This document shows, piece by piece, positions 1 through 64,000 of a stretch of DNA of 64,000 bases. Origin of the DNA: Nitrosopumilus sp. (GTDB taxonomy: Archaea > Thermoproteota > Nitrososphaeria > Nitrososphaerales > Nitrosopumilaceae); NCBI GenBank assembly GCA_965249555.1, contig OZ252243.1:1728001-1792000 (forward strand), in the 5' to 3' direction. A program made the position numbers and the translations under genes. The notes below the pieces were generated by a model that worked only from the letters and a program-made list of their open reading frames with translations, did no database searches and was not told where the DNA came from. How positions within the stretch are numbered: position 1 is the first letter of the stretch; each line of letters opens with the position of its first letter.

Positions 1-27
1 TTTTGTTAAACAAATTTTAAAAAAATT

Positions 28-312
28 ATGTGTGCTGGGAGTAACCCTCCTTCTGTTTTCACGATATTTCGCTTTGCAGCCTACCTGAACTTAGTACAGG
101 AACATTGAGTTCTGTTTGGCCTTGCTCCATGTGGGTCGGCTTTTTTCATTCCTTTTATGGAAATCTCAGGTTCTCACCATCACTGTGCGCCATATTGGAT
201 TTTTTTCTGTTCCGTTGCCAATCATCTCTGATTATCTATCTCCAGATCACATTTCCTGTATGGAGGGAGGAGTTTCCTCTGCCGTAGCAGCGTGTCGTGC
301 TCCAGCTCACAT
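28..312 (-). ncRNA. rnpB: RNase P RNA (archaeal)
   Basis: Minus strand has GAGGAAACTCC near the 5' end and AACAGAAGGAGGGTTAC near the 3' end (universal P4 signatures). The termini ATGTGAGCTGG.../...CCAGCACACAT pair as P1. About 285 nt with higher GC than the flanks. Confidence 0.92.
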
Positions 313-343
313 AGAATTAATATTCACTTCTAGAATTTGAGTT

Positions 344-997
344 TTACTTTTCAGATTTTATGCCTGTTATAAACAAAGTCCCAAATTCCCTTTTCCATTT
401 CTTTTTATTTTTTGAATCTTTGATGTGTTTTGTTTTTACTTGAAATCCGGCATTTTCAAAAAATTGTTTCCATTCTTTTTTTGAATGTAGATGCATCTGT
501 ATTTTCATAATATTTATCCATCTTGCAGTTGCCTTGTTGTCTGTGTAAAAGTCTGTTCCACAGAAAAATTGTCCACCGGGTTTTAATAATTTGTAGATTT
601 TTTCAAGTGCAATTTTAATTGAATCTGCATAATAAAGTGATTCCATTGAAAAGATAAAATCAAATTTTCCTTTGTGATTCCAAGATTCAATATCTGTATG
701 AACAAATAATTCTTTATTATTATCTAGTTTCTTTCCAGCTTGAATGATCATATTCTTGCTAATGTCAATCCCTATGGATTTTTTACAATTATTTTTTTTA
801 GCGATTTTTCTTACAACCCATCCATTTCCACATCCCACATCAAGGAATGTAAATGGTTTATCAAATACTATTGTCTGTAAAAATTTTGAAACATTATTCC
901 CGTGTTCATTTTCCATTAATTCCGCTCTGCCATTTTGAGCCCACTTATCAAACGTTTTTTTAACACCATTCATGATTTTTGGTTTTTTTGTTTCCAT
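344..997 (-). CDS. Class I SAM-dependent methyltransferase
   Basis: Motif I FLDVGCGNG, GIDIS, FDFIFS, LLKPGG. Start uncertain (ORF track 1054; ATGs at 997 and about 973). Confidence 0.85.
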   Translation of the reverse strand: METKKPKIMNGVKKTFDKWAQNGRAELMENEHGNNVSKFLQTIVFDKPFTFLDVGCGNGWVVRKIAKKNNCKKSIGIDISKNMIIQAGKKLDNNKELFVHTDIESWNHKGKFDFIFSMESLYYADSIKIALEKIYKLLKPGGQFFCGTDFYTDNKATARWINIMKIQMHLHSKKEWKQFFENAGFQVKTKHIKDSKNKKKWKREFGTLFITGIKSEK

Positions 998-1080
998 TAT
1001 AATCTTCGTCTTACTGAGCTTTGAGCTGAACGACTTCGTGTTGCTTATATCCAATTTTCATTAATTTAATTTGAAACGAA

Positions 1081-1291
1081 TTGCCTGATGAATCATGTCG
1101 AAATTGTGGTGGAAAATTAATTGATAATACCAAATGTTCTCAATACATGAAAACCAAATAGCATGATTTGTATAGAATGTGAACTTTGTACCATCGAGCA
1201 ATTTCATTCAACTTGTATATCTCAGAAAACTCACCATGCCAACACTGTGTCATCAATCAAGTCAGACAACTATGTAGTTGCTCTGGCTTGA
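1081..1291 (+). pseudogene. Small Cys-rich Zn-ribbon protein, frameshifted
   Basis: TTG-PDESCRNCGGKL...KCSQY, then a +1 shift in the A-run near 1150 continues KPNSMICIECELCTIEQFHSTC...ALA-stop. Not in the ORF track. Confidence 0.6.
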
Positions 1292-1322
1292 TAATATCTG
1301 ATTAACGATTTTCTAGTATCAT
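1287..1322 (+). repeat. 36-bp direct repeat, copy 1
   Basis: CTTGATAATATCTGATTAACGATTTTCTAGTATCAT; matches 2603-2638 at 35/36. Confidence 0.9.
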
Positions 1323-1398
1323 GTTGAAACATACGAGGGATTGGAGTGGACCCCACTAAATGAGAACACTTTTTGCATAATTTTACATACCATTACCC

Positions 1399-2223
1399 TC
1401 ATTTATGTCTCATCTCCCATTTTTCCAGAAATTCATCTGGCGTGATGTATCCAAGTGCAGAGTGAATCCTGGAATCGTTGTAATCCTCAAATGCCTTGGC
1501 AATTCTTACTTGTGCTGATTGGAAATTTTCAAACTCGTGTGGCCAGAGATATTCCTTCTTTAACGTTTTATGAAACGATTCGACATGACCATTTTGTTGT
1601 GGTGTATGGTGCCAGATGAATTCCTGTCTTGCACCCAAAAGCAGGATTGCTTCTTTGAACTTTCGGCTTACATATTGCGAACCATTGTCAGTCCGTATAA
1701 TCAGTTTGGCACAATCCGGATTGGAAGTTGCAATTGCATGAATGATTGATTCTGTTGCAGCATCTTTGCTTGCAGTTACATCAAATGTGTATGAAATCCA
1801 TTTTCTGCTAAATGTATCTATGACATTAAAGCAGTAACACCAACTGTCAACCCCACACCAGACATATGTCATATCTGTCTGCCACAACTGGTTTGGCGCA
1901 GTCGGTTTGAAAAGTTTCTTTTTGGATGCCATGATGTCTTTTTTGGTCTTTGCAGGTGCAATCCAGCCTAGCTTGTGGAATATTCTGCGAATCTGCTTTC
2001 TGTTTACAGGCAATCCAAGCTCCCTTGCTGTGGCTGCAGCCATCCTACGGGTTCCATATGTTGGCCTGGCATTTCCAATCTTTTGGACCATTTGGGATAC
2101 GGTCTTGTTTAGTGGAATGTTTCGGGGTGATTTTGTATGGTACCATTTGTTGTGCGATATCCCAACGTATGATAATGATTTTCTCAGACTCAATTTTGCA
2201 GTGAGCTGCTTTGCAATGATCAT
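1399..2223 (-). CDS. IS3 transposase OrfB (DDE/rve integrase core)
   Basis: PNQLWQTDMTY, TDNGSQY, NGHVESFHKTLKKE, YNDSRIHSALGY. Confidence 0.95.
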   Translation of the reverse strand: MIIAKQLTAKLSLRKSLSYVGISHNKWYHTKSPRNIPLNKTVSQMVQKIGNARPTYGTRRMAAATARELGLPVNRKQIRRIFHKLGWIAPAKTKKDIMASKKKLFKPTAPNQLWQTDMTYVWCGVDSWCYCFNVIDTFSRKWISYTFDVTASKDAATESIIHAIATSNPDCAKLIIRTDNGSQYVSRKFKEAILLLGARQEFIWHHTPQQNGHVESFHKTLKKEYLWPHEFENFQSAQVRIAKAFEDYNDSRIHSALGYITPDEFLEKWEMRHK

Positions 2224-2510
2224 CTTTTGTGTCCCTCCAACGTTTTTTTAAAAGTGTCATTGACGATGGTCAGCTCACCTACGATTCTTTTTAGAGTCTC
2301 ATTTTCTTTTTGTAATGTCTTGCATGTATTGTCACCAGATCTGCTGTTTAATGCGGATTTGCCTCCATCCACAAACTTTTCTTTCCAAGAGTAGAATGTC
2401 TGCGGATGAATATTGTACTTTCTGCACAATTCTGCAGTTCCAATGTTGGTGTTTAATGATTCAAGGATTATCCTTGATTTTTCTGCAGGTGTGAATTTGT
2501 TCTTTACCAT
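2220..2510 (-). CDS. IS3 transposase OrfA (HTH)
   Basis: KFTPAEK...AELCRKYNIHPQTFYSWK helix-turn-helix plus coiled coil; ATGA overlap with orfB. Confidence 0.92.
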   Translation of the reverse strand: MVKNKFTPAEKSRIILESLNTNIGTAELCRKYNIHPQTFYSWKEKFVDGGKSALNSRSGDNTCKTLQKENETLKRIVGELTIVNDTFKKTLEGHKR

Positions 2511-2602
2511 GAGTGTGAATCTCCTAGATCTCCTGAAAAGTGTATGTATGCAGGCGTTCTCATTCTAGAGGGGACCAGACCAGGATAAGCAAAGACTTGT
2601 CC

Positions 2603-2638
2603 CTTGATAATGTCTGATTAACGATTTTCTAGTATCAT
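2603..2638 (+). repeat. 36-bp direct repeat, copy 2
   Basis: CTTGATAATGTCTGATTAACGATTTTCTAGTATCAT. Confidence 0.9.
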
Positions 2639-2672
2639 AGATACCCAAGTTTTAAGTAAGATATGCATAGAT

Positions 2673-5639
2673 TTGATCCTTGTGAGACAAATTTCTGTTG
2701 TTTTAAGCCTAATTGTTCTTCTTTTGATACCTGTATATGCTTCTGCCCAAAGTCCTGATAGGATCACAATTCTTGAAAATTTTGGTAATTATGATGGTGG
2801 CGAACCTCTATTCATTTATGGTCAAGTTGCAAATATCTTAGATGATTCTTTTCTGATAATGCAAATCATTAATCCTCGTGGTGATCTGTGTCAAATCCAA
2901 CAACTCATACCATTGTCAAATGGCGTTTTTATCACAGACGTAATTCCACTAAAAGGTAGAATTTGTGGTCTTTCTGGTGAATATGAAATTAAATTATTCT
3001 ATGGTGATTATTCAAAATCTACTACCTTCAATGTCTCTTCTGGCTCTTTTTCTGAAATAAACAATGATCAAAAGATTTCTTTAGCACAAAACTTGGTATC
3101 TTCACATGCATCATTAATTAGTAAAACGTTTGATATCTCCTCTCCGATATCAGACCACATCTCTAATAATTTGTCTGATATGGAATCTACTTATGTCGAT
3201 TTGTGGGATGAATTTTTTGTAGATGATTTGATTATTGAAATAAATCCCTTGATTCGACCTGCAGTAGTTTCCTCATTGGATTCAGTCCAGCAATTATTGA
3301 ACAAAGATGAAATATCTTTTGATATTGCAAAATCTATTGACAGAATAATTTTTGCAGCAGTATTTTATTATGAAATTGGTGACAAAATAAAAGCAATTGA
3401 TTTGTTAACTGATGCGTTTGTTGATATTAGAAATGTCAATCCTGAAAAGGTTGCTAACCAAAGAACTCCAACTTTTGATGAATTAGAGGATACACTACTA
3501 AACTTGATGAAGAAGTCTGATACAATAATGAGCAGAGATGTAAAACATGAAGTTGGATTCATCTTTGCTAGAGGAACTGCACCTATTTACTCTGATGAAA
3601 TTACTGAACTCGTTGACATGCTTTCAAAATCAAGATATCTTGATATTGTTTCAAGAAAGCAAAGTGATCTTTACAGACTTGTACAAAATGATTGGGAATC
3701 CCTCAAGCCTTCTTTAATGAACAAAGACTCCATCGAAGAATTAATTGAATCAAAGACACGTGTCTCTGAATTACACAAAGCATCAATCCTTTTACGAGAA
3801 CTAGATGGAGTTGAAAGATTCATTTCTTCTGATTCTGAAGAAAATAACGACCTTGCAAATCTGATTATGCCTGATTGGGATGATTTGGAGTCTAATTTGG
3901 CATTAGCAACTTCAGTTGAGGATATTTTGGAATCCGAATCTAAGATTTATCAAATGACTCAGATTATAGATATTTCATCAAGAATTAGTAAGAGTGTTGA
4001 AATTTCCCAAACAACTGGATCTGATTCACGTCTTACATCTGATTGGAAATTACTTTTAGAAAGAGTTGAAAACGCCAAATCAGTAGATGAAATTTTAGAA
4101 ATCATTTCAGAGTTTGATCAATCCATGACCGAACTAAGGGAGAAACGAAATCCTTTGACCGTTTTAGAATTTCAATACAAGACCATGAAAGAGAAAGCTG
4201 AACTTCAAGCTGATTATGAAAATATATTTTTGATTGACAATGCCTTGAAAATTTTAAGCACTGCAAAACAAATGGAATCTGGAAATCCATCAATTACTAG
4301 AATTGATAGAATTGAAGTCTTGTTAACATGGGTTAGTGAAAAAGCCCCCCAGATTAAAACAGATTTGGATTCTTATAATAAAGATGCATTCAAAATTCGT
4401 GCTAGTGATGTTTTACAGCGCGCAAAATCTCTTGAAAACTTGGTTGAATTGAGTCTAACTAAGAATAGATTCTTGCCAAACTATATTGAATTTACTGAAA
4501 AATTTAATGAAAAAATCGATGATGCACGAGATCTTGTAACTAAAAATGATCTTGATCAAGCTGATAAACTAGTTCGTGATTTGTTTAGTGAATGGACTCT
4601 TGTTTCACAGGCATATGTGGATGATCCTTATGGCTCTGATGTCGGTTATACTGTAGATGAAATCAAACGTATCGATTTCCGTAAAAAACTAGAGGCATTT
4701 TCAAGCATGGTATCTACTTTCTATAACAGTGAATTTTCTGCACACGTGGATGGTTATAACAAATTGATGGATGATGCATATGACTTGATTGATATTGCAA
4801 ACTTTATTGATGCTGAATCTAAGATTTTGGAAATTGGTGACTATCTTAGTGAATATTTGGTTCTAGATAATTCTAAAATTATTTATGATATATCATTTGA
4901 TGCTGAAAAAGACATTTGGGTAATCAAGGGTGCCACTGACAAACCAGTCTTTGATAGGCGAGAAAATTTGTATGTCACTATTTACAATATGGATGGCAGC
5001 ACTCATAGTAGTTTAGAATTCACTGATACTAAGCAGGGCAACTTTTACACTCAGTGGGTTGCACCAACAGATCCTGGTCTTTATGTTGTTATGTTACAAT
5101 ATCAAAATTCAAAGGCTACGCAGATTGTTCATGTTGAGGATAAAATTGGCTATGTGTCTAGTAAATCTGATCTAAATATGGTTGACCTAGCACGTGAATT
5201 TGAAGAATTAGAATCATTTGCAAAAGAATTTGGTGGCAATAATTTTGATGAAAATCCTCGATTTGCATCTGTAATTAATGAAATTAAATTTGGTTTTACT
5301 GATAGAAATACTGAAAGTGTTAGTGATAATCTAGATGAACTCAAGATAATAATTGAACGATATCTTCCAATACGAAATCCTGCAGCCCCTATTCAAGCTG
5401 AATACGATGGAGATAAACTGGTCATATCTGGTCGTATTTTGAAAGTTGTTCAGTTTAGTGAAGATCTTTTTATTGACATCTATGATCAACGAGGTAATCT
5501 TGTAGAGGAAATTGCTCTAAGGGACGATCCTACAGGATTGTTTAATGAAGTTATATCACAACCATTTGACTCTGGCGTTTATGTTGTTCAATTACAATAT
5601 CATAACTTGATAGTAACTGACTTTTTTAATGTAAGATAA
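2673..5639 (+). CDS. Large secreted/surface hypothetical protein (988 aa)
   Basis: N-terminal signal peptide (..PVYASAQ), acidic helical middle, repeated beta-rich modules with GxYxxxLxY. Confidence 0.75.
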   Translation: MILVRQISVVLSLIVLLLIPVYASAQSPDRITILENFGNYDGGEPLFIYGQVANILDDSFLIMQIINPRGDLCQIQQLIPLSNGVFITDVIPLKGRICGLSGEYEIKLFYGDYSKSTTFNVSSGSFSEINNDQKISLAQNLVSSHASLISKTFDISSPISDHISNNLSDMESTYVDLWDEFFVDDLIIEINPLIRPAVVSSLDSVQQLLNKDEISFDIAKSIDRIIFAAVFYYEIGDKIKAIDLLTDAFVDIRNVNPEKVANQRTPTFDELEDTLLNLMKKSDTIMSRDVKHEVGFIFARGTAPIYSDEITELVDMLSKSRYLDIVSRKQSDLYRLVQNDWESLKPSLMNKDSIEELIESKTRVSELHKASILLRELDGVERFISSDSEENNDLANLIMPDWDDLESNLALATSVEDILESESKIYQMTQIIDISSRISKSVEISQTTGSDSRLTSDWKLLLERVENAKSVDEILEIISEFDQSMTELREKRNPLTVLEFQYKTMKEKAELQADYENIFLIDNALKILSTAKQMESGNPSITRIDRIEVLLTWVSEKAPQIKTDLDSYNKDAFKIRASDVLQRAKSLENLVELSLTKNRFLPNYIEFTEKFNEKIDDARDLVTKNDLDQADKLVRDLFSEWTLVSQAYVDDPYGSDVGYTVDEIKRIDFRKKLEAFSSMVSTFYNSEFSAHVDGYNKLMDDAYDLIDIANFIDAESKILEIGDYLSEYLVLDNSKIIYDISFDAEKDIWVIKGATDKPVFDRRENLYVTIYNMDGSTHSSLEFTDTKQGNFYTQWVAPTDPGLYVVMLQYQNSKATQIVHVEDKIGYVSSKSDLNMVDLAREFEELESFAKEFGGNNFDENPRFASVINEIKFGFTDRNTESVSDNLDELKIIIERYLPIRNPAAPIQAEYDGDKLVISGRILKVVQFSEDLFIDIYDQRGNLVEEIALRDDPTGLFNEVISQPFDSGVYVVQLQYHNLIVTDFFNVR

Positions 5640-6854
5640 TTAGTTTTTTCCTTTCACTAAATTGAAAAGTTGCCTTACTGCAAGTTTTGGATGACGTGTT
5701 GCTAATTTAATCATGTTGGATAATCCAAAATCAGCTTTTATGAAATCAAGAAATTCTTCAGCTTTTAATTCCTTGATTATATCTAATTCTTTATCCCATT
5801 CTTCATCTGATAGACCAATCCATCTACTCTGAACTTTCCCTGCAGAGTTGATTTTTGATTCAATCTCTTTTTTCCAGTTTTCTTCGTATGGATAAAGTGC
5901 AGATTCGTTGGTCTTTCCAGATTTAATGGCCTCTGATGAGACTTTTCCCGCCACTCTTCCAAATTTTATTGCATATCGAATTCCTTCTAAAACCAGTGGG
6001 TTTGCTTGCCCAGCTGAATCTCCGACAAGTATCAAATTGTTAAAGACTGTTTTTCTTGATAATCCATCATTTGGAATTAATCCATAGTGAAATTCTATTG
6101 GTGTTATTTTTCCTAGTTTTTTAATTGGACCTAGTTTTGTTTTCATTAATTCTTCTAGTCTTTGTGTTGGGTCTACATCTGATTCTGGTTTCCCTATACC
6201 TACCCCAATTCTTACAATGTTGTTCCCTAAAGGAAAAATCCATGCATATCCTGCAGGTGAATATTGCTGTCCTACCATTAACCACCATGTTTCAGAATCT
6301 ACATTTTCTACTTTTGCTTCATATTCAGATCCTGCTCCAAATCGCTTCCATTGAGTAACAAAACCCATTGCTTTACAAACTGTTGAAGGAAATCCACTTG
6401 CATCAATTACAACTTTGGAATGAAATGTTGTCTTCCCATTAGGCCCAGATCCTCTAACTCCTATGATGTCTCCTTTCTCATTTTTGATAACCTCGTTAAC
6501 ATTAGTTTTAACAAAAATATCTACTCCAGCTTTTTCTGCTTCATGTGCTAACCATCTGTATGTTTTCCTTACATCTAATACTGCTGCTCTTGGAATTGAA
6601 TCACTAATGGTGATTTCATTATTTGGTGAACAAAACGAAAAATTTTTGATTGGATTAAAACAATCATCTGGGATTCCAAATTCTTTGATACTTTGAATCC
6701 ATGTGACACCGCTGGTTCTGACTGTTTCTGCAATTGAATTTTCTTTTTCAAGTAATGCTACTTTAATTCCATTTTTTGCAGCTGTGAATGCTGCAGATGA
6801 TCCTGCTGGACCTCCTCCGACAACTACTAAATCATAATAGTACTCTTCTGACAA
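5640..6854 (-). CDS. Geranylgeranyl reductase family FAD-dependent oxidoreductase
   Basis: VVVGGGPAGS, IDASG, PAGYAWIFP, LVGDSAG..NPL..EGI. Confidence 0.88.
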   Translation of the reverse strand: MSEEYYYDLVVVGGGPAGSSAAFTAAKNGIKVALLEKENSIAETVRTSGVTWIQSIKEFGIPDDCFNPIKNFSFCSPNNEITISDSIPRAAVLDVRKTYRWLAHEAEKAGVDIFVKTNVNEVIKNEKGDIIGVRGSGPNGKTTFHSKVVIDASGFPSTVCKAMGFVTQWKRFGAGSEYEAKVENVDSETWWLMVGQQYSPAGYAWIFPLGNNIVRIGVGIGKPESDVDPTQRLEELMKTKLGPIKKLGKITPIEFHYGLIPNDGLSRKTVFNNLILVGDSAGQANPLVLEGIRYAIKFGRVAGKVSSEAIKSGKTNESALYPYEENWKKEIESKINSAGKVQSRWIGLSDEEWDKELDIIKELKAEEFLDFIKADFGLSNMIKLATRHPKLAVRQLFNLVKGKN

Positions 6855-6905
6855 TTAACTTGAATCCGTAGACCTAGGATATAATTTTGAGGTATATGGC
6901 AGAAA

Positions 6906-7115
6906 TTATTTTTTCAAAATAGCAGTGCCTACTGTATCATTTTCTCTTTCTGAATCAAAAGTTTGCATGTGTTGCGGATCTCTGTGCATAAAACTGTGCG
7001 TTTCCCCTTCTTTTTTTCTACAGAATTTTGAATGAATTGTCTCTTCTATCTTTAATGTCGTTTCATTTTCGTGAAATAGGCGTTTTCCACAATCAGGACA
7101 TATGATTTCAGGCAT
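6906..7115 (-). CDS. Small putative Zn-binding protein
   Basis: CPDC...HSKFC; likely start MPEIIC. Confidence 0.55.
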   Translation of the reverse strand: MPEIICPDCGKRLFHENETTLKIEETIHSKFCRKKEGETHSFMHRDPQHMQTFDSERENDTVGTAILKK

Positions 7116-7224
7116 GAATTCATTCTGTATCAAATCTATTTAGATGTTTCAGACTACATGAAAATTGTGTATTTCAAATATTTGTAAACCGAAACTTTAG
7201 ATGTTTAGTAATTCATTATTTCTT

Positions 7225-7350
7225 ATGGATGAATCTGAAATCTCGTCTTTTGTAATGTGGTCTGTAGTTACTGGAATTGTTATGATCATTACTGGACTAA
7301 GTTACCGTGTATATTTGAGGAAAAAGAATCATGAGATCTCTCCATCTTGA
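7225..7350 (+). CDS. 41-aa single-pass membrane protein (not in ORF track)
   Basis: MDESEISSFVMWSVVTGIVMIITGLSYRVYLRKKNHEISPS: hydrophobic helix plus basic tail, overlapping the next gene. Confidence 0.5.
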   Translation: MDESEISSFVMWSVVTGIVMIITGLSYRVYLRKKNHEISPS

Positions 7351-7900
7351 AAAAAAGGGTCTACGTGGGCTTGCAATTGCTGAAAGCTTCAGACAAAACT
7401 CCCAAAAATCTGTATTTTCTGGAATTGTAATGCGCCGAGATTTTATCATTGATGGATTTGTCTTTGGAAGTGCAACATTAGAAGGTGATGATGCAACTGA
7501 TACAATATTGAAGATGTATGATGATCTTCATAGACCTGATATCAGTTATGTCTTGATTTCTGGTTTGATAGTATCTATGTATAATATTATAAACATCAAA
7601 AAATTATACGATTCTCTTAAAATTCCGATAATTGGAATATCTTACAATGATTCTTTGGGAATTGAAGATGCGCTTAAACATCATTTTCCAAATTCATTTG
7701 AATCCAAAATTTCTGCATACCAAAAATTAGGAAAACGAGAAAAAATTACTCTAAGTACATCTTATAATATTTTTGTTAGAAAAGAAGGTTGTACTTTAGG
7801 TGATGTAAAACATCTTTTAAATGAATTAACGTTGCATGGCTCTGTTCCAGAACCTATACGCGTATCACAATTACTTGCAAAAACATTACTTTTGAAATGA
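7331..7900 (+). CDS. DUF99 family (endonuclease V-like) protein
   Basis: GLAIAESF, GDDATD, SMYNIIN, VPEPIRVSQL. Confidence 0.8.
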   Translation: MRSLHLEKKGLRGLAIAESFRQNSQKSVFSGIVMRRDFIIDGFVFGSATLEGDDATDTILKMYDDLHRPDISYVLISGLIVSMYNIINIKKLYDSLKIPIIGISYNDSLGIEDALKHHFPNSFESKISAYQKLGKREKITLSTSYNIFVRKEGCTLGDVKHLLNELTLHGSVPEPIRVSQLLAKTLLLK

Positions 7901-8662
7901 TTATCCTTCTGAGGCGGTTTTACCGCCATCAACATTTAGAATAGTTCCTGTAACCCAATTTGCTTCATCAGATGCTAGATAGAGTGCTGCATTTGCAACA
8001 TCTTCTGGTTCTCCTATCCTGGCAAGCGGCAATCTTTCTTCCAGTACTTTTCTTGCTTGAGGATCATCCAGATATGGCTTTATCATTCCTGAATTAATAA
8101 TACCTGGATTAACACAATTACACCTAATGTTTTTTCTTGCATATTCAATTGCAATTGATTTTGTAAACATCGATATTGCTGCTTTTGTAGCAGAGTATAC
8201 TGCCAGATGAACTCTTGGAATTGCTCTTTCACTTGAGATGGAACCAATATTTACAATTGCACCACTCTTGACATCTGACATTTTTGTAAGTACAGCCTTT
8301 GTCATGTGAAATGCACCTAACAAGTTTATGTCAATGAGTTTTTTAATTTCTGAATCTTGCATCTTGTGAAAATGCACTGGATCATTAATTGCTCCTGCAC
8401 TGTTCACTAAAATATCGATTTTACCATATGTATCCATAATTTGATTTACAGCTTGTAATACCTGTGATTCATCTGTCAAATCGCATGTTATTGATACAGT
8501 TGCTTCCTCATTTCCTATTTCTTTTCTAGTTTTTTCCAATCCTTCTAGATTTCTTGCAACTAGGACCACTTTAGCACCTTCTTCTGCAAATCTCTTTACA
8601 ATTCCTCTACCTATGTCACTTGATGCTCCTGTCACAATGGCAACTTTGTCGTTTAATCGCAT
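7901..8662 (-). CDS. Short-chain dehydrogenase/reductase (FabG-like)
   Basis: [28 protein letters not shown]. Confidence 0.9.
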
Positions 8663-8723
8663 GAAATCATATTACTGTCATAACTTATAGAATTTTTGTT
8701 CAGTTCCATTCGTAAATTTGATT

Positions 8724-9602
8724 TTATTTGGACTCGTTAATTTTTTTGATGTATTCAATAATTCCAGTGTAATCTGTTTCTCCAAATCCCTCTTTGATGG
8801 CATTTTCATACACCTCATCGGCTTTCTTGATCATTGGAAGTTCAATTCCTAAAGATTTTGCAGCATTTGTTATGGTGCTAATGTCTTTTTTTAGATTTAC
8901 AAGTGTGAATGTTGTATCATATTTACCATCAATCATTTTGTATGCCTTTTTTTCACTCATTCCTGTTTTGAAATATGTCGAGTTTAAAATTTTAAGAAAA
9001 ATTTTTGGATCCACATTTGCTTTTTTAACAAAAATAATTCCTTCAGATAATGCAAGTGCAAGCATAGTTATTTGTAAATTCATGGCTAGTTTGATGGAAT
9101 GGGCCACTCCACTTTCTCCTAGAAAAAATATCTTACTTGCAATCTTTTCAAAAACATTTTTGCAATGATCAAAGATTTCTTTGTTTCCTGATGCCATCAT
9201 AACTAAATTGCCTGTTATGGCAACATTTGGTCCTCCCATTACCGGGATATCCAATTTATGGATATTGTATTCCTGAAATTTTTTTGTAATATTTTTAGAT
9301 TCTGTTGGGTCAATAGTACTCATGTCTGCAACGATTAGTTTTGCATGATTTCCTTCTATGATTCCATCTTTTTCAAATGAGATTTCTTTTACTGCCTTTG
9401 CATCTTTTACTATTGTAATGACTAGTTCTGAATTTTCTGCAATCTCTTTTGGTGATGTTGCAATTTTAGCTCCCTTTTCTTTTGCCTGCATTGTTTTTTC
9501 TTTTGTTCTATTGTATACTGTTACTTCAAAACCTGAATCTAGTAAATGTAAAGCAATTGCATTTCCTAACATCCCGAGTCCAATAATTCCTACTTTTATC
9601 AT
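8724..9602 (-). CDS. NAD(P)-dependent beta-hydroxyacid dehydrogenase (3-hydroxyisobutyrate DH family)
   Basis: GIIGLGMLG, YNRT, DMSTI, DIPVMGGP, KLAMN. Confidence 0.88.
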   Translation of the reverse strand: MIKVGIIGLGMLGNAIALHLLDSGFEVTVYNRTKEKTMQAKEKGAKIATSPKEIAENSELVITIVKDAKAVKEISFEKDGIIEGNHAKLIVADMSTIDPTESKNITKKFQEYNIHKLDIPVMGGPNVAITGNLVMMASGNKEIFDHCKNVFEKIASKIFFLGESGVAHSIKLAMNLQITMLALALSEGIIFVKKANVDPKIFLKILNSTYFKTGMSEKKAYKMIDGKYDTTFTLVNLKKDISTITNAAKSLGIELPMIKKADEVYENAIKEGFGETDYTGIIEYIKKINESK

Positions 9603-9629
9603 CTTTGTTCATCCCACACAATTGTGTTC

Positions 9630-10016
9630 CTAATGACGTTCTTCATTTTGAATTTCCCATTGTTCATTTCTAAATCTTGATACTGTAAACTCTAATTGTC
9701 CTATTGTTTTATCACCTTTTTTGATTTTTGCAAAATCTAATTTTTTCATTCTAAATATTTTTTCTTTTGGTTTGTATCCTCCTTCGATAACTTTAATTTT
9801 GAATCTTTTACTTGCTTTGATAATCAATTTTCTTGCAATTTGTACATCGCCCATCCATGAAAACATTTCAAAATCTCCAAAATTTTCAGTAGAAATATCA
9901 TGACCATATAACCTTGCTTCAAGTTTTGCATCTTGGGATTTTGCTTTCTCATTTAACCATGTAATGACTTCTTCCCCGTGACCTTTCTCAATTCCAAAAG
10001 TTTCTGAATTCCCCAT
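9630..10016 (-). CDS. Hypothetical protein
   Basis: 128-aa ORF, tightly packed with neighbours. Confidence 0.65.
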   Translation of the reverse strand: MGNSETFGIEKGHGEEVITWLNEKAKSQDAKLEARLYGHDISTENFGDFEMFSWMGDVQIARKLIIKASKRFKIKVIEGGYKPKEKIFRMKKLDFAKIKKGDKTIGQLEFTVSRFRNEQWEIQNEERH

Positions 10017-10098
10017 TTTACTCTCTTTTTATGTTGAACCATAATAATCATTTTCAAACCATTGTTAAACTAAAATAGCGATTTAACCATGAAATTTT

Positions 10099-10467
10099 AT
10101 GATTACGATAGATTGCAGGGATGTTTTATCAATTAAAAGTGAATTAGTTGTTTATGTCTCTGATGAAGTTGCAGCCATTCCTACTCTAAAACATCATCAA
10201 TTTACTCTGTCTACTTTTGACGATGATGAGATTATTGATACTGATGCAGTTGTTACTTCGATTAAGGGATTTCTAAACTCAATTGGAGAGGGTCCAAATT
10301 TTGCTGTAATCTCTAATAATGATACAATAAGTATCAAAGCAATCTCCGGTAAAACTATAGAACGTGATGCTGCCCCTCAATCTGATATGTTTTCATGTGC
10401 TCATTGTGGATTTGTAACAAGATACGAAGTTGAACTTAATGTTCACATGCGAATACATTATCTTTGA
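10099..10467 (+). CDS. C2H2 zinc-finger protein
   Basis: C-terminal CAHCG...HMRIH. Confidence 0.75.
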   Translation: MITIDCRDVLSIKSELVVYVSDEVAAIPTLKHHQFTLSTFDDDEIIDTDAVVTSIKGFLNSIGEGPNFAVISNNDTISIKAISGKTIERDAAPQSDMFSCAHCGFVTRYEVELNVHMRIHYL

Positions 10468-10619
10468 ATTTATTTGGAAATTATGTTTATTTTAATTTCC
10501 GATGTATCTAGAATTATTACAAAATCCTAAAGTGGAACTTTTCTGGTATTTTAAAATGTAATTTTATACATGTTAGTTTTCAACAGGATCTTTATAAGCA
10601 CTAATCACACAAAACAACT

Positions 10620-10817
10620 GTGAACAAACCCTCAAAAAATAATGTGACAAAGGTTTATTGTACTAAATGTGATTTAGTTTTTGAATCACGAGAAAAATTT
10701 GAAAAGCATTTTGATAGACATTCATCAAAAGTCACTTGTGAGGTATGCCCTATTGATACTGTCATCGCAAAATTTGTGAACATGTTTAAACGAAACTCTT
10801 CTCGTAATCTGGAATAA
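10620..10817 (+). CDS. Small C2H2-type zinc-finger protein
   Basis: CTKC...HFDRH and CEVC. Confidence 0.65.
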   Translation: MNKPSKNNVTKVYCTKCDLVFESREKFEKHFDRHSSKVTCEVCPIDTVIAKFVNMFKRNSSRNLE

Positions 10818-10849
10818 GTTTTTTTAACCGATTTTTACTGTTTTAGTTT

Positions 10850-11512
10850 ATGAACAAAAAAGGTGTAATTATAGGTACCATTGTTGTGGCCGTTGTTCTT
10901 GGGATTAGTGCTTCGTACTCATTATCACCATCTGAAACTCTGAATCTCGATATGGTGCGAATACACGGTACAATTTCTACTGCTATGGGTTCGCCAATTT
11001 TAGGTGATCCTTCCGCTCCAATTACTATTGTTGAATTTGGTGATTACCAATGTCATCAATGCTATAACTGGTTTCATAATACAAAACCTGCAATAGTTCA
11101 AGATTATATTGATACTGGAAGAGCAAATCTAGTGTTTGTTGATTTGGCATTTCTGGGAAAAGATTCTCCAAAGGCAGCTCAGGCATCATATTGTGCTGAA
11201 GATCAAGGAATGTATTGGGAGTACCACGATACTCTTTACAATTTCCAAGAATCTAAAATTGATGGAGGTTGGGCACATTCTGAAAGACTCAAAGCTTTTG
11301 CATTTAGCTTAGACCTTGATATGGATCTGTTTGAAAGTTGTCTTGATTCTGAAAAATATTCTAAACGTGTACAATACAATATACAACAAGCAAGAGAAAA
11401 TGGTGTAAGGGGAACTCCTGGATTCTTCATTGTAGGTCCTAATGGACAAGAAAAAATAGGAGGAGCACAACCATTTTCAGTCTTTAAGGATATTTTGGAT
11501 TCTATGATCTAA
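10850..11512 (+). CDS. DsbA-family thioredoxin-fold oxidoreductase
   Basis: N-terminal TM anchor, EFGDYQCHQC, GVRGTPGF, GAQPF. Confidence 0.9.
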   Translation: MNKKGVIIGTIVVAVVLGISASYSLSPSETLNLDMVRIHGTISTAMGSPILGDPSAPITIVEFGDYQCHQCYNWFHNTKPAIVQDYIDTGRANLVFVDLAFLGKDSPKAAQASYCAEDQGMYWEYHDTLYNFQESKIDGGWAHSERLKAFAFSLDLDMDLFESCLDSEKYSKRVQYNIQQARENGVRGTPGFFIVGPNGQEKIGGAQPFSVFKDILDSMI

Positions 11513-11992
11513 ATGGCACACCCAATCAAATTCGTATACTCTAATTCTAAATATGTACTCTTAGCATCCGCAATTTTTGTATTGATGACTATTGGTTTAC
11601 TGATACTGTCTGAGTATATCTTCTTAGAACCTTATGTAGTTGCTCATCTTCCTTCTGGAAGTGAGTTAGGGTTTGTCCTTATTGTAACACTTTCGGCATT
11701 ATCTGCATTGGTTATTCCAATGAATATATTCAGGATAAATGTCCTTAAAAGTTCAAAACAAAAAATGGGTGGAGGAATTTTTGGTTCAATTATTGGAACT
11801 ATTGCTGGAGCATGTAGTTGTGGACCAATTGGATTTGCAGTAATTTCTACATTTGGTTCTGTTGGGGCTACTGCTACTGCATTTCTAACAAATTATGAGA
11901 TTCCAATTCGAATAATTGCTATTGTAATTTTGGCTGTTACATATTTTACAACTATAAAATCACTCAAAGTCGATTGTAATCTAGATTCTTAA
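11513..11992 (+). CDS. Membrane protein with CSC motif
   Basis: About 4 hydrophobic segments, GACSCGP, adjacent to dsbA. Confidence 0.7.
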   Translation: MAHPIKFVYSNSKYVLLASAIFVLMTIGLLILSEYIFLEPYVVAHLPSGSELGFVLIVTLSALSALVIPMNIFRINVLKSSKQKMGGGIFGSIIGTIAGACSCGPIGFAVISTFGSVGATATAFLTNYEIPIRIIAIVILAVTYFTTIKSLKVDCNLDS

Positions 11993-12002
11993 TTGTAATA
12001 CA

Positions 12003-12380
12003 TTAAAAATTATTGATTAGATGAATACTTGCAATTTTTTGGATCAGGTCATTAGCAAGAAATGGTTTACTAATCATAGAATGAACCGTTTCATATTTTG
12101 CAATTTTTTTTGCTTCTTGGTCTAAACTACCACTAACTAGAATCACTTTGGCGTTGGGATCTAATTTTGTAATCTTTTTTGCTGCATAACAACCATCATA
12201 CTTTGGCATCATTAAATCCAATAAGATTACATCTGGTTTGTATTTTTCATATAACTCAACTGCATCTTTTCCATTATATCCAACTGCAACTACTTTGATC
12301 TTCTTTAATTTCATCAAGAATTTTATGGATTCTACTTGCTCTATGTAATCATCAATTATTATTATTCTGACCGTTCCCAA
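12003..12380 (-). CDS. Response regulator receiver (CheY-like)
   Basis: IIDD, PDVILLDLMMPKYDG, SKPF. Confidence 0.9.
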   Translation of the reverse strand: MGTVRIIIIDDYIEQVESIKFLMKLKKIKVVAVGYNGKDAVELYEKYKPDVILLDLMMPKYDGCYAAKKITKLDPNAKVILVSGSLDQEAKKIAKYETVHSMISKPFLANDLIQKIASIHLINNF

Positions 12381-12785
12381 ATACCCCCAATATCTTATGT
12401 TGGGATATGAAATTACTTAACTATGATTATATGCATGTTGAAAGTTTATCTATTATTTCAGCGATTAATCATATTTTTATCCCAAAAATGATTTGAGTTA
12501 TCGTGAAGTTGAACCAACTTTGATTATCTAAATTCAAAAGTATACTTTTGTATTAATAATGAACCAAATAGGCAAACTTTTACAACCTTGGGATGTATCT
12601 TCGAGTCATTTGAATCGTTATTGTGACAGTCATTTATGTTCCAATTAGGCCTAGTAGACGAGATCCAGAGGATGATGAATTAGAATATGCCGAGGATTAG
12701 CATCTTTTTTTCCAAATTTGTATAAACTAACGAATTTTCAAACCTTGAAAAGTTGAGATATTTATTGCCATCTTTTAGGTTAAAC

Positions 12786-13724
12786 ATGATGCAGAATTGG
12801 AATCTTATATTTGGAATTTTAATTATTTCTAGTCCGATTCTTTTTGCAATGATTGCATTTCCAGATTCCATATCTTGGAGTTGGAATGAAGGACGAGGAG
12901 GCTATCTTTTCGCACTAGTTTTTGTCGCAGCTGAGCTCTTTGGTCTTAAAATTATCATTTCAAAAAAACGATTGCTTGCAGTAATTCCTATGGCAATTCT
13001 TACCATTTCATATCTGATTTCATTAGAATATGGATTAAGAGATTACATTATTGAATCTGCAGAACAATTTGATGTGCAATTAATTTATTCTTGGACATGG
13101 ATGTGGGACTTTGTTGTGATGGCAATTTTTATCGTTGTTGCATTGCATATCTTCTTTGGAAAACGTTGGATTCGAATTGCACCTGCAGGACCGATATTTC
13201 TAACTGGTACTGCAATAATTCTTTCACTTGATGCATTTTTCCCATATGACACTCTTGGTCCATTACAATACGTTGTTCCTTACTTTATTCAAGCAAATGT
13301 ATGGTTGATTACAGTACTTGATCTTGGAACTGCGGTAGCTAAAGATAACGTTATGTTCCTACGTGGTGAACATGGTTCGATAGCTCTTCAGGTGTTTTGG
13401 CCATCTGCCGGTGTACACAGTATCATCATCTTCTCTTTAGTAATTGGTGCATTCATGTTAAAACTGAACATTCCTCGAAACAGAAAAGCTATGTATTTTG
13501 TTTTAGGAATTATTGGCACAATTATTGTTAATTTAATCCGAATTTTTTCCTTATCTTGGTATGCATTGAAAGTTACTACAGATCCTACTGCATGGGAAGA
13601 ATTTCACCAAATTGCAGGTGAAATTATGTTTTTACCGTGGCTATTTGCATTCATTCTAGTTGTAATTCTAATAGAATCTCGACGTCTAAAAAAGTTAGAA
13701 TCTAAAGACCAAAATCACACCTAA
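12786..13724 (+). CDS. Thaumarchaeosortase (exosortase/archaeosortase family)
   Basis: Multi-TM; WNEGRGG, FWPSAGVHS, NLIRI, EEFH. The family's catalytic Cys position reads Ser. Confidence 0.8.
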   Translation: MMQNWNLIFGILIISSPILFAMIAFPDSISWSWNEGRGGYLFALVFVAAELFGLKIIISKKRLLAVIPMAILTISYLISLEYGLRDYIIESAEQFDVQLIYSWTWMWDFVVMAIFIVVALHIFFGKRWIRIAPAGPIFLTGTAIILSLDAFFPYDTLGPLQYVVPYFIQANVWLITVLDLGTAVAKDNVMFLRGEHGSIALQVFWPSAGVHSIIIFSLVIGAFMLKLNIPRNRKAMYFVLGIIGTIIVNLIRIFSLSWYALKVTTDPTAWEEFHQIAGEIMFLPWLFAFILVVILIESRRLKKLESKDQNHT

Positions 13725-14815
13725 AAATAGGTTGTAATGTCACTTTGCCCTTGAATTTCTGAGAGTTCTGCAACTTTAACCCCTAATCTTCTAATTGTGA
13801 TTGTTTGGTTTTCTAGGGCTTCTTTTAGTAATTGATCAGCGTTTTTTTGCAATTCTTCAAGATCTGAAGTTGGGTTTCTTAACATTCTCGATTTTGACTT
13901 GTTTGATAAATCTGATTGAACAAAGTGCACTCCAATTGATTTGAACATTCTATTGTTTTTCTTAACAACATCGTATACTTCATTGCATAACTTTGTCAGA
14001 TTATCGGATAGAAATTGATAGTCTTTTGAATCTTTTTTTAAAGTTACAATTTTACTATATTGTATTCTATCTTCTCTTTTTTTAACGGGTTCATTATCTA
14101 TTCCTCTTACTGCGTTGTAAATGTGTGTTCCACTTTTTCTTCCAAATTCTTTATTCAGTGTAAAAACATCTAATTTTTTCAAATCTTGAATTGTTTCAAG
14201 ATTCATTTCTGAAAATCTTTTTTCAGTTTTTCCCCCAATCCCTGGTATTGTTCTTATTTTTAATGGTTCTAGAAATTCATTAATTTTATCTGGAAATATA
14301 GTCGTAAGTCCATCTGGTTTTTTAAAGTCTGATGCTATTTTTGAAATCAATTTGTTTGGTGAAATTCCAATAGAACAACTAAGTTTTACCTTGTCTCTAA
14401 TTGAATTTTTAATTTGTTGAGCAAGATGACTTGCTTTTTTAAAATCACCATCTACTCTTTTTGTTACATCTAAATACGCTTCATCTTTTCCTACATATTC
14501 AAAAATATCTGCATAGTCTTTCATTAGATCCATTGCCTTTTCTGACATTTCAAAATAGTAATCAAAATCTACCGGTAAGAATACTGCATCTTTTCTTTCC
14601 TCAAGTCTTTTTTTTGCAAAAATTATTGGTATTCCTGATTTGACTCCATATTTTCTTGCAGTATAGTTAGCTGTGGCAATAGCCCCGCTATCTCCTCCTC
14701 TATCAGAATATACGCAAACACATACTGGTTTTGATCTTAATTCAGGGGATCTGATCTCTTCACATTGAGCATAAAAATAATCAAAATCTATGTGGAAAAC
14801 TATTCTTATTTCCAA
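13721..14815 (-). CDS. dinB: Y-family DNA polymerase IV (DinB/Dpo4)
   Basis: HIDFDYFYAQ, ANYTARKYG, DEAY, KIASDFKKPDG, IPGIG, IRRLGV. Confidence 0.93.
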   Translation of the reverse strand: MEIRIVFHIDFDYFYAQCEEIRSPELRSKPVCVCVYSDRGGDSGAIATANYTARKYGVKSGIPIIFAKKRLEERKDAVFLPVDFDYYFEMSEKAMDLMKDYADIFEYVGKDEAYLDVTKRVDGDFKKASHLAQQIKNSIRDKVKLSCSIGISPNKLISKIASDFKKPDGLTTIFPDKINEFLEPLKIRTIPGIGGKTEKRFSEMNLETIQDLKKLDVFTLNKEFGRKSGTHIYNAVRGIDNEPVKKREDRIQYSKIVTLKKDSKDYQFLSDNLTKLCNEVYDVVKKNNRMFKSIGVHFVQSDLSNKSKSRMLRNPTSDLEELQKNADQLLKEALENQTITIRRLGVKVAELSEIQGQSDITTYF

Positions 14816-14869
14816 TAAATTTCTGTCCTTTTTTGATTATTACTATATTGTGTATTCATCTACAGCGTG

Positions 14870-15746
14870 CTAATCTGAAGTTTTTGGTAATCTCATTGTA
14901 AAAACACTGGGTGGCGAAGTTACTGAAATTGTACCTCCATGTACGTCTATTATGGATTTGACACTTGCAAGTCCAGTTCCTTGCTGTTTAGTGGTAAATA
15001 ATGGCTCAAATATTTTTGGAATTATATTGTCTGGAATCCCTGGACCTGAATCACTTACTTGAATCAACATAAAATTATCTCCCCTTTCATTGTCTTTGGA
15101 AGCTGTAATTTCTATTACACCTCTTTTTTATTTATTGCTTGAATTGCATTCATAATTAAATTAACAAAAACAACTTGCAATTTTATTGGTTCACAATATA
15201 TGCTTACTTCATCTTTAGGTGTATTGATTGTTATGTTAGATGGAATCATGATCTGTTCCATTGATTCTTTTAAAATTTTTGATAAAGAGATGTTTTGTTT
15301 GTCGAGTGGACTTTTTCTGATAAAATTAAGTACATCTTTTATTTGATGCTCCATGCGGTCGATTGCACGTTCATGCATTTGCCATTTTTTCTCAATTGAA
15401 TCCGCAAGTATCTTTTGCGAGAAATTTTTCAAAATTTCAGATGATGTCTTTATAACGTTTAAAGGATTTAGTAGATCATGGGCTATACGTGCTGATAATT
15501 CTCCAATTGCAGAAAGACGTTCTGATTTTACAAGTTCTTGGGTTTTTCTTTTCTTTCTAATTTATCACGATGATTTGCTATTTCATTTTTTATCTTTTCT
15601 AGTTGCATCATACTATGCAATAATTCATGATTGATCTGATCTGCTATATTTTGATCTTCTTTGAATTCTTTGACTTTGGCTATGAGCAAGTCCACCATTT
15701 TGTCATCTGTCATTTCACGCATAAAGAAATATGGACTATTGTCCAT
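14870..15746 (-). pseudogene. Sensor histidine kinase, fragmented
   Basis: Three ORF pieces join across two frameshifts: H-box (ERLSAIGELSARIAHDLLNPL), N-box (NLIMNAIQA), G1/F/G2 (DSGPGI, IFEPLFTTK, GTGLAS, lacking one GL). Confidence 0.85.
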
Positions 15747-15906
15747 ACTATGTGATTACTCATTGTCTTAACGAATTCGTGTATGTTTGGCATGATCAAA
15801 CTCATAATATTGAAAAAATCTAAAAATTATTCTTAAATTCGATCAAAAAAATACTGTCGAATCTTCAAAGTTATGCATCTAAATACTCCACAGTTTCACT
15901 CTTCTC

Positions 15907-16155
15907 ATGGATTATCCTGTCTCCGCAGATGAAAATGGTGTAAATTTAAAACCTGAGAAAATGGAAAAAGAAAAACTTTATCATTGTATATTCAAGAACA
16001 AGGCATTTTTGATTTTCAAAGATTCACAAGATGTCTTAAATTGTTATGAGATTGAACAAGAGGATTTAGTGGAACAAATTAGAAAATGTACTCATGATGA
16101 TGAACTTGAAAAATTATTTGAAGGCTATATCCAGGGACAAAATCTTAAAAATTAA
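15907..16155 (+). CDS. Hypothetical protein
   Basis: 82-aa ORF with an AT-rich TATA-like element just upstream. Confidence 0.65.
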
Positions 16156-16196
16156 ATAAAAGCGAGAGAAGATTTTGTTATAAAAGGAATTTAAAA

Positions 16197-17120
16197 TTGA
16201 GCGACTCTAACAGATCAAAAGATGCAGAAGATATTTTATCCGAATTTGATTCTCGTACTAAACCAGAATCTGAACCAACACCAGAATCTGAACCAACACC
16301 AGAACCTGAACCAACACCAGAACCTGAACCAACACCAGAACCTGAACCAACACCAGAACCTGAACCAACACCAGAACCTGAACCAACACCAGAACCTGAA
16401 CCAACACCAGAACCTGAACCAACACCAGAACCTGAACCAACACCAGAACCTGAACCAACACCAGAACCTGAACCAACACCAGAACCTGAACCAACACCAG
16501 AACCTGAACCAACACCAGAACCAACACCAGAACCTGAACCAACACCAGAACCTGAACCAACACCAGAACCTGAACCAACACCAGAACCTGAACCAACACC
16601 AGAACCTGAACCAACACCAGAACCAACACCAGAACCAACACCAGAACCAACACCTGAACCAACACCAGAACCTGAACCAACACCAGAACCAACACCTGAA
16701 CCAACACCAGAACCAACACCAGAACCAACACCAGAACCAGAACCAACACCAGAACCAGAACCAACACCAGAACCTGAACCAACACCAGAACCTGAACCAA
16801 CACCAGAACCAACTTCTAGTGAAACTTCTGATTCTCCTAGAAAATTAGAAGACCGTGATGTAATCTTTGTTGGTACAAAACCAATTATGACTTATGTTTC
16901 TGCAACCTTAACACAACTTTCAACAAGACAGACTGTGACTATCAAAGCTAGAGGAAAAAGAATTACACAAGCAGTAGATGTGTCTCAAATGATTGTTAAA
17001 AGAATGGATTTTGTGGGCTATGTTATTAGTGATGTAAGAATTTTGTCTGATTCTCTTACTTCTCAAGATGGAAAACAACGCAACGTATCTATAATAGAAA
17101 TTGACCTTTCAAAAAACTAG
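16197..17120 (+). CDS. Alba-family nucleic-acid-binding protein with long Pro/Glu/Thr N-terminal tract
   Basis: C-terminal [36 protein letters not shown] (Alba domain). Confidence 0.88.
16263..16813 (+). repeat. Coding tandem repeat: 18-bp CCAGAACCTGAACCAACA with 12-bp variants ([10 protein letters not shown])
   Basis: About 550 bp of near-perfect repeats visible directly. Confidence 0.97.
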
Positions 17121-17340
17121 TTTAAGAAATTTGATTCTAATTGTAATCGGAATTGCTCTTCTTATAATTTTAATTAGTTTTACTGGTTCTTCTTGTGGAA
17201 TACAACATATGATAATTTTAAATGAAATTACTTCATATGAGAAATCTCTTGAACCTGAATTTTGCGAAATCATAGTTGAAAAAATTGATTTGTTTAATGA
17301 TGATTGTGAACCTCAAATAGAAATTTTAGATTGTGGTTAA
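17101..17340 (+). CDS. Small membrane-anchored Cys-containing protein
   Basis: N-terminal TM, 4 Cys. Confidence 0.55.
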
Positions 17341-17957
17341 AGTAATACATCTACCAAAAATGTAATTCCAAAATAAACTAACATCAAACTTAATGCTATC
17401 ATCAATATTCTATAATTTTTGTTCGAAAGAATTTTTGAACTTTTTGATGCTAGAAATGAAACTGTTCCTAACCACGCAAAATCCATCCAAATATGTAATC
17501 CGAACACGATTAGTATGCCTGCAAATGACCACATTAGCATTGCGTCTGAAATTAATTTGAATCCAATAGCCAACCACCAAATTATAAAAAATGGGTTTAA
17601 CGCACTTAGTGCAATTCCTGCAATGAATGGGCCTTGTTTTGAATTAGATACAACGAGTTCTTTCCTTCTTAATGTAGTTCTAATTTGTATTATTGCAAAT
17701 ACAAAAAGTGTAATTGCTCCAAAAATGGAAATTATGGTCCTGAATTCTGGAAATGATTCTAACGAAAAAACTCCCACTCCTAACAAAATTACTAATGGTA
17801 ATTCGACAATTGTATGCCCAACTGCCATTTTAATCCCTGCTCTGGTGCCTTCTCTTAATCCATATGATATGTTTGCTGCAAAAAGTGGTCCTGGTGCCAT
17901 AACTCCTGATGCTGAAATTACTATAACTAATACTGCAAATTCAAGGATCTGAACCAT
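17337..17957 (-). CDS. LysE-family translocator
   Basis: SGVMAPGP, GHTIVE, ALNPFFIIWW. Confidence 0.88.
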   Translation of the reverse strand: MVQILEFAVLVIVISASGVMAPGPLFAANISYGLREGTRAGIKMAVGHTIVELPLVILLGVGVFSLESFPEFRTIISIFGAITLFVFAIIQIRTTLRRKELVVSNSKQGPFIAGIALSALNPFFIIWWLAIGFKLISDAMLMWSFAGILIVFGLHIWMDFAWLGTVSFLASKSSKILSNKNYRILMIALSLMLVYFGITFLVDVLL

Positions 17958-18010
17958 TGTTTTCTAACATTACTAATTTTTAGTTATAAAATAAACATAA
18001 TTGAAAAGTT

Positions 18011-18724
18011 TTATCTATACATGGAATCTTTAAGATGCTTTGATTCTTCCTCTGTTTCTTTCATTATTATTTCGGCTTTTTCAGCTTGTTTTTCTAATAA
18101 TGGAATATCGCATGAAACTCCTGGAATTAATTTAGACATTGCATCACAAATTTGTACACTTGATTTAAAATCTGGACCTTTTCCGTCCGTGTAAAAAATC
18201 ACCACAATTACATCTTGACCCATCGTACATCCTTCATTTAACAATCTTGCTGGAATTCCTGGTATCGTTCCATGATCTAAAACTTTCAAACCTGCTTTTC
18301 TAATTTTTTCTCTAGCCGAATCTGTATTTCCTATTACCATAACTTCTTCACTACCATCTGGTGATTTTACTGCAACACTGCTAACGATTAATCCAATTTT
18401 GTGTTTCGCTGCCCAATTTAGCATTGTTTTAGCTGCAGCTTTATGTAATGATTGATCAAGTGTAAGATATGACAAAAATACTCCAACTTTCAAATCTTCG
18501 TTAACAAAAATTCTTGACGGATAATTGGGTTTTTCATCTTTGATGATGCTAATTGGAGGAAAACTTGGCGAATCAATTATTCCTACTAACTCAAATTGTG
18601 ATGTATGTATCATTGATTCAGTTGCAATTGCACTACTAAACCCTACTGATGGAAAACCGTCAATAAGATACCCTCCTTCTAAATTTATGGGTTTTAATTC
18701 TTTAATTGTAATTTTGGGAAACAA
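18011..18724 (-). CDS. PAC2 (proteasome assembly chaperone) family protein
   Basis: LIDGFPSVG, SPSFPP, GPDF. Confidence 0.82.
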   Translation of the reverse strand: MFPKITIKELKPINLEGGYLIDGFPSVGFSSAIATESMIHTSQFELVGIIDSPSFPPISIIKDEKPNYPSRIFVNEDLKVGVFLSYLTLDQSLHKAAAKTMLNWAAKHKIGLIVSSVAVKSPDGSEEVMVIGNTDSAREKIRKAGLKVLDHGTIPGIPARLLNEGCTMGQDVIVVIFYTDGKGPDFKSSVQICDAMSKLIPGVSCDIPLLEKQAEKAEIIMKETEEESKHLKDSMYR

Positions 18725-18772
18725 TGAATAATTTTTGTCTTAATAGAATAATAATTTTTTGCTAAGTTTAAT

Positions 18773-19735
18773 CTATTTTTTCAATTTTGAAATAAGTGCT
18801 GCATAAATGAATGGCAATATTGTTGTCACCTCTGCATGAAGTGTTGCTTGTTTTGCTTTTTGTGTTACTTTTCCCCAGGAAATTGCTTCTTTGACTAATG
18901 CGCCACTAAGACTTCCATCAAACTCTTGTGCAGTTGTAATGTAAAATGCATAGTCCAGTCCTTCTCTGTATTGATTCCACCATAATGTGTGGTGTTTTGA
19001 AATTCCTCCTCCAATCATAAATGCTCCTGATTTTTCAGCTTTGAAAATTAATCCTGAAAGTAATTCTGCATCTCCTATTATGTTTAGTTTGAAATCACTG
19101 TGTTTCTGTGTGAAAAGCCAAATTTGATTTCCTACCGCTCCGTCCACAATTCCTGGAACTACAACGCTGACATTGTTTTTGTATGCCCAATAGAGAAATG
19201 AATCTTCTCCTAGATGTTTCCCAATCATTTTGCATATTTCAGCAGTGGTCATCTCTCTTGCTCCATTTTGATACTCTTCTTCTAAAAATTCCTGCATCTT
19301 TTCTTCAATAATTGGCCCATAACTTTCCATAGGCACAAGTATATTTCCTAATCTGTGGATATTTTGGTCTGCTAACTCTTTGTCATCCATGGTGAAAGAA
19401 CCTTCTTTGTAATGTGAAAAATGTCTTGCAATGTCATGATCTAATGCTCCACAAGTTGTCATGGCAACATCAAACCACTTGTTTTTGATCATATCCTTAA
19501 TAATTCCTCTTAATCCTGTTGACATTACAGCTGCTACAAATGAGACAAATCTCAAACATTGTTCATCTGAAATCATTTTTGTTAAAATTTCCAACCCGTC
19601 TGATAAATTTACTGATTCAAATCCTCCTGATTGAGATAACTCTTCAAATATTTTTTCTATAGATGTGTTTGAATCAATCTCAATATCTTTGACTGGCCGG
19701 CCTGGTTCTATCATCCTTTCCATCGTTGAATGCAA
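18773..19735 (-). CDS. dys: Deoxyhypusine synthase
   Basis: HRLGN, GGGISKHH, FDGSLSGA, EAISWGK. Confidence 0.93.
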   Translation of the reverse strand: MHSTMERMIEPGRPVKDIEIDSNTSIEKIFEELSQSGGFESVNLSDGLEILTKMISDEQCLRFVSFVAAVMSTGLRGIIKDMIKNKWFDVAMTTCGALDHDIARHFSHYKEGSFTMDDKELADQNIHRLGNILVPMESYGPIIEEKMQEFLEEEYQNGAREMTTAEICKMIGKHLGEDSFLYWAYKNNVSVVVPGIVDGAVGNQIWLFTQKHSDFKLNIIGDAELLSGLIFKAEKSGAFMIGGGISKHHTLWWNQYREGLDYAFYITTAQEFDGSLSGALVKEAISWGKVTQKAKQATLHAEVTTILPFIYAALISKLKK

Positions 19736-19816
19736 GTATAAATTTCTGTCTCAATTGAAATTATTTTATTACTTATCTAAGAAAACTTTTAACCTGCATA
19801 ATAACACTCTTTTTGA

Positions 19817-20911
19817 ATGGCAGGTAGAATTAAAGTTGGTTTAGTAGGTATCGGTAATTGTTTTTCTGGATTAATTGAAGGAATTGAATACTATCAAAAA
19901 AATCCATCTCAAGAGGTTACTGGAATTATTCATGATAAATTAGCTGGATATGGAATTCATGATATTGATTTTGTGTGTGGATTCGATGTTGCTGAAAATA
20001 AAGTTGGAAAACTACTCAATGATGCAATCTATGAATATCCAAACATGGTTGACTGGATTCCAAAAGATGAAATGCCAAAAACAGATGCCAAAGTCTATGA
20101 AAGTCCAATTTTAGATGGTGTTGGCATATGGGTGGAAAACAGAATAAATCCAATTAAAAATCCTAAAACTATCGACCAGATTACTGAAGACATAAAAAAA
20201 GTACTCAAAGATACTGGCGTTGAAATTATTGTGTCTTATTTGCCTGTTGGCTCTGATAAAGTAACTGAGTTTTGGGCTCAAATTTGTCTTGATACTGGTA
20301 CTGCCTTTGTAAATTGCATACCCTCGTTTATTGCCTCAGATGAAAAATGGGCTAAAAAATTTGAAGAAAAAAATATTCCTTGTATTGGAGATGATATCAA
20401 GGGTCAGGTTGGTGCGACCATAGTTCATAGAACATTAGCTAAATTATGTAGCGACAGAGGAACTAAAATTGAAAAAACATATCAAATCAATGTTGGGGGC
20501 AACACTGATTTTCTAAACATGAAAGAACAAAATAGACTTGCCTCCAAGAGAATTTCTAAAACAGAAAGTGTTCAAAGCCAACTTGCTGAGCGACTAGATG
20601 ATGATCAAATTTATGTTGGCCCTTCTGATTTTATTCCATTTTTAGGTAATACAAAACTCATGTTCATGAGAATCGAAGGTCGTCAATGGGCAAACATCCC
20701 TTACAATATGGAAGTTCGTTTGGAAGTTGATGACAAAGCAAACTCTGCAGGAATTGTAATTGATGCAATCAGATTGGCAAAAATTGCTCTTGATAGAGGA
20801 GTTGGTGGGCCTATTAAACCAGCAAGTGCTTATTTGATGAAACATCCAATCGAGCAAACTTCTGATATTGACGCAAAAGTCGAATGTGAAAAGTTTGTTG
20901 CTGGTGAATAA
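19817..20911 (+). CDS. ino1: myo-inositol-1-phosphate synthase
   Basis: GIGNC, YLPVGS, GDDIKGQVGAT, NVGGNTDF, SKTESV, DKANSAG. Confidence 0.93.
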   Translation: MAGRIKVGLVGIGNCFSGLIEGIEYYQKNPSQEVTGIIHDKLAGYGIHDIDFVCGFDVAENKVGKLLNDAIYEYPNMVDWIPKDEMPKTDAKVYESPILDGVGIWVENRINPIKNPKTIDQITEDIKKVLKDTGVEIIVSYLPVGSDKVTEFWAQICLDTGTAFVNCIPSFIASDEKWAKKFEEKNIPCIGDDIKGQVGATIVHRTLAKLCSDRGTKIEKTYQINVGGNTDFLNMKEQNRLASKRISKTESVQSQLAERLDDDQIYVGPSDFIPFLGNTKLMFMRIEGRQWANIPYNMEVRLEVDDKANSAGIVIDAIRLAKIALDRGVGGPIKPASAYLMKHPIEQTSDIDAKVECEKFVAGE

Positions 20912-21101
20912 TCATTGAAACTTGTTTGAATCTGAAAATCTAATTTTTCTACTTTTCTCGTATTTGCCAAGTTTGAATTCTCTTATAATTTCACTCTCCC
21001 CATTTAGTTTGGTGATTTTTGTAGTCATTTGGTCTGGTCCCCTCTAGAATGAGAACGCCTGCATACATACACTTTTCAGGAGATCTAGGAGATTCACACT
21101 C

Positions 21102-21392
21102 ATGGTAAAGAACAAATTCACACCTGCAGAAAAATCAAGGATAATCCTTGAATCATTAAACACCAACATTGGAACTGCAGAATTGTGCAGAAAGTACAAT
21201 ATTCATCCGCAGACATTCTACTCTTGGAAAGAAAAGTTTGTGGATGGAGGCAAATCCGCATTAAACAGCAGATCTGGTGACAATACATGCAAGACATTAC
21301 AAAAAGAAAATGAGACTCTAAAAAGAATCGTAGGTGAGCTGACCATCGTCAATGACACTTTTAAAAAAACGTTGGAGGGACACAAAAGATGA
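21102..21392 (+). CDS. IS3 transposase OrfA
   Basis: Identical protein to 2220..2510. Confidence 0.92.
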   Translation: MVKNKFTPAEKSRIILESLNTNIGTAELCRKYNIHPQTFYSWKEKFVDGGKSALNSRSGDNTCKTLQKENETLKRIVGELTIVNDTFKKTLEGHKR

Positions 21393-22213
21393 TCATTGCA
21401 AAGCAGCTCACTGCAAAATTGAGTCTGAGAAAATCATTATCATACGTTGGGATATCGCACAACAAATGGTACCATACAAAATCACCCCGAAACATTCCAC
21501 TAAACAAGACCGTATCCCAAATGGTCCAAAAGATTGGAAATGCCAGGCCAACATATGGAACCCGTAGGATGGCTGCAGCCACAGCAAGGGAGCTTGGATT
21601 GCCTGTAAACAGAAAGCAGATTCGCAGAATATTCCACAAGCTAGGCTGGATTGCACCTGCAAAGACCAAAAAAGACATCATGGCATCCAAAAAGAAACTT
21701 TTCAAACCGACTGCGCCAAACCAGTTGTGGCAGACAGATATGACATATGTCTGGTGTGGGGTTGACAGTTGGTGTTACTGCTTTAATGTCATAGATACAT
21801 TTAGCAGAAAATGGATTTCATACACATTTGATGTAACTGCAAGCAAAGATGCTGCAACAGAATCAATCATTCATGCAATTGCAACTTCCAATCCGGATTG
21901 TGCCAAACTGATTATACGGACTGACAATGGTTCGCAATATGTAAGCCGAAAGTTCAAAGAAGCAATCCTGCTTTTGGGTGCAAGACAGGAATTCATCTGG
22001 CACCATACACCACAACAAAATGGTCATGTCGAATCGTTTCATAAAACGTTAAAGAAGGAATATCTCTGGCCACACGAGTTTGAAAATTTCCAATCAGCAC
22101 AAGTAAGAATTGCCAAGGCATTTGAGGATTACAACGATTCCAGGATTCACTCTGCACTTGGATACATCACGCCAGATGAATTTCTGGAAAAATGGGAGAT
22201 GAGACATAAATGA
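21389..22213 (+). CDS. IS3 transposase OrfB
   Basis: Identical protein to 1399..2223. Confidence 0.95.
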   Translation: MIIAKQLTAKLSLRKSLSYVGISHNKWYHTKSPRNIPLNKTVSQMVQKIGNARPTYGTRRMAAATARELGLPVNRKQIRRIFHKLGWIAPAKTKKDIMASKKKLFKPTAPNQLWQTDMTYVWCGVDSWCYCFNVIDTFSRKWISYTFDVTASKDAATESIIHAIATSNPDCAKLIIRTDNGSQYVSRKFKEAILLLGARQEFIWHHTPQQNGHVESFHKTLKKEYLWPHEFENFQSAQVRIAKAFEDYNDSRIHSALGYITPDEFLEKWEMRHK

Positions 22214-23076
22214 GGGTAATGGTATGTAAAATTATGCAAAAAGTGTTCTCATTTAGTGGGGTCCACTCCACATTACTTTATTGTTTTCAGTTAAATCCAC
22301 AACTATGCTATTTCCTCCAAACCTGTGGTTTCCTACATTTGCAGCAAGAATGGGTATTCTATTTTCTAATGCTCTTACCTGAACATACATCTGCCAAGGT
22401 GTTATCCCTCTTTTGACAATTCTGCTTGGAGATAACAACATCTGGGCTCCTTTTTTTACTAGCGTATTTGCAACTTTTGGAAATACCATATCATAGCAAA
22501 TTATTACTCCAAATTTGCACGCAGTATTGAAAATTTTAGCCTTTATTCCAGGTTTTACAGTATCTTGTTCATAATCAAATGGATGAATTTTCTCCTGTCT
22601 ATCTATGAATTCTCCTTCTGGGCCAATTATGGGGGGGCTATAATTGAGGTCTCTCTCTTTGTGATTTCATAAAACGCTCCTGGAATAATCGTCATCGAGA
22701 AATCTTTTGCAATTTTCTTAAAGTCTGAAAACTCTGAATCAAAATCAGAAATTTCATTATTCTTTAGCCATTACTCAGGCAAGCAAACTACCTCTGCCTC
22801 TTTTTTGCCTAGTTTTCTAAGCATCTCTGAGACTGGAAATTCCTTTTTGATTTGTACTGTATGATATAGTTTGAATTAATCCTAATTTTATCATGAATTT
22901 AGAATAACCACTTCATAATTTAAGTAGGCACAATTATAGATCATTTATTTTAAAAAACATCTACTAGAATTTTGACCACTACGAAAAATTTCATAATACA
23001 ACAAGAAAAATTATGCAATTATGTCAACTAAACTTGTTAACCATCGATTATCCTACATGTTGAGAAAATAATATCA

Positions 23077-26000
23077 TTGGTTCATGTTAAAAAAGTTGAG
23101 ATCTTTGGCTTCAAATCATTTGGATTTAAGAATACAACAGTTCAGTTTGAACCTGGTCTTGTATCCATTTCTGGTCCTAATGGTTCAGGCAAGAGTAACA
23201 TCTTGGATGCAATTATGTTTGCAATGGGTGAAAATAAACCAAAAATACTGAGAGTTGATAAACTGCGATCATTAATTCATGATATTGAGGGCAATCGTCG
23301 TGGACCAAAAATGACAAGAACTAGTGTACACTTTGATAATTCCGATAGAAAGATCCCTGTTGATTCTGATAATGTTGAGATTACAAGGGAGATGAGCGAA
23401 CATGGTGAAAGTGTTTATTATCTTAACAAAAAGAAAACAACTCGAAGCCAAGTTATTGATCTACTTGATATGGCAAATGCCGGTTTAAGTCAACTCAATG
23501 CAGTTCAACAAGGAACTGTAACTAGAATTTCTGAATTTACCTCTGAAGAAAAAAGACAAACAATTGAGGATTTAATTGGGTTATCCTATTTTGATGAAAA
23601 AAAGACAGAAGCTCTAAAACAACTAGATGAGGCTGACAGAAGATTTGAAATTGCAGCAGCAAAAATGGGTGAAATCAAAAAAAGAATTGATGAACTTGAG
23701 GAAGAACGAAATCAAAAATTACGACATGATATTTTAGAACGTGAACTTAATCGATACAAGGCAATATCTGCTGCTAATAAAATGAAGGTTGTTTCAAGCC
23801 AAAAAGATACGATTGAGTCTACTTTACACACAACTACTTCTGAGATTACACAATTTGATGATGAACGAGGTGTACTAAGAACTGAGATTGGTGTTTTGGA
23901 GACTGAAAAAGCAAAATCAATGACTGAAGCTAACGATTACAATCAAGAAAAAGCAACACTTGATGCAGAAATAAGCTCTGCCATGGAACAATATGAGATT
24001 GATAATAGTGCAATATCTGCGTCCACAAAAAGACTAGAACAACTTGATAAGAGAATTCCTGAAATTACAACAGAGTTAGAAGAAATTAAAAATACTGCAA
24101 GTGATATTGATAACCAAATTCTAACAATTCAAGAATCCATTGAAGAGACAAATCTTAAGAAAAATAAAATCAATAAAGATGTAGAAATTGTTGATTCTGA
24201 AAGAAATAAAATTCTAACAGAACAATCTGATGTTGCAGCTAAAAAATCTGAGATAGATGATAAAATCAAAACTCTCACTGATCAACTTAATGATGCCAAA
24301 CTCAAACTCTCCAAAGTACAACATGAAAAAGAAGACTCTAAAAATAAAATTAAAATAAATTCTATAAAATTTGATGAATTAGAACAAGGTATTGCTGACC
24401 TATCTGAATCTAAATCAAAGTTTGTATCCATGATGAAAAATAATATTGCAACCATCACTGAACTTAAATCTAGAATTGCTAAATTACAAACAAAAAAATC
24501 AAAAATAAATACTGATGTAGATGAATGGGAATTGATATTAGAAAAAACAAGTAAATCTGCAACTCATTACGAATCAAAAATTAAAACTGTAAAGGGATTC
24601 ATGCATGAAGATTACACTGTTGCAAAATTAAAAGAAGATGCAGACAAACTTGGCATTGAAGGTTTAGTGTATGAAATGATTTCATGGGACAAACAATACG
24701 AACGTTCTGTCTTAGCTGTGAGTTCTGATTGGATTAAGGCAATTGTTGTTAAAGACTTTGCAACTCTACTTGGAATTGCAGAAGCCGCTAGAAGTAAGAA
24801 ACTTCCAAAACTAAAGATTATTCCACTTGATGCTATTCCAAAATTCAAATTGACTTTGCCAAAGGAATCTGGAGTTATAGGTATTCTTGCTGATTATGTA
24901 ACCTGTAATCCAGCTTATTCTACGCTCAAAACGTTCCTATTTGGGAATATTGTGCTTACCGAAACTCGAGAATCTGCTTATAATGTGTCTCAATTAGGAT
25001 ACAAAGCAGTAACCATCGATGGCGAATACTTTGCTGCAAAAGGTGGCACTGTTGTTATTGATATTAATTCAAAAATCTCAAAAATTACAAAACTAATTTC
25101 AATGAGTGGTGATATTGATGGTCTATTCCAATCTATCAGCATGATTAAAAAATACTTACTAAACAAAAAACATTCTTTGAAAAAACTAGATGATTCCATT
25201 CAATCATATGCTGAAAGACTTTCTATTTCAGAAAAATCTCTAACATCAACAAGTGAAAATTATTCTAATTTGAAATCACAAATCACATCTGTAATGCGTA
25301 TAAAAGAACAACTGACAAAAAGAAATTCTGAATTAACTTCAAGAAATACAAACATTGAATCTGAAATGGTTACTACTGAATCCCATATTGAATCCTTACA
25401 TGAACGTATTGCAATTGTAGAAAAAAACTATGCTAGTGGAGAACAAGCTCGTATTGCAAATGAGTTATCTAGAATTAACGTAAAGAAAGTGGATCTTGAG
25501 AAACTATACACCACAATTATGAATGAATATCGTGACAAATCTTCTGAATTAACAACACTCCAAACCCAAGCTAATCAAGAAAAGTCTCAATCTAATCGAC
25601 TTTATGAGGAAGAACGTTCTTTGAACTTAGAACGTCAAGAATCAGAAACAAAGATTCAAGAATTAGAAAAACAAAAAGAACCAAAAAGTGAAATTCTTGT
25701 AAAATTAAGAGAAAAAGAACAAGATCTTATCGCTACTTCTGGTTCGTCAATTGGCCAACTTAAAGAATATGATGATAAACTCAAAATTCTATCTGAAAAA
25801 GATAAAGAATTAACAAAACAAATCAACACCTTAGAGCGCCAATCTGATTCATTGAATCATGATTTACATGATTTGAAAGAAAATGAATCAAAATTACAGC
25901 AAATTCTTTCTGCTTTTGGCTTTGATAAAGACATGGAAACTTTTGATGTTGAACCAATTATTCAAGGATTGACTGCTGAATTGACTTCCCTTAATGCATT

Positions 26001-26601
26001 AAATGCAAAGGCTCCTGAAACATACCTTGAAGTTTCTTATGGTTATCGTTCAATGTCCACAAGAAAGAATTCTCTTGAAGAGGAAAGAAATTCCATTATT
26101 AAATTCCTTGATGATGTTGATAGAGATAAACGACAAACATTTTTGGATGCATTTGATACTGTAGATAAAGAAATTCGTCTAATATTCAATAAAATGACTA
26201 ATGGAAATGCTTGGCTAGAATTGCAAAATGAAGATGACATATTTGATTCTGGAATTTCATATCTAATTCAATTCCCAAACAAACCAAAAAGAGAATCTAC
26301 ATCAATTAGTGGTGGTGAAAAGACATTGGCTGCAATTGTATTTGTACTTGCACTTCAAAAACTAAAACCTTCTCCATTTTACTTGTTTGATGAGGTTGAT
26401 GCACATCTTGATGCTCCTAATTCTGAAAGACTTGCAAAGATCTTAGAGGAGAGATCTAAAGAAAGTCAATTCATTTTGGTATCTCTAAAAGATTCTGTTG
26501 TACAAAAAGCAAAACTGATCTATGGTGTTTTTCCAAAGAATGGTGTTTCACATGTTGTTACTTACAAAGATAAACGAATGCCATCTGTTCGAACTTCCTA
26601 A
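23077..26601 (+). CDS. smc: Chromosome segregation protein SMC
   Basis: GFKSF, Walker A GPNGSGKSN, long coiled coils with hinge, SGGEK, FDEVDAHLD. Confidence 0.96.
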   Translation: MVHVKKVEIFGFKSFGFKNTTVQFEPGLVSISGPNGSGKSNILDAIMFAMGENKPKILRVDKLRSLIHDIEGNRRGPKMTRTSVHFDNSDRKIPVDSDNVEITREMSEHGESVYYLNKKKTTRSQVIDLLDMANAGLSQLNAVQQGTVTRISEFTSEEKRQTIEDLIGLSYFDEKKTEALKQLDEADRRFEIAAAKMGEIKKRIDELEEERNQKLRHDILERELNRYKAISAANKMKVVSSQKDTIESTLHTTTSEITQFDDERGVLRTEIGVLETEKAKSMTEANDYNQEKATLDAEISSAMEQYEIDNSAISASTKRLEQLDKRIPEITTELEEIKNTASDIDNQILTIQESIEETNLKKNKINKDVEIVDSERNKILTEQSDVAAKKSEIDDKIKTLTDQLNDAKLKLSKVQHEKEDSKNKIKINSIKFDELEQGIADLSESKSKFVSMMKNNIATITELKSRIAKLQTKKSKINTDVDEWELILEKTSKSATHYESKIKTVKGFMHEDYTVAKLKEDADKLGIEGLVYEMISWDKQYERSVLAVSSDWIKAIVVKDFATLLGIAEAARSKKLPKLKIIPLDAIPKFKLTLPKESGVIGILADYVTCNPAYSTLKTFLFGNIVLTETRESAYNVSQLGYKAVTIDGEYFAAKGGTVVIDINSKISKITKLISMSGDIDGLFQSISMIKKYLLNKKHSLKKLDDSIQSYAERLSISEKSLTSTSENYSNLKSQITSVMRIKEQLTKRNSELTSRNTNIESEMVTTESHIESLHERIAIVEKNYASGEQARIANELSRINVKKVDLEKLYTTIMNEYRDKSSELTTLQTQANQEKSQSNRLYEEERSLNLERQESETKIQELEKQKEPKSEILVKLREKEQDLIATSGSSIGQLKEYDDKLKILSEKDKELTKQINTLERQSDSLNHDLHDLKENESKLQQILSAFGFDKDMETFDVEPIIQGLTAELTSLNALNAKAPETYLEVSYGYRSMSTRKNSLEEERNSIIKFLDDVDRDKRQTFLDAFDTVDKEIRLIFNKMTNGNAWLELQNEDDIFDSGISYLIQFPNKPKRESTSISGGEKTLAAIVFVLALQKLKPSPFYLFDEVDAHLDAPNSERLAKILEERSKESQFILVSLKDSVVQKAKLIYGVFPKNGVSHVVTYKDKRMPSVRTS

Positions 26602-26624
26602 ATGAATTATTTTTTAAAGAAAAG

Positions 26625-27587
26625 TTAGTCTAGTTTTACAAAACATGCAGCATAATGCTCATCATCTACCTTTTCTAAGTTCGGCTCTTCTTTACACTTC
26701 TCTATAACATAAGGACATCGTGCCCTGAATCTACATCCTTGATACACATCTACATCTGATGGCTCATTTATCCGAATTTTCTTTTCTCTGTGAAGATTAT
26801 CTGGATCTGGTTCTGAAATTGCATCAATTAGTGCCTGTGTGTATGGGTGCTTTGGATTTACTAAAACTTGATCAATTGGTCCCATTTCTACGATTTTACC
26901 TAGATACAAAATTCCTATTCTTTGTCCAAAATATCTGGCCGTTGCCAAATCGTGAGTGATATAGATGAATGAAATGTTGTGTTTTTTCTGCAATTCTTGC
27001 ATCAACTCAAGCATCTCTGCTCTAATTGACACATCTAGCATTGAAACTGGTTCATCTGCTAAGATTATTTTTGGTTTTAGTGCTAATGCTCTTGCCAAAA
27101 CCACTCTCTGTCTTTGTCCTCCTGATAACATATGCGGGTATTTCTTCATCATATCTTCAGCAGGTTCTAACTTTACTTCATGTAAAACTTCAATCACTCT
27201 TTGTAACCTCTCATCTTTATTTCCAATATTATGGATTTCAAGTGGTTCAGAAACAATATTCCCAATTTTCATTCGTGGATTGATAGAGTCATATGGATCT
27301 TGGTGAATCATTTGGCAATTCATTCTGATTTTTTTTAAATTCTTTTGGTCATTATTGATTTCTTGGTCTTCGAAAAAAATTTTCCCGGAATCTGCTTCAA
27401 TTGATTTTAAAATCAACTTTGCGATAGTTGATTTTCCAGAACCTGATTCACCAGCCAACACAAAAACTTCTCCTTTTTCAAGTGAAAATGAAACATCATC
27501 TGTAGCTTTGACTATGGATTTTGAACCAAACAATCCTTTTTTTATAAAGTATTTTTTCAAATGTTCTACTTTGAGTATTTCATTCAT
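26625..27587 (-). CDS. Oligopeptide/dipeptide ABC transporter ATP-binding subunit
   Basis: GESGSGKST, LSGGQRQR, DEPVSMLD, PKHPYT, GCRFRARC. Confidence 0.92.
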   Translation of the reverse strand: MNEILKVEHLKKYFIKKGLFGSKSIVKATDDVSFSLEKGEVFVLAGESGSGKSTIAKLILKSIEADSGKIFFEDQEINNDQKNLKKIRMNCQMIHQDPYDSINPRMKIGNIVSEPLEIHNIGNKDERLQRVIEVLHEVKLEPAEDMMKKYPHMLSGGQRQRVVLARALALKPKIILADEPVSMLDVSIRAEMLELMQELQKKHNISFIYITHDLATARYFGQRIGILYLGKIVEMGPIDQVLVNPKHPYTQALIDAISEPDPDNLHREKKIRINEPSDVDVYQGCRFRARCPYVIEKCKEEPNLEKVDDEHYAACFVKLD

Positions 27588-27683
27588 TGACTATTGTTGA
27601 ATGAAGAAGTATATCAAGAAATATGATTTGTGCGTAAAGACTTGGGATAAAGAATTTATGTTAAACAAATCTGGTTTTAATTC

Positions 27684-28709
27684 TTGAGTAACACAGTTCA
27701 GAAGAATCTTGATTACAAAAAATATGTGGTATCCTCCAAACTTCAATATTTTAAACCACATGCCACTAAAATTGAGAAAACATTTGTCGAGGAAATATCT
27801 TCTAGTTTGAATCAAGATTCTAAATTCATAAATCCAAAGTTCTTTTATGATAAAAAAGGCTCAGATTTGTTTGAAAAAATTTGTTCTTTGCCTGAGTATT
27901 ATCCTACAAGAACTGAAATTTCTATTCTGAGGAAATTACAACCTGAATTATCATCTTACATTGATAAAAATTTTCGATTAGTTGAACTTGGAAGTGGCAC
28001 ATCAGTAAAAACTAGATTAATTCTTGATGTTTTGACAAAATTACATGATACTACAGAGTATTTCCCAATAGATATCTCAGAAATTCTCACAGAAAGTTCT
28101 GAGGAATTACTGAAAAATTATGATGGTTTGCATATTACCGGTATAATTGATACTTATGAAGGGGGTTTAGAATTTCTTAAAACTTTCGATAATAAGAAAA
28201 ATCTGATAATTTTTTTGGGTTCTAGTTTTGGTAATTTTTCTCCAAATGATGGTTACGAATTTTTAAAGAAAATAAATTCTACAATGAAGTCTGGTGATCT
28301 TTTTTTGATTGGACTGGATTTAGTAAAAGACAAACTGATTTTGGAATCTGCATATGATGACTCACAAGGTGTGACTGCAGAATTTAATCTCAATACTCTT
28401 TCTAGAATTAATGATGAACTTGATGCTGATTTTAATTTGCAAAATTTTTCACATCGTGCAATTTACAACAAAGAGAAACAAAGAATTGAGATGTATCTAA
28501 AATCACTGGTAAATCAATCAGTTGCAATATCAAAATCTAATCTTCTATTGAATTTAGAAAAAGATGAATTAATTCATACTGAGCATTCACACAAATACAA
28601 ATTGTCACAAATTCATGAACTACTTGATAGTGTGGGCTTTGAAGTTAAACATACATGGTTAGATGATAACAAGTATTTTTCAGTAACCTTGGTATCAAAA
28701 TGTGTTTAA
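27684..28709 (+). CDS. egtD: L-histidine N-alpha-trimethyltransferase
   Basis: PKFFYD, LPEYYPTRTE, ELGSG, AYDDSQGVTAEFNLN, IHTEHSHKY. Confidence 0.92.
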   Translation: MSNTVQKNLDYKKYVVSSKLQYFKPHATKIEKTFVEEISSSLNQDSKFINPKFFYDKKGSDLFEKICSLPEYYPTRTEISILRKLQPELSSYIDKNFRLVELGSGTSVKTRLILDVLTKLHDTTEYFPIDISEILTESSEELLKNYDGLHITGIIDTYEGGLEFLKTFDNKKNLIIFLGSSFGNFSPNDGYEFLKKINSTMKSGDLFLIGLDLVKDKLILESAYDDSQGVTAEFNLNTLSRINDELDADFNLQNFSHRAIYNKEKQRIEMYLKSLVNQSVAISKSNLLLNLEKDELIHTEHSHKYKLSQIHELLDSVGFEVKHTWLDDNKYFSVTLVSKCV

Positions 28710-28721
28710 CCGTGATTTATC

Positions 28722-29075
28722 ATGAAAATTAGCCAGATATTGAAGGATTCATCCACTCCACAAATAACTAAACATTTGATTAAATTTAGAGATGGCACAA
28801 AAGAAGTAATTGGAAAGTCTGCTCTTGGTGTATTGGCGTGTGAGAGTGATGATCCATCTGTTCATTTGAGCAGAGAGAGATTATTTGTAAGTCATTCTCA
28901 AATAATGAATTCATATGGAATAAAGGATGAAAAAGTATACCCATATCTTACGGGAAATGATTTTAGTTGGGATTATAATTCAGAGTTATCACTAATTATC
29001 AAAAGACTAAATGATTCATACAATTTAACATTCAAAGAAATCGGAGAATTCTTGGGTGTTACATTTGATTTATGA
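28722..29075 (+). CDS. Hypothetical protein
   Basis: 117-aa ORF; LGVLACE...LNDSYNLTFKEIG. Confidence 0.65.
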   Translation: MKISQILKDSSTPQITKHLIKFRDGTKEVIGKSALGVLACESDDPSVHLSRERLFVSHSQIMNSYGIKDEKVYPYLTGNDFSWDYNSELSLIIKRLNDSYNLTFKEIGEFLGVTFDL

Positions 29076-29101
29076 AAACAAGAAAGTGAACTTTTTTTAA
29101 A

Positions 29102-30412
29102 TTAGATATCTTCTGCACATCTAAAACCTGAGGATAACCATCTCTCATCTAATCTAAAGAAATTTCTGTAACTTGCTCTAATTGACATTTTTGGAGTAGC
29201 AAATGAGCCTCCTCTTAACACTTTTTGATTTGAAAACCATTTATCGTTATATTCATCAAATCCTGTTTTGAATCCAGGATATCCAATAAATTCTGATGAT
29301 GTCCATTCCCACACATCTCCAATCATCTGTTGACAACCTGATGTACTTTTGCCACTTGGAAATGCTCCAATTTCAGTACATCCCCAAAAATATGATTCCA
29401 ATAAATTACATTTTTCTTCTGTTGGTTGCTCATTTCCCCAAGGATAGATTGTTTTTTCTTGTGTTTTTTCATTCCAACATGCAGCTTTTTCCCATTCTGC
29501 TTCTGTAGGGAGTCTTTTTCCTGCCCATTTACAATATGCGTCAGCTTCAAAATAACTAACATGACATACAGGTTCATTTGGATTGATTTTCCTAATTCCT
29601 AAAAAGTCCCTTATATTCCATTTGTCATCTATTTTTTCCCAGTACATTGGTGCCATCCATTTACTTTCTTTAACTTTCTCCCAACCATCTGATAACCAAT
29701 ACTTGTATGTCTCATATCCTCCCTCCTCGATAAATTCTAAATATTGTTCATTTGTAACTGGGAACATATCTAACTTGTAATCATTAAGGTAAACTTTGTG
29801 TTCTGGAAGCTCAATGTCATAACAATAGTCTTCTCCGTTGTACCCCATCGTGTATAATCCTCCTTTGATGTGTATTGATTTTTTATCAACACTATTTTGT
29901 TTTGGAATTTCATTTCTTTTTACAGGTCTGTATTGTTCTGCGAGAAGATGTTGTAAATCATACACTAAAAGTTCTTGATGTTGGCATTCATGATGAAATC
30001 CCATTGTGATCAACTTTACTGCATCATCACTCAAAGTTTTAGATTCAATAAAATGCTCTACTCTCTGGTTAGTTGTGTTAAAGTATTGGAATATTTGTTC
30101 AACAGTTGGTCTTGAACTTATTCCTCTTAACCCCTTATCTTGTGGAGTTCCAAATTGTTGATAATAGGAATTAAGATATTCAGAAAATTCATTTGAATAA
30201 AATTCATAATTTTTATCTAATTTACTCATTATTGCTTCATAAATCCAACTAACATGACCAATATGCCATTTTGGTGGACTCGTGAAAAATGCAGTTTGAA
30301 CAACAAAATCATCTTTTTCTAAAGTCTTTACAAGTTCTAATGTTCTACTTCTGGTCTCTCTGAATTGCTCTAGCAATGGTTCTTTTTGTTCTAATTCTGG
30401 ATTTGAAGTCAT
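29102..30412 (-). CDS. egtB: Ergothioneine sulfoxide synthase (DinB_2 + FGE-sulfatase domains)
   Basis: SPPKWHIGH, HHECQHQE (Fe ligands), RLPTEAEWE, RGGSF, GFRC. Confidence 0.9.
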   Translation of the reverse strand: MTSNPELEQKEPLLEQFRETRSRTLELVKTLEKDDFVVQTAFFTSPPKWHIGHVSWIYEAIMSKLDKNYEFYSNEFSEYLNSYYQQFGTPQDKGLRGISSRPTVEQIFQYFNTTNQRVEHFIESKTLSDDAVKLITMGFHHECQHQELLVYDLQHLLAEQYRPVKRNEIPKQNSVDKKSIHIKGGLYTMGYNGEDYCYDIELPEHKVYLNDYKLDMFPVTNEQYLEFIEEGGYETYKYWLSDGWEKVKESKWMAPMYWEKIDDKWNIRDFLGIRKINPNEPVCHVSYFEADAYCKWAGKRLPTEAEWEKAACWNEKTQEKTIYPWGNEQPTEEKCNLLESYFWGCTEIGAFPSGKSTSGCQQMIGDVWEWTSSEFIGYPGFKTGFDEYNDKWFSNQKVLRGGSFATPKMSIRASYRNFFRLDERWLSSGFRCAEDI

Positions 30413-30424
30413 ATTGAAAATCGT

Positions 30425-31879
30425 CTAGTATCCTTTTGCAAAAATTGGAATTGAAATACTTTGTTCTTGACAGTACATGCATTTTTTATTTGTATTTTCA
30501 CTGCTAAATGGAATAACTCTGATATCTGCACCTGTTTCTTCTTTGATTTTTTCTTCACATTCTAATTTCCCACACCAAGGAGCATTAAAGAAACCCCCTT
30601 TATCGATTTTTGATTTGAATTCAGTATAGTCTGAAATGTCTATAGTGTTTGCTTTGGTTTGTTCTCTAGCAATTTTTAGCATATCTGATTGTATCTCATC
30701 TAACATTGTAGAAATTTTTTCAATTTCAGTAAAACCTAAACTTGATTTTTCACGATTGTATCTTTTTGCTATAATTACGCTCTGTTTTTCTATATCTTTA
30801 GGGCCTATCTCTATTCGTACAGGTACTCCTTTCAGTTCACAATCATTGAATTTGTATCCTGGAGATAATTCACTTCTATCATCAACATGTACTCTAATCT
30901 CTTTTGACTTTAGAATTTTTTTAATTTCTTCTACTTTAGGCAATACCTTGTCTTTACCTTCATCATTTTTGTAAATTGGCACAATTACAACTTGTATTGG
31001 TGCTATCTTTGGTGGTAAAACAAGACCTTGATCATCTCCATGAGTCATGATCATCGCGCCAATTAATCTCCAAGAAACTCCCCATGAAGTTTGCCATGCA
31101 AAATGTTCTACATTATCTTTATCTGCAAATTTTATTTCAAATGGTTTTGAAAAATTTTGTCCTAGAAAATGTGATGTGCCCATTTGCAAAGCCTTACCGT
31201 CTGGCATAATTGATTCCATGGTAGTTGTATATACTGCACCTACAAATTTTTCTTTTTCACTTTTCTTTCCTGTTGTTACTGGTATTGCTAATTCTTCTTC
31301 AACAGTTTTTTTATAAATCTCCAAAATTTCCATTACTTCTTCTTCTGCTCCCTCTTGCGTTGTATGTACTGTATGACCTTCTTGCCACAAAAATTCTGAT
31401 GTTCTAAGAAATGGTTTCGTTCCTTTGATCTCTGCTCTTAGTGCACTATTCCAAAAATTCATCTTTAATGGTAAATCTCTCCAACTCTGAATCCATTTGG
31501 CATACATTGTATATGCTAAAGTTTCAGATGTTGGTCTTAATGCAAGCCTATCTCCAACTTCGTTTTCACCTGAATGAGTTACCCAAAATACTTCTGGATT
31601 GAATCCTGCAAAGTGTTTTTGCTCTTTTCCTAATAGTGATTCTGGAATTAGTATGGGCAAAAATCCATTTCTGACTCCATTATTTGCAAATTTTTTATCA
31701 AATGTGTTTCTTAATGACTCCCAAATAGAATATCCGTCTGGTCTAAGAACAATTAGTCCCTTAACTGGTGCATAATCCGCAAGTTTAGCTTTTAGAACTA
31801 TTTGTGTATACCATTCACTAAAATCTTCTTTTTTTGAAACTGTGATGCCTTTGTCTTCTTTACTCAAACTAGAATTCAT
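30425..31879 (-). CDS. proS: Proline--tRNA ligase (archaeal/eukaryotic type)
   Basis: RPTSET, FLRTSEFLWQEGHT, QMGTSH, SWGVSWR, C-terminal FAKGY. Confidence 0.96.
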   Translation of the reverse strand: MNSSLSKEDKGITVSKKEDFSEWYTQIVLKAKLADYAPVKGLIVLRPDGYSIWESLRNTFDKKFANNGVRNGFLPILIPESLLGKEQKHFAGFNPEVFWVTHSGENEVGDRLALRPTSETLAYTMYAKWIQSWRDLPLKMNFWNSALRAEIKGTKPFLRTSEFLWQEGHTVHTTQEGAEEEVMEILEIYKKTVEEELAIPVTTGKKSEKEKFVGAVYTTTMESIMPDGKALQMGTSHFLGQNFSKPFEIKFADKDNVEHFAWQTSWGVSWRLIGAMIMTHGDDQGLVLPPKIAPIQVVIVPIYKNDEGKDKVLPKVEEIKKILKSKEIRVHVDDRSELSPGYKFNDCELKGVPVRIEIGPKDIEKQSVIIAKRYNREKSSLGFTEIEKISTMLDEIQSDMLKIAREQTKANTIDISDYTEFKSKIDKGGFFNAPWCGKLECEEKIKEETGADIRVIPFSSENTNKKCMYCQEQSISIPIFAKGY

Positions 31880-31928
31880 TGAATTAATTTAACTAATGAG
31901 CTTTTCGAGAGAATTTTGATATTTTAGA

Positions 31929-32216
31929 TTATTTTAGTGGGTCACCTTTGCAAAGTACTTTACCCATGACCCTACTTTGGAAATTTGGACACACAAAACA
32001 TTGAACGAAGTGAATATCTTCCTTCAAAACTGGGCATTTTACAAATTCCTGTTTCATTCTTTTGAGCATTTTTGGACTAACTCCTTTCAGTTTTAATTTT
32101 CCTTTCTCGTCCATCATTCCTCCTGCTTTCATCTCGTCTTTGACTTTATCTGTGAGTTTGTGCCTTCCTTCTCTTTCTTTAATGTCAACTTCGTATTTGT
32201 GTTCTAATTCGCCCAT
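31929..32216 (-). CDS. Hypothetical Cys-rich protein
   Basis: CPV...CFVCPNF...C. Confidence 0.65.
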   Translation of the reverse strand: MGELEHKYEVDIKEREGRHKLTDKVKDEMKAGGMMDEKGKLKLKGVSPKMLKRMKQEFVKCPVLKEDIHFVQCFVCPNFQSRVMGKVLCKGDPLK

Positions 32217-32302
32217 ATACTGTACAATAAAAATGGGTGATTTATTACTAGCGTCTTTTAGATCTAAAAAAAGTTTAAACTTTAATATAATTAGATTTTT
32301 TT

Positions 32303-32962
32303 TTGGAAATTAGAAACCAATTGCTAGTAATTTTTGATGTTGAAGGTGTTTTATATGATGAAGAATATCTCCCTATTCTTTCAGAAAAACTCGACAAAGA
32401 AGATGAGATTTGGGAAATCACTAGACAAGGAATTCAAGGAAAAATCAACTGGGAAGAAGGGCTTAGAACCAGAGTTGCTGCTCTGAAAGGACTTGATGAA
32501 AAAACTTGTCAAGAAGTAGCTGATTCATTACCAATCATGACTGGTGCAAAGGAAGCCTGTAGAGTCTTAAAAGCTGCTGGATGGAAACTCATGGCTGTAT
32601 CTGGCGGATTTACTCTGATGATGGACAGATTACAAAAAGAATTGGACCTGGACTATGTCTATTCTAATGAATTGATATTCAAAGATGGCAAACTTGATGA
32701 TGTAAAAATTAATGTTGATTCTGATAAATCAAAATCTGCAAAAATAAAAATTGCAGAATGGGGTGAGAAAAAAGAAGACATTGTTTGTGTAGTTGATGGT
32801 GCAAATGATGTGAAATTATTTGATATTTGTGGGTTAAACATTGCTTATAGGGCGCAAGATATAGTCAAGGATTTAGCTAGTACTATCTTGGAAGAAAAAG
32901 ACTTGTCAAAAATTTTGGATATTATTAACAAGCACTTCAAGTTGGAATTAGAAACTACATAA
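32303..32962 (+). CDS. serB: Phosphoserine phosphatase (HAD)
   Basis: FDVEGVL, VSGGF, DGAND. Confidence 0.82.
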   Translation: MEIRNQLLVIFDVEGVLYDEEYLPILSEKLDKEDEIWEITRQGIQGKINWEEGLRTRVAALKGLDEKTCQEVADSLPIMTGAKEACRVLKAAGWKLMAVSGGFTLMMDRLQKELDLDYVYSNELIFKDGKLDDVKINVDSDKSKSAKIKIAEWGEKKEDIVCVVDGANDVKLFDICGLNIAYRAQDIVKDLASTILEEKDLSKILDIINKHFKLELETT

Positions 32963-32995
32963 CAATTTTTTAGTCCATTTCTTTAGTAATCTTGA

Positions 32996-33721
32996 TTGCA
33001 AATTATCCCACTTTACATTGAAAAAGAAATTGAACCCTTAGATGATATTCCTGAATTAATTTCAAATTCTTTTGAGATATGTGATGGGGATATTCTTGTT
33101 ATAGCACAAAAAATTGTCTCAAAACAGGAAGGACGAATTGTTGATTTGTCAACCATCGTTCCTTCATTATTATCCGAAGGTATTGCTTCTCAGTATCAAA
33201 AAGATCCTAGGATAATTGAATTAATCTTATCAGAAACAAAAAGAATTGTGAGAATGAAAAATGGAATTATCATTGTTGAGACTAATAGTGGAACTATCTG
33301 TGCAAATGCTGGGGTTGATGAAAGCAATGTCAAAGAAGGACATGCAACTTTACTTCCAATTAACTCTGATGCCTCTGCACAAACAATCCGTAATAAACTC
33401 CAGAAACAAACAAACAAGAATGTGGCAGTAATTATCTCTGATACATTTGGTCGTCCTTTTAGGATGGGTCAAACTAACTGTGCCATTGGAATTTCAGGAT
33501 TGAATCCTATCTTGAATTATGCTGGAACATTAGATTCTTTTCAAAAAATTTTACGCATAACTGAAATTGCAGTTGCAGATGAACTTTCTGCTGCTGCTGA
33601 ACTTGTCATGAGAAAAGCTTTGAAATGTCCTGTAGCAATTATCCGTGATTATTCATTTAAGATAGAAGATCATGTGATTGATGAATTAATTCGCCCAGAA
33701 AATGAAGATCTTTTTAAATGA
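32996..33721 (+). CDS. cofE: Coenzyme F420-0:L-glutamate ligase
   Basis: QKIVSKQEG, CANAGVDESN, SDTFGRPFR, ADELSAAA. Confidence 0.93.
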   Translation: MQIIPLYIEKEIEPLDDIPELISNSFEICDGDILVIAQKIVSKQEGRIVDLSTIVPSLLSEGIASQYQKDPRIIELILSETKRIVRMKNGIIIVETNSGTICANAGVDESNVKEGHATLLPINSDASAQTIRNKLQKQTNKNVAVIISDTFGRPFRMGQTNCAIGISGLNPILNYAGTLDSFQKILRITEIAVADELSAAAELVMRKALKCPVAIIRDYSFKIEDHVIDELIRPENEDLFK

Positions 33722-33775
33722 ATTTCATTTTTTTCAATAGGATTATTATCTAATAAGGAGAAATTATTATGAAAA

Positions 33776-34690
33776 ATGTCAATAAAGACTGAATTACATT
33801 GCCATAATTCTTTTTCAAATTTTCATCTTGGTTACAAGGAACCGCCATATGATTGTGATATTTCAATCAGAGAACAACTAGAACAATCATATGAATTAGG
33901 GTTAGATGCAATTTTTGTTACAAACCATAACACTTTGGATGGATATGAGCAGTTACTGGAATACAAAAATGATCATGTCAAATTCAAAAACATTGATGTT
34001 TTTCCAGCTGAGGAGATCACAACTGATACTGGTGCACATGTTCTAGCATATGGAATTCATGACACAATTGCAGGAGGAATTTCTCTTGAAGATGTACTTG
34101 ATGAAGTGAGAAAGCAAGGTGGAGTGTCATCTGCCCCTCACCCATTTAGTCTGATTGATGCATTACGTGCGAGTGCCAAAAAATGTGACATGGTTGAGGT
34201 TTTCAATAGTAATAACGTTGATTTGGTGTCTAATGCACGTGCAGCTCAATTTGCATTGGATAATAATATGATTCAGGTGGCAGGTAGTGATTCACACGTC
34301 ATATCTACACTTGGCAGATGTGTTAATGTTATTGATTCTGAAAATAATCTTGATGATATTTTACATGCAATGAAACATGGGAGAATTAAAATTTCTCAAA
34401 CTGGTTATACGTCAAACAATGAAGTACTTGATCATCTTAGATATCAAATTAATACTTCAAGAGAATACATAGCAGAGTATGTTTCTGAATATTATCCACA
34501 TTCAAAATGGTTCTCTACATTATTGCTCAAAATTTTTGATTCAAATCAATATAGTCCTCTGTGGCCAATATGTTTCAAAATTATACTTTACTTCCTTAAA
34601 CGAATTTCACAAAAAATCAATTTCAAAAATATGGATCCAAGTTTAATGAAAGAAAGAAATCTTGCTACTATGTTTAAAATGGCATTGTAG
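33776..34690 (+). CDS. PHP-domain metal-dependent phosphoesterase
   Basis: ELHCH, TNHN, APHPF, GSDSH. Confidence 0.85.
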   Translation: MSIKTELHCHNSFSNFHLGYKEPPYDCDISIREQLEQSYELGLDAIFVTNHNTLDGYEQLLEYKNDHVKFKNIDVFPAEEITTDTGAHVLAYGIHDTIAGGISLEDVLDEVRKQGGVSSAPHPFSLIDALRASAKKCDMVEVFNSNNVDLVSNARAAQFALDNNMIQVAGSDSHVISTLGRCVNVIDSENNLDDILHAMKHGRIKISQTGYTSNNEVLDHLRYQINTSREYIAEYVSEYYPHSKWFSTLLLKIFDSNQYSPLWPICFKIILYFLKRISQKINFKNMDPSLMKERNLATMFKMAL

Positions 34691-34760
34691 ATGATAGTAG
34701 GGCAAGCTAAATTAAAATAGATTTTAATATGACAAAACACTCTTGATGAAACAGATATCA

Positions 34761-34997
34761 ATGTCTGAACCAACTGAAAAAAAATTAGATGCAACTGGAT
34801 TATTTTGTCCTGAACCTGTGTTTAGAACAAAAATTGAAATTGAAAGAATGCAAGTTGGTGAAACTCTAATTGTTTCTGCAGATGATCCAGCAGCAGAGGA
34901 CGATATTTCAAGATGGGTTACAAGAACTGGTCATGAATTAGTCAACATGTCTAAAGATGAAAGTGTAATCACATTTCAAATTAAAAAGGTGAAATAA
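34761..34997 (+). CDS. tusA: TusA-family sulfur carrier
   Basis: LDATGLFCPEP, DDPAAEDDI. Confidence 0.88.
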   Translation: MSEPTEKKLDATGLFCPEPVFRTKIEIERMQVGETLIVSADDPAAEDDISRWVTRTGHELVNMSKDESVITFQIKKVK

Positions 34998-35005
34998 CCC
35001 AAATC

Positions 35006-35998
35006 ATGACTACTGTTACTGATACAGATGTGTTAAGCCGAGTGGGCAACACATCTCTTGTAAAATTGGATTCTCTTTCTCATGATGTCACCAAGTATTT
35101 TGCAAAGTTAGAAGGTAACAATCCATTTGGCTCTGTTAAAGATAGGGCTGCATATTGGATGATTAAAGATGGTGAAGAAAGAGGAATTTTAAAAAAAGGA
35201 AAGAGTATCATTATTGAACCTACTTCTGGAAACACTGGCATTGCATTAACTGGAATTGCTAACGTGTTGGGTTACAAAGTTGAGATAGTTATTCCTGAAA
35301 AAGCTAGCAATGAAACTAAGGAAATAATACGAAATCTTGGTGCCAAAGTATTTGAGACAAGTGATGATTTGTGTCCAAAAGTTGGTGCTGGAACTGATCA
35401 AAGTATTGCACTTGCTACATCTATTGCATCATCCAGACCTGATACATATTATTCTCCAAACCAATATGCTAACGAAGCAAATTTTCGAGGACATTATGAT
35501 GGAACAGGTCCTGAAATCTGGAAACAAACTGAAGGAAAAGTAACACATTTCTTTACTGGTGTTGGCACTGGTGGTACAATTACTGGAATTGGTGCTTTTC
35601 TTAAAGAACAAAATCCTGATGTGAAGATCATTGGATGTCAACCACAACAAAATCACCTGATTCAAGGATGGAGGAACTTTGAAGAATCTGCAAAGCCAGA
35701 TTTATTTTTGAAAAGAGAAAATGTTGTAGATGACTGGATTTCTGTAGATAATAATGAAGCATTTTCAGTGGTAAAAGAAGTCTTTGAAAAAGAAAAACTT
35801 CTAATCAGTCCTTCTTCTGCAGCAGTTTATGCATGTATGAAAAAATATTCTATTCAAGGAGATGCATGTGTAGTGGGAATTTTTGCTGATGATGGAAGAA
35901 AATTTAGGAGTGTTTATGCCACACAAAATGTTATGACTGGGCAAGAATTTGATAATGCTCTCAAAGAAGCAAAACACCTGTCTGAATTGGCATACTGA
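35006..35998 (+). CDS. cysM: PLP-dependent cysteine synthase family protein
   Basis: AKLEGNNPFGSVKDRAA, PTSGNTG, GVGTGGT. Confidence 0.85.
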   Translation: MTTVTDTDVLSRVGNTSLVKLDSLSHDVTKYFAKLEGNNPFGSVKDRAAYWMIKDGEERGILKKGKSIIIEPTSGNTGIALTGIANVLGYKVEIVIPEKASNETKEIIRNLGAKVFETSDDLCPKVGAGTDQSIALATSIASSRPDTYYSPNQYANEANFRGHYDGTGPEIWKQTEGKVTHFFTGVGTGGTITGIGAFLKEQNPDVKIIGCQPQQNHLIQGWRNFEESAKPDLFLKRENVVDDWISVDNNEAFSVVKEVFEKEKLLISPSSAAVYACMKKYSIQGDACVVGIFADDGRKFRSVYATQNVMTGQEFDNALKEAKHLSELAY

Positions 35999-36004
35999 TT
36001 ATAG

Positions 36005-36478
36005 TTATTCTAGAACTTTCTTTAGATATTTTTCATAAAATTCTCTAAATGATGTGTTGATATCCATTTCATACCTGAGACATTTGTTACCATGTTCAGT
36101 AATTTGGTCTCTGATTTCTCTACTCCATTGACTCTGCTGTTTGTCTTTAGAGTCCACAATTGATGGGTTTTCTTTTATTTTTTCCATGATTTCTATTAAT
36201 GTCAATCCAAGTTGGTGAAATTTACTAGTACGTAATAGGAATATTTGAGATTCTTCCTTGTTAACTAAATTCATCAAAGAGTATGCCTGATTGTAATATT
36301 TCATGCCCATTTCGTTATATTTTTTGAAATCATCAATTCTTTTTTGCCAATATTCTTTGGAGGGCTTTTCTTCTATCTTGTAACTGAACTGAATTTCACT
36401 CAATTCCATTCCTAATTTTGCCAGTTTTCCACTATGTGCTTTAGCTGATTTTTTTAGATTTTCTTGGTCGTCACTCAT
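36005..36478 (-). CDS. Hypothetical helical protein
   Basis: 157-aa ORF. Confidence 0.7.
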   Translation of the reverse strand: MSDDQENLKKSAKAHSGKLAKLGMELSEIQFSYKIEEKPSKEYWQKRIDDFKKYNEMGMKYYNQAYSLMNLVNKEESQIFLLRTSKFHQLGLTLIEIMEKIKENPSIVDSKDKQQSQWSREIRDQITEHGNKCLRYEMDINTSFREFYEKYLKKVLE

Positions 36479-36510
36479 AAAACTCAGTACCCTTGCTTAT
36501 TGTAAAGAGT

Positions 36511-36726
36511 TTAAATCTTTGATTTTTTCCAAGTATCCTCCGATTTTTTAGAATAAATCATCATACACTTCTCACAAAATGAATCCCATTCATCAATTCC
36601 TACTTTTTTAAAAAACTCTATTGTCCATTTGTATGTGGGTTTTTTTCTGTATTGAAATTGTTGAATAGTATAGATATCTTTCTCATGAAATTTATTCAAA
36701 CATTTTTTGCATTGTGTATTTTTCAT
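36511..36726 (-). CDS. Small Zn-binding protein
   Basis: CKKC...CEKC; ATGA-coupled to trxB. Confidence 0.65.
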   Translation of the reverse strand: MKNTQCKKCLNKFHEKDIYTIQQFQYRKKPTYKWTIEFFKKVGIDEWDSFCEKCMMIYSKKSEDTWKKSKI

Positions 36727-37724
36727 TCTTGTTTGTCAGAACTTTCTGTAAGATACTTGTCAACATCAATTGCTGCCATACAACCATATCCTGCGGCAGT
36801 AACTGCTTGTCTGTAATTTTTATCATGCACATCTCCTGCAGCAAAAACCCCTTCAATGTTTGTGTGAGTTTTGTTCTTTAAAACTACGTATCCTTGATCA
36901 TCTAAATCGATCTGGTTTTCGAATAGTTTTGTATTAGGTACATGTCCAATTGCAACAAAAAGACCTCCTACATCAAGTGTTGTTTCTTCATTTGTTTTTA
37001 GATTTTTCAAAACTGCCTGTTGCATTTTTTGATCTCCTTTGATGTCAATAACTGCCGAATCCCAATGAAAATCAATTTTTTTATTGTTAAATGCTCTTTC
37101 TTGCATTACTTTGCTTGCACGTAATTCACTTCGTCTGTGAACCAAGTGAACCTTTGTAGCAAATTTTGTTAGAAATGTTGCTTCTTCTATTGCTGAATCT
37201 CCGCCACCTGATACAACTAGTTCTAGATTTCTAAAGAATGGACCATCACATGTGGCACAATATGAAACCCCTTTTCCAGCAAATGTCTGTTCTCCCTCTA
37301 GTCCGAGTTTTCTTGGGTTTGCACCTGTTGCAATAATTACTGCGCGTCCTTCGTATTCCTCGGTTCCAGTAAGAACTTTGAAAGGTTTACGTCTAAAATC
37401 AATATCAACTACTTCGTCATCTACAATTGTTGTTCCCATTCTTTGACACTGTTTTCTCATATCAATCATCAAATCTGGACCCATAATCCCGTTTTCAAAT
37501 CCTGGATAGTTTTCAACTTCTGTAGTGTTTACTAGTTGTCCCCCTGGTAGTATTCCTGATAGAATCAAAGTATCATAACCTGCTCTAGAACAATAAATTC
37601 CTGCAGTATATCCTGAAGGGCCTGCTCCTATGATAACGACATCAAACTTTGTTTTCTTGTCTGGGATTTTTGGACCCTCATCTTTTGTTTCAAGTACTGA
37701 TGCACTATCATCTGCTGCCATCAT
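36723..37724 (-). CDS. trxB: Thioredoxin reductase
   Basis: GAGPSG, VENYPGF, CATCDG, GGGDSA, HRR, AAGDV. Confidence 0.95.
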   Translation of the reverse strand: MMAADDSASVLETKDEGPKIPDKKTKFDVVIIGAGPSGYTAGIYCSRAGYDTLILSGILPGGQLVNTTEVENYPGFENGIMGPDLMIDMRKQCQRMGTTIVDDEVVDIDFRRKPFKVLTGTEEYEGRAVIIATGANPRKLGLEGEQTFAGKGVSYCATCDGPFFRNLELVVSGGGDSAIEEATFLTKFATKVHLVHRRSELRASKVMQERAFNNKKIDFHWDSAVIDIKGDQKMQQAVLKNLKTNEETTLDVGGLFVAIGHVPNTKLFENQIDLDDQGYVVLKNKTHTNIEGVFAAGDVHDKNYRQAVTAAGYGCMAAIDVDKYLTESSDKQE

Positions 37725-37779
37725 GATAATTCCTCTTTCTATACATCAATAATTTAAGTGAATGTCCTTTTTGGATTAT

Positions 37780-38550
37780 TCAGATTTTATTTAATCCAGA
37801 TATAATTTTTTGATGTTTTTCGCAAAATTTTCTGTTTTCTAATTGTGAGAAAAATAGTTCACTTTGCCAGTGGGCATTAAATAACCTGCAATCTTTATGC
37901 TCACAAAATGCTTCCCCTGTTTCATAATAAATTATAGCTTGTAACAGATACCCTTCTACAATTCCTGATATCCGTAAATCATGATATTCTAAAAATTTTC
38001 CTTTGTATTTTTTCTTGATTTCTTCAATTATATTCTCAGAAAAATTTGTCATTAGATCTAGATAGTACTGTTTTGGTTTTGCTGGTGCTTCTATCATTCC
38101 TGTTGTTGAAATTATTGTAGGATTGGATCCAATTATAGCTCTTGCATGATATCTATAATCATTTTCATCAAATGTACATGTGAGTTTATTTGTAAAAATG
38201 ATGTGTAATGTGTCTATATTATTTTCATTTATTGGAATTAATTCCTTAACTACATTATGAAATTCAAATCCGTCATATAGTGTCATTTCTTCTCTCTCAG
38301 ACATGTCTTTATTTTCTTTCTCTATCTGTATGTCTTCTTCTGAAGGATCATGTTTTTCAAATGGTTTTTTTAAATCAAAAACTCTACAACTAGCAATTTT
38401 TTCAGACATGTCTTTGTTTATGCATTGAAATATACTCTCTCTTATCTCAATCTCAATTGAAAATATTTCTCTAAGAAATTTTTTTAATCTTTCTAATTGG
38501 ATTTCAGGAACTGCAGGCTCATTATATAGAATTATTTTACGAGTTTTCAC
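37780..38550 (-). CDS. Hypothetical protein, archaemetzincin-like metallopeptidase fold
   Basis: C-terminal FC...CRLFNAH...FC..H pattern; no intact HExxH. Confidence 0.55.
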   Translation of the reverse strand: MKTRKIILYNEPAVPEIQLERLKKFLREIFSIEIEIRESIFQCINKDMSEKIASCRVFDLKKPFEKHDPSEEDIQIEKENKDMSEREEMTLYDGFEFHNVVKELIPINENNIDTLHIIFTNKLTCTFDENDYRYHARAIIGSNPTIISTTGMIEAPAKPKQYYLDLMTNFSENIIEEIKKKYKGKFLEYHDLRISGIVEGYLLQAIIYYETGEAFCEHKDCRLFNAHWQSELFFSQLENRKFCEKHQKIISGLNKI

Positions 38551-38573
38551 TATGATTCTTTTGTTATAATCGC

Positions 38574-39392
38574 TTATCTTTCCAACTCTTTGATTTTTGC
38601 GGCTGTAATTTCTGCTGCTCTTTTTCCAGAATATAACATTGAACCAAATGTTGGTCCCATTCTTGCTAATCCATGAGTTTCAGTAACTGACATACCTGCT
38701 GCAATTAGTCCTGGATACACTTCTCCTGTTTTGTGAACTACATGTTCTTCTCCATCATTGACACACATTGGTTCCATTCCTTTCCATTTTGCTAGTCCTC
38801 TGTCTACTAGTCTTTTTACTGCTACAGAATCATGACCTGATGCATCGATGATTACTTTGGCTTCTAAAGCAATTGGATCAACACATGTGATATTACGTGG
38901 TAGTGCTGAGACTGGCATCCAATTAACTACAATTCCTGCTACTCTCCCATTCTTCAATACTAAATCGTCAAACTTGGTAAGTTGCAGAAATTTCACTCCT
39001 GCATCACATGCAGCTGCAATTAACTTTGATACAGCATGTGGACCTGGTGTAAGGTATAATCCCTCTGCAACTTTTTTGTATGGAACTCCTAATTCATCCC
39101 AAATTTCTTGTGCAGGTTCTCTAACTGTGACAGGATTCATCATATATCCTCCTAACCAATAACCTCCTCCAAGGTAGTTGTTCTGTTCAATAACTAAAAC
39201 TTTGTAACCCATGTTTGAAAGTTCTCTGCTTGCTGTTAATCCTGCAGGTCCAGCACCAATAATGATGACATCTGATTCAGCCCTGTCGATTAAAACATCA
39301 TGAAATTCATTTGCAATTGCACGTGTAATTTCAACTTCACGTACATCAGTAAATATCTTAGAAGATTGTTCTGCAACTGTTGCTTCTTGCAT
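38574..39392 (-). CDS. thi4: Thiamine thiazole synthase
   Basis: GAGPAG, GGGYWLGG, CVDP, DASGHD, RMGPTFGSMLYSG. Confidence 0.93.
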   Translation of the reverse strand: MQEATVAEQSSKIFTDVREVEITRAIANEFHDVLIDRAESDVIIIGAGPAGLTASRELSNMGYKVLVIEQNNYLGGGYWLGGYMMNPVTVREPAQEIWDELGVPYKKVAEGLYLTPGPHAVSKLIAAACDAGVKFLQLTKFDDLVLKNGRVAGIVVNWMPVSALPRNITCVDPIALEAKVIIDASGHDSVAVKRLVDRGLAKWKGMEPMCVNDGEEHVVHKTGEVYPGLIAAGMSVTETHGLARMGPTFGSMLYSGKRAAEITAAKIKELER

Positions 39393-39589
39393 GTGGATTT
39401 TCATTCTATGAACCCATTAATACTTTCTCACAATTTTTTTCAAAAATTAGGTGGCACTAATGATTCCTATCTAATTGAGATTGACCAAAAAGTGAAAAAC
39501 AGGAAAATTATGTACTTTGCTGAAAATTTTTCTCCTAAAACCTCCATATATCATAAATTTATAACTAAATTCAAAGGAATTTTCTTGTA

Positions 39590-41398
39590 ATGACTATATC
39601 TAATCTAAAACAATCTAGACCTGATTCTGCAAAACCCAAAATTGATTGGGCTAGAGTAGAAGAGGCAGATAATTTTGCAAAGACCGTAAAGCTATTCCGT
39701 CAAGGAAGATATGATGCAGATAGTTTTAGACGATTTAGACTTCAACATGGGGCATATGGTACTCGAATGACTGGTGATTATGCCATGGTCAGAATCAAAA
39801 TCCCTGCAGGTGAAATTTATCCACATCAACTTGAAAAAATATCTCAACTAAGTGAGCAGTTTTCAATAGGTAGTGCACACTTTTCAACAAGAGAAAACAT
39901 TCAACTGCACTGGGTCGTCCTTGAAGATGTTTCAGAAATATTTAGAGGTCTTACTGAAGTTGGTCTTACATCAAGAGAAGCATGTGGCAATACAGTCAGA
40001 AATGTTATGTGTAGTCCTTTGTCGGGTGTTTGTCCTGATGAAGAATTTGATTCAACTCCATATGCCCTTGCAACAGCAAGATTCTTTTTGAGAAATCCAA
40101 TGGCTCAAAACCTTCCACGAAAATTCAAATTCAATTTCACTTGTTGTGAGAAACATGGAATGGTAAGAATGGTCGATGTTGGACTAATCCCTCAGATTCG
40201 AGAAATTGACGGAACTTCTCAAAGAGGTTTTAAAATCTTCCTTGGAGGTGGATTGGGAAATAAATCATTTGTTGGACATCAATTAGAAGAATTTACTCCT
40301 GAAGAAGATTTGGTGTATACTTCAATGGCTGTATTGAGAATCTTTGATAGACTTGGTGATAGAAAAAACATGGCACGAAATAGAATGCGTTATCTTGTAA
40401 ATGATATGGGATGGGAAAAATTCCAAAATCTGGTTCTAAAAGAAAGAGCAATTGTAAGGGCTACTCAATCAGTAATTACTCAATTAGAAGTTGATCATAC
40501 TCCAAATGAAATCAAACGACCAATTAGAATTAGTGATGAAAGTGGTGAAGCGGCACCTGAAGGTTATGCAAGATGGCTCAAAACAAATACTGTTAAACAA
40601 AAACAATCTGGCTATAGTTCTATCTTTATCACTCTTGAGGCCGGAGATATTACTGCAAGTCAACTTGATGCATTGGCCGACCTCATTCGTGATTTCTCTT
40701 CTGAAGGTAAAGCGAGATTTGGTTTTGTGCAAAATGTAGCATTACGTTATGTCCATGAAGATGATTTACCACGTTTATATTCCAAACTTCTAGAGGTGGG
40801 ATTGGCAAAATCTGGTGCATTAACTATGACTGCTCCCATTGGTTGTTCAGGAACAACTTCTTGTAATCTTGCATTAACAAATTCACATAGACTGGCAAAA
40901 GAAATTCAAAGAAAACTCCTTGCGCTAAAATTTGATGAAGATGATGATCTGAGTGATTCTTCTATTAAGATAAGTGGCTGTCCAAATTCCTGTGGTCAAC
41001 ATGGAATTGCAACTATTGGTTTCTTTGGAGGTGGAGGACGTGTTGGAAAAGATATGTATGCAAATTATCAGATGTCTTTAGGTGGACGATCTGATGGCGA
41101 TACAATGTTGGGTCAAACCTGTCTCAGGGTTCCTGCAAAAAGAGTAATTCCTGTAATTCTAAAAATCATTGAACTATTCAAACAAAATAAGAAATCTGAT
41201 GATAATCTGCAATCTTGGATTCATAGAGTTGTAAATAACAATGAAGACTCTGAGATAAAATCAATTAATGATATCAAAAAAGTTTTAGAACCACTAGTAG
41301 TTCCTCCAACAAAAGAAGAGGATCCTGACTTTTACCTTGATTATGGTGATGATACTAGTTATCACACAAAAACTGGAAAGGGTGAATGTGCTGCTTGA
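39590..41398 (+). CDS. Ferredoxin-dependent sulfite/nitrite reductase (siroheme)
   Basis: STRENIQ, CGNTVRN, LPRKFK, CSGTTSC, SGCPNSCGQH; sulfur-gene context favours sulfite. Confidence 0.9.
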   Translation: MTISNLKQSRPDSAKPKIDWARVEEADNFAKTVKLFRQGRYDADSFRRFRLQHGAYGTRMTGDYAMVRIKIPAGEIYPHQLEKISQLSEQFSIGSAHFSTRENIQLHWVVLEDVSEIFRGLTEVGLTSREACGNTVRNVMCSPLSGVCPDEEFDSTPYALATARFFLRNPMAQNLPRKFKFNFTCCEKHGMVRMVDVGLIPQIREIDGTSQRGFKIFLGGGLGNKSFVGHQLEEFTPEEDLVYTSMAVLRIFDRLGDRKNMARNRMRYLVNDMGWEKFQNLVLKERAIVRATQSVITQLEVDHTPNEIKRPIRISDESGEAAPEGYARWLKTNTVKQKQSGYSSIFITLEAGDITASQLDALADLIRDFSSEGKARFGFVQNVALRYVHEDDLPRLYSKLLEVGLAKSGALTMTAPIGCSGTTSCNLALTNSHRLAKEIQRKLLALKFDEDDDLSDSSIKISGCPNSCGQHGIATIGFFGGGGRVGKDMYANYQMSLGGRSDGDTMLGQTCLRVPAKRVIPVILKIIELFKQNKKSDDNLQSWIHRVVNNNEDSEIKSINDIKKVLEPLVVPPTKEEDPDFYLDYGDDTSYHTKTGKGECAA

Positions 41399-42192
41399 CA
41401 GATTCTGGTAAAATAACAACAGATGTTGACTCTTTACGATCAGAAATAAGAGACAAAAGCATTCGAGTAATTGATGTTAGACGAGAAGATGATTACAAAC
41501 AAGACCATATTCCTACTGCTGTAAATTTACCTCTGGCAAATCTTTTGTCTGATGATAGTCCTGAACGCATTTTGAAACTCATAAACACTATGGGAATTGA
41601 TAATGAGACACCTGTTGTTGTTTATGATGACACTTTTGGTGCTTTGGCATCAAGAGTGGCGTGGACTTTGGAATACATTGGGCATTCAGATGTAACTTTA
41701 CTTGAAACTACTTATGATCATTGGAAATCCCTTGGATTGGAAAGTGATTCTAATATTCCTGACATACAAAGCAAGGAACACTCTATGAATCTGCAACCAA
41801 ATATTTTGGCAACCTCTGACTATTTGGAAAGTGCAAAAGATAGGGATGATGTAATCTTGATTGATAATAGGGAGCGCTTGAATTATCTTGAACAACATAT
41901 TCCGGGAGCAATTAGTCTGCCTTACAGGACACTTGCCAGTAATGATAAAATTTTACGCCCAAAAGAGGACATGAAACGATTACTTGAAAATCGAGGAGTT
42001 ACTGGAAATTCAGAAATCATTACTTATTGTGGTAGTGTGGGCACTCTTTCTGGATTGGCATACTATGCACTAAAATCTGTAGACATGCCTAATGCAAAAT
42101 TATATGTTCGTTCTTTTAAGGAATGGAAAAATCTTCAAAAACCTACAGTAAAGCAAGAAGATGCTACCTATTGGGATTTATCTGCAGAATAA
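41395..42192 (+). CDS. Thiosulfate sulfurtransferase (tandem rhodanese)
   Basis: HIPTA, VVVYDD, HIPGA, YCGSVG; probable TTG start overlapping the upstream stop. Confidence 0.88.
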   Translation: MTDSGKITTDVDSLRSEIRDKSIRVIDVRREDDYKQDHIPTAVNLPLANLLSDDSPERILKLINTMGIDNETPVVVYDDTFGALASRVAWTLEYIGHSDVTLLETTYDHWKSLGLESDSNIPDIQSKEHSMNLQPNILATSDYLESAKDRDDVILIDNRERLNYLEQHIPGAISLPYRTLASNDKILRPKEDMKRLLENRGVTGNSEIITYCGSVGTLSGLAYYALKSVDMPNAKLYVRSFKEWKNLQKPTVKQEDATYWDLSAE

Positions 42193-43326
42193 TTACGCAA
42201 TCTCATTTCTGAGTTTTTTAGTAATTGTTACTTCTATATTATCAAACAATGTTAGCATCTTGTCTTTGTTATCTATAATGTAATCTTCGCCTCTATCTTT
42301 TAATCTAATCTTCCACAATCTTATCTCTCTGTGTTCGTCCAAGAACATTTCAATCATCTGTTCACCTGATTTTTCAATGTCTGTGAATTCTTCGAAAACA
42401 TTCAAAGTTTTCTCCACGTCTTCTTCTTCAATTGCTTCTCTTACTGATTGAATAGCCTGGCTAAGTTCTTTCAAATTCTTAACTGGTCTTGGTAATGTTT
42501 TTCTTGTAATTCCAAATAATCCCTTTCTTTCTTTACCTATTCTTTCTGCAACATTAGGTGCAAGATCATAAATTGGAATTTTACTTAGACCATCACGCTT
42601 TTCATTTTGTACTAAAAGTCCCTTCTCTAATAATTTTTTTAATCCTGTTTCTGCATCTACTCTATCAAGATATGTTGTCCAGACAATTGCACCAAGTGTG
42701 TGATATCCTTGTCTAACTGATTCTAAAACTACAACTTCTTGAATTCTCTTGAATCCTTCTTCTATTCTTACATTCTTAAAATCAAAGTCTCGAATTGATC
42801 TTCTAGCATTTTTAACATCAATTTCAATCGAACGTTTCAATGCTTCTAATGAGTCCGGTACTTGATTTAGTAATGATAAGAAACAAGCTTTGTTGTACCA
42901 AGCCATTCCATATGTTGGGTCTGATTCAATTGCTTTTTCAACTTCATCTAATGCTTTGGCATATTTTTTTTGTTCATAATGTACCAGTCCTTTAAGATTC
43001 CAAACTTCTGGATTTGTAACATCAATATCTAAAATTTTATCATATACTCTTAATGCTTCATTGTGCTCACCTAAATGAAATCTTGCATAACCTAACTTCA
43101 TCAAAGTCTCTACACTGTTAGGATCAATTCTTAGTGCTTGTTGAAATAACTCACAAGCCTCTTCTAGTTTTTCATCTGCCATGCGATTAATTCCTTTTTT
43201 GAATAATCTCTTACGATTATAGTCTGCATCAACTAGGCTGGTCTCTTTTACCTTGACTTTCTCTACTTTTGATTCCTCTACCTTTGATTTATTCCCGAAT
43301 GGCTTTTTCACTAGCTCAAAGTGCAA
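42193..43326 (-). CDS. TPR-repeat protein
   Basis: Repeated helical TPR pattern (VWNLKG, AWYNKA). Confidence 0.82.
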   Translation of the reverse strand: MHFELVKKPFGNKSKVEESKVEKVKVKETSLVDADYNRKRLFKKGINRMADEKLEEACELFQQALRIDPNSVETLMKLGYARFHLGEHNEALRVYDKILDIDVTNPEVWNLKGLVHYEQKKYAKALDEVEKAIESDPTYGMAWYNKACFLSLLNQVPDSLEALKRSIEIDVKNARRSIRDFDFKNVRIEEGFKRIQEVVVLESVRQGYHTLGAIVWTTYLDRVDAETGLKKLLEKGLLVQNEKRDGLSKIPIYDLAPNVAERIGKERKGLFGITRKTLPRPVKNLKELSQAIQSVREAIEEEDVEKTLNVFEEFTDIEKSGEQMIEMFLDEHREIRLWKIRLKDRGEDYIIDNKDKMLTLFDNIEVTITKKLRNEIA

Positions 43327-43415
43327 TTTTATCTAGATAAATACTATCCTTAATGGGCTTGACTCTGTTTATGCTGTATTTCAAAAAAGCTCATGCGATC
43401 TAAATACAGAAATAC

Positions 43416-44927
<1,512 letters not shown>

Positions 44928-44949
44928 TCAGGTTGAATAGGTAATTACA

Positions 44950-45234
44950 ATGAGTGAAAAACCAACTAAAATTGAATTTGAAATATTAGATTACAAACGA
45001 TTAGAAAATGATTTTGTATCTTTCAAATTAGAAGATGGAACCGTCGTTAAAGTTAAAGTTGATTTGGATCGAGTTGGCAAAGCTACCAACTACAAAAACC
45101 CTGATGGGACTCCTCACTATGCGATTAGTACTGCCATCAAGCTATCAATTGTACCCCCTGATAAAAAATTCTCAGTAGAAAAGAAATCAGTTAAAGGAAC
45201 AAATACTCAACCTCCTGGACAAATGTTTAGTTAA
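44950..45234 (+). CDS. Hypothetical protein
   Basis: 94-aa ORF; FKLEDGTVVKVK, NPDGTPHY. Confidence 0.7.
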   Translation: MSEKPTKIEFEILDYKRLENDFVSFKLEDGTVVKVKVDLDRVGKATNYKNPDGTPHYAISTAIKLSIVPPDKKFSVEKKSVKGTNTQPPGQMFS

Positions 45235-45302
45235 CACTAGTTTAGGATTTAGAAAAAGGAAAACAATTCGTCGTCTAAATGACGATTGTTAGTTTTACGA
45301 TA

Positions 45303-45578
45303 TTATCGTCTACGTTTAGCTGCTTTTCTTTTTGGAGCTGCTTTTCTTTTTGGAGCTGCTTTACGTTTAGCTGCTTTTCTTTTTGGAGCTGCTTTACGTT
45401 TAGCTGCTTTTCTTTTTGGAGCTGCTTTACGTTTAGCTGCTTTTCTTTTTGGAGCTGCTTTTCTTTTTGGAGCTGCTTTACGTTTAGCTGCTTTTCTTTT
45501 TGGAGCTGCTTTACGTTTAGCTGCTTTTCTTTTTGGAGCTGCTTTTCTTTTTGGAGCTGCTTTTCTTTTTGTAGCCAT
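45303..45578 (-). CDS. Histone H1-like Lys/Arg/Ala-rich repeat protein
   Basis: MATKRKAAPKRKAA... repeats of 15/18 bp, ATG start and clean stop. Confidence 0.75.
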   Translation of the reverse strand: MATKRKAAPKRKAAPKRKAAKRKAAPKRKAAKRKAAPKRKAAPKRKAAKRKAAPKRKAAKRKAAPKRKAAKRKAAPKRKAAPKRKAAKRRR

Positions 45579-45693
45579 TGCTGAGTCGACATTTTCATTG
45601 TTTTTCAGTGGTTAAACTAAAAAAAATTACACAAATTGATAACAAATTATCAAGTGATTTTTTTTCATAAATTTTTTTTGATCGTAAAATTTT

Positions 45694-45870
45694 TCAATAA
45701 ACACTTTCCGCAGATGGTCTTCTTCCCTGTAACCAACTAGTTTTACCACAAATTGTGCATTTGTACTTCCTTCTACGCTTGTATGTGGCCATTTTTGGAA
45801 GAAAAATTAATTCTTGTTTTGTTTTTGTCATACAAAATGTGCACCATCTGTGCTCAATTTCCTGATTCAT
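45694..45870 (-). CDS. Small basic Zn-ribbon protein
   Basis: CTFC...KRRRKYKCTICG. Confidence 0.6.
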   Translation of the reverse strand: MNQEIEHRWCTFCMTKTKQELIFLPKMATYKRRRKYKCTICGKTSWLQGRRPSAESVY

Positions 45871-45886
45871 GTTACAATTTTTTGCA

Positions 45887-46996
45887 TCATGTTCCACGTT
45901 TCTTGATTATTGTTAATACGTCTTCATCAAGTAAAATATGACTCAATCCTACTCTTTGTCCTCCAAACTTTACACTTTTACCCCAAACCAAACTGTATCT
46001 GAATTCTCTTCTTAACCTTCGATGGAGTTTATTGCAAATATCTTCAACTGTATCTCCCTCTCTTGCAATTAGTGGCTCTTTAAAATCAGTTTCTCCGCCT
46101 TTTGGCCTCATGTAAATTCTAATGAATTTTAATTTCTCATAGATTTTTTCTTTAAGTAATTCAATGTTGATATCTGAATTTGCAGATACTTCGACTACTT
46201 GTGATTTTATTTTGGTCTTCAACTCTTTTAGAAACGCTTTGTCTACTAGATCTATTTTGTTTAAAACAGTGATAGCTTTTGAATAACTGATATTTCCAGC
46301 AACATGATCTGCTAATTGCTCTGATGTGATATTTTCTCTAATTACAACACGAGCACTAACTATTCCATAAAGATGTAAAATATCTTTAAGATGTTTCTCT
46401 GAAATTTTTGTTAGTCTTACTTGTTGCGCAACTGCAATTCCCCCCATTGGGGCTTTTTCAATTGTAATGTTTGGCGGTAACTGATTAAGTCTAATTCCAA
46501 TATTTCCTAATTCATTTATTAACACATCTTCATGATATGGCTGAAACACATCTAATAGAAGAATTACCAGGTCTGCTGTTCTTGCAACAGATAAAATTCT
46601 TTTTCCTAATCCTTTACCTGTAGATGCACCTTTGATAATTCCTGGAAGGTCTAAGACTTGGATTTTTGCACCTCTATATTCCATCATACCTGGAACAACT
46701 GTAAGTGTTGTAAACTGAAATGCCCCCACAGTAGATTTTGCTCCCGTCATTTTATTTAGTAAAGTAGATTTCCCAACACTTGGCAATCCAATAAACACAA
46801 CTGTAGCATCTCCTGTCCTCCTGACATCAAACCCATCTTGTTTCATGCCTGATTTTTTAATTACATTCTCTTCTTGCTCTCTTTTTAATTTCGCAATCTT
46901 TGCTTTGAGTAAACCAATGTGGTGCTCTGTTGCTTTGTTAATCTGAGTTTTTGCCATTTCGTCTTGAATGGCTTTGATTTTTTCAGGAATTCCCAA
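45887..46996 (-). CDS. DRG/Obg-family GTPase with TGS domain
   Basis: NKATEHH, GLPSVGKST, FTTL, DLPG, NKID, VWGKSVKF. Confidence 0.93.
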   Translation of the reverse strand: MGIPEKIKAIQDEMAKTQINKATEHHIGLLKAKIAKLKREQEENVIKKSGMKQDGFDVRRTGDATVVFIGLPSVGKSTLLNKMTGAKSTVGAFQFTTLTVVPGMMEYRGAKIQVLDLPGIIKGASTGKGLGKRILSVARTADLVILLLDVFQPYHEDVLINELGNIGIRLNQLPPNITIEKAPMGGIAVAQQVRLTKISEKHLKDILHLYGIVSARVVIRENITSEQLADHVAGNISYSKAITVLNKIDLVDKAFLKELKTKIKSQVVEVSANSDINIELLKEKIYEKLKFIRIYMRPKGGETDFKEPLIAREGDTVEDICNKLHRRLRREFRYSLVWGKSVKFGGQRVGLSHILLDEDVLTIIKKRGT

Positions 46997-47086
46997 TACT
47001 GTTCATCTCCTGCAACATTCTTTTCAAATAAAACCGTACTACTTTACTTACGCAGCAAATATTATTCGGTTTGTAAAACAATTTGT

Positions 47087-47782
47087 ATGAAAAAGAGAAC
47101 GTTTGCAGTGGATATTGATGGCACGATTACTGAAAACGGTGGGGGTAGAATACATCTGGATGCACTTGAAGCGTTAAGGCATCTAACTAAAATGGGGCAT
47201 AACGTGATTTTTGTAACTGGCCGCTCATCTGTTGAAGGATTCTTACTATCTGTGTTTGGTGGAACTACACAGATCTCTGTTGGTGAAAATGGTGGATGTA
47301 TTACCCTTGATACTAATGAGCATATTTTGTTGGGTAATCTTGAAGAATGCAAAAATGCATTTCAAGTTATCAAAAACAATATTGATAATGTTAAAGAAAA
47401 ACCTGTTTTTCCTAGAATGACTGAAGTCGTTTTAGAAAGAACATTTGATCTAGATCTTGCAAGAAAGGTCATATCTGAAAATAATCTTAACATCGAACTA
47501 TCTGATAGTCAGTATGCTTTTCACATCAATTCTTCTGGAATTGACAAAGGCACAGGATTCAGTGAAATCATGAAGAAATTCTCTATTTCACGCGATGATG
47601 TGATAGCCATTGGAGACAGCGCAACTGATATTCCATTGTTTAAGGTAGCAAAAACCAGTATTGCTTTGGGAAATGCATCTGATCAAGTAAAATCTGAAGC
47701 TACAATAGTAGTTTCTGCAAATGCAGGTGATGGTGTTCTTGAGGCACTAGATAAATTAGCACCTAAATTATCTGAGATATAA
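47087..47782 (+). CDS. Phosphoglycolate phosphatase-like HAD (Cof/SPP type)
   Basis: DIDGTIT, VTGR, ENGG, DKG, GDSATD; start moved to the ATG at 47087. Confidence 0.88.
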   Translation: MKKRTFAVDIDGTITENGGGRIHLDALEALRHLTKMGHNVIFVTGRSSVEGFLLSVFGGTTQISVGENGGCITLDTNEHILLGNLEECKNAFQVIKNNIDNVKEKPVFPRMTEVVLERTFDLDLARKVISENNLNIELSDSQYAFHINSSGIDKGTGFSEIMKKFSISRDDVIAIGDSATDIPLFKVAKTSIALGNASDQVKSEATIVVSANAGDGVLEALDKLAPKLSEI

Positions 47783-47783
47783 G

Positions 47784-49670
47784 ATGACATTCAAATCAGT
47801 TATTGATGAAATTGAAAATAACCTTAACAAGATACTCGGAGATCTTTCAATATCTGGTGTAATATTCACTGTCGAGCCTGCAAAACCTGGTTTTGGTGAT
47901 GTTAGCTCAAATGTTTCATTTTTACTTTCAAAACAACTCAAAAAAAGTCCTAAAGATATTGCAGAGATGTTGTCTGAAAAATATCAACAATGTACTAATA
48001 CACTTGTATTAAAAACTGCAGCACATCCATCAGGATATTTGAATTTCTTTGCTAACTGGAAGAAATTAAACCAATTAATTCTCTCTGAATCACATCTTCC
48101 TGAATTTGGTGATGTTGATATTGGAAAGAATTCTACAATTGTAGTTGAACATACGAGTGTAAATCCTAACAAGGCTCTTCACATAGGTCACATTAGAAAT
48201 ATTATCATTGGTGATACTGTCTCTAGAATTCTAAAAAAAGCAAATTACAAAGTTAATGTTTTAAACTATATTGATGATTCTGGACTTCAAGTTGCTGATA
48301 TCATAGTTGGATTCAAGCATCTTGGCTTTGATCAAGAATCTCCTGATGGAAAGAAATTTGATCATTATTGTGGTGATGACGTATATGTCAAAACCACTGA
48401 AAAATACGAGTCAGATTCTGGTCTTGAAGAGATTAGAAAAAATATTCTTAAAGAACTTGAAGATGGTAATTCTGAAACTGCTAAATTTGCAGATAAAATC
48501 ACACGTAGAGTTTTGGCAAATCAACTAGAAACATGTTGGAATCTGTCTGTTTCTTATGATTGTCTTAATTTTGAATCTCAGATAATCCGTTCAGGATTAT
48601 GGGATAAAATCTTTGAAAAGATCAAAGAAATGAACCTAGTAGAATTTGAAGATGAAGGTAAGAATGCAGGATGTTGGGTAATCCGTGGTGAGAATAAAGA
48701 GGAAGATAAGGTAATTGTACGAAGTAATGGAACTGCAACGTACATTGCTAAAGATATTCCATATGCTGCCTGGAAATTAGGATTAGTTGATGACCCTTTC
48801 CATTATCAGAAATATGACAAAGAGCAACCCCGTTCACGAGTTTTGTGGCAAACAACTTTGGACGCTAACAATGAATCTGCCCAAAACTTTACTGGCCAAA
48901 AAGTAATCACTGTAATTGATTCAAGACAAGCAAGATTACAAAAAATTGTCACATCATTAATGGCCAAATTCAAGTCAGTCCCTGATGCATATGTCCATCT
49001 TGGGTATGAATCAGTTACCCTAAGTTCTGAAACTGCAAAAGTTCTTGGTTTGAATACTGATGGAAAACAAGCTCAGATGTCTGGCAGAAAGGGACTGTAT
49101 GTAAATGCTGATTCTGTGTATGATTTACTAAAAGAAAAAACAAAAGATGAAACAAAGAAGCGACATCCTGAAATGGATTCATCTGATGTTGAGAAAATTG
49201 CCCACAATGTTGCAGTTGGAACTTTACGTTATGAAATGATAAAACAAGATTTAGACAAAATAATTGCTTTTGATTTAACAAAATCTCTTAGTTTGGATGG
49301 GGATACTGCACCATACATACAATATACTCACGCAAGGGCTGCAAGAATATTAGAAAAATCTGAACGCACTCCTTCAATTGATGTTGATTTTTCTTTGCTA
49401 AAAGAGCAATCCGAACTTAATTTGATTAAAACAATTGGCATGTTTGATATGCAAGTTCGTGATGCGGTAAACAATCTATCTCCAAAAGTTATTGCAAGAT
49501 ACTGTCATGATTTGGCAGTTGCATTCAATTCATTTTATGAGCATGTCAAGGTTTTGGAATTGGGTGATGAAGCCTTGGAGAATTCTCGTCTTTGTATTGT
49601 AGATTCATTTAAAATCACACTTGAAAAGGCACTAGATCTTCTTGGTATAGTTGCACCTGATAGAATGTAA
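47784..49670 (+). CDS. argS: Arginine--tRNA ligase
   Basis: EHTSVNPNKALHIGHIRN, MSGRKG, PYIQYTHAR, C-terminal PDRM. Confidence 0.96.
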   Translation: MTFKSVIDEIENNLNKILGDLSISGVIFTVEPAKPGFGDVSSNVSFLLSKQLKKSPKDIAEMLSEKYQQCTNTLVLKTAAHPSGYLNFFANWKKLNQLILSESHLPEFGDVDIGKNSTIVVEHTSVNPNKALHIGHIRNIIIGDTVSRILKKANYKVNVLNYIDDSGLQVADIIVGFKHLGFDQESPDGKKFDHYCGDDVYVKTTEKYESDSGLEEIRKNILKELEDGNSETAKFADKITRRVLANQLETCWNLSVSYDCLNFESQIIRSGLWDKIFEKIKEMNLVEFEDEGKNAGCWVIRGENKEEDKVIVRSNGTATYIAKDIPYAAWKLGLVDDPFHYQKYDKEQPRSRVLWQTTLDANNESAQNFTGQKVITVIDSRQARLQKIVTSLMAKFKSVPDAYVHLGYESVTLSSETAKVLGLNTDGKQAQMSGRKGLYVNADSVYDLLKEKTKDETKKRHPEMDSSDVEKIAHNVAVGTLRYEMIKQDLDKIIAFDLTKSLSLDGDTAPYIQYTHARAARILEKSERTPSIDVDFSLLKEQSELNLIKTIGMFDMQVRDAVNNLSPKVIARYCHDLAVAFNSFYEHVKVLELGDEALENSRLCIVDSFKITLEKALDLLGIVAPDRM

Positions 49671-49772
49671 ATCCCAGAGAGTATACAACATGAATGCTGT
49701 TCCTCTCTGGTTTGTTGGCGTGCAAACCAATTACTGTTAAGAGAATTGTTTTAAGCCAATAAACCTTTACCA

Positions 49773-51025
49773 GTGTTGTCTGAGTTAACTGATAAAATCA
49801 CAATATCTGAATCAAATCTGTCAAATGCAACAAAGAAAGACGATGATTTCAGGTTAGGGCAATTCTATAGGATCTCTCCAGTCAAATCAGACGATGAGCT
49901 AATTGATTGTCCAACTGACGAATTCCAAAAAATTCTAGTATCTTACACTAGATACTTGTTAAAGCGTGTCAACAATGATGATTTATCAGCAAATACTGTT
50001 CCCAAGATGTTTCGAGGTATTAGATGGCTGTTAAACTCCAATTATCGTGAAAATGACATCAAATGGAAGGCCTATTGAGGCTTTATTTCCAAAGTCAGTA
50101 AAGCGTACAGGTTACAAAGCATGGACTACAGAGCAGGTAGCCATAATGCTGGAGCACACAGGTAACCTGCGAAATAGGGCATTGATTCGCTTTCTAGCAT
50201 CTACTGGTGCAAGAGTTGGTATCCATGATCATCCCTTATTGGTAAAGCACCTAACCATGATGGATTGGAATGGACATGGTTGCTATGCTGTATTACTATA
50301 TGCTGATTATGATGAAACAGTAGAAGAAAGAGATTTGAGAGATAAACAAGATGATGTACAAAGTGGTGATTCATATTGGTCTTTTCTAACACCTGAAGCC
50401 ACTGAATCCCTTGACAAGTATTTTACAGAACGCAAAAGAGCAGGTGAATTCTTTGATGATAACACTCCAATCTTTCTAAAGGACAAACAAAGAGTGTATC
50501 TTGATTCAAAGCAACTGTCTGATACCAATGTTACTTCTATTCTCTTTAGAATAATCAAAGGTATGCCAGAATTAGACAGAATAAAGAAAGGAAGAGGACA
50601 TGACATTCAGATTAATCATGATTTTAGAAAAAGAATGAATACTATACTAAAGCTAGAATCAAAGATTAATTCCAATGTTGCAGAAAAGATACTAGGACAC
50701 AAGAACGGATTGGATGATGTTTATTTGGCACCTACCAGACAAGAATGTTTTATAGAGTTCTGCAAAGGTATTACACAATTAACGATTTCTGATATACAAA
50801 GACAAAAGATAACAATCAAACAACTAGAAGATGATAAAACACAACTTGATCAACTCAAAGCAGAGATAAAAGAAAATACTTCAAAATCTATCAGAAAATG
50901 ATCATGATGTGATTATTAATTTAGTAAATGACATGCAAGGTCAATCAGATAGGCAAATAGAACTAATTGCGATGATTAATGATTTACGACAAGAAGTTTA
51001 CCAATTAAAGGAATTAGAACACTAG
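49773..51025 (+). pseudogene. Tyrosine recombinase/integrase, frameshifted
   Basis: Catalytic R (STGARVG), HxxR (HDFRKR), LGH and Y (DVYL). +1 shifts at about 50070 and 50876; the coiled-coil tail ends at TAG 51023-51025. Confidence 0.85.
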
Positions 51026-51086
51026 TTTAGATTATTTTTCTAATTTCTCTGCAAAAATCGAACTAAAAATATTATGTCATATTTGT

Positions 51087-51197
51087 GCCTAAATTTGGGT
51101 ATGAAATTGGGTATGATTGGGTATGATTGGGTAAATTTTAGGCGTAAATCATACCATACTTGCTCATTTCCTATACTCCTTTTGGGTATGGTATGAT
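51087..51197. repeat. TTGGGTATGA direct repeats with flanking inverted repeats (iteron-like)
   Basis: Copies at 51095, 51107 and 51117, partial at 51127 and 51182; 12-bp perfect IR ATCATACCATAC 51148-51159 / 51186-51197. Confidence 0.85.
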
Positions 51198-51547
51198 GAG
51201 TAAATTATAATTTTAGAAAATATTTTCTTATCATTAAAAACTTGTAAGACATGATCAATACCAATCTCACACATGTGACACATTTCAAATAAAACATTGT
51301 CTTAGACGCCAAAATACGTTTAACAAATTTTGACATGCTAACTGCAAGAGATTTGAACCAATCATGCAATTCCCTATGAGATATTTAGTGACTAAATCTC
51401 AACAGATTTACACACTAAATTTTGAAAATTTCTATGAAAAATGAATTATAAATTGTTGAGGAATATTTCTTAACATGCACTAATCATAATAATTTAGTCT
51501 CAAATTAGTGCAAAACTATATAAATATAAGCAGTATAATAATACTAA

Positions 51548-53184
51548 ATGGATATCACTTCTATAAATCTATTAAATTCATTGGTATAGCGAAGAGTCAA
51601 AGTTCGTGAACTAAAAATCATCAAAACAAAACACTTTTTGATCACCACACACAATGAAACACATGAACAAGTTAGAACAGCTTGAAGCAGCATACAAAAA
51701 GGAAAACTTCAAAGATATAGTCAGGATGCTTGCAGTACTAATGGTTCTCAAAGATGGCAAGGAATTAGAGTACACCGCACAAACACTGCACCGCTGTACA
51801 AACTGGGTACGCAAATGGGTTGATCGTTTTAACGTAGATGGCCTTGATGGCCTCTACGATCACCCAAGGAGTGAAAGACCATGTGTAATCCCAAAGAAGC
51901 AAATGAATTCTATTATGTTCAAAATTATGTTGACACTATTTACACCTGTAATGCTGCAGCAGACAATATTTGATTCTACTGGAATAAAATTTCACATAAC
52001 ACATGTCAGAAAAATAATGCGCCAGTATGGAATGTCTGCTAAAACTGCACAAAAATATCACGTTAATCATGCAAGTGTAACGGCTGTGCGCAGCTGGGCA
52101 GCAACGCATGAAAAAGAGAATTCCACGCCTAAAAAAGAGTGGATTCACCATTGCAATGCTTGATGAGGCATTCTTTGTTAGGGATGTAAAAGCAGGACGA
52201 AAATATTGGTCACCAGTTGCCAAAAGAATATTTCTCCCATATGTGGGAAACCATGAAAGTTTGGCAGTGTATGGAACAATTACAATCAATGGAGACCAAC
52301 TGTTTAGAATTTATAAAAAATTCAACGGTATAACATTTGTAGAATATCTAAAAGAGTTGCACTACAAATATGGTAAAATTGCGTTGATACTTGACAGGGC
52401 ATCAGTGCACAAATCAAAGAAGGTCAAGGACTTTTTGACAGATAATCCAGATGTTAAACTGATTTGGCTACCAAAAGGACCCACCATATCTAAACATGAT
52501 AGAGCAGTGTTGGAAAATAGGCAAGCATGTGTTGTTGGTATCAGAATATTATGCAATGTTTACAATAATGAATAATGCAGTGTCACAATACTTTGGAACA
52601 AAAAAATTCAAACTTGATGTTGTTAATTATATTTTTAGAAATCCTGCAAAGATGTTCACGAACTTTTGATCGTCGCTATATCACAAATTAAAAGAATTAA
52701 AATCAAAGATATTTTTGATCAAGAAAAATTTAACACTCTTGCTAAAAATCAAAAGTTTTTTTCACTATTAACAAATGTCAAAAATCTTTATTCTAGTCCT
52801 GAGTTTAACAAAGCATCCCCAAGAGTTATTGTAACGATTACTAAAAAAATTAGGATGATTGTAAAGAAATCTTTGAAAGAACATGAAAAATATAATCTTA
52901 AAGAAACTGATCTTGAAAAATTAATGTCAATTTCTAAAATTTTGTTAGATTGTTTGAATTACATCAATCAACTTAGTGAAAAGAAGATGACAGATACAAT
53001 ACAATTTGAAGTTGAAAATGAAATTGAAATTATGGAATTAATATTAAAACAATATCCTGAAACGACTTCTATGATAAAGGGATATGAATTCAATCCAAAC
53101 GATTATTTCAAGATTATATACGAAAATGCCTTGCATTCAGCTTATTCTATGTCTCTATTTGTTCTAGGTCGTAAATGGTGGTAA
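51548..53184 (+). pseudogene. Hypothetical 180-aa gene interrupted by IS630
   Basis: MDITSINLLNSLV (51548-51586) joins in frame to SQIKRIKIKD (52681-) after removing the IS and one TA; TATA-like TATATAAA about 25 nt upstream. Confidence 0.75.
51587..52678 (+). mobile_element. IS630-family insertion sequence (about 1.09 kb), transposase frameshifted
   Basis: IRs TAGCGAAGAGTCAAAGTTCGTGAAC / TAGCGACGATCAAAAGTTCGTGAAC with TA duplication; HTH (WVRKWVDRF..GLDGL), LDEA, ILDRA..H, and PYLNMIEQCW in a shifted frame. Confidence 0.9.
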
Positions 53185-53268
53185 TTAATAATAAAATTGA
53201 AAAAAGAAATACTTGATCAGTTTAATTTTTGAAAGATGGCTAGAAAAATGAACCATCAATTGCAGAAT

Positions 53269-53463
53269 TTATTGCTTGGATTTATTCAAATTACGTAAAA
53301 AATTTAGTAATTCAAAAAGTGTTGCTCTTCCATTATGATCAACATTGTCAAAATCATTTAAAAAATCATATGCATATTTATCGTCATAATTCCATATAGC
53401 ACTTAATCCCAATCTAAAATCGTATATATTTAACAATTGATTTGTTGATGATTCTATTGTCAT
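53269..53463 (-). CDS. Small hypothetical protein
   Basis: 64-aa ATG ORF divergent from the first glycosylase. Confidence 0.4.
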   Translation of the reverse strand: MTIESSTNQLLNIYDFRLGLSAIWNYDDKYAYDFLNDFDNVDHNGRATLFELLNFLRNLNKSKQ

Positions 53464-53503
53464 TCATTTAAACATATAAGACATTTTTTTCCAGTAAAAG
53501 AAA

Positions 53504-54031
53504 ATGGTTGAGAAACTTAAACCTCTACGTGATATTATTAAAAAAAATTTAAGAATATTATTTGTTGGAACTCGACCCGGAATTCGTTCATCGAAAACGG
53601 GCCATTATTTCCCAGGAAATTCTAATATGTTTTGGAAATTATTGTATCAATCAAAATTAACTGGAGAAATGCTTTCACATAAACAGGACTCAAAATTAAT
53701 TGAGTATAATTATGGTCTTACAGATATAGTGAAAAAACCAAAAATAAGTAACACGATTAATTTTACAGATACTCTTGATAGCACTAATAGATTAAATAGA
53801 TTATTAATCAAATTTCAACCCAAAATAGTATCTTTTGTTGGAAAAAGAGGATATCAGATTTACACTCAAAGACTAACTCAAAAATATGAATATGGATATA
53901 AAGGAAAATATTACAAAACCAGAATATGTCTTATCCCATCATCTAGTGGACAAAGTTATGCAGATACATCATATGATGAGAAATTACATTGGTATAAATC
54001 ACTTAAACGATATCTTGAAACTTTTTCTTAA
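53504..54031 (+). CDS. MUG/TDG-family (UDG family 2) DNA glycosylase, variant active site
   Basis: ILFVGTRPG (canonical GxNPG), GHYF...NMFWKLL, YGLTDIV, FVGK, IPSSSG. Confidence 0.85.
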   Translation: MVEKLKPLRDIIKKNLRILFVGTRPGIRSSKTGHYFPGNSNMFWKLLYQSKLTGEMLSHKQDSKLIEYNYGLTDIVKKPKISNTINFTDTLDSTNRLNRLLIKFQPKIVSFVGKRGYQIYTQRLTQKYEYGYKGKYYKTRICLIPSSSGQSYADTSYDEKLHWYKSLKRYLETFS

Positions 54032-55028
54032 ATAGATTCAAGTTTAACACAGCTAATCTTTTATAATTTTCATCCAATAACTGTAAAGCTTTTTCTTCAT
54101 TTGTAGAATCTTTCACTTTGAATGCACCATAGCATAACAAAAGATATCCAAATTGTTTCCAATAAGGATCTATAAGGAAATTTTCTACCATAATAAATAA
54201 AGAATCAAAATCAAAACCCACATTATGATCTATTTTTGCAACTACTTTAGTACGGACAATAGATTCAAACTTGTTCATATCACGTAATTTGAAGTGTAAT
54301 TTGGAATGTGGCATGGGTGGCATTTGAAAAGATGATGTTTTCGTATTAGACACAATTTTTTTAGCAACATCTAAATCTGTTTCATAAACGTGAAAACTAC
54401 CGCTAAAATGATTATATTTCCCAAGTTCAAATTGGTCATATTTTGGTTTTAATCTGTTTTGAACATATTCCTGTAACATTGTAAAAATAAACAAGTCATA
54501 CGGAAGTACCTTAAGAGCATCTTGACTCCTCATATAGATGACAGATTGTACTTGATTTTGACGAATAAGATATTGTAAGTTCAAGGTACATGGAATTTCT
54601 TCATGAGGAAGACCATGTTGATCAAATTGAGGTAAATACACTGATGCCACAGCTCTGCGTTTTGATGGATCCTCATCCAAAACACGCAATATATGTTCCA
54701 TTTGATTAAGGTGTTGAATCCCAAAAAGCCTAGGTCCATATGCCCCAATCACTTTTATTCCATCTGAGGAATAATCTTTTGCCCTGGGAACATAATATTC
54801 AATTGCTTCTAAATTAAAATTACCTTGAGTTATCCATAAAAAATGTCCTATGCATTGAAAAATATTCAAAGGACAAGTTTCATCAAACAAAAGTCTATCG
54901 CGAGGATTTCGTAATTCAAATTTGTAGGAGACTAATTCTTTGATATTACGTTTAACATCTTTTCTTGTTACATTTTCACCATGGATGATTATGTCTGATA
55001 ACACATCTCTCCATTGTTTGTCCCACAA
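54003..55028 (-). CDS. Thymidylate-synthase-superfamily protein, dCMP/CMP hydroxymethylase-like
   Basis: GAYGPRL, SKRRAV, IPCT (catalytic Cys), MRSQD...LPYD, GSFHVY; GGTGA Shine-Dalgarno 6 nt before the TTG start. Confidence 0.85.
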   Translation of the reverse strand: MWDKQWRDVLSDIIIHGENVTRKDVKRNIKELVSYKFELRNPRDRLLFDETCPLNIFQCIGHFLWITQGNFNLEAIEYYVPRAKDYSSDGIKVIGAYGPRLFGIQHLNQMEHILRVLDEDPSKRRAVASVYLPQFDQHGLPHEEIPCTLNLQYLIRQNQVQSVIYMRSQDALKVLPYDLFIFTMLQEYVQNRLKPKYDQFELGKYNHFSGSFHVYETDLDVAKKIVSNTKTSSFQMPPMPHSKLHFKLRDMNKFESIVRTKVVAKIDHNVGFDFDSLFIMVENFLIDPYWKQFGYLLLCYGAFKVKDSTNEEKALQLLDENYKRLAVLNLNLFKKKFQDIV

Positions 55029-55067
55029 ATATCATCACCAAATATCTAAATAATCATGAAATTATGA

Positions 55068-55571
55068 CTATTGGATTAGATTTAGTTTTACCAAGTCAAT
55101 TAGTATTTTGCGAACTAAAGATTCACTAAAATTTTTATATCCATAAGAGAGGTCTTGAAATAGATACCCTACAATTTCATCAAATTCTCTATCATGATAA
55201 TGTTCTTTTCGTATATAATATAATGATGCAGCAATTTCTAACCACTCTGTATCGTGTTTATATGGTTCTATTTTTTTTGCAAAATTAGCAATTTTTTCTT
55301 TGTTTAATCCTGTTTGTTCAGATGTAGATTCAACTTGCTGATCAATAATGCTATGGGCATCTTGAGAAACTTGTTTACAATATGGACCTCTAAGATACCA
55401 ATCAAATTCATAACCCAAATCAATACCAGATTCTTGTGCCAAGTAAGCAATTTTTTGAACTTTAAGCTTGTCATCAAATTCAGTCATTGAGATTTGTTTA
55501 TCAATTCCAGAGAAAAGCACTGCCAGTTTTTCCATATTTTCAGCCATTATTTCTGCCATAACCAAATTCAC
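55068..55571 (-). CDS. YwgA / SocA-Panacea-like protein
   Basis: KVQKIAYLAQ...YEFDWYLRGPY...LEIAASLYY. Confidence 0.65.
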   Translation of the reverse strand: MNLVMAEIMAENMEKLAVLFSGIDKQISMTEFDDKLKVQKIAYLAQESGIDLGYEFDWYLRGPYCKQVSQDAHSIIDQQVESTSEQTGLNKEKIANFAKKIEPYKHDTEWLEIAASLYYIRKEHYHDREFDEIVGYLFQDLSYGYKNFSESLVRKILIDLVKLNLIQ

Positions 55572-56006
55572 TTAATTAAAGATTCGGTTGGACTAAGATT
55601 CATTATCTGATCGATTTTTGACAAAATTTTTACTTTTAGATCATCAAATGATACGTAATTAATGATGGAAATTCCTGGCATTCCCAATTACTATTTTGGA
55701 TAGTTTTCTTTCAGAATGGATACAAAATATTATTTTCCCTAAAGTATACGCATACATAATCTCAATACCTACACCAATACTAGGATTAGATACATCTGCG
55801 ATCATAATGTCACATGTTGAGATGGCATCAATATCTCTTCGATAGATTTCTTTAGAATCTAAATTAGGGTTAGGATCTTGCCATATGACCCATTTGGAAA
55901 CAATATCTAGATCTATTTCTTTTAACATCCCAACAAGTTTTTTAGCATATTCGATATCTCTATTGTGTATCAAAGGAGTTGATAAGTAAATTTTCACATT
56001 TTTCAT
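55568..56006 (-). CDS. Nucleoside 2-deoxyribosyltransferase-family nucleotide N-hydrolase (DNPH1/Rcl/MilB-like); apparent +1 frameshift near the C-terminus
   Basis: KIYLS, IYRRD...CDIMIA, PSIGVGIE, LSKIVIG. Removing one G at about 55684 extends the ORF (MPGISIINYVSFDDL...) to a TGA overlapping the next GTG start. Confidence 0.8.
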
Positions 56007-56118
56007 AAGAATTCATGAAATAAAAATTTACAAAATTTTGTTAATAACTTCCAACAAGATTGGATGCAAAATTAAACTTGCAGTACGTATATTTTGTAGA
56101 AGAATCAAATAAATTATT

Positions 56119-56661
56119 GTGAGAACGTTACCAGATCATGTTTTTCCAAACATGGATGTCCTATTTGTTGGGACAAATCCAGGTATTAAATCTGCAAGAA
56201 TAGGTCACTATTTTGCAGGAACAAGTAATATGTTTTGGAGACTTTTGTATGAATCAAAATTAACTGAAGAAAGATTGAGAACCGAATTTGATTTCAAAAT
56301 TACAAATTACGGTTACGGATTAACTGACGTAGTAAAACGTCCCACAAGATCTACATCAGAATTAAGAAAAGATGATGGAAGAGGTTCAAGAAAAAGACTT
56401 GATGGTATTGTTGAAGAAAACTCGCCAAAAGTGGTTGCTTTTGTTGGAAAAGCAGGTTTTAGATATTATCTAGGCGATAATACAATAGAACTTCAATATG
56501 GTAAACAAAATTTAGAAATAAACAAATCCAATGTGTATTTACTTCCATCCACTAGTGGTCAGAGTTTTGCAGACACAAAATATCATGAAAAGCTTCATTG
56601 GTATAGAACGTTAAAACGATACGTAAATAGATTTTTGAATTATTCTCAAATAACATCCTAA
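56119..56661 (+). CDS. MUG/TDG-family mismatch-specific DNA glycosylase
   Basis: VLFVGTNPG, GHYFAG.SNMFW, YGLTDVVKRPT, FVGK, LPSTSG. Confidence 0.9.
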   Translation: MRTLPDHVFPNMDVLFVGTNPGIKSARIGHYFAGTSNMFWRLLYESKLTEERLRTEFDFKITNYGYGLTDVVKRPTRSTSELRKDDGRGSRKRLDGIVEENSPKVVAFVGKAGFRYYLGDNTIELQYGKQNLEINKSNVYLLPSTSGQSFADTKYHEKLHWYRTLKRYVNRFLNYSQITS

Positions 56662-56751
56662 ATTTGTCCATAAGGAGATCTCATCTATTGGTCAATTTCC
56701 TTTAATAATAGATACCTATAGTTAATATGAAATAATAATTGGTGATTGTCA

Positions 56752-56904
56752 ATGTCTGAAATTGTTGAACAAACAAAAATCATAACTGATGAAGAAGCAC
56801 AAAAAGTAAAAGAAAATTTTGCAAAACAAACTGATATAATCAAAGGAGATTGCTTTGAAGGATTACTGGATAACATTGACAAAACTAGAAATAAGCCAAA
56901 ATGA
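56752..56904 (+). CDS. 50-aa ORF or gene remnant
   Basis: GGTGA SD then ATG; MSEIVEQ...DIIKGDCFEGLLDNI. Confidence 0.35.
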   Translation: MSEIVEQTKIITDEEAQKVKENFAKQTDIIKGDCFEGLLDNIDKTRNKPK

Positions 56905-57123
56905 TGATAGATGCCTTTTTGACTTAGATTATTGGTTTAAAGAATTAATTAATTTCGTTGTTAAAAAGTTCAAACTTTCAAAGAATATCATAGATTCAAA
57001 ACTTGATGAAAGACGGGGATTGTGTTTGTTGAAGAGCAACCATTCAATTTTTTCTTATAAAATTTCTATTAAAGACTAAATACTAAATCCCTCTCAATGA
57101 TATGGGTATGGAAGTGTTTGTGA

Positions 57124-57969
57124 ATGGAAATAATTGACAATTCTATAGTGGAACCTATTGAAATTCGAATGATTAGGCAATCTAAATTTCCAGTCAGATA
57201 TAAACTTCCCACAACTTCTCCCGAACTTGCAAATTTGAAATCTAGCATAAAAGAGCATGGATTACTACAACCTATTGTAATTAGGCCCATTGATCATGGA
57301 TTTGAGATAGTTGCAGGACATCGAAGATTCACCGCATGTAGATCACTGCATTGGAGATTCATCCCAAGTAAAATCAGGGATTTGTCTGATAAACAAGCAT
57401 ATGAAATTCAACTAACAGAGAACATTCAAAGAAAATCTATGGCACCTATAGAAGAAGCTGAAGCATATCAAAAATATGTTAATGAATTTGGTTGGGGTGG
57501 AGTAAGTGACCTTAGCCGAAAAATTGGAAAAAGTGAAGAGTATGTGTCTCATAGAATGCAGCTCTTAAAACTTTCAGATGATGTTAAAGAAAAGATAGTT
57601 CACAATGATTTGAGCGTAAGTCAGGCATTAGAACTAACTACTGTTGGCGCTTCACTGAAAAGTGAATTTGTAGATGAAATAGTAGACAACAAACTGACAG
57701 TAAAACAAATTAGAGTAATGAAAAAGAATGCTAAATCTGATCTATACAAACCAGTACCTAACAAAAATTCCAAGTCACTTAATTTGATAAAGAAAAGTAG
57801 TCTGGCACTAAAAATTACTCTCTCAAGAATTGATGACCTTATAGAAGACGCACATGGAATTCAACCAAAACAAAGAGTAGAATTGATAAAATTTTTGATG
57901 AGCCTCAGAATAAAGACTCATTCAATGATAGATGAAACTATCAAATTCAAAAAAGATTATTTAAAATAA
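57124..57969 (+). CDS. ParB/Spo0J-like protein
   Basis: SIKEHGLLQPIVIR, IVAGHRRF, ENIQRKSM.PIEEA, HTH. Confidence 0.9.
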   Translation: MEIIDNSIVEPIEIRMIRQSKFPVRYKLPTTSPELANLKSSIKEHGLLQPIVIRPIDHGFEIVAGHRRFTACRSLHWRFIPSKIRDLSDKQAYEIQLTENIQRKSMAPIEEAEAYQKYVNEFGWGGVSDLSRKIGKSEEYVSHRMQLLKLSDDVKEKIVHNDLSVSQALELTTVGASLKSEFVDEIVDNKLTVKQIRVMKKNAKSDLYKPVPNKNSKSLNLIKKSSLALKITLSRIDDLIEDAHGIQPKQRVELIKFLMSLRIKTHSMIDETIKFKKDYLK

Positions 57970-57979
57970 TTTCTTTATC

Positions 57980-58519
57980 TTACAAACCAATAAATGGCGG
58001 TGTCCATTCTTTGAGAAATTTCTTGTATTCCTCTTCAGTATATGTCAGTGCATAAATTGATGCTTCTGTCTGTGGAACAAAGTCATAGATCTCATATACC
58101 TGAATAATATCTCCAAACAGATTTCGATAAATATCGTTTTCCTCATCTGCCATTTCATTTGACAAAAATGACTTGACTGTAATCCAATCGTATCTTCCTC
58201 GTGTTCTACCTGAAAACAAAACAAATGGTGCATCATTGAGATATTTTTTCAACCCATCTAGTCGTTTGGGAAGTGCTTGTGATGTTCTAAATGTAACAAG
58301 GTCTACACGTATGACTCTGTGTGGAATTTTCTTTGCATCTACAGTAATTGTATATCCTTTGATAATACCTTCTTCTTCAAGTTTTGATATTCTGGACTCT
58401 ATTTCTTCTTCTGTTAAATTGTAATTAAATCCCTTCAAAAAATCCCAAATCTCAAATACTTGTTGTTTTGAGTTTTGAGAAAGTGCTGAAATTATTAGCT
58501 CATCCACCTTGTCAATCAA
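57980..58519 (-). CDS. Lrp/AsnC-family transcriptional regulator
   Basis: IDKVDELII..L, RISKLEEEGIIKGYT, GRYD. Confidence 0.82.
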   Translation of the reverse strand: MIDKVDELIISALSQNSKQQVFEIWDFLKGFNYNLTEEEIESRISKLEEEGIIKGYTITVDAKKIPHRVIRVDLVTFRTSQALPKRLDGLKKYLNDAPFVLFSGRTRGRYDWITVKSFLSNEMADEENDIYRNLFGDIIQVYEIYDFVPQTEASIYALTYTEEEYKKFLKEWTPPFIGL

Positions 58520-58635
58520 TGATAATAACTTTCAGATCAACTATATAACAAATTTACCTATTTGTTTGTTCAATACTGGAAAATATCTCACAATGCTAAT
58601 TCTATTTTAATACCTGTCTTTAGATCTTATCTGAC

Positions 58636-60945
58636 GTGAGTGCTGTTCTATCTGAAAATGTAGGCTATATCGTATTAATTGGAGTTGGATTGATTATGGC
58701 ATTATCAGTCACGCTAATGGTAAAGGCTGAAACAAAATGGCTTGGTACTAGAAAAACATCTGAATGGTTCTATACTGCAGGTCGTACCATCAAAACTGGA
58801 TTAATTGCATCATCTATTGTTTCTGCATGGACATGGGCTGCAACTCTTTTACAATCCTCTACTGTTACCTATGCGTTTGGATTAGGTGGTTCTTTTTGGT
58901 ATGCTGCAGGAGCATGTATTCAGGTAATCTTATTCGCAATTCTTGCAATTGAACTAAAAAGAAAGGCACCAATGACTCACACTTTTCCTGAAATGATCTA
59001 TGTTAGATTTGGAAAACATTCTCACAAAGTTTTCTTATTTTTTGCACTGATGACAAATACCATTGTAACTGCTATGCTTGTGCTAGGTGGAGCGGCAGTA
59101 ATCAATTCTCTTACTGGAGTAGATATTACACTAGCTACATTTCTAATCCCTGTTGGAATAGTTCTTTACACAATTTTTGGTGGTCTAAAGGCAACATTTT
59201 TTGCAGAATATCTTAATGCTGCTTTGATTTTTGTAGTGGTGCTAATCTTTGTAACTGTCATTTATTTTGCCACTCCTGAAATTGGTGGAATCTCTGGTAT
59301 GTATGAAAAATTAACTCAAGCATCCATTCTGAATCCTGTTGAAGGAAATGCATTTGGGACATATTTGACACTAGCGTCTGTGGGTGCTCTAATATTTGGC
59401 ATCATCAATATTGTGGGAAACTTTGGAACAGTATTTGTAGATCAATCTTATTGGCAGAGAGCAATTGCTTCAAGACCAAAGGCTGCAACTGGAGGATTTA
59501 TCTTGGGAGGTTTGGCTTGGTTTGCAATTCCATTCACTCTTGCTACTACACTTGGGTTGGCAGCAATATCTACTGGAGTAACTTTAACAGAAAACGAGAT
59601 TGGATTAGGATTGGTAGCCCCTACTGCAGCATCAAATCTGATGGGTGATTTTGGTGCTATTCTTCTTCTCACAATCATCTTTACAGCAGTGACTGCTGCT
59701 GGATCATCACAACTAGTCAGCGTTTCATCTCTTATTACTTATGATGTATTTCGCACGTATCTAAAACCCTCCTCGACAGGTCGTGAACTGATAAGAATTT
59801 CCAGATTTAGCATTCTTGGATTTGGAATAGGAATGGGATTGTTAGCATCGTTATTGTTTCATTCTGGATTTAGTTTACAGTATGTTTATCTTATGATGGG
59901 AGTTCTGATAGGTTCTGCAGTAGCTCCAATCTCCTTTGCTATTTTATGGAAAAAGACTAACAAGTACGCTGCAACTTCTGCAGCCATTATAGGACTTGTA
60001 TGTGGTGTTTTGTCATGGCTTTGGTCTGCTAATTCAATGTATGGTGAAATAACTCTTTCTTCAACAGGAAATCTTATTCCACTTTTGATTGGAAATGTTG
60101 TTTCAATTACCGTGAGCTTGGGAATTACACTTGTTGGTAGTATGATAAAACCTGCAAACTTTAATTTTGATATCATGAAACAAAAAATCCTTGTTGTAGA
60201 TGACAAGGTTCGCTCTATGTTAGAACGTGATACTGATGAAGAATTCCTTCTACGCTCTCTGAAATTCTGTAAAAGAGCTGGATTTTCAATCTCTGTCTTT
60301 CTTGTAATTGTGTGGCCTGCATCTTTTTACCTAACTGAATTTATCTTTGATGAACAATCATTTCATCTTTGGATTTGGCTTGCAATAGTTTGGGCATTTG
60401 GAGCAGCAGGAATCATAATCTTTTTGCCACTAATTGAGGCAAGAAAAAGTATCAGTGAAATTTTCCACAAAGCAACAATAGATTCTGACATGGTGGAACA
60501 TTCTGATTATTCTCTTTCTTCTAGAGATGATCCTCCTGTGATGAAAATTTTGGTGCCAGTAGATGGTTCTGCAAAATCATTAAAGGCACTTTACCATGCA
60601 AACTATCTTTTCAGAGGTGCTGCCAAAGTAAGGATCTACTTGTTACATGTAATAGAGTGGACTGATGAAAATGAAGAAAATATAGATGAAGAATTATCTG
60701 CCCAGATTCAAGAAGAAGGCAGATTGATTCTTCGAAGTGTTGTTCTGCCAAGACAGATCAATGACTACAAACGCATTGTCAAATTGGGAGATCCTTCTGA
60801 AAAAATTGTAGAACTTGCAGACAAACTCAAAATTGATATGATAATTATGGGCAAAAATGGTATAGGAAAATCCACTTCAGACTTGGGTCATGTTACACAA
60901 AAAGTACTCAAACTTACCTCAAAACCAGTGGTTCTTTTAGAATAG
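58636..60945 (+). CDS. DUR3-like urea active transporter (SSS family) fused to a C-terminal universal stress protein domain
   Basis: SAWTWAATLLQS, NFGTVFVDQSYWQRAIA; tail KILVPVDGS...GDP...IIMG...LGHVTQKVL...PVVL. Confidence 0.88.
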   Translation: MSAVLSENVGYIVLIGVGLIMALSVTLMVKAETKWLGTRKTSEWFYTAGRTIKTGLIASSIVSAWTWAATLLQSSTVTYAFGLGGSFWYAAGACIQVILFAILAIELKRKAPMTHTFPEMIYVRFGKHSHKVFLFFALMTNTIVTAMLVLGGAAVINSLTGVDITLATFLIPVGIVLYTIFGGLKATFFAEYLNAALIFVVVLIFVTVIYFATPEIGGISGMYEKLTQASILNPVEGNAFGTYLTLASVGALIFGIINIVGNFGTVFVDQSYWQRAIASRPKAATGGFILGGLAWFAIPFTLATTLGLAAISTGVTLTENEIGLGLVAPTAASNLMGDFGAILLLTIIFTAVTAAGSSQLVSVSSLITYDVFRTYLKPSSTGRELIRISRFSILGFGIGMGLLASLLFHSGFSLQYVYLMMGVLIGSAVAPISFAILWKKTNKYAATSAAIIGLVCGVLSWLWSANSMYGEITLSSTGNLIPLLIGNVVSITVSLGITLVGSMIKPANFNFDIMKQKILVVDDKVRSMLERDTDEEFLLRSLKFCKRAGFSISVFLVIVWPASFYLTEFIFDEQSFHLWIWLAIVWAFGAAGIIIFLPLIEARKSISEIFHKATIDSDMVEHSDYSLSSRDDPPVMKILVPVDGSAKSLKALYHANYLFRGAAKVRIYLLHVIEWTDENEENIDEELSAQIQEEGRLILRSVVLPRQINDYKRIVKLGDPSEKIVELADKLKIDMIIMGKNGIGKSTSDLGHVTQKVLKLTSKPVVLLE

Positions 60946-61443
60946 GCATAAAATTTCTATGTTTTGATAAAAAGTTTAGATTTTTTTGGGCAAATTGTCT
61001 ATTATGGCCTCTATTGAAAATTCTTCGTATCTTTGAATAATGCTTTGATGTTTAGATGATTCCTCTAGTAATTCATCTTCAATAATCTCTATGATTGTAT
61101 TTTTTCTAATCTCACTGACAATATGAAAACAACAAATCATTATAATCTGATCAAAATTACTTTTCTCTCAATTGACTCTTTAGCAATTCCATATAATGTG
61201 TCAGGGTTTTTTTCATGTCTTTTACAAAATTATGATTGATTTTTAGCAACTCTGCAAAGTCCTAAGCAGACTCATCATTACCTAATCCACGCCGGGTTTT
61301 TGTATGGTCATAAACAAATCATCATTAACTAATGTCGACGTCGACTAGAATTTTATGAAATAACAGATCTTTGAATTTTCAATTGAGTACTTAAAGAACC
61401 AAAACTCTTCAATTGATAAGTAAATCTCAAAAGAATCATTTTC

Positions 61444-63447
61444 GTGGACAAGGCAAAATCACTCCCCTTCATTTTAACCATATTTTTTGTTTCCGTTGTA
61501 GCTTTTGCCGGAACCCAACAAACTGTTTTTGCAGCCGGTGCCGTTTCTGAAGGATTTGCAATAGGTGAAGCATTACCTGAATGGATTGGTTGGGCAATTG
61601 TTGTTGGTCTGGGTATGGTTTTTGCCGTAATTATTACAATTGAGGTAAAAATTGAAGAAAAATATCTTGGTCTTAGCCAGACCTCCGAGATGTTTAACAC
61701 CGCAGGTCGTACCATCAAAACGGGTCTTACTGCGGCTGCAATTGTTTCTGCTTGGACTTGGGCTGCGACATTGCTTCAATCCTCAACAGTAGCATACCAG
61801 TATGGAATTAGTGGTCCATTTTGGTATGCCGCAGGAGCATCAATTCAAGTTTTATTGTTTGGAATTTTAGCTATTGAATTAAAACGTAAAGCACCAAATG
61901 CACATACTTTCCTAGAAATAATTCGTGCAAGATATGGTAATGGTTCTCACAAAGTCTTCTTAATATTTGCATTAATGACTAACATGATTGTAACTGCCAT
62001 GCTTCTGCTTGGTGGTTCTGCAGTTGTCAACGGCTTGACTGGAATGGATATTTCCTTAGCTGCCTTTTTGATTCCTATCGGCGTGATGATTTACACCCTA
62101 GTTGGAGGATTAAAGGCAACTTTTGTTGCAGACTATATGCATACTATAATCATATTTATTACAATATTGACATTTGTTGCAGCCGTATACCTCAACACTG
62201 ACATTACTGGTGGTATTGAAGGAATGTACGACAAGCTAGTTGAAGCTGCAAAGTTGACTCCGGTTGAAGGAAATGCTGCAGGTGCATTCCTAACTATGGC
62301 ATCCATTGGTGGCTTGATGTTTGGTATCATCAACATTGTGGGAAACTTTGGTACTGTTTTTGTTGACCAAGCATATTGGCAGAGAGCCATAGCTGCCAAG
62401 CCATCATCTACTGTCAAAGGTTTCTTGCTTGGTGGTGCATGTTGGTTTGCAATTCCATTTACACTTGCTACTACGATGGGGCTGACGGCGGTGGCGCTTG
62501 ATGTAGACTTGACAGCTCAACAGGTTCAAATGGGATTGGTAGTTCCAGCTGCTGCAACTGCACTAATGGGTGAAATAGGAGCTATTATGGTACTTACAAT
62601 GTTATTCATGGCAGTTACTTCTGCAGGATCTGCAGAACTAATTGCAGTCTCATCGATAATCACTTATGATATTTACCGAACGTACAAGAATCCAAACGCC
62701 ACAGGCAAGCAGCTGGTCAAAGTATCCAGAGCGTCAATTGTGGGCTTTGGGATTGGCATGGGTGGTCTAGCTATCGTGCTATTACACATGGGATTGAGTC
62801 TTGGCTTTGTCTATCTAGCAATGGGCATTATTATTGGTGCAGCAGTAATTCCAATTGCACTGACGATACTTTGGAAGAGAACCAACAAAGTTGCCGCTAC
62901 CGCAGGTACCGTGATTGGATTTATTATTGCAGTAACTACTTGGGTAACTGTAGCCGCATCATTACCAGAATTTGGCGGTGAAATTACTCTTGCAAGTCTT
63001 GGTCACAACTACTCTATGCTGTTTGCAAACATTGCAGGAATCGTATCTGGTGGTTTAATCGCAATAATTGGAAGTCTTGCTACAAAGAGTACCTTTGATT
63101 GGAAGGATCTCAAAGACAAAATTACCCTAGTCGAAGTAAGTGCAGCAGAATCTGCTAAAATTACAGAAGATGAGGAGACTCTAAAAAAGGCATTCAAGTT
63201 TAGTGTTAGAGGTGGTGGACTCATGACATTTATACTAATTATTGCATGGCCAATGCCATTGATCGCAGCAAACTATGTCTTTGATATAATGTCTTATAGT
63301 ATTTGGGTTGGAATCTCTATACTTTGGGTGAGTATTGCAGCTGCCATCATTATATTCTTGCCAATCATTGAGGCAAAGAAAGGTATTGCTCAAGTGTTTG
63401 GTGGTAAAAAATCTACTTCGGAACAATTAGGGGAAGATGAGAAATGA
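61444..63447 (+). CDS. dur3: DUR3-like urea active transporter (SSS family)
   Basis: SEMFNTAGR, SAWTWAATLLQS, GPFWYAAGA, NFGTVFVDQAYWQRAIA, YDIYRTY.NP.ATG. Confidence 0.9.
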   Translation: MDKAKSLPFILTIFFVSVVAFAGTQQTVFAAGAVSEGFAIGEALPEWIGWAIVVGLGMVFAVIITIEVKIEEKYLGLSQTSEMFNTAGRTIKTGLTAAAIVSAWTWAATLLQSSTVAYQYGISGPFWYAAGASIQVLLFGILAIELKRKAPNAHTFLEIIRARYGNGSHKVFLIFALMTNMIVTAMLLLGGSAVVNGLTGMDISLAAFLIPIGVMIYTLVGGLKATFVADYMHTIIIFITILTFVAAVYLNTDITGGIEGMYDKLVEAAKLTPVEGNAAGAFLTMASIGGLMFGIINIVGNFGTVFVDQAYWQRAIAAKPSSTVKGFLLGGACWFAIPFTLATTMGLTAVALDVDLTAQQVQMGLVVPAAATALMGEIGAIMVLTMLFMAVTSAGSAELIAVSSIITYDIYRTYKNPNATGKQLVKVSRASIVGFGIGMGGLAIVLLHMGLSLGFVYLAMGIIIGAAVIPIALTILWKRTNKVAATAGTVIGFIIAVTTWVTVAASLPEFGGEITLASLGHNYSMLFANIAGIVSGGLIAIIGSLATKSTFDWKDLKDKITLVEVSAAESAKITEDEETLKKAFKFSVRGGGLMTFILIIAWPMPLIAANYVFDIMSYSIWVGISILWVSIAAAIIIFLPIIEAKKGIAQVFGGKKSTSEQLGEDEK

Positions 63448-63965
63448 CTTCTTGCACTGGCTGTAACATAACACTTGGTTGGAAAAAATACAACTTCCAA
63501 AAACAGTGGCGTATTCATGGATACTTTTGCAAAGACTGTATGAAGAAAATTGCTCAAGACTTTGATGATCATGCAAAAATCACACTTCCTAAAAGAACAT
63601 GTGATTCATGCAAACAGGAATTCTTTTTCTTAACTACAACTTGGAAAAACAAACAACGCCATCGCTGTTGTCACGTTTGCAAAGATCTTGATTTTACTGA
63701 ATCATCAAGAGATGTTTTTTTGCCTCCAGTTCCTCCCAGAGTGCCCATGATGATGGCAATCTTTGCATCTTTTGGCGTATTGTTGATGATTACAGGATTT
63801 GCATATGTTTTATTGGTAGCACCACAACAAGATTCTAACATACTGCATATTATCATAGGAAGCTCTATGACTGGTGCAGGATTTATGTTAGCAAGAAAGA
63901 TGGTCAAAGTTCGTAATCTTATCCTGGGAAAAACTTCTCAATCTACAACTGCAGAATTAAGATAA
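63444..63965 (+). CDS. Zn-finger membrane protein
   Basis: Four CxxC pairs plus two C-terminal TM helices; ATGA-coupled to dur3. Confidence 0.7.
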   Translation: MTSCTGCNITLGWKKYNFQKQWRIHGYFCKDCMKKIAQDFDDHAKITLPKRTCDSCKQEFFFLTTTWKNKQRHRCCHVCKDLDFTESSRDVFLPPVPPRVPMMMAIFASFGVLLMITGFAYVLLVAPQQDSNILHIIIGSSMTGAGFMLARKMVKVRNLILGKTSQSTTAELR

Positions 63966-64000
63966 ACTTGGTAAACCCATATGGGCAGATGGGATAATTC

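Follow-up and report, generated by a model that had tools for sequence, protein, structure and literature searches.

What does a thymidylate synthase (TS) homologue do on an archaeal chromosome when it carries Asp at the position where TS enzymes carry the Asn that specifies dUMP? Such a gene lies in our window, the whole 64,000-nucleotide stretch of Nitrosopumilus sp. DNA that was analysed (contig OZ252243.1, positions 1,728,001 to 1,792,000). An original prediction, made from the sequence alone, had proposed a (d)CMP methylase/hydroxymethylase distinct from housekeeping ThyA. Here we consider in turn the fold of the protein, its accessory status, its gene neighbours, its likely substrate and its predicted binding partner.

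Fold and conserved residues of the TS-like protein

The gene, the codons of its key residues and the C-terminal extension are located as follows.

54003..55028, (-) strand: TS-like gene, encoding a MilA-like, cytosine-type thymidylate-synthase-fold protein of 341 aa with a TTG start
54843-54845: His62 codon, ThyA Glu58 site
54657-54659: Arg124 codon, R126 site
54597-54599: Glu144 codon, ThyA L143 site
54588-54590: Cys147 codon, C146 site
54525-54527: Ser168 codon, S167 site
54519-54521: Asp170 codon, D169 site
54495-54497: Asp178 codon, ThyA N177 site
~54006-54320: helical C-terminal extension of the TS-like protein

Counting from 55028 placed the ORF and its Asp and Cys codons exactly at the coordinates originally given for them. 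Residue numbering was anchored on E. coli ThyA (NC_000913) by MAFFT and by a second alignment of 140 sequences, and was validated by ThyA itself, which reads E58/L143/C146/S167/D169/N177 in the columns used. Both alignments put Asp178 in the ThyA Asn177 column, as had been claimed, and a HMMER alignment sets it opposite MilA Asp186 (numbering of the MilA paper, PMC5175136). Asp at the N177 site and Cys at the C146 site were each found in 127/127 family members, so the placement of the Asp is no chance alignment. Across the same 127 sequences, the S167 and R126 residues were each conserved in 126, and H207 and Y209 in all; the L143 site held Glu in 99 and Asp in 25, and the D169 site held Asp in 103 and Asn in 23. 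The TS-like protein retains the nucleophilic Cys, the phosphate-binding Arg residues and the sugar-binding His/Tyr.

Pfam PF00303 scored 54.1 bits on the protein against a cut-off of 24.3, and its closest solved relative was MilA (phmmer E 5.9e-28; next match 1.1e-10). The structural alignment, proposed earlier as a check, likewise returned MilA as the best fold match (5jp9_B in Foldseek: E 4e-21; TMq 0.82/TMt 0.88; 334 aligned columns, extension included), whereas ThyA aligned more poorly, over only ~232-256 columns (TMq 0.54-0.60). The ORF is therefore a MilA-like member of the thymidylate-synthase fold. The ~100-aa helical C-terminal extension noticed at the outset is real, with helices at residues 244-340 of the predicted model (mean pLDDT 92.2), but it is not special to this protein, since MilA has the same extension; it also occurs in phage and bacterial relatives, and phrog_5131 spans residues 6-328.

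Accessory status and the mobile cassette

The TS fold and the catalytic Cys would suit a thymidylate synthase that has diverged but still serves housekeeping dTMP synthesis, a reading that we regard as almost certainly wrong. The protein scored below every TS equivalog cut-off in NCBIfam: its best score was 74.3 bits against 174.55 for TIGR03283, followed by 33 against 108.35 for TIGR03284 and 35-49 against 325-405 for the NF0024xx models. In place of the ThyA triad N177/E58/L143, it has Asp178, His62 and Glu144. The genome was also checked for a separate thyX, as had been suggested, and encodes a tandem ThyX. Within the family, the TS-like gene was found in 1 of 200 other genomes sampled (2/201 including its own) and not in the remaining 199, and it is duplicated inside mobile cassettes: a second, diverged cassette copy is present in the same genome (L005:7784-8788 is its TS-like paralogue, with Gln at the Glu58 site and Asn at the D169 site). 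The TS-like gene is accessory and, as the original prediction had it, not housekeeping. The cassette TS-like sequences form a monophyletic clade (support 1.0) on a long stem. The second copy, the conserved cassette and the replacement of Glu58 by His had all been overlooked before.

The gene belongs to a mobile cassette of ~3.2 kb that is conserved in Nitrosopumilaceae. Its features in the window, besides the TS-like gene, are listed below.

53456..56644, no strand assigned: shared cassette unit; contigs of another organism match the window over this span only
53504..54031, (+) strand: TDG/MUG-family (family 2 UDG) paralogue of 175 aa, convergent with the TS-like gene with a 3' overlap of 29 bp
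53573-53575, (+) strand: Arg24 of this downstream paralogue, in place of the catalytic Asn of GxNPG (GTRPG in the window)
55068..55571, (-) strand: DarG-C-terminal-domain-like protein of 167 aa (JGI name 'YwgA'), co-oriented with the TS-like gene, which begins 39 bp further downstream
55568..56006, (-) strand: DNPH1/MilB-like nucleotide N-glycosidase (Pfam Nuc_deoxyrib_tr), carrying a frameshift in this genome
56119..56661, (+) strand: TDG/MUG-family glycosylase of 180 aa, divergent from the N-glycosidase/DarG-C-like/TS-like unit
56176-56178, (+) strand: Asn20 of 56119-56661, the catalytic Asn kept in the motif GTNPG

The order is a TDG/MUG-like glycosylase with the Asn, an optional DNPH1/MilB-like N-glycosidase, the DarG-C-like gene, the TS-like gene and a TDG/MUG-like paralogue with Ser or Arg. 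The contigs of the other organism (X4, X5) differ from the window by 18 and 45 letters in two pieces and carry unlike sequence beyond 53456-56644. A DarG-C-like gene lies directly upstream of the TS-like gene at all 15 loci where that side is visible, the downstream MUG paralogue is present at 16 of 17 assessable loci and the upstream Asn-type MUG at 11 of 12, and the N-glycosidase at 5 of 12. Neither the DarG-C-like nor a MUG partner was found at any of 117 more distant TS loci. Gene contexts of the bacterial relatives were read from metagenome and viral contigs.

The cassette locus lies in a low-GC stretch (0.29-0.31 versus ~0.33-0.36), and in the window an integrase-like ORF and a frameshifted IS630 adjoin it. 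The flanks vary among loci, with IS630, IS66, rve and tyrosine integrases among them, and they also hold HipA-like kinase, type I R-M and HEPN/NERD genes. A ParB-like gene (57124-57969) was considered as a further cassette member and rejected, as tblastn was negative at seven other loci searched. PADLOC models matched none of the TS-like protein, the two glycosylases and the N-glycosidase, and a dNMP kinase or other gene that would drive a product to the triphosphate is absent from the cassette loci. Literature searches on thymidylate synthase with glycosylase, defence, toxin-antitoxin and neighbourhoods found no description of the cassette, the supplementary tables of PMC13092281 lying outside their scope.

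This architecture bears on whether the cassette might, like phage hypermodification systems, put a modified cytosine as a mark into the DNA of its own element, a provirus or the host. The TS-like enzyme would supply the precursor, and the glycosylases would edit or police the mark. The nearest outgroup consists of prophage and phage TS homologues, and an aGPT-Pplase3/ADDT hypermodification enzyme adjoins the TS gene in 69 of the 117 distant loci; phage G gp319 has a glucosyltransferase and a dCMP deaminase in its vicinity. The ParB-like gene after the cassette in the window fits as well, given the ParB homologues that PMC13229309 describes in hypermodification clusters, but it was not found at the seven other loci searched. 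Moreover, aGPT-Pplase-type partners occur at no cassette locus, and a unit of just ~3.2 kb has no dNMP kinase, dCTPase, polymerase, transferase or structural genes. We therefore hold self-modification to be quite improbable.

Glycosylases and N-glycosidase

The upstream glycosylase (56119-56661) matched E. coli MUG at 2.8e-22 and human TDG at 2e-20, with GTNPG aligned to GINPG, and the catalytic Asn was found in 11/11 upstream copies. The downstream paralogue (53504-54031) is a family 2 UDG by sequence and lacks this Asn; among 15 readable copies, 13 have Ser and one has Asn, and the window copy has Arg. It may not be an enzyme. MUG-type genes occur in 6 of 201 family genomes (one of them, G077, unpublished), and those of the close cassette type only in G000, G109 and G080. 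TDG is described in PMC8833622 as removing 5-OH-C, 5-hmU and 5-OH-U.

The N-glycosidase matched DNPH1, a 5-hydroxymethyl-dUMP N-hydrolase, at 4.4e-8 and MilB at 1.6e-6. In the window its ORF (55659-56006) ends after 115 aa, and the conserved C-terminal part runs on out of frame; at 55688, contigs from a close relative are one base shorter, so that the reading frame is restored.

Predicted substrate and chemistry

For MilA, PMC5175136 reports that Asp186 directs the enzyme to cytosine and that Lys133/Ala176 confer a preference for ribose (CMP), their mutation switching the enzyme to dCMP. Residue criteria for substrate and product, including D169N as diagnostic of the flavin-dependent group, are given in sections 24 and 28 of PMC13326640. 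Asp at the N177 site and the acidic residue at the L143 site support a cytosine-type substrate signature, in line with the original prediction. Its observation that GSFHVY is nearer to GSLHVY of T4 gp42 than to GDTHLY of ThyA was borne out by alignment. The TS-like protein has Ser168/Arg124 where the CMP-specific MilA and BcmA have Ala/Lys, and 126/127 relatives carry the Arg/Ser pair. Since this pair marks 2'-deoxy substrates, the proposed "(d)CMP" can be narrowed, and dCMP rather than CMP is the predicted substrate. The acidic residue that replaces ThyA Leu143 occupies a position linked to non-methyl products.

The kinship with MilA raises the prospect of a free base or secondary metabolite, in which cytidylate hydroxymethylated by the TS-like enzyme would be cleaved by the N-glycosidase to free 5-hydroxymethylcytosine, as in the MilA/MilB (mildiomycin) and BcmA/BcmB (bacimethrin) pairs. 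MilA is the best match in both structure and sequence, and at 5 loci only one gene stands between the TS-like gene and a MilB/DNPH1-like N-glycosidase. However, the Lys/Ala residues that specify ribose in MilA and BcmA are replaced by Arg/Ser, the N-glycosidase is optional among the 12 assessable loci and broken in the window, there are no downstream tailoring genes, and the invariably linked partners are DNA glycosylases. Such a pathway seems to us very improbable.

The proposed methylase/hydroxymethylase chemistry fared less well. His62 meets MilA Glu68 without gaps in the HMMER alignment. The Glu58-equivalent protonates methylene-THF and, according to PMC6400193, is conserved across all characterised family members. 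In the cassette clade, Gln or His occupies this site at all 18 readable loci, one further locus being gapped, whereas Glu58 is kept in 48/49 viral and 65/67 metagenomic relatives; its loss coincides exactly with cassette membership. Gln is found at the C168 position, within an RSQ(D/N) motif, at 19/19 cassette loci. With His62 in place of the catalytic Glu, methylase/hydroxymethylase chemistry becomes uncertain. The loss of Glu58 could signify a very slow enzyme or a non-catalytic binder, and its clade-wide replacement with everything else kept points to altered chemistry or an altered role.

The altered role could be that of a pseudoenzyme or sensor. The TS-like protein would perform no turnover but would bind a viral cytosine or modified-cytosine deoxynucleotide, perhaps covalently through Cys147, and together with the DarG-C-like partner would control TDG-like glycosylases that attack modified viral DNA in a Brig1-like manner. 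The loss of Glu58, which is kept by every characterised member (PMC6400193) but by none of the 18 readable cassette loci, is consistent with this, as is the variation of D169, a folate-pterin contact. PMC11078745 describes how UDG-superfamily glycosylases can act on their own as anti-phage effectors that target modified cytosines, and no partner of the TS-like gene is more constant than the glycosylases. Nevertheless, all other catalytic and substrate-binding residues are invariant, beyond what binding needs, and general-acid function is possible for His; the glycosylases are transcribed separately from the TS-like gene, with no evident signalling link to the TS-like protein. We consider this role unlikely.

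A predicted DarG-C-like binding partner

The protein encoded directly upstream (55068-55571) matched DarG in NCBIfam (E 2.5e-6) and PADLOC (1e-6). Its model aligned with 7yk3_D in VIA-align at Z 11.4 (rmsd 3.3, 144 aligned residues; next chain, Z 4.6), a Foldseek search supported the same assignment with probability 1.0 and TM 0.56, and the protein is classed here as a DarG C-terminal, toxin-binding domain. Pfam gave no significant match for 8 members scanned at E up to 10; a kinship with Panacea/DUF4065 was considered and found no support in that scan. A literature search on 'YwgA' returned nothing relevant. No DarT and no DarG macrodomain were detected in any cassette protein by Pfam, NCBIfam or PADLOC.

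The complex of the TS-like and DarG-C-like proteins was modelled with a score of 0.67 (median of three runs) against 0.15 for the best control. For comparison, 116 of 157 solved complexes attained this mark, as did 2 of 215 mismatched pairs, although our custom alignments fall outside the setting in which the method was calibrated. At least 72% of contacts recur between runs, and the partner is modelled with a pLDDT of at least 80. The predicted interface joins the invariant WYxRGPYCK hairpin of the partner to residues 192-198 of the TS-like protein, which lie within a clade-specific insertion. The modelling supports the DarG-C-like protein as a predicted binding partner of the TS-like protein.

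DarG-C-like paralogues occur in 29 of 201 family genomes (one of them, G092, unpublished), with up to 13 copies per genome. Directly after each of the seven copies examined, at seven loci (L149-L153, L155, L156), lies a small same-strand ORF of 80-154 aa; two further loci, L154 and L157, hold cassette-type DarG-C-like copies. Pfam named none of these small ORFs, three of which are mutually homologous, and PIN or ParE toxins lie two genes off in two loci. These arrangements are suggestive of a modular use of the DarG-C-like domain.

Proposed mechanism and its implications

On balance, we lean towards a cassette that is a mobile DarTG-like toxin/immunity or anti-virus module built on C5-modified dCMP, rather than a biosynthetic or housekeeping unit. 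Every step of the following mechanism beyond the binding of a cytosine deoxynucleotide is one that we infer. Cys147 of the TS-like enzyme would attack C6 of dCMP, and a C5 substituent would be installed, either a hydroxymethyl or, by a non-folate route, a hydroxyl; the latter option is raised by the loss of the folate-activating Glu, the RSQ(D/N) motif and the members with D169N. The modified deoxycytidine would pass into the nucleotide pool and then into DNA. The DarG-C-like protein may bind and hold or tune the TS-like enzyme, as the same domain does for DarT, for which a dual action of DarG has been described (PMC8832971). In DNA, the TDG-like glycosylases could excise the modified base, whether as such or deaminated to its uracil form; among free nucleotides, the DNPH1-like hydrolase could destroy the modified mononucleotide.

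A more specific version of this module is possible but doubtful. It would be an undescribed archaeal immunity or addiction module acting through the nucleotide pool, in which a Glu-less TS-fold enzyme makes C5-modified dCMP, possibly 5-hydroxy-dCMP by non-folate chemistry, with toxic effect on (viral) DNA as it replicates. Restraint of the enzyme would fall to a stand-alone DarG-C-type partner, and the TDG-like pair, one catalytic and one reader-like, would with the DNPH1-like hydrolase execute damage or cleanse the host, making the cassette a split, rewired analogue of DarTG.

At locus L010, an inserted IS interrupts the DarG-C-like gene and the TS-like ORF is intact, which conflicts with a strict toxin/antitoxin relation unless the TS-like enzyme there is silent or dead. 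Several observations also run against a toxin or defence module: the sporadic and, in the window, frameshifted N-glycosidase, the missing triphosphate-forming gene and the blank PADLOC result for the TS-like protein and glycosylases. A precedent speaks for such a module: a system containing a TS homologue has been validated as anti-phage defence in E. coli, as reported in PMC13092281.

Cytosine-type TS homologues are already known from phages and antibiotic pathways, and the enzyme class alone is not new. What is new is that a whole clade replaces the Glu called catalytic in every characterised TS, dCMP hydroxymethylase and MilA, and that this loss coincides exactly with the recruitment of two TDG/MUG-type glycosylases and a DarG-C-type protein into one mobile cassette. 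Also new is the occurrence in ammonia-oxidising archaea, a group with a poorly known repertoire of defence and toxin-antitoxin systems. The TDG-like enzymes could have practical use as glycosylases for modified cytosines.

Comparison with known systems

MilA, the CMP 5-hydroxymethylase of Streptomyces rimofaciens (PDB 5b6d/5jnh/5jp9), and BcmA share with the TS-like protein the extension, the Cys, the Asp, the acidic L143 site and the His/Tyr sugar contacts. The TS-like protein differs from MilA in having Ser168/Arg124 for Ala176/Lys133 and His62 for the catalytic Glu68, and it is accompanied by DNA glycosylases and a DarG-C-like protein rather than by an antibiotic gene cluster.

The dCMP hydroxymethylase of phage T4, gp42, shares the substrate dCMP (predicted here for the archaeal protein), the Asp/Ser/Arg signature, the acidic L143 site and GS(L/F)HVY. 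It is distant, however (phmmer E 2.8e-5), keeps Glu60 and is without the C-terminal extension. It also operates in a virus with a dCTPase, a kinase and glucosyltransferases, none of which the cassette has.

The flavin-dependent 5-hydroxy-dCMP synthases (RB69 gp48 and DLP3 gp80; PDB 9iqu/9iqc) are the second-best solved relatives (E 1.1e-10). All 19 cassette loci share with RB69 gp48 the MRSQ(D/N) motif, whose Gln occupies the C168 position, and the D169N of these synthases is found in the second copy of this genome and in 23/127 family members, the window copy having Asp170. Unlike the TS-like protein, RB69 gp48 keeps Glu58 and is short (238 aa), without the extension.

In the TS-homologue anti-phage systems (DefensePredictor, Science 2026; PMC13092281), TS homologues are described as part of chromosomal accessory modules with an effect on phage infection. 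The partners reported for those anti-phage and prophage systems are a dNMP kinase, a 5-hmdU DNA kinase, NMAD or aGPT-Pplase, none of which occurs in the archaeal cassette, and the TS homologues of viral and metagenomic relatives keep Glu58 (113/116 loci together), unlike the cassette.

The likeness to DarTG lies in an upstream protein with the DarG C-terminal toxin-binding fold, predicted to bind its enzyme neighbour, in predicted lesion-removing enzymes that recall the DarG macrodomain, and in a mobile accessory context. Where DarTG has DarT and a macrodomain, the cassette has neither; its putative toxin would be a nucleotide enzyme of the TS fold that targets the precursor pool, and its removing enzymes would be TDG/MUG glycosylases from separate genes. 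If the favoured module is real, it would be a single system that combines modification of the nucleotide pool with base excision and an antitoxin-type domain, and it would give DarTG and the recently validated bacterial TS-homologue defence systems an archaeal counterpart that is open to testing.

A MilA-like thymidylate synthase homologue with a cytosine signature

The gene under study encodes a thymidylate synthase-like (TS-like) protein:
54003-55028, minus strand: TS-like ORF, 341 aa, TTG start

Its product matched Pfam PF00303 (54.1 bits; cut-off, 24.3), indicating a thymidylate-synthase fold, and missed all NCBIfam TS equivalog cut-offs (best, 74.3 versus 174.55 bits). In phmmer searches, the closest solved relative was the CMP 5-hydroxymethylase MilA (E = 5.9e-28), followed by 9iqu/9iqc (1.1e-10), ordinary ThyA (~1e-6), and T4 dCMP hydroxymethylase (2.8e-5). 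Structural comparison also placed MilA closest: the AlphaFold model (mean pLDDT, 92.2) aligned with MilA 5jp9_B over 334 columns in Foldseek (TMq, 0.82), compared with ~232-256 columns (TMq, 0.54-0.60) for ThyA structures. The original prediction had described a helical C-terminal extension of ~100 aa that ThyA lacks; this was recovered as helices 244-340 and is common to MilA and the TS-like protein.

Alignment with E. coli ThyA, T4 gp42, and RB69 gp48, all from public records, gave H/E/C/S/D/D for the TS-like protein at the ThyA E58/L143/C146/S167/D169/N177 columns, E/D/C/S/D/D for T4 gp42, and E/E/C/S/N/D for RB69 gp48. With codons numbered from 55028, Cys147 (54588-54590) occupies the column of the catalytic C146, which is thus intact as originally proposed, and Asp178 (54495-54497) occupies that of the dUMP-specifying N177, where all 127 of 127 relatives also carry Asp. 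The aligned columns and the position of this residue therefore indicate that the proposed Asn-to-Asp difference is real. The suggested motif likeness was likewise visible in the alignment, in which GSFHVY resembled GSLHVY of T4 gp42 more closely than GDTHLY of ThyA.

Asp186 of MilA is associated with cytosine substrates, and its use of ribose has been tied to Lys133 and Ala176; deoxy-substrate enzymes carry Arg and Ser at these positions, and an A176S/K133R double mutant of MilA lost CMP use and favored dCMP (PMC5175136). Since the TS-like protein has Arg124 and Ser168 at these sites, as do 126/127 relatives, its predicted substrate is dCMP rather than CMP. Non-methyl products have been reported to correlate with an acidic residue at the L143 position, and D169N to be diagnostic of flavin-dependent 5-hydroxy-dCMP synthases (PMC13326640). 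The L143 position is Glu144 in the TS-like protein and the D169 site is Asp170, with Asn at the latter in 23/127 relatives. Taken alone, the enzyme adds one new member to the cytosine-type, MilA-like TS group. The earlier assignment as a (d)CMP methylase/hydroxymethylase thus held for its cytosine part, now narrowed to dCMP, while the chemistry was placed in doubt by the replacement of Glu58 with His62.

Genomic setting

The genome (2.23 Mb, single contig, 99.97% complete) contains the separate thyX whose presence was to be checked, ~25 kb past the window's end:
G000:C1:1816663-1818006 (L003/L004): ThyX, two Thy1 domains in tandem in one 546-aa frame

This tandem-domain ThyX is likely the housekeeping dTMP source. 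The TS-like gene occurred in 2 of 201 family genomes, its own included, and in none of the 16 other genomes from its genus. Together with the missed equivalog cut-offs, these results agree with the proposal that it is not a housekeeping thyA, and housekeeping dTMP synthesis by this gene was effectively excluded.

GC content around the gene was 0.29-0.31, versus about 0.33-0.36 elsewhere in the window. The low-GC stretch, bounded by arginyl-tRNA synthetase and solute symporter genes, also contains a weak integrase-like ORF and the following:
51654-52575: IS630-family transposase, broken by a frameshift into overlapping ORFs of 169 and 155 aa
57124-57969: ParB/Noc-like gene, just past the cassette described below

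Searches with tblastn found no ParB-like gene at seven other cassette loci, and it is probably a component of the island rather than of the cassette. The window also encodes a 503-aa ORF (43416-44927) with collagen triple-helix repeats (PF01391; E = 8.2e-55), which are unusual in an archaeon.

A conserved and mobile cassette

The TS-like gene is accompanied by four genes:
53504-54031, plus strand: MUG/TDG-family protein, transcribed toward the TS-like gene, whose 3' end it overlaps
55068-55571, minus strand: DarG-C-like protein, 167 aa, matching DarG models only
55659-56006 (ORF; whole gene, 55568-56006), minus strand: Nuc_deoxyrib_tr protein (DNPH1/MilB-like N-glycosidase), frameshifted
56119-56661, plus strand: second MUG/TDG-family protein

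Conservation was assessed over 19 close-clade loci, each counted once (the window, L005-L011, L069-L071, and L073-L080); L018 and L072 were left out because they appear to duplicate L006 and L008. The DarG-C-like gene lay immediately upstream of the TS-like gene in all 15 loci with that side on the contig. The downstream convergent MUG was found in 16/17 assessable loci (missing in L010, frameshifted in L007), the upstream MUG in 11/12 (missing in L005), and the N-glycosidase in 5/12. None of 117 more distant TS loci had a MUG-like or DarG-C-like neighbor.

In contigs of a close relative (X4/X5), the match to the window was restricted to 53456-56644 and sequences diverged beyond. The cassette therefore acts like a single unit placed in different surroundings. 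Other cassette loci were flanked by IS630, IS66, rve and tyrosine integrases, type I restriction-modification genes, and HEPN/NERD genes. Two loci have only some of the genes:
G000:C1:833262-835315 (L005:7263-9316): second, diverged cassette of the same genome, with DarG-C-like gene, TS-like gene (334 aa), and convergent MUG
G080:C2:833500-842000 (L154): decayed cassette of another family genome, with a MUG-like gene carrying an internal stop, an intact DarG-C-like gene, and no TS-like gene

The second cassette of the genome is without an upstream MUG or N-glycosidase; its TS-like protein is 52% identical to the window copy, with Gln at Glu58 and Asn at D169. An intact IS630 copy (320 aa; L005:12007-12969) adjoins it, and a HipA-like kinase gene lies nearby (L005:13166-13936). 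As an alternative to the working proposed below, and at lower odds, the cassette might mark a mobile element's own DNA.

Loss of Glu58

His62 aligns with Glu58 of ThyA, Glu60 of T4 gp42, and Glu68 of MilA. The Glu at this site is reported to protonate methylene-THF in every characterized family member (PMC6400193). Across the cassette clade (loci with context), this site was Gln in 13, His in 5, gapped in 1, and never Glu; among relatives outside the clade, also with context, Glu was kept by 48/49 viral-contig and 65/67 metagenomic sequences. Its 19 tips formed a monophyletic group (support, 1.0) set apart by a long stem (1.12 substitutions per site). The C168 position was Gln in 19/19 of its loci, matching RB69 gp48; T4 gp42 and most of the outgroup have Asn there. 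The E58Q mutant of ThyA is strongly impaired, and its structure (1zpr, by title) was among the structural matches.

One key folate-handling residue, Glu58, is therefore gone and a second, D169, is variable, while the nucleophile and every nucleotide contact are invariant. We read this pattern as a change of chemistry, possibly to hydroxylation independent of folate, or as a sign that the enzyme is slowed or regulatory. A non-catalytic sensor role is possible but given lower odds. The loss of Glu58, and its exact coupling to a cassette that pairs two TDG-like glycosylases with a partner of the DarG-C-like type, appear new here, as they were not found in the literature searched or in PADLOC.

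The outgroup loci (L020-L068 and L081-L148; viral and metagenomic contigs) encode long MilA-like TS proteins with Glu58 kept and the cytosine-type Asp in 115/116. The commonest neighbors in the 117 distant loci were aGPT-Pplase3/ADDT (69), whose family name refers to thymine hypermodification, and an M78-peptidase protein (60). These loci represent a prophage-type DNA-hypermodification context, which suggests cytosine-based hypermodification, or defense, in prophage-like elements. Separately, the TS homologue gp76 of Mycobacterium phage Papyrus (L016:4911-5912) has Arg in place of Glu58 and Asn at both D169 and N177, so that a uracil-type signature occurs together with D169N and without the Glu.

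Glycosylases and N-glycosidase

The two glycosylase paralogues were consistently distinct at the catalytic-Asn motif: the upstream type had the catalytic Asn (GTNPG) in 11/11 copies, and the downstream type, in 15 readable copies, had Ser in 13 and Asn in one, the window copy having Arg. The Asn type matched E. coli MUG (2.8e-22) and human TDG (2e-20), with the GHxxxG...NxFW stretch also aligned. TDG is described as excising 5-OH-C, 5-hmU, 5-OH-U, and related bases (PMC8833622).

The N-glycosidase carries the GVGxE catalytic motif. In the window it has one extra base at ~55688, and its conserved C-terminal part continues in another frame; the X4/X5 contigs are without this base, restoring the frame and predicting a full-length protein. 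Its nearest relative was DNPH1, deposited as "5-hydroxymethyl-dUMP N-hydrolase" (4.4e-8), ahead of MilB (1.6e-6). A MilA/MilB-like free-base pathway would account for the pairing of a MilA relative with such an enzyme, which only part of the cassettes contain, and is possible at lower odds.

The DarG-C-like partner

The DarG-C-like protein aligned to the region of DarG that follows the macrodomain (NCBIfam, E = 2.5e-6; PADLOC, 1e-6). The only clear structural relative of its model (mean pLDDT, 93.8) was the C-terminal domain of DarG as solved in complex with DarT from M. tuberculosis (Foldseek probability, 1.0; TM, 0.56; VIA-align Z, 11.4; rmsd, 3.3 over 144 residues; next chain Z, 4.6). DarG is reported both to remove the DNA modification and to directly bind and inhibit DarT (PMC8832971).

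Complex prediction with two TS-like chains and one DarG-C-like chain gave a median score of 0.67 over three runs, versus 0.15 for the best control; this mark was reached by 116/157 solved complexes and 2/215 mismatched pairs. Our own alignments and three-chain set-up lie outside the calibration of the method. The runs shared at least 72% of contacts, with partner pLDDT of at least 80. The predicted interface joins an invariant hairpin of the partner (residues 57-66) to TS-like residues 105-118, 192-198, and 242-246, of which 192-198 falls within a cassette-clade-specific insertion. No such complex was present among the Foldseek and VIA-align matches of both models, so the predicted binding is unlikely to reflect a memorized structure. 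The modeling thus supports binding of the TS-like protein by its partner.

The DarG-C-like domain family occurred in 29/201 family genomes (including the unpublished G092), with up to 13 copies per genome. In 7/7 non-cassette paralogue copies examined (G000:C1:171705-172396, or L149:3205-3896, and others among L150-L156), a small same-strand ORF followed directly; these ORFs (80-154 aa) had no Pfam match, and three were mutually homologous. Some loci add a membrane-protein gene, and two loci have PIN or ParE toxin genes at a distance of two genes. This arrangement fits, without proving, a modular antitoxin-like adaptor.

Proposed working and comparison with DarTG

The most likely working of the cassette, as we infer it, is a set of modification, restraint, excision, and hydrolysis steps. 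Cys147 would add to C6 of dCMP, with C5 gaining a hydroxymethyl or hydroxyl group, and the modified dCMP would be phosphorylated by host kinases and enter DNA. The DarG-C-like protein would bind the enzyme and restrain or tune it, the TDG-like glycosylases would cut out the modified base or the product of its deamination, and the DNPH1-like enzyme, where present, would hydrolyze the modified mononucleotide.

Counting against a DarTG-like reading, the cassette contains no kinase gene, PADLOC does not recognize it as a system, and in L010 an IS splits the partner gene while the TS-like ORF is intact. The frameshift within the TS-like gene in L011, and the persistence of a MUG remnant and the partner without the TS-like gene in G080, are compatible with toxin loss, whereas L010 is not. 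TS homologues have a precedent in anti-phage systems (PMC13092281). DarTG combines a DNA-damaging activity with an enzyme that removes the modification and a domain that sequesters the toxin, and the cassette would embody that logic with different parts.

Follow-up and report, generated by a model that had tools for sequence, protein, structure and literature searches.

The question raised by this locus is what function could be shared by a thymidylate synthase homologue (TS-like), a small YwgA-like protein and a putative nucleotide N-glycosidase (NDT-like) whose genes are placed between two DNA glycosylase genes. The window, meaning the whole stretch of 64,000 nucleotides that was analysed, comes from Nitrosopumilus sp. 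(contig OZ252243.1, positions 1,728,001 to 1,792,000). The genes lie in a variable island of about 7 kb (49770–57040), delimited by flanks that are conserved in the genus. Apart from this cassette, the island contains unknown ORFs, an integrase-like ORF (50047–50901; Pfam 9e-4, below the cut-off, and PHROG integrase 4.7e-8) and a broken IS630-like copy (about 51585–52680).

The preliminary description had reported a tightly linked operon between two glycosylase genes in an integrase island, and we confirmed all five genes with their coordinates, spacings and paralogy. The plus strand carries MUG-A (53504–54031, 175 aa) and MUG-B (56119–56661, 180 aa), the latter divergent from the minus-strand operon. 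The operon consists of the NDT/DNPH1/MilB-like N-glycosidase gene (55572–56006, with a 1-nt frameshift near 55683–55688), the YwgA-like gene (55068–55571, 167 aa) and the TS-like gene (54003–55028, 341 aa). The terminal TGA of the continued NDT frame overlaps the GTG of the YwgA-like gene, for which an ATG a few codons downstream may be the start instead. There are 39 nt between the YwgA stop and the TS start, and the TS-like and MUG-A genes overlap tail-to-tail by 29 nt. The family assignments given earlier were upheld, with Asp at the Asn177 position of the TS-like protein, DNPH1 nearest to the NDT-like protein and both glycosylases in family 2.

Conserved gene order was found in other loci, genomes and metagenomes. 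The same genome holds a second cassette (YwgA, TS and a convergent MUG; TS 53% identical), and another genome (G323) has MUG-A (broken), TS, YwgA and MUG-B. In the search of genome contigs, 524 of 544 matched stretches were confirmed and 80 loci were kept; a MUG gene stands beside TS in all nine archaeal loci among them (seven Nitrosopumilaceae, one Thermoplasmatota and one Halobacteriales), with YwgA in 7/7 of the Nitrosopumilaceae loci, and the TS+MUG core is found across three archaeal phyla. The search of metagenome contigs yielded 102 relatives, of which 80 were kept and 30 (L142–L171) are MUG-linked. The full five-gene order was present in one genome locus (L023) and in metagenome contigs L142, L144, L149, L153 and L154, with contig-cut forms in L148, L151, L155 and L158, and the arrangement is repeated in every retrieved archaeal locus with room for it. 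Spacing is tight, with a median TS to MUG tail-to-tail distance of −11 nt (33 loci) and a median YwgA to TS gap of 44 nt (19 loci). Carriers are few, namely 7/401 Nitrosopumilaceae genomes in 3/27 genera. Contigs of runs X4 and X5, from another organism and another study, carry the cassette extent (53456–56644) at about 97% identity with flanks unlike those of the window on both sides; this copy keeps all frames, and the displayed variants are mostly transitions. Contigs of run X2, possibly the source sample of the window itself, match the window exactly over 53682–56370. We thus showed that the gene set is a recurrent, autonomous and horizontally mobile cassette and not a chance neighbourhood. 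Two genes make up the core that never varies, one for a remodelled MilA-like TS-fold enzyme that has the determinants for cytosine and deoxyribose, the other, tail-to-tail with it, for a TDG/MUG-family glycosylase. The Nitrosopumilaceae versions add a DarG-CTD-like (YwgA) gene just upstream of TS and often also the DNPH1/MilB-like N-glycosidase and a second MUG.

The TS-like protein matches Pfam PF00303 (E 1.7e-14) and PHROG thymidylate synthase (6.6e-42) and scores under every NCBIfam equivalog cut-off. Since the host encodes ThyX, it is dispensable for dTMP. Its best solved match is MilA, a CMP 5-hydroxymethylase (PDB 5b6d, E 7.1e-65, profile positions 4–305), with PDB 5jnh at about 7e-65 and an aligned region that includes the extra C-terminal helical domain; T4 dCH matches the profile at 4.2e-13. 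The window copy keeps Cys147, Arg124/125, Arg167-Ser168, Asp178, Glu144, His213 and Tyr215. Among these, Cys147 (the nucleophile), Arg124/125 and Arg167 (phosphate-binding) and His213 and Tyr215 (sugar-binding) are conserved in at least 109/114 family sequences. The dCMP-type determinants are present, namely Asp178 at the Asn177 position, Arg124 and Ser168 at MilA Lys133 and Ala176, and Glu144 at Leu143; the rules for the cytosine and deoxyribose positions are those in passages of PMC5175136 and PMC13326640. The protein shares with MilA/BcmA, which act with the N-glycosidases MilB/BcmB (mildiomycin, bacimethrin), the TS fold with C-terminal helical domain and the cytosine-determining Asp, and in some cassette loci a DNPH1/MilB-class N-glycosidase lies in the same operon. 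However, Arg and Ser replace MilA Lys133 and Ala176, as in dCMP or dUMP enzymes, and the equivalent of Glu68 is His or Gln. The constant partner in the cassette is a DNA glycosylase instead of an N-glycosidase, and there is no antibiotic gene cluster.

In the part of PMC5175136 used here, the catalytic Glu (E. coli Glu58, MilA Glu68) is described as extremely conserved; the window protein lacks it and has His62 instead. In a tree of 173 TS-like sequences, the MUG-linked ones form one clade (36 leaves, support 0.93) and the bacterial aGPT-Pplase3-linked ones a second (126 leaves, support 1.0). The Glu position is occupied by Gln in 19, His in 15 and Trp in one of the 35 readable leaves of the MUG-linked clade, and by Glu in 135/136 other leaves. 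Two further conserved positions near C5 and the cofactor, Gly173 and Asp169, presumably have roles in cofactor binding. In place of Gly173, 35/35 members of the clade have Val, Ile or Leu (Val in the window), against Gly in 133/137 others. At the position of Asp169 the window copy keeps Asp (Asp170), and 10/35 clade members, including the second copy of the genome, have Asn. The two diverged copies in one genome differ in active-site signature (H/D/V and Q/N/L). Residues within 6 Å of C5 are altered in the MUG-linked clade (compare passages of PMC13326640). Because the catalytic Glu is lost and the surroundings of C5 are remodelled, "5-hydroxymethyl-dCMP writer", the role implied for the enzyme in the preliminary description, is not a safe reading. 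The loss of Glu could also indicate a slow or non-catalytic protein.

The phage dCMP enzymes (T4 gp42 and the flavin-dependent RB69 gp48, DLP3 gp80 and RL38J1 gp216) have the TS fold and the N177D and L143E signatures in common with the cassette enzyme. Passages of PMC13326640 connect these two signatures with the use of dCMP and the formation of a non-methyl product and state that D169N predicts 5hodCMP synthases, a signature shared by the Asn-bearing clade members and not by the window copy. Unlike the phage enzymes, the cassette clade lacks Glu58 and has replaced Gly173; the cassette is without a linked dNMP kinase, dCTPase or glycosyltransferase and resides in cellular islands, not virus genomes. 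The sister clade belongs to a bacterial and prophage module of a Glu-type TS-like protein with aGPT-Pplase3/ADDT, sometimes a 267-aa protein, XRE-ImmA and a 110-aa protein, which was found in 63/71 bacterial genome loci and 16/32 viral-contig loci. It resembles the cassette in that, on mobile DNA, the same TS-like family is coupled to a protein directed at DNA bases. It differs in that its TS-like protein retains Glu58, Asp169 and Gly173, YwgA-like and NDT-like genes are absent, and the partner is aGPT-Pplase3 (PF18746, E 2.1e-105), not MUG; profile comparison of the 267-aa protein with MUG found no similarity.

Both glycosylases match Pfam UDG PF03167 (MUG-A E 2.1e-14, MUG-B E 4.1e-17) and are 48% identical. 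With the MUG profile, human TDG scores 1.9e-33 and E. coli MUG 6.7e-32; NCBIfam mug matches of the glycosylases, such as that of MUG-A to NF007570 (6.2e-23), fall under the equivalog cut-offs. The Asn of the G-x-N-P-G motif, which we take to be the catalytic residue of family-2 UDG, is intact in MUG-B (GTNPG) and replaced by Arg in MUG-A (GTRPG), the only Arg at this position among the copies examined. The upstream MUG has Asn in 16/16 loci, and the convergent MUG has it in all single-MUG loci; in two-MUG loci the convergent MUG lacks it (Ser, Gly, Arg or Met) in all but one (L153). At least one Asn-bearing MUG is retained in every locus. We know of no family-2 enzyme that excises 5hmC. The presence of UDG-superfamily glycosylases in mobile or defence loci recalls Brig1, an anti-phage enzyme for which excision of modified cytosine-derived bases from invader DNA is proposed in the passages of PMC11078745 used. 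Brig1, however, acts alone, whereas a MUG of the cassette is always coupled to a nucleotide enzyme, and the structure that Brig1 matches best, according to that paper, belongs to a Sulfolobus uracil DNA glycosylase outside family 2.

The NDT-like protein (PF05014, E 7e-13) was best matched among solved structures by DNPH1 (3.9e-6), followed by the CMP N-glycosidase 4jen (1.4e-4) and nucleoside deoxyribosyltransferases (0.4–0.6). Its open frame (55659–56006) encodes 115 aa and is broken at about residue 105/133; a tblastn search with the L023 homologue, intact at 133 aa, placed residues 1–105 in one frame and 105–131 in another. The X4/X5 contigs have one base fewer at 55688, while the X2 contigs match the window at the frameshift. 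From these frames we infer that the N-glycosidase of the window is inactivated. The gene shares an operon with TS in the window, in L023 and in nine metagenome loci, at least 11 in all, and is absent from the second copy, G323 and all 12 distant TS+MUG loci. The N-glycosidase is an accessory part of the cassette, which weakens the role as protector of the host pool given to it earlier. In mammals, DNPH1 and SMUG1 form a functional pairing that handles 5-hydroxymethyl-dUMP and 5-hmU. The cassette likewise brings together a nucleotide N-hydrolase and a UDG-superfamily glycosylase, which would here too act on a 5-substituted pyrimidine, but the domain of life and the glycosylase family are different and the mammalian pair has no TS-like partner.

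No Pfam match was found for the YwgA-like protein, SocA_Panacea included, at E ≤ 1, and one cluster of the family carries the JGI name "uncharacterized protein YwgA". It matches DarG in NF048014 (2.5e-6, positions 169–249), and the family profile matches PDB 7yk3_B, a fragment of M. tuberculosis DarG (E 5.6e-7, profile positions 28–151), whose domain binds and inhibits DarT according to a passage of PMC13621843. Judged by these matches, the YwgA-like protein and the DarT-inhibiting C-terminal domain of DarG are homologous. Members of the family occur sporadically and in multiple copies (40/401 genomes), and the 24 genes directly downstream of them include three HD genes with HD_assoc_2, two PIN genes, one restriction endonuclease gene and 15 without a Pfam match. 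It thereby resembles DarTG/Panacea (DUF4065), where promiscuous antitoxins stand ahead of diverse enzymes. The other features of DarG are absent, as the protein has no macrodomain and DarT is not nearby, and binding to the TS-like protein or to a MUG is a candidate function.

PADLOC-DB 2.0 returned no families for TS, NDT, MUG-A or MUG-B and, as its only matches to the YwgA-like protein, weak DarG (1e-6) and PDC-M19A (1.5e-3); the bacterial sister proteins (TS, aGPT3, c4) were also without a match. A passage of PMC13092281 reports a TS domain in a validated bacterial defence system and treats the aGPT-Pplase + UDG system type as predicted, unvalidated defence. The 137 neighbouring ORFs include integrases (3), transposases (5), DNA methyltransferases and the PADLOC candidates PDC-S18 and PDC-S19 (raw counts), with C5 DNA methyltransferases in some neighbourhoods; no linked nucleotide kinase, dNTPase or polymerase was found among them.

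We favour, tentatively and with a little less than even confidence, the reading that the cassette is a conflict (defence-type) module which couples C5 chemistry of dCMP to base excision from DNA. The reading draws on the recurrence and mobility of the cassette, the separate MUG-linked clade of TS-like sequences, the pattern of Asn retention in the glycosylases, the DarG-type relatives of the YwgA-like protein, the two diverged copies in one genome, ThyX in the host, the neighbouring genes and the bacterial precedents for defence. The conserved Cys of the TS-fold enzyme would attack dCMP, and the cofactor chemistry would be altered and probably independent of folate. A 5-oxygenated dCMP may result, possibly 5-hydroxymethyl from the Asp169-type window copy and 5-hydroxy from the second copy, which is of the Asn169 type. 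A MUG with the Asn would strip from DNA either the modified base or, where it stands opposite G, the product of its deamination, and the NDT-like enzyme, if present and intact, would hydrolyse the modified mononucleotide. The YwgA-like protein may be an inhibitor or adaptor for one cassette enzyme, comparable to the action of the DarG C-terminal domain on DarT. The entry of modified dCMP into invader DNA, as proposed in the preliminary description, is weakened, since no kinase is linked and its route into DNA is therefore unexplained. The interpretation of the locus as a write, sanitise and excise module stands for its families and synteny and is weakened for the writer chemistry and the part of the N-glycosidase. 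Several observations were counted against the conflict reading. PADLOC gave no match beyond the weak DarG-type one, minimal TS+MUG loci have no evident regulator or sensor, none of the 32 viral-contig relatives has the MUG-type context, no nucleotide kinase, dNTPase or polymerase is linked, the lost catalytic Glu may point to a slow or non-catalytic protein, and the NDT frameshift with the Arg of MUG-A may mean decay of the window copy.

The main rival, which we consider unlikely, is cytosine modification of self DNA of the host or element, in which TS-like would make C5-modified dCMP, host kinases and polymerase would incorporate it, and MUG would repair the T, 5-hmU or 5-hoU left opposite G by deamination. 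The dcm-vsr system and the methyltransferase-linked Mig.Mth glycosylase are precedents for modification with deamination repair. This reading fits the obligate overlapping TS-MUG pair in 33 loci, the specificity for mismatches opposite G implied by the names of the family-2 enzymes, the constant retention of an Asn-bearing MUG and the C5 DNA methyltransferases nearby. According to passages of PMC13326640 and PMC8989533, moreover, every known pathway of pyrimidine hypermodification starts with a TS homologue. However, a kinase is not linked, and a passage of PMC13326640 states that the phage enzymes, when assayed in vivo, were co-expressed with their cognate dNMP kinases. The catalytic Glu is lost clade-wide, two diverged copies in one genome would be redundant, and the sporadic distribution (7/401) and the DarG-CTD-like inhibitor better fit a conflict system. 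We also know of no cellular genome with global nucleotide-level cytosine replacement.

A pathway like that of MilA/MilB, confined to the nucleotide pool, is improbable. Modified dCMP would here be cleaved to the free base, as a secreted antimetabolite or for dCMP depletion, and the MUGs would guard the DNA of the producer. The closeness of TS-like to MilA (E 7.1e-65), the NDT-like matches to DNPH1 and 4jen, their shared operon in at least 11 loci and the missing kinase agree with it. However, the N-glycosidase is dispensed with in the second copy, G323 and the 12 distant loci and is broken in the window, the MilA ribose determinants are replaced, tailoring, export and kinase genes are not conserved nearby, and the invariant partner acts on DNA. 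We see a similarly small chance for accessory repair or sanitation without a conflict role, in which oxidised, hydroxymethylated or deaminated pyrimidines would be cleared from the nucleotide pool and from DNA, and the TS-fold protein would undo a C5 adduct, as in dehydroxymethylation, or trap it. The DNPH1-like, MUG/TDG and Cys-bearing TS-fold proteins, the last without the folate-handling Glu, can all be read as enzymes for 5-substituted pyrimidines, and ammonia oxidisers are exposed to nitrosative stress. Sanitation is, however, poorly matched by carriage in only 7/401 family genomes on mobile islands, by a DarG-CTD-like partner whose relatives precede PIN and HD genes and by two diverged copies in a single genome, and the reverse reaction in a TS fold is without precedent. 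That the window copy is a remnant in decay and no longer functions is very improbable, despite the NDT frameshift reproduced in X2, the unique Arg of MUG-A and the adjoining IS fragment with a weak integrase, because 4/5 ORFs are intact, the copy at about 97% identity in another organism keeps all frames with variants that are mostly transitions, and many loci do without the NDT-like gene.

In conclusion, literature searches found no description of a TS-like plus MUG cassette, in agreement with the earlier statement that no archaeal system with this gene set was known, and the pairing of an altered cytosine TS-like enzyme with a mismatch DNA glycosylase is a previously undescribed combination. 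In the archaea that carry it, the cassette would probably serve either to modify DNA or in a conflict with viruses.

All five ORFs that the preliminary description had assigned to the cassette were found, with unchanged coordinates. MUG-A (53504-54031, plus strand) and MUG-B (56119-56661, plus strand) were placed in the UDG superfamily by Pfam and hit the NCBIfam mug/TDG models with scores under the equivalog cut-offs; they were 48% identical to each other, and a MUG/TDG profile of 17 proteins matched human TDG (1.9e-33) and E. coli MUG (6.7e-32). The minus strand carried, in close packing, the TS-like gene (54003-55028; PF00303, 1.7e-14), the YwgA-like gene (55068-55571; 167 aa), which had no Pfam family and matched the C-terminal half of DarG weakly (NCBIfam 2.5e-6, PADLOC 1e-6), and the NDT-like gene (55659-56006; PF05014, 7e-13). 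MUG-A and the TS-like gene overlapped tail to tail by 29 nt.

The NDT-like frame was broken, as an intact 133-aa homologue from the Nitrosopumilaceae genome locus L023 aligned with it in two frames, with the switch at about residue 105. Contigs of sequencing run X2, which may be the same sample from which the window's genome was assembled, agreed with the window at every base from 53682 to 56370, while contigs of runs X4/X5, from another organism and another study, were about 97% identical to it and had one base fewer at 55688. The frameshift is therefore a real sequence feature that is missing in the copy of a close relative. Run X1, despite a word share of 1.00, gave no contig placed on the window.

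The window belongs to a complete genome of 2.23 Mb. In a DNA comparison with 60 genomes of the genus, the conserved flanks of the island stopped at about 49,770, after an arginyl-tRNA synthetase gene, and resumed at about 57,040 with ParB-like, Lrp-like and transporter genes. The island contained an integrase-like ORF (Pfam 9e-4; PHROG integrase 4.7e-8), an IS copy and two unknown ORFs in addition to the cassette, which is mobile as a single unit. Similarity of the X4/X5 contigs to the window spanned 53456-56644, which is exactly the five genes, and the sequence outside was unlike. A direct-repeat search around the island brought up no convincing att site, just short AT-rich matches, and no tRNA was found in the window.

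The IS630-like element (51585-52680) had at least three more copies in the genome, 96% identical; its transposase was split in the window (169-aa and 155-aa ORFs) and intact in another genomic copy (320 aa). Just beyond the island, the ParB-like gene (57124-57969; ParB_N, 1.2e-20) and an adjoining ORF (57980-58519) do not belong to the mobile element, since in other genomes of the genus both are conserved along with the transporter genes. Two large membrane proteins, paralogues of 769 aa (58636-60945) and 667 aa (61444-63447), about 68% identical in DNA over about 1 kb, look like solute symporters, the former with a long C-terminal extension. Composition spikes were seen at 16001-17000 (GC 0.41, AT skew 0.45) and at 44001-45000 (GC 0.45), over a background GC of about 0.33.

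The conserved synteny called for in the preliminary description was found in a second cassette within the same genome, in genome G323, in archaeal genome loci and in metagenome loci. The second, diverged cassette (G000:C1:833268-835303; L003:9263-11316) encoded a YwgA-like protein of 158 aa, a TS-like protein of 334 aa, 53% identical to that of the window, and a convergent MUG of 178 aa, without the NDT-like gene and without an upstream MUG. An intact IS transposase was located about 2.7 kb from it. G323 carried a broken MUG-A, TS, YwgA and MUG-B; its neighbours (L022:5430-6017 and 2103-3566) were an ORF whose N-terminus, on visual inspection, looks TIR-like, and an ATPase-like ORF of 487 aa.

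A TS-like pattern scan that took a single genome from each species yielded 524 confirmed relatives, 80 of which were kept. Among these 80 loci, a MUG adjoined the TS gene in all nine archaeal ones (seven Nitrosopumilaceae, one Thermoplasmatota MAG and one Halobacteriales MAG), and the YwgA-like gene was present in all seven of the Nitrosopumilaceae, with the full five-gene order in one, L023. From the 102 relatives in the metagenome scan, 80 were kept, and 30 loci were MUG-linked. The order MUG-B(-) NDT(+) YwgA(+) TS(+) MUG-A(-) was complete in 5 of these 30, cut by the contig in four loci and without NDT in four more, while 12 more distant loci (34-41% identity) had only TS and the convergent MUG, and a further short contig, L177, had the TS gene alone. 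The stops of TS and MUG overlapped by a median of 11 nt (33 loci), and the gap between YwgA and TS had a median of 44 nt (19 loci). The cassette was rare, occurring in 7 of 401 Nitrosopumilaceae genomes and 3 of 27 genera.

Among 137 neighbouring ORFs no further conserved family and no kinase were seen. The commonest neighbours were thioredoxin-like proteins (4), integrases (3) and DDE transposases (3 + 2), together with DNA methyltransferases, and the PADLOC matches were PDC-S18 (3) and PDC-S19 (2). These loci show a conserved, mobile unit of two to five genes with functionally linked parts. Two metagenome cassettes had a further ORF, roughly 1.1 kb long, inserted between the NDT-like and YwgA-like genes: L153 (2560-3819), a two-MUG locus whose convergent MUG keeps Asn, and L154 (3691-4822).

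The closest solved relative of the TS-like family was MilA, the mildiomycin CMP 5-hydroxymethylase (7.1e-65), in an alignment extending through the additional helical domain at the C-terminus; ordinary thymidylate synthases matched at about 1e-17 to 1e-23, and T4 dCMP hydroxymethylase at 4.2e-13. The TS-like protein is not the housekeeping thymidylate synthase, because the host has ThyX. The ThyX gene (G000:C1:1816663-1818006; loci L140 and L141) reads as a single open frame of 546 aa that matches Thy1 twice, suggesting a ThyX with tandem domains. According to the available text of Zhao et al. 2016 (PMC5175136), Lys133 and Ala176 are found in ribose-preferring enzymes, Arg and Ser in deoxyribose enzymes, and Asp186 in cytosine enzymes. 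With Arg124, Ser168 and Asp178, the TS-like protein of the window is predicted by these rules to be of dCMP type. It has Glu144 at the Leu143 position, where an acidic residue is tied to non-methyl products in the available text of PMC13326640.

In the window protein, His62 takes the place of the catalytic Glu (Glu58 in E. coli, Glu68 in MilA), which is described as "extremely conserved" in the available text of Zhao et al. (PMC5175136). A FastTree phylogeny built from 173 non-identical members of the family placed the MUG-linked TS sequences in one clade (36 leaves, support 0.93) with Gln (19), His (15), Trp (1) or a gap (1) at this position, and Glu was kept in 135 of the 136 other leaves, which include an aGPT-Pplase3-linked clade of 126 leaves (support 1.0). 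The MUG-linked clade also had Gln replacing Asn at the Cys168 position, Val, Ile or Leu at the otherwise near-invariant Gly173 position, and, at position 169, Asp in 24 leaves and Asn in 10, co-varying with Val/Ile versus Leu at 173. The resulting signatures at the Glu58/Asp169/Gly173 equivalents were H/D/V in the window and Q/N/L in the second genomic copy. Cys168, Asp169 and Gly173 are among 12 residues within 6 Å of dUMP C5, and D169N is a mark of flavin-dependent TS homologues making 5-hydroxy-dCMP, as given in the available text of PMC13326640. From the changes at the equivalents of Glu58, 168, 169 and 173, the C5/cofactor pocket appears to have been rebuilt in the MUG-linked clade. Hence 5-hydroxymethyl-dCMP, a product suggested by the enzymes with which the preliminary description had compared the TS-like protein, cannot be assumed, as the catalytic Glu is lost and C5-pocket residues are changed across the clade. 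The other characterised TS-family members compared keep the Glu, whereas the MUG-linked clade is without it, and this loss points to new C5 chemistry or a sensor-like role.

A bacterial sister module combines a Glu-type TS with aGPT-Pplase3, whereas the cassette combines a Glu-less TS with MUG. The bacterial TS/aGPT-Pplase association may, reportedly, be described already in the comparative genomics of Iyer 2013 and Burroughs 2015. A Glu-type TS-like gene followed by aGPT-Pplase3/ADDT (PF18746, 2.1e-105) was present in 63 of 71 bacterial genome loci, and in 38 of those 63 a conserved 267-aa protein without known family was encoded between the two. This protein showed no similarity to MUG by hhalign (probability 0.2), and its profile matched nothing in the PDB below E 0.05. 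A divergent XRE-ImmA gene (PADLOC PD-Lambda-2_B, 3.7e-28) and a 110-aa gene lay next to the module. The module was also found in 16 of 32 IMG/VR loci, and no MUG or YwgA was found in those IMG/VR loci. The bacterial/prophage module is widespread (bacterial, viral and metagenome loci L031-L102, L108-L126, L172-L221), often with DUF4031 in front, and no kinase was found in it across these loci. In the available text of the DefensePredictor work (PMC13092281), a defence system with a TS domain was validated, and aGPT-Pplase and UDG systems were predicted, not validated, as defence.

The upstream MUG carried GTNPG in 16 of 16 loci, and the convergent MUG had Asn in every single-MUG locus. The motif Asn is a catalytic residue of MUG/TDG enzymes. 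In two-MUG loci other than L153 the convergent MUG instead had Ser (17), Gly (1), Arg (the window) or Met (L161). At least one Asn-bearing MUG is therefore always kept in this upstream/convergent pattern, and the motifs indicate that the TS-proximal MUG changed its catalytic motif after duplication.

Close relatives of the YwgA-like protein formed 37 clusters, one of them named 'uncharacterized protein YwgA' (JGI). The YwgA-like profile matched 1,789 representatives at E ≤ 1e-3, and none of 10 tested members had a Pfam family. A profile of 50 diverse members matched chain B of PDB 7yk3 over almost its whole length (5.6e-7). This structure is a M. tuberculosis DarG fragment whose helical domain at the C-terminus binds DarT and inhibits it, and the inhibition is described as ssDNA mimicry in a reference cited there (available text of PMC13621843). 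The family was scattered through the phylum (40 of 401 genomes) and multi-copy, with up to five copies, and the window's genome had four copies, including C1:171716-172090 and 418372-418692; the former, a third paralogue, had no informative neighbour of at least 90 aa. The partners directly downstream of 24 tightly adjacent YwgA-like genes (L224-L251) included dNTPase-like HD with HD_assoc_2 (3), PIN (2) and a BsuBI/PstI restriction endonuclease (1), and 15 of the 24 had no Pfam match. Judged from these sequences, the family behaves as a promiscuous antitoxin or inhibitor domain. In the cassette it could target the TS-like enzyme just downstream or, given the DNA mimicry of DarG, a glycosylase.

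We tentatively favour a conflict system in which dCMP C5 chemistry would be coupled to excision of the resulting or derived base. This reading is favoured because the distribution is sporadic and mobile, one genome holds two diverged copies, a DarG-CTD-like inhibitor is present, and both TS domains and UDG-family enzymes have defence precedents. The main rival, self-DNA modification with a built-in deamination-repair glycosylase, is rather unlikely in our judgement, and the lack of a linked kinase counts against it and against the conflict system alike. A prodrug-type antiviral system is a speculative proposal to which we give little credence. Here the remodelled TS-fold enzyme would produce a C5-oxygenated dCMP that is not phosphorylated by the host, and only a virus-encoded broad dNMP kinase would bring it into replicating viral DNA, where the paired MUGs would excise the modified base or its deaminated form and so destroy the viral genome. 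The pool would be cleared by the N-glycosidase, and the DarG-CTD-like protein would hold the enzymes in check before infection. The alternative to the prodrug-type system would be a nucleotide-derived non-canonical cytosine in the archaeon's own chromosome, with its deamination repair enzyme built in. MilA/MilB-like chemistry at pool level, in a family with MilA as its closest solved relative and with the N-glycosidase missing from most loci, is improbable, and so is a plain sanitation module. That the window copy, with its broken NDT-like frame, is simply decaying is very improbable. Two mechanisms were rejected: glycosylase-based restriction-modification against unmodified C, since its establishment would be lethal and single-MUG loci keep the ordinary Asn motif, and insertion of a free base by MUG-A in the role of a DNA transglycosylase, since the N-glycosidase needed for that base is missing from most loci.

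When checked against PADLOC, no model was significant for the cassette proteins except for the weak YwgA-like matches. The remark that no described system with this gene set was known in archaea held for the searchable literature, where the TS-MUG unit was not found in main texts; supplements could list the gene set (e.g. those of PMC13092281 and PMC6563490). Neither 'glycosylase' nor 'thymidylate' occurs in the survey of the thaumarchaeal mobilome (main text). The distinct TS clade and its gene set are undescribed in this literature, and in kind they belong with nucleotide-modification-centred conflict or modification modules.

Phages and antibiotic pathways are known to have TS-fold enzymes that modify cytosine nucleotides, and an immunity role of UDG-superfamily glycosylases was shown only recently. 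In the cassette, a TS-fold enzyme and a glycosylase are joined as one mobile archaeal unit. To our knowledge, very few archaeal, especially thaumarchaeal, defence systems have been tested, and the cassette offers a testable entry to virus-host conflict in these organisms, to cofactor-switching evolution in the TS superfamily and to DarG-CTD-like inhibitor domains outside DarTG. If its product enters DNA, this would be the first nucleotide-level cytosine modification from cellular islands.
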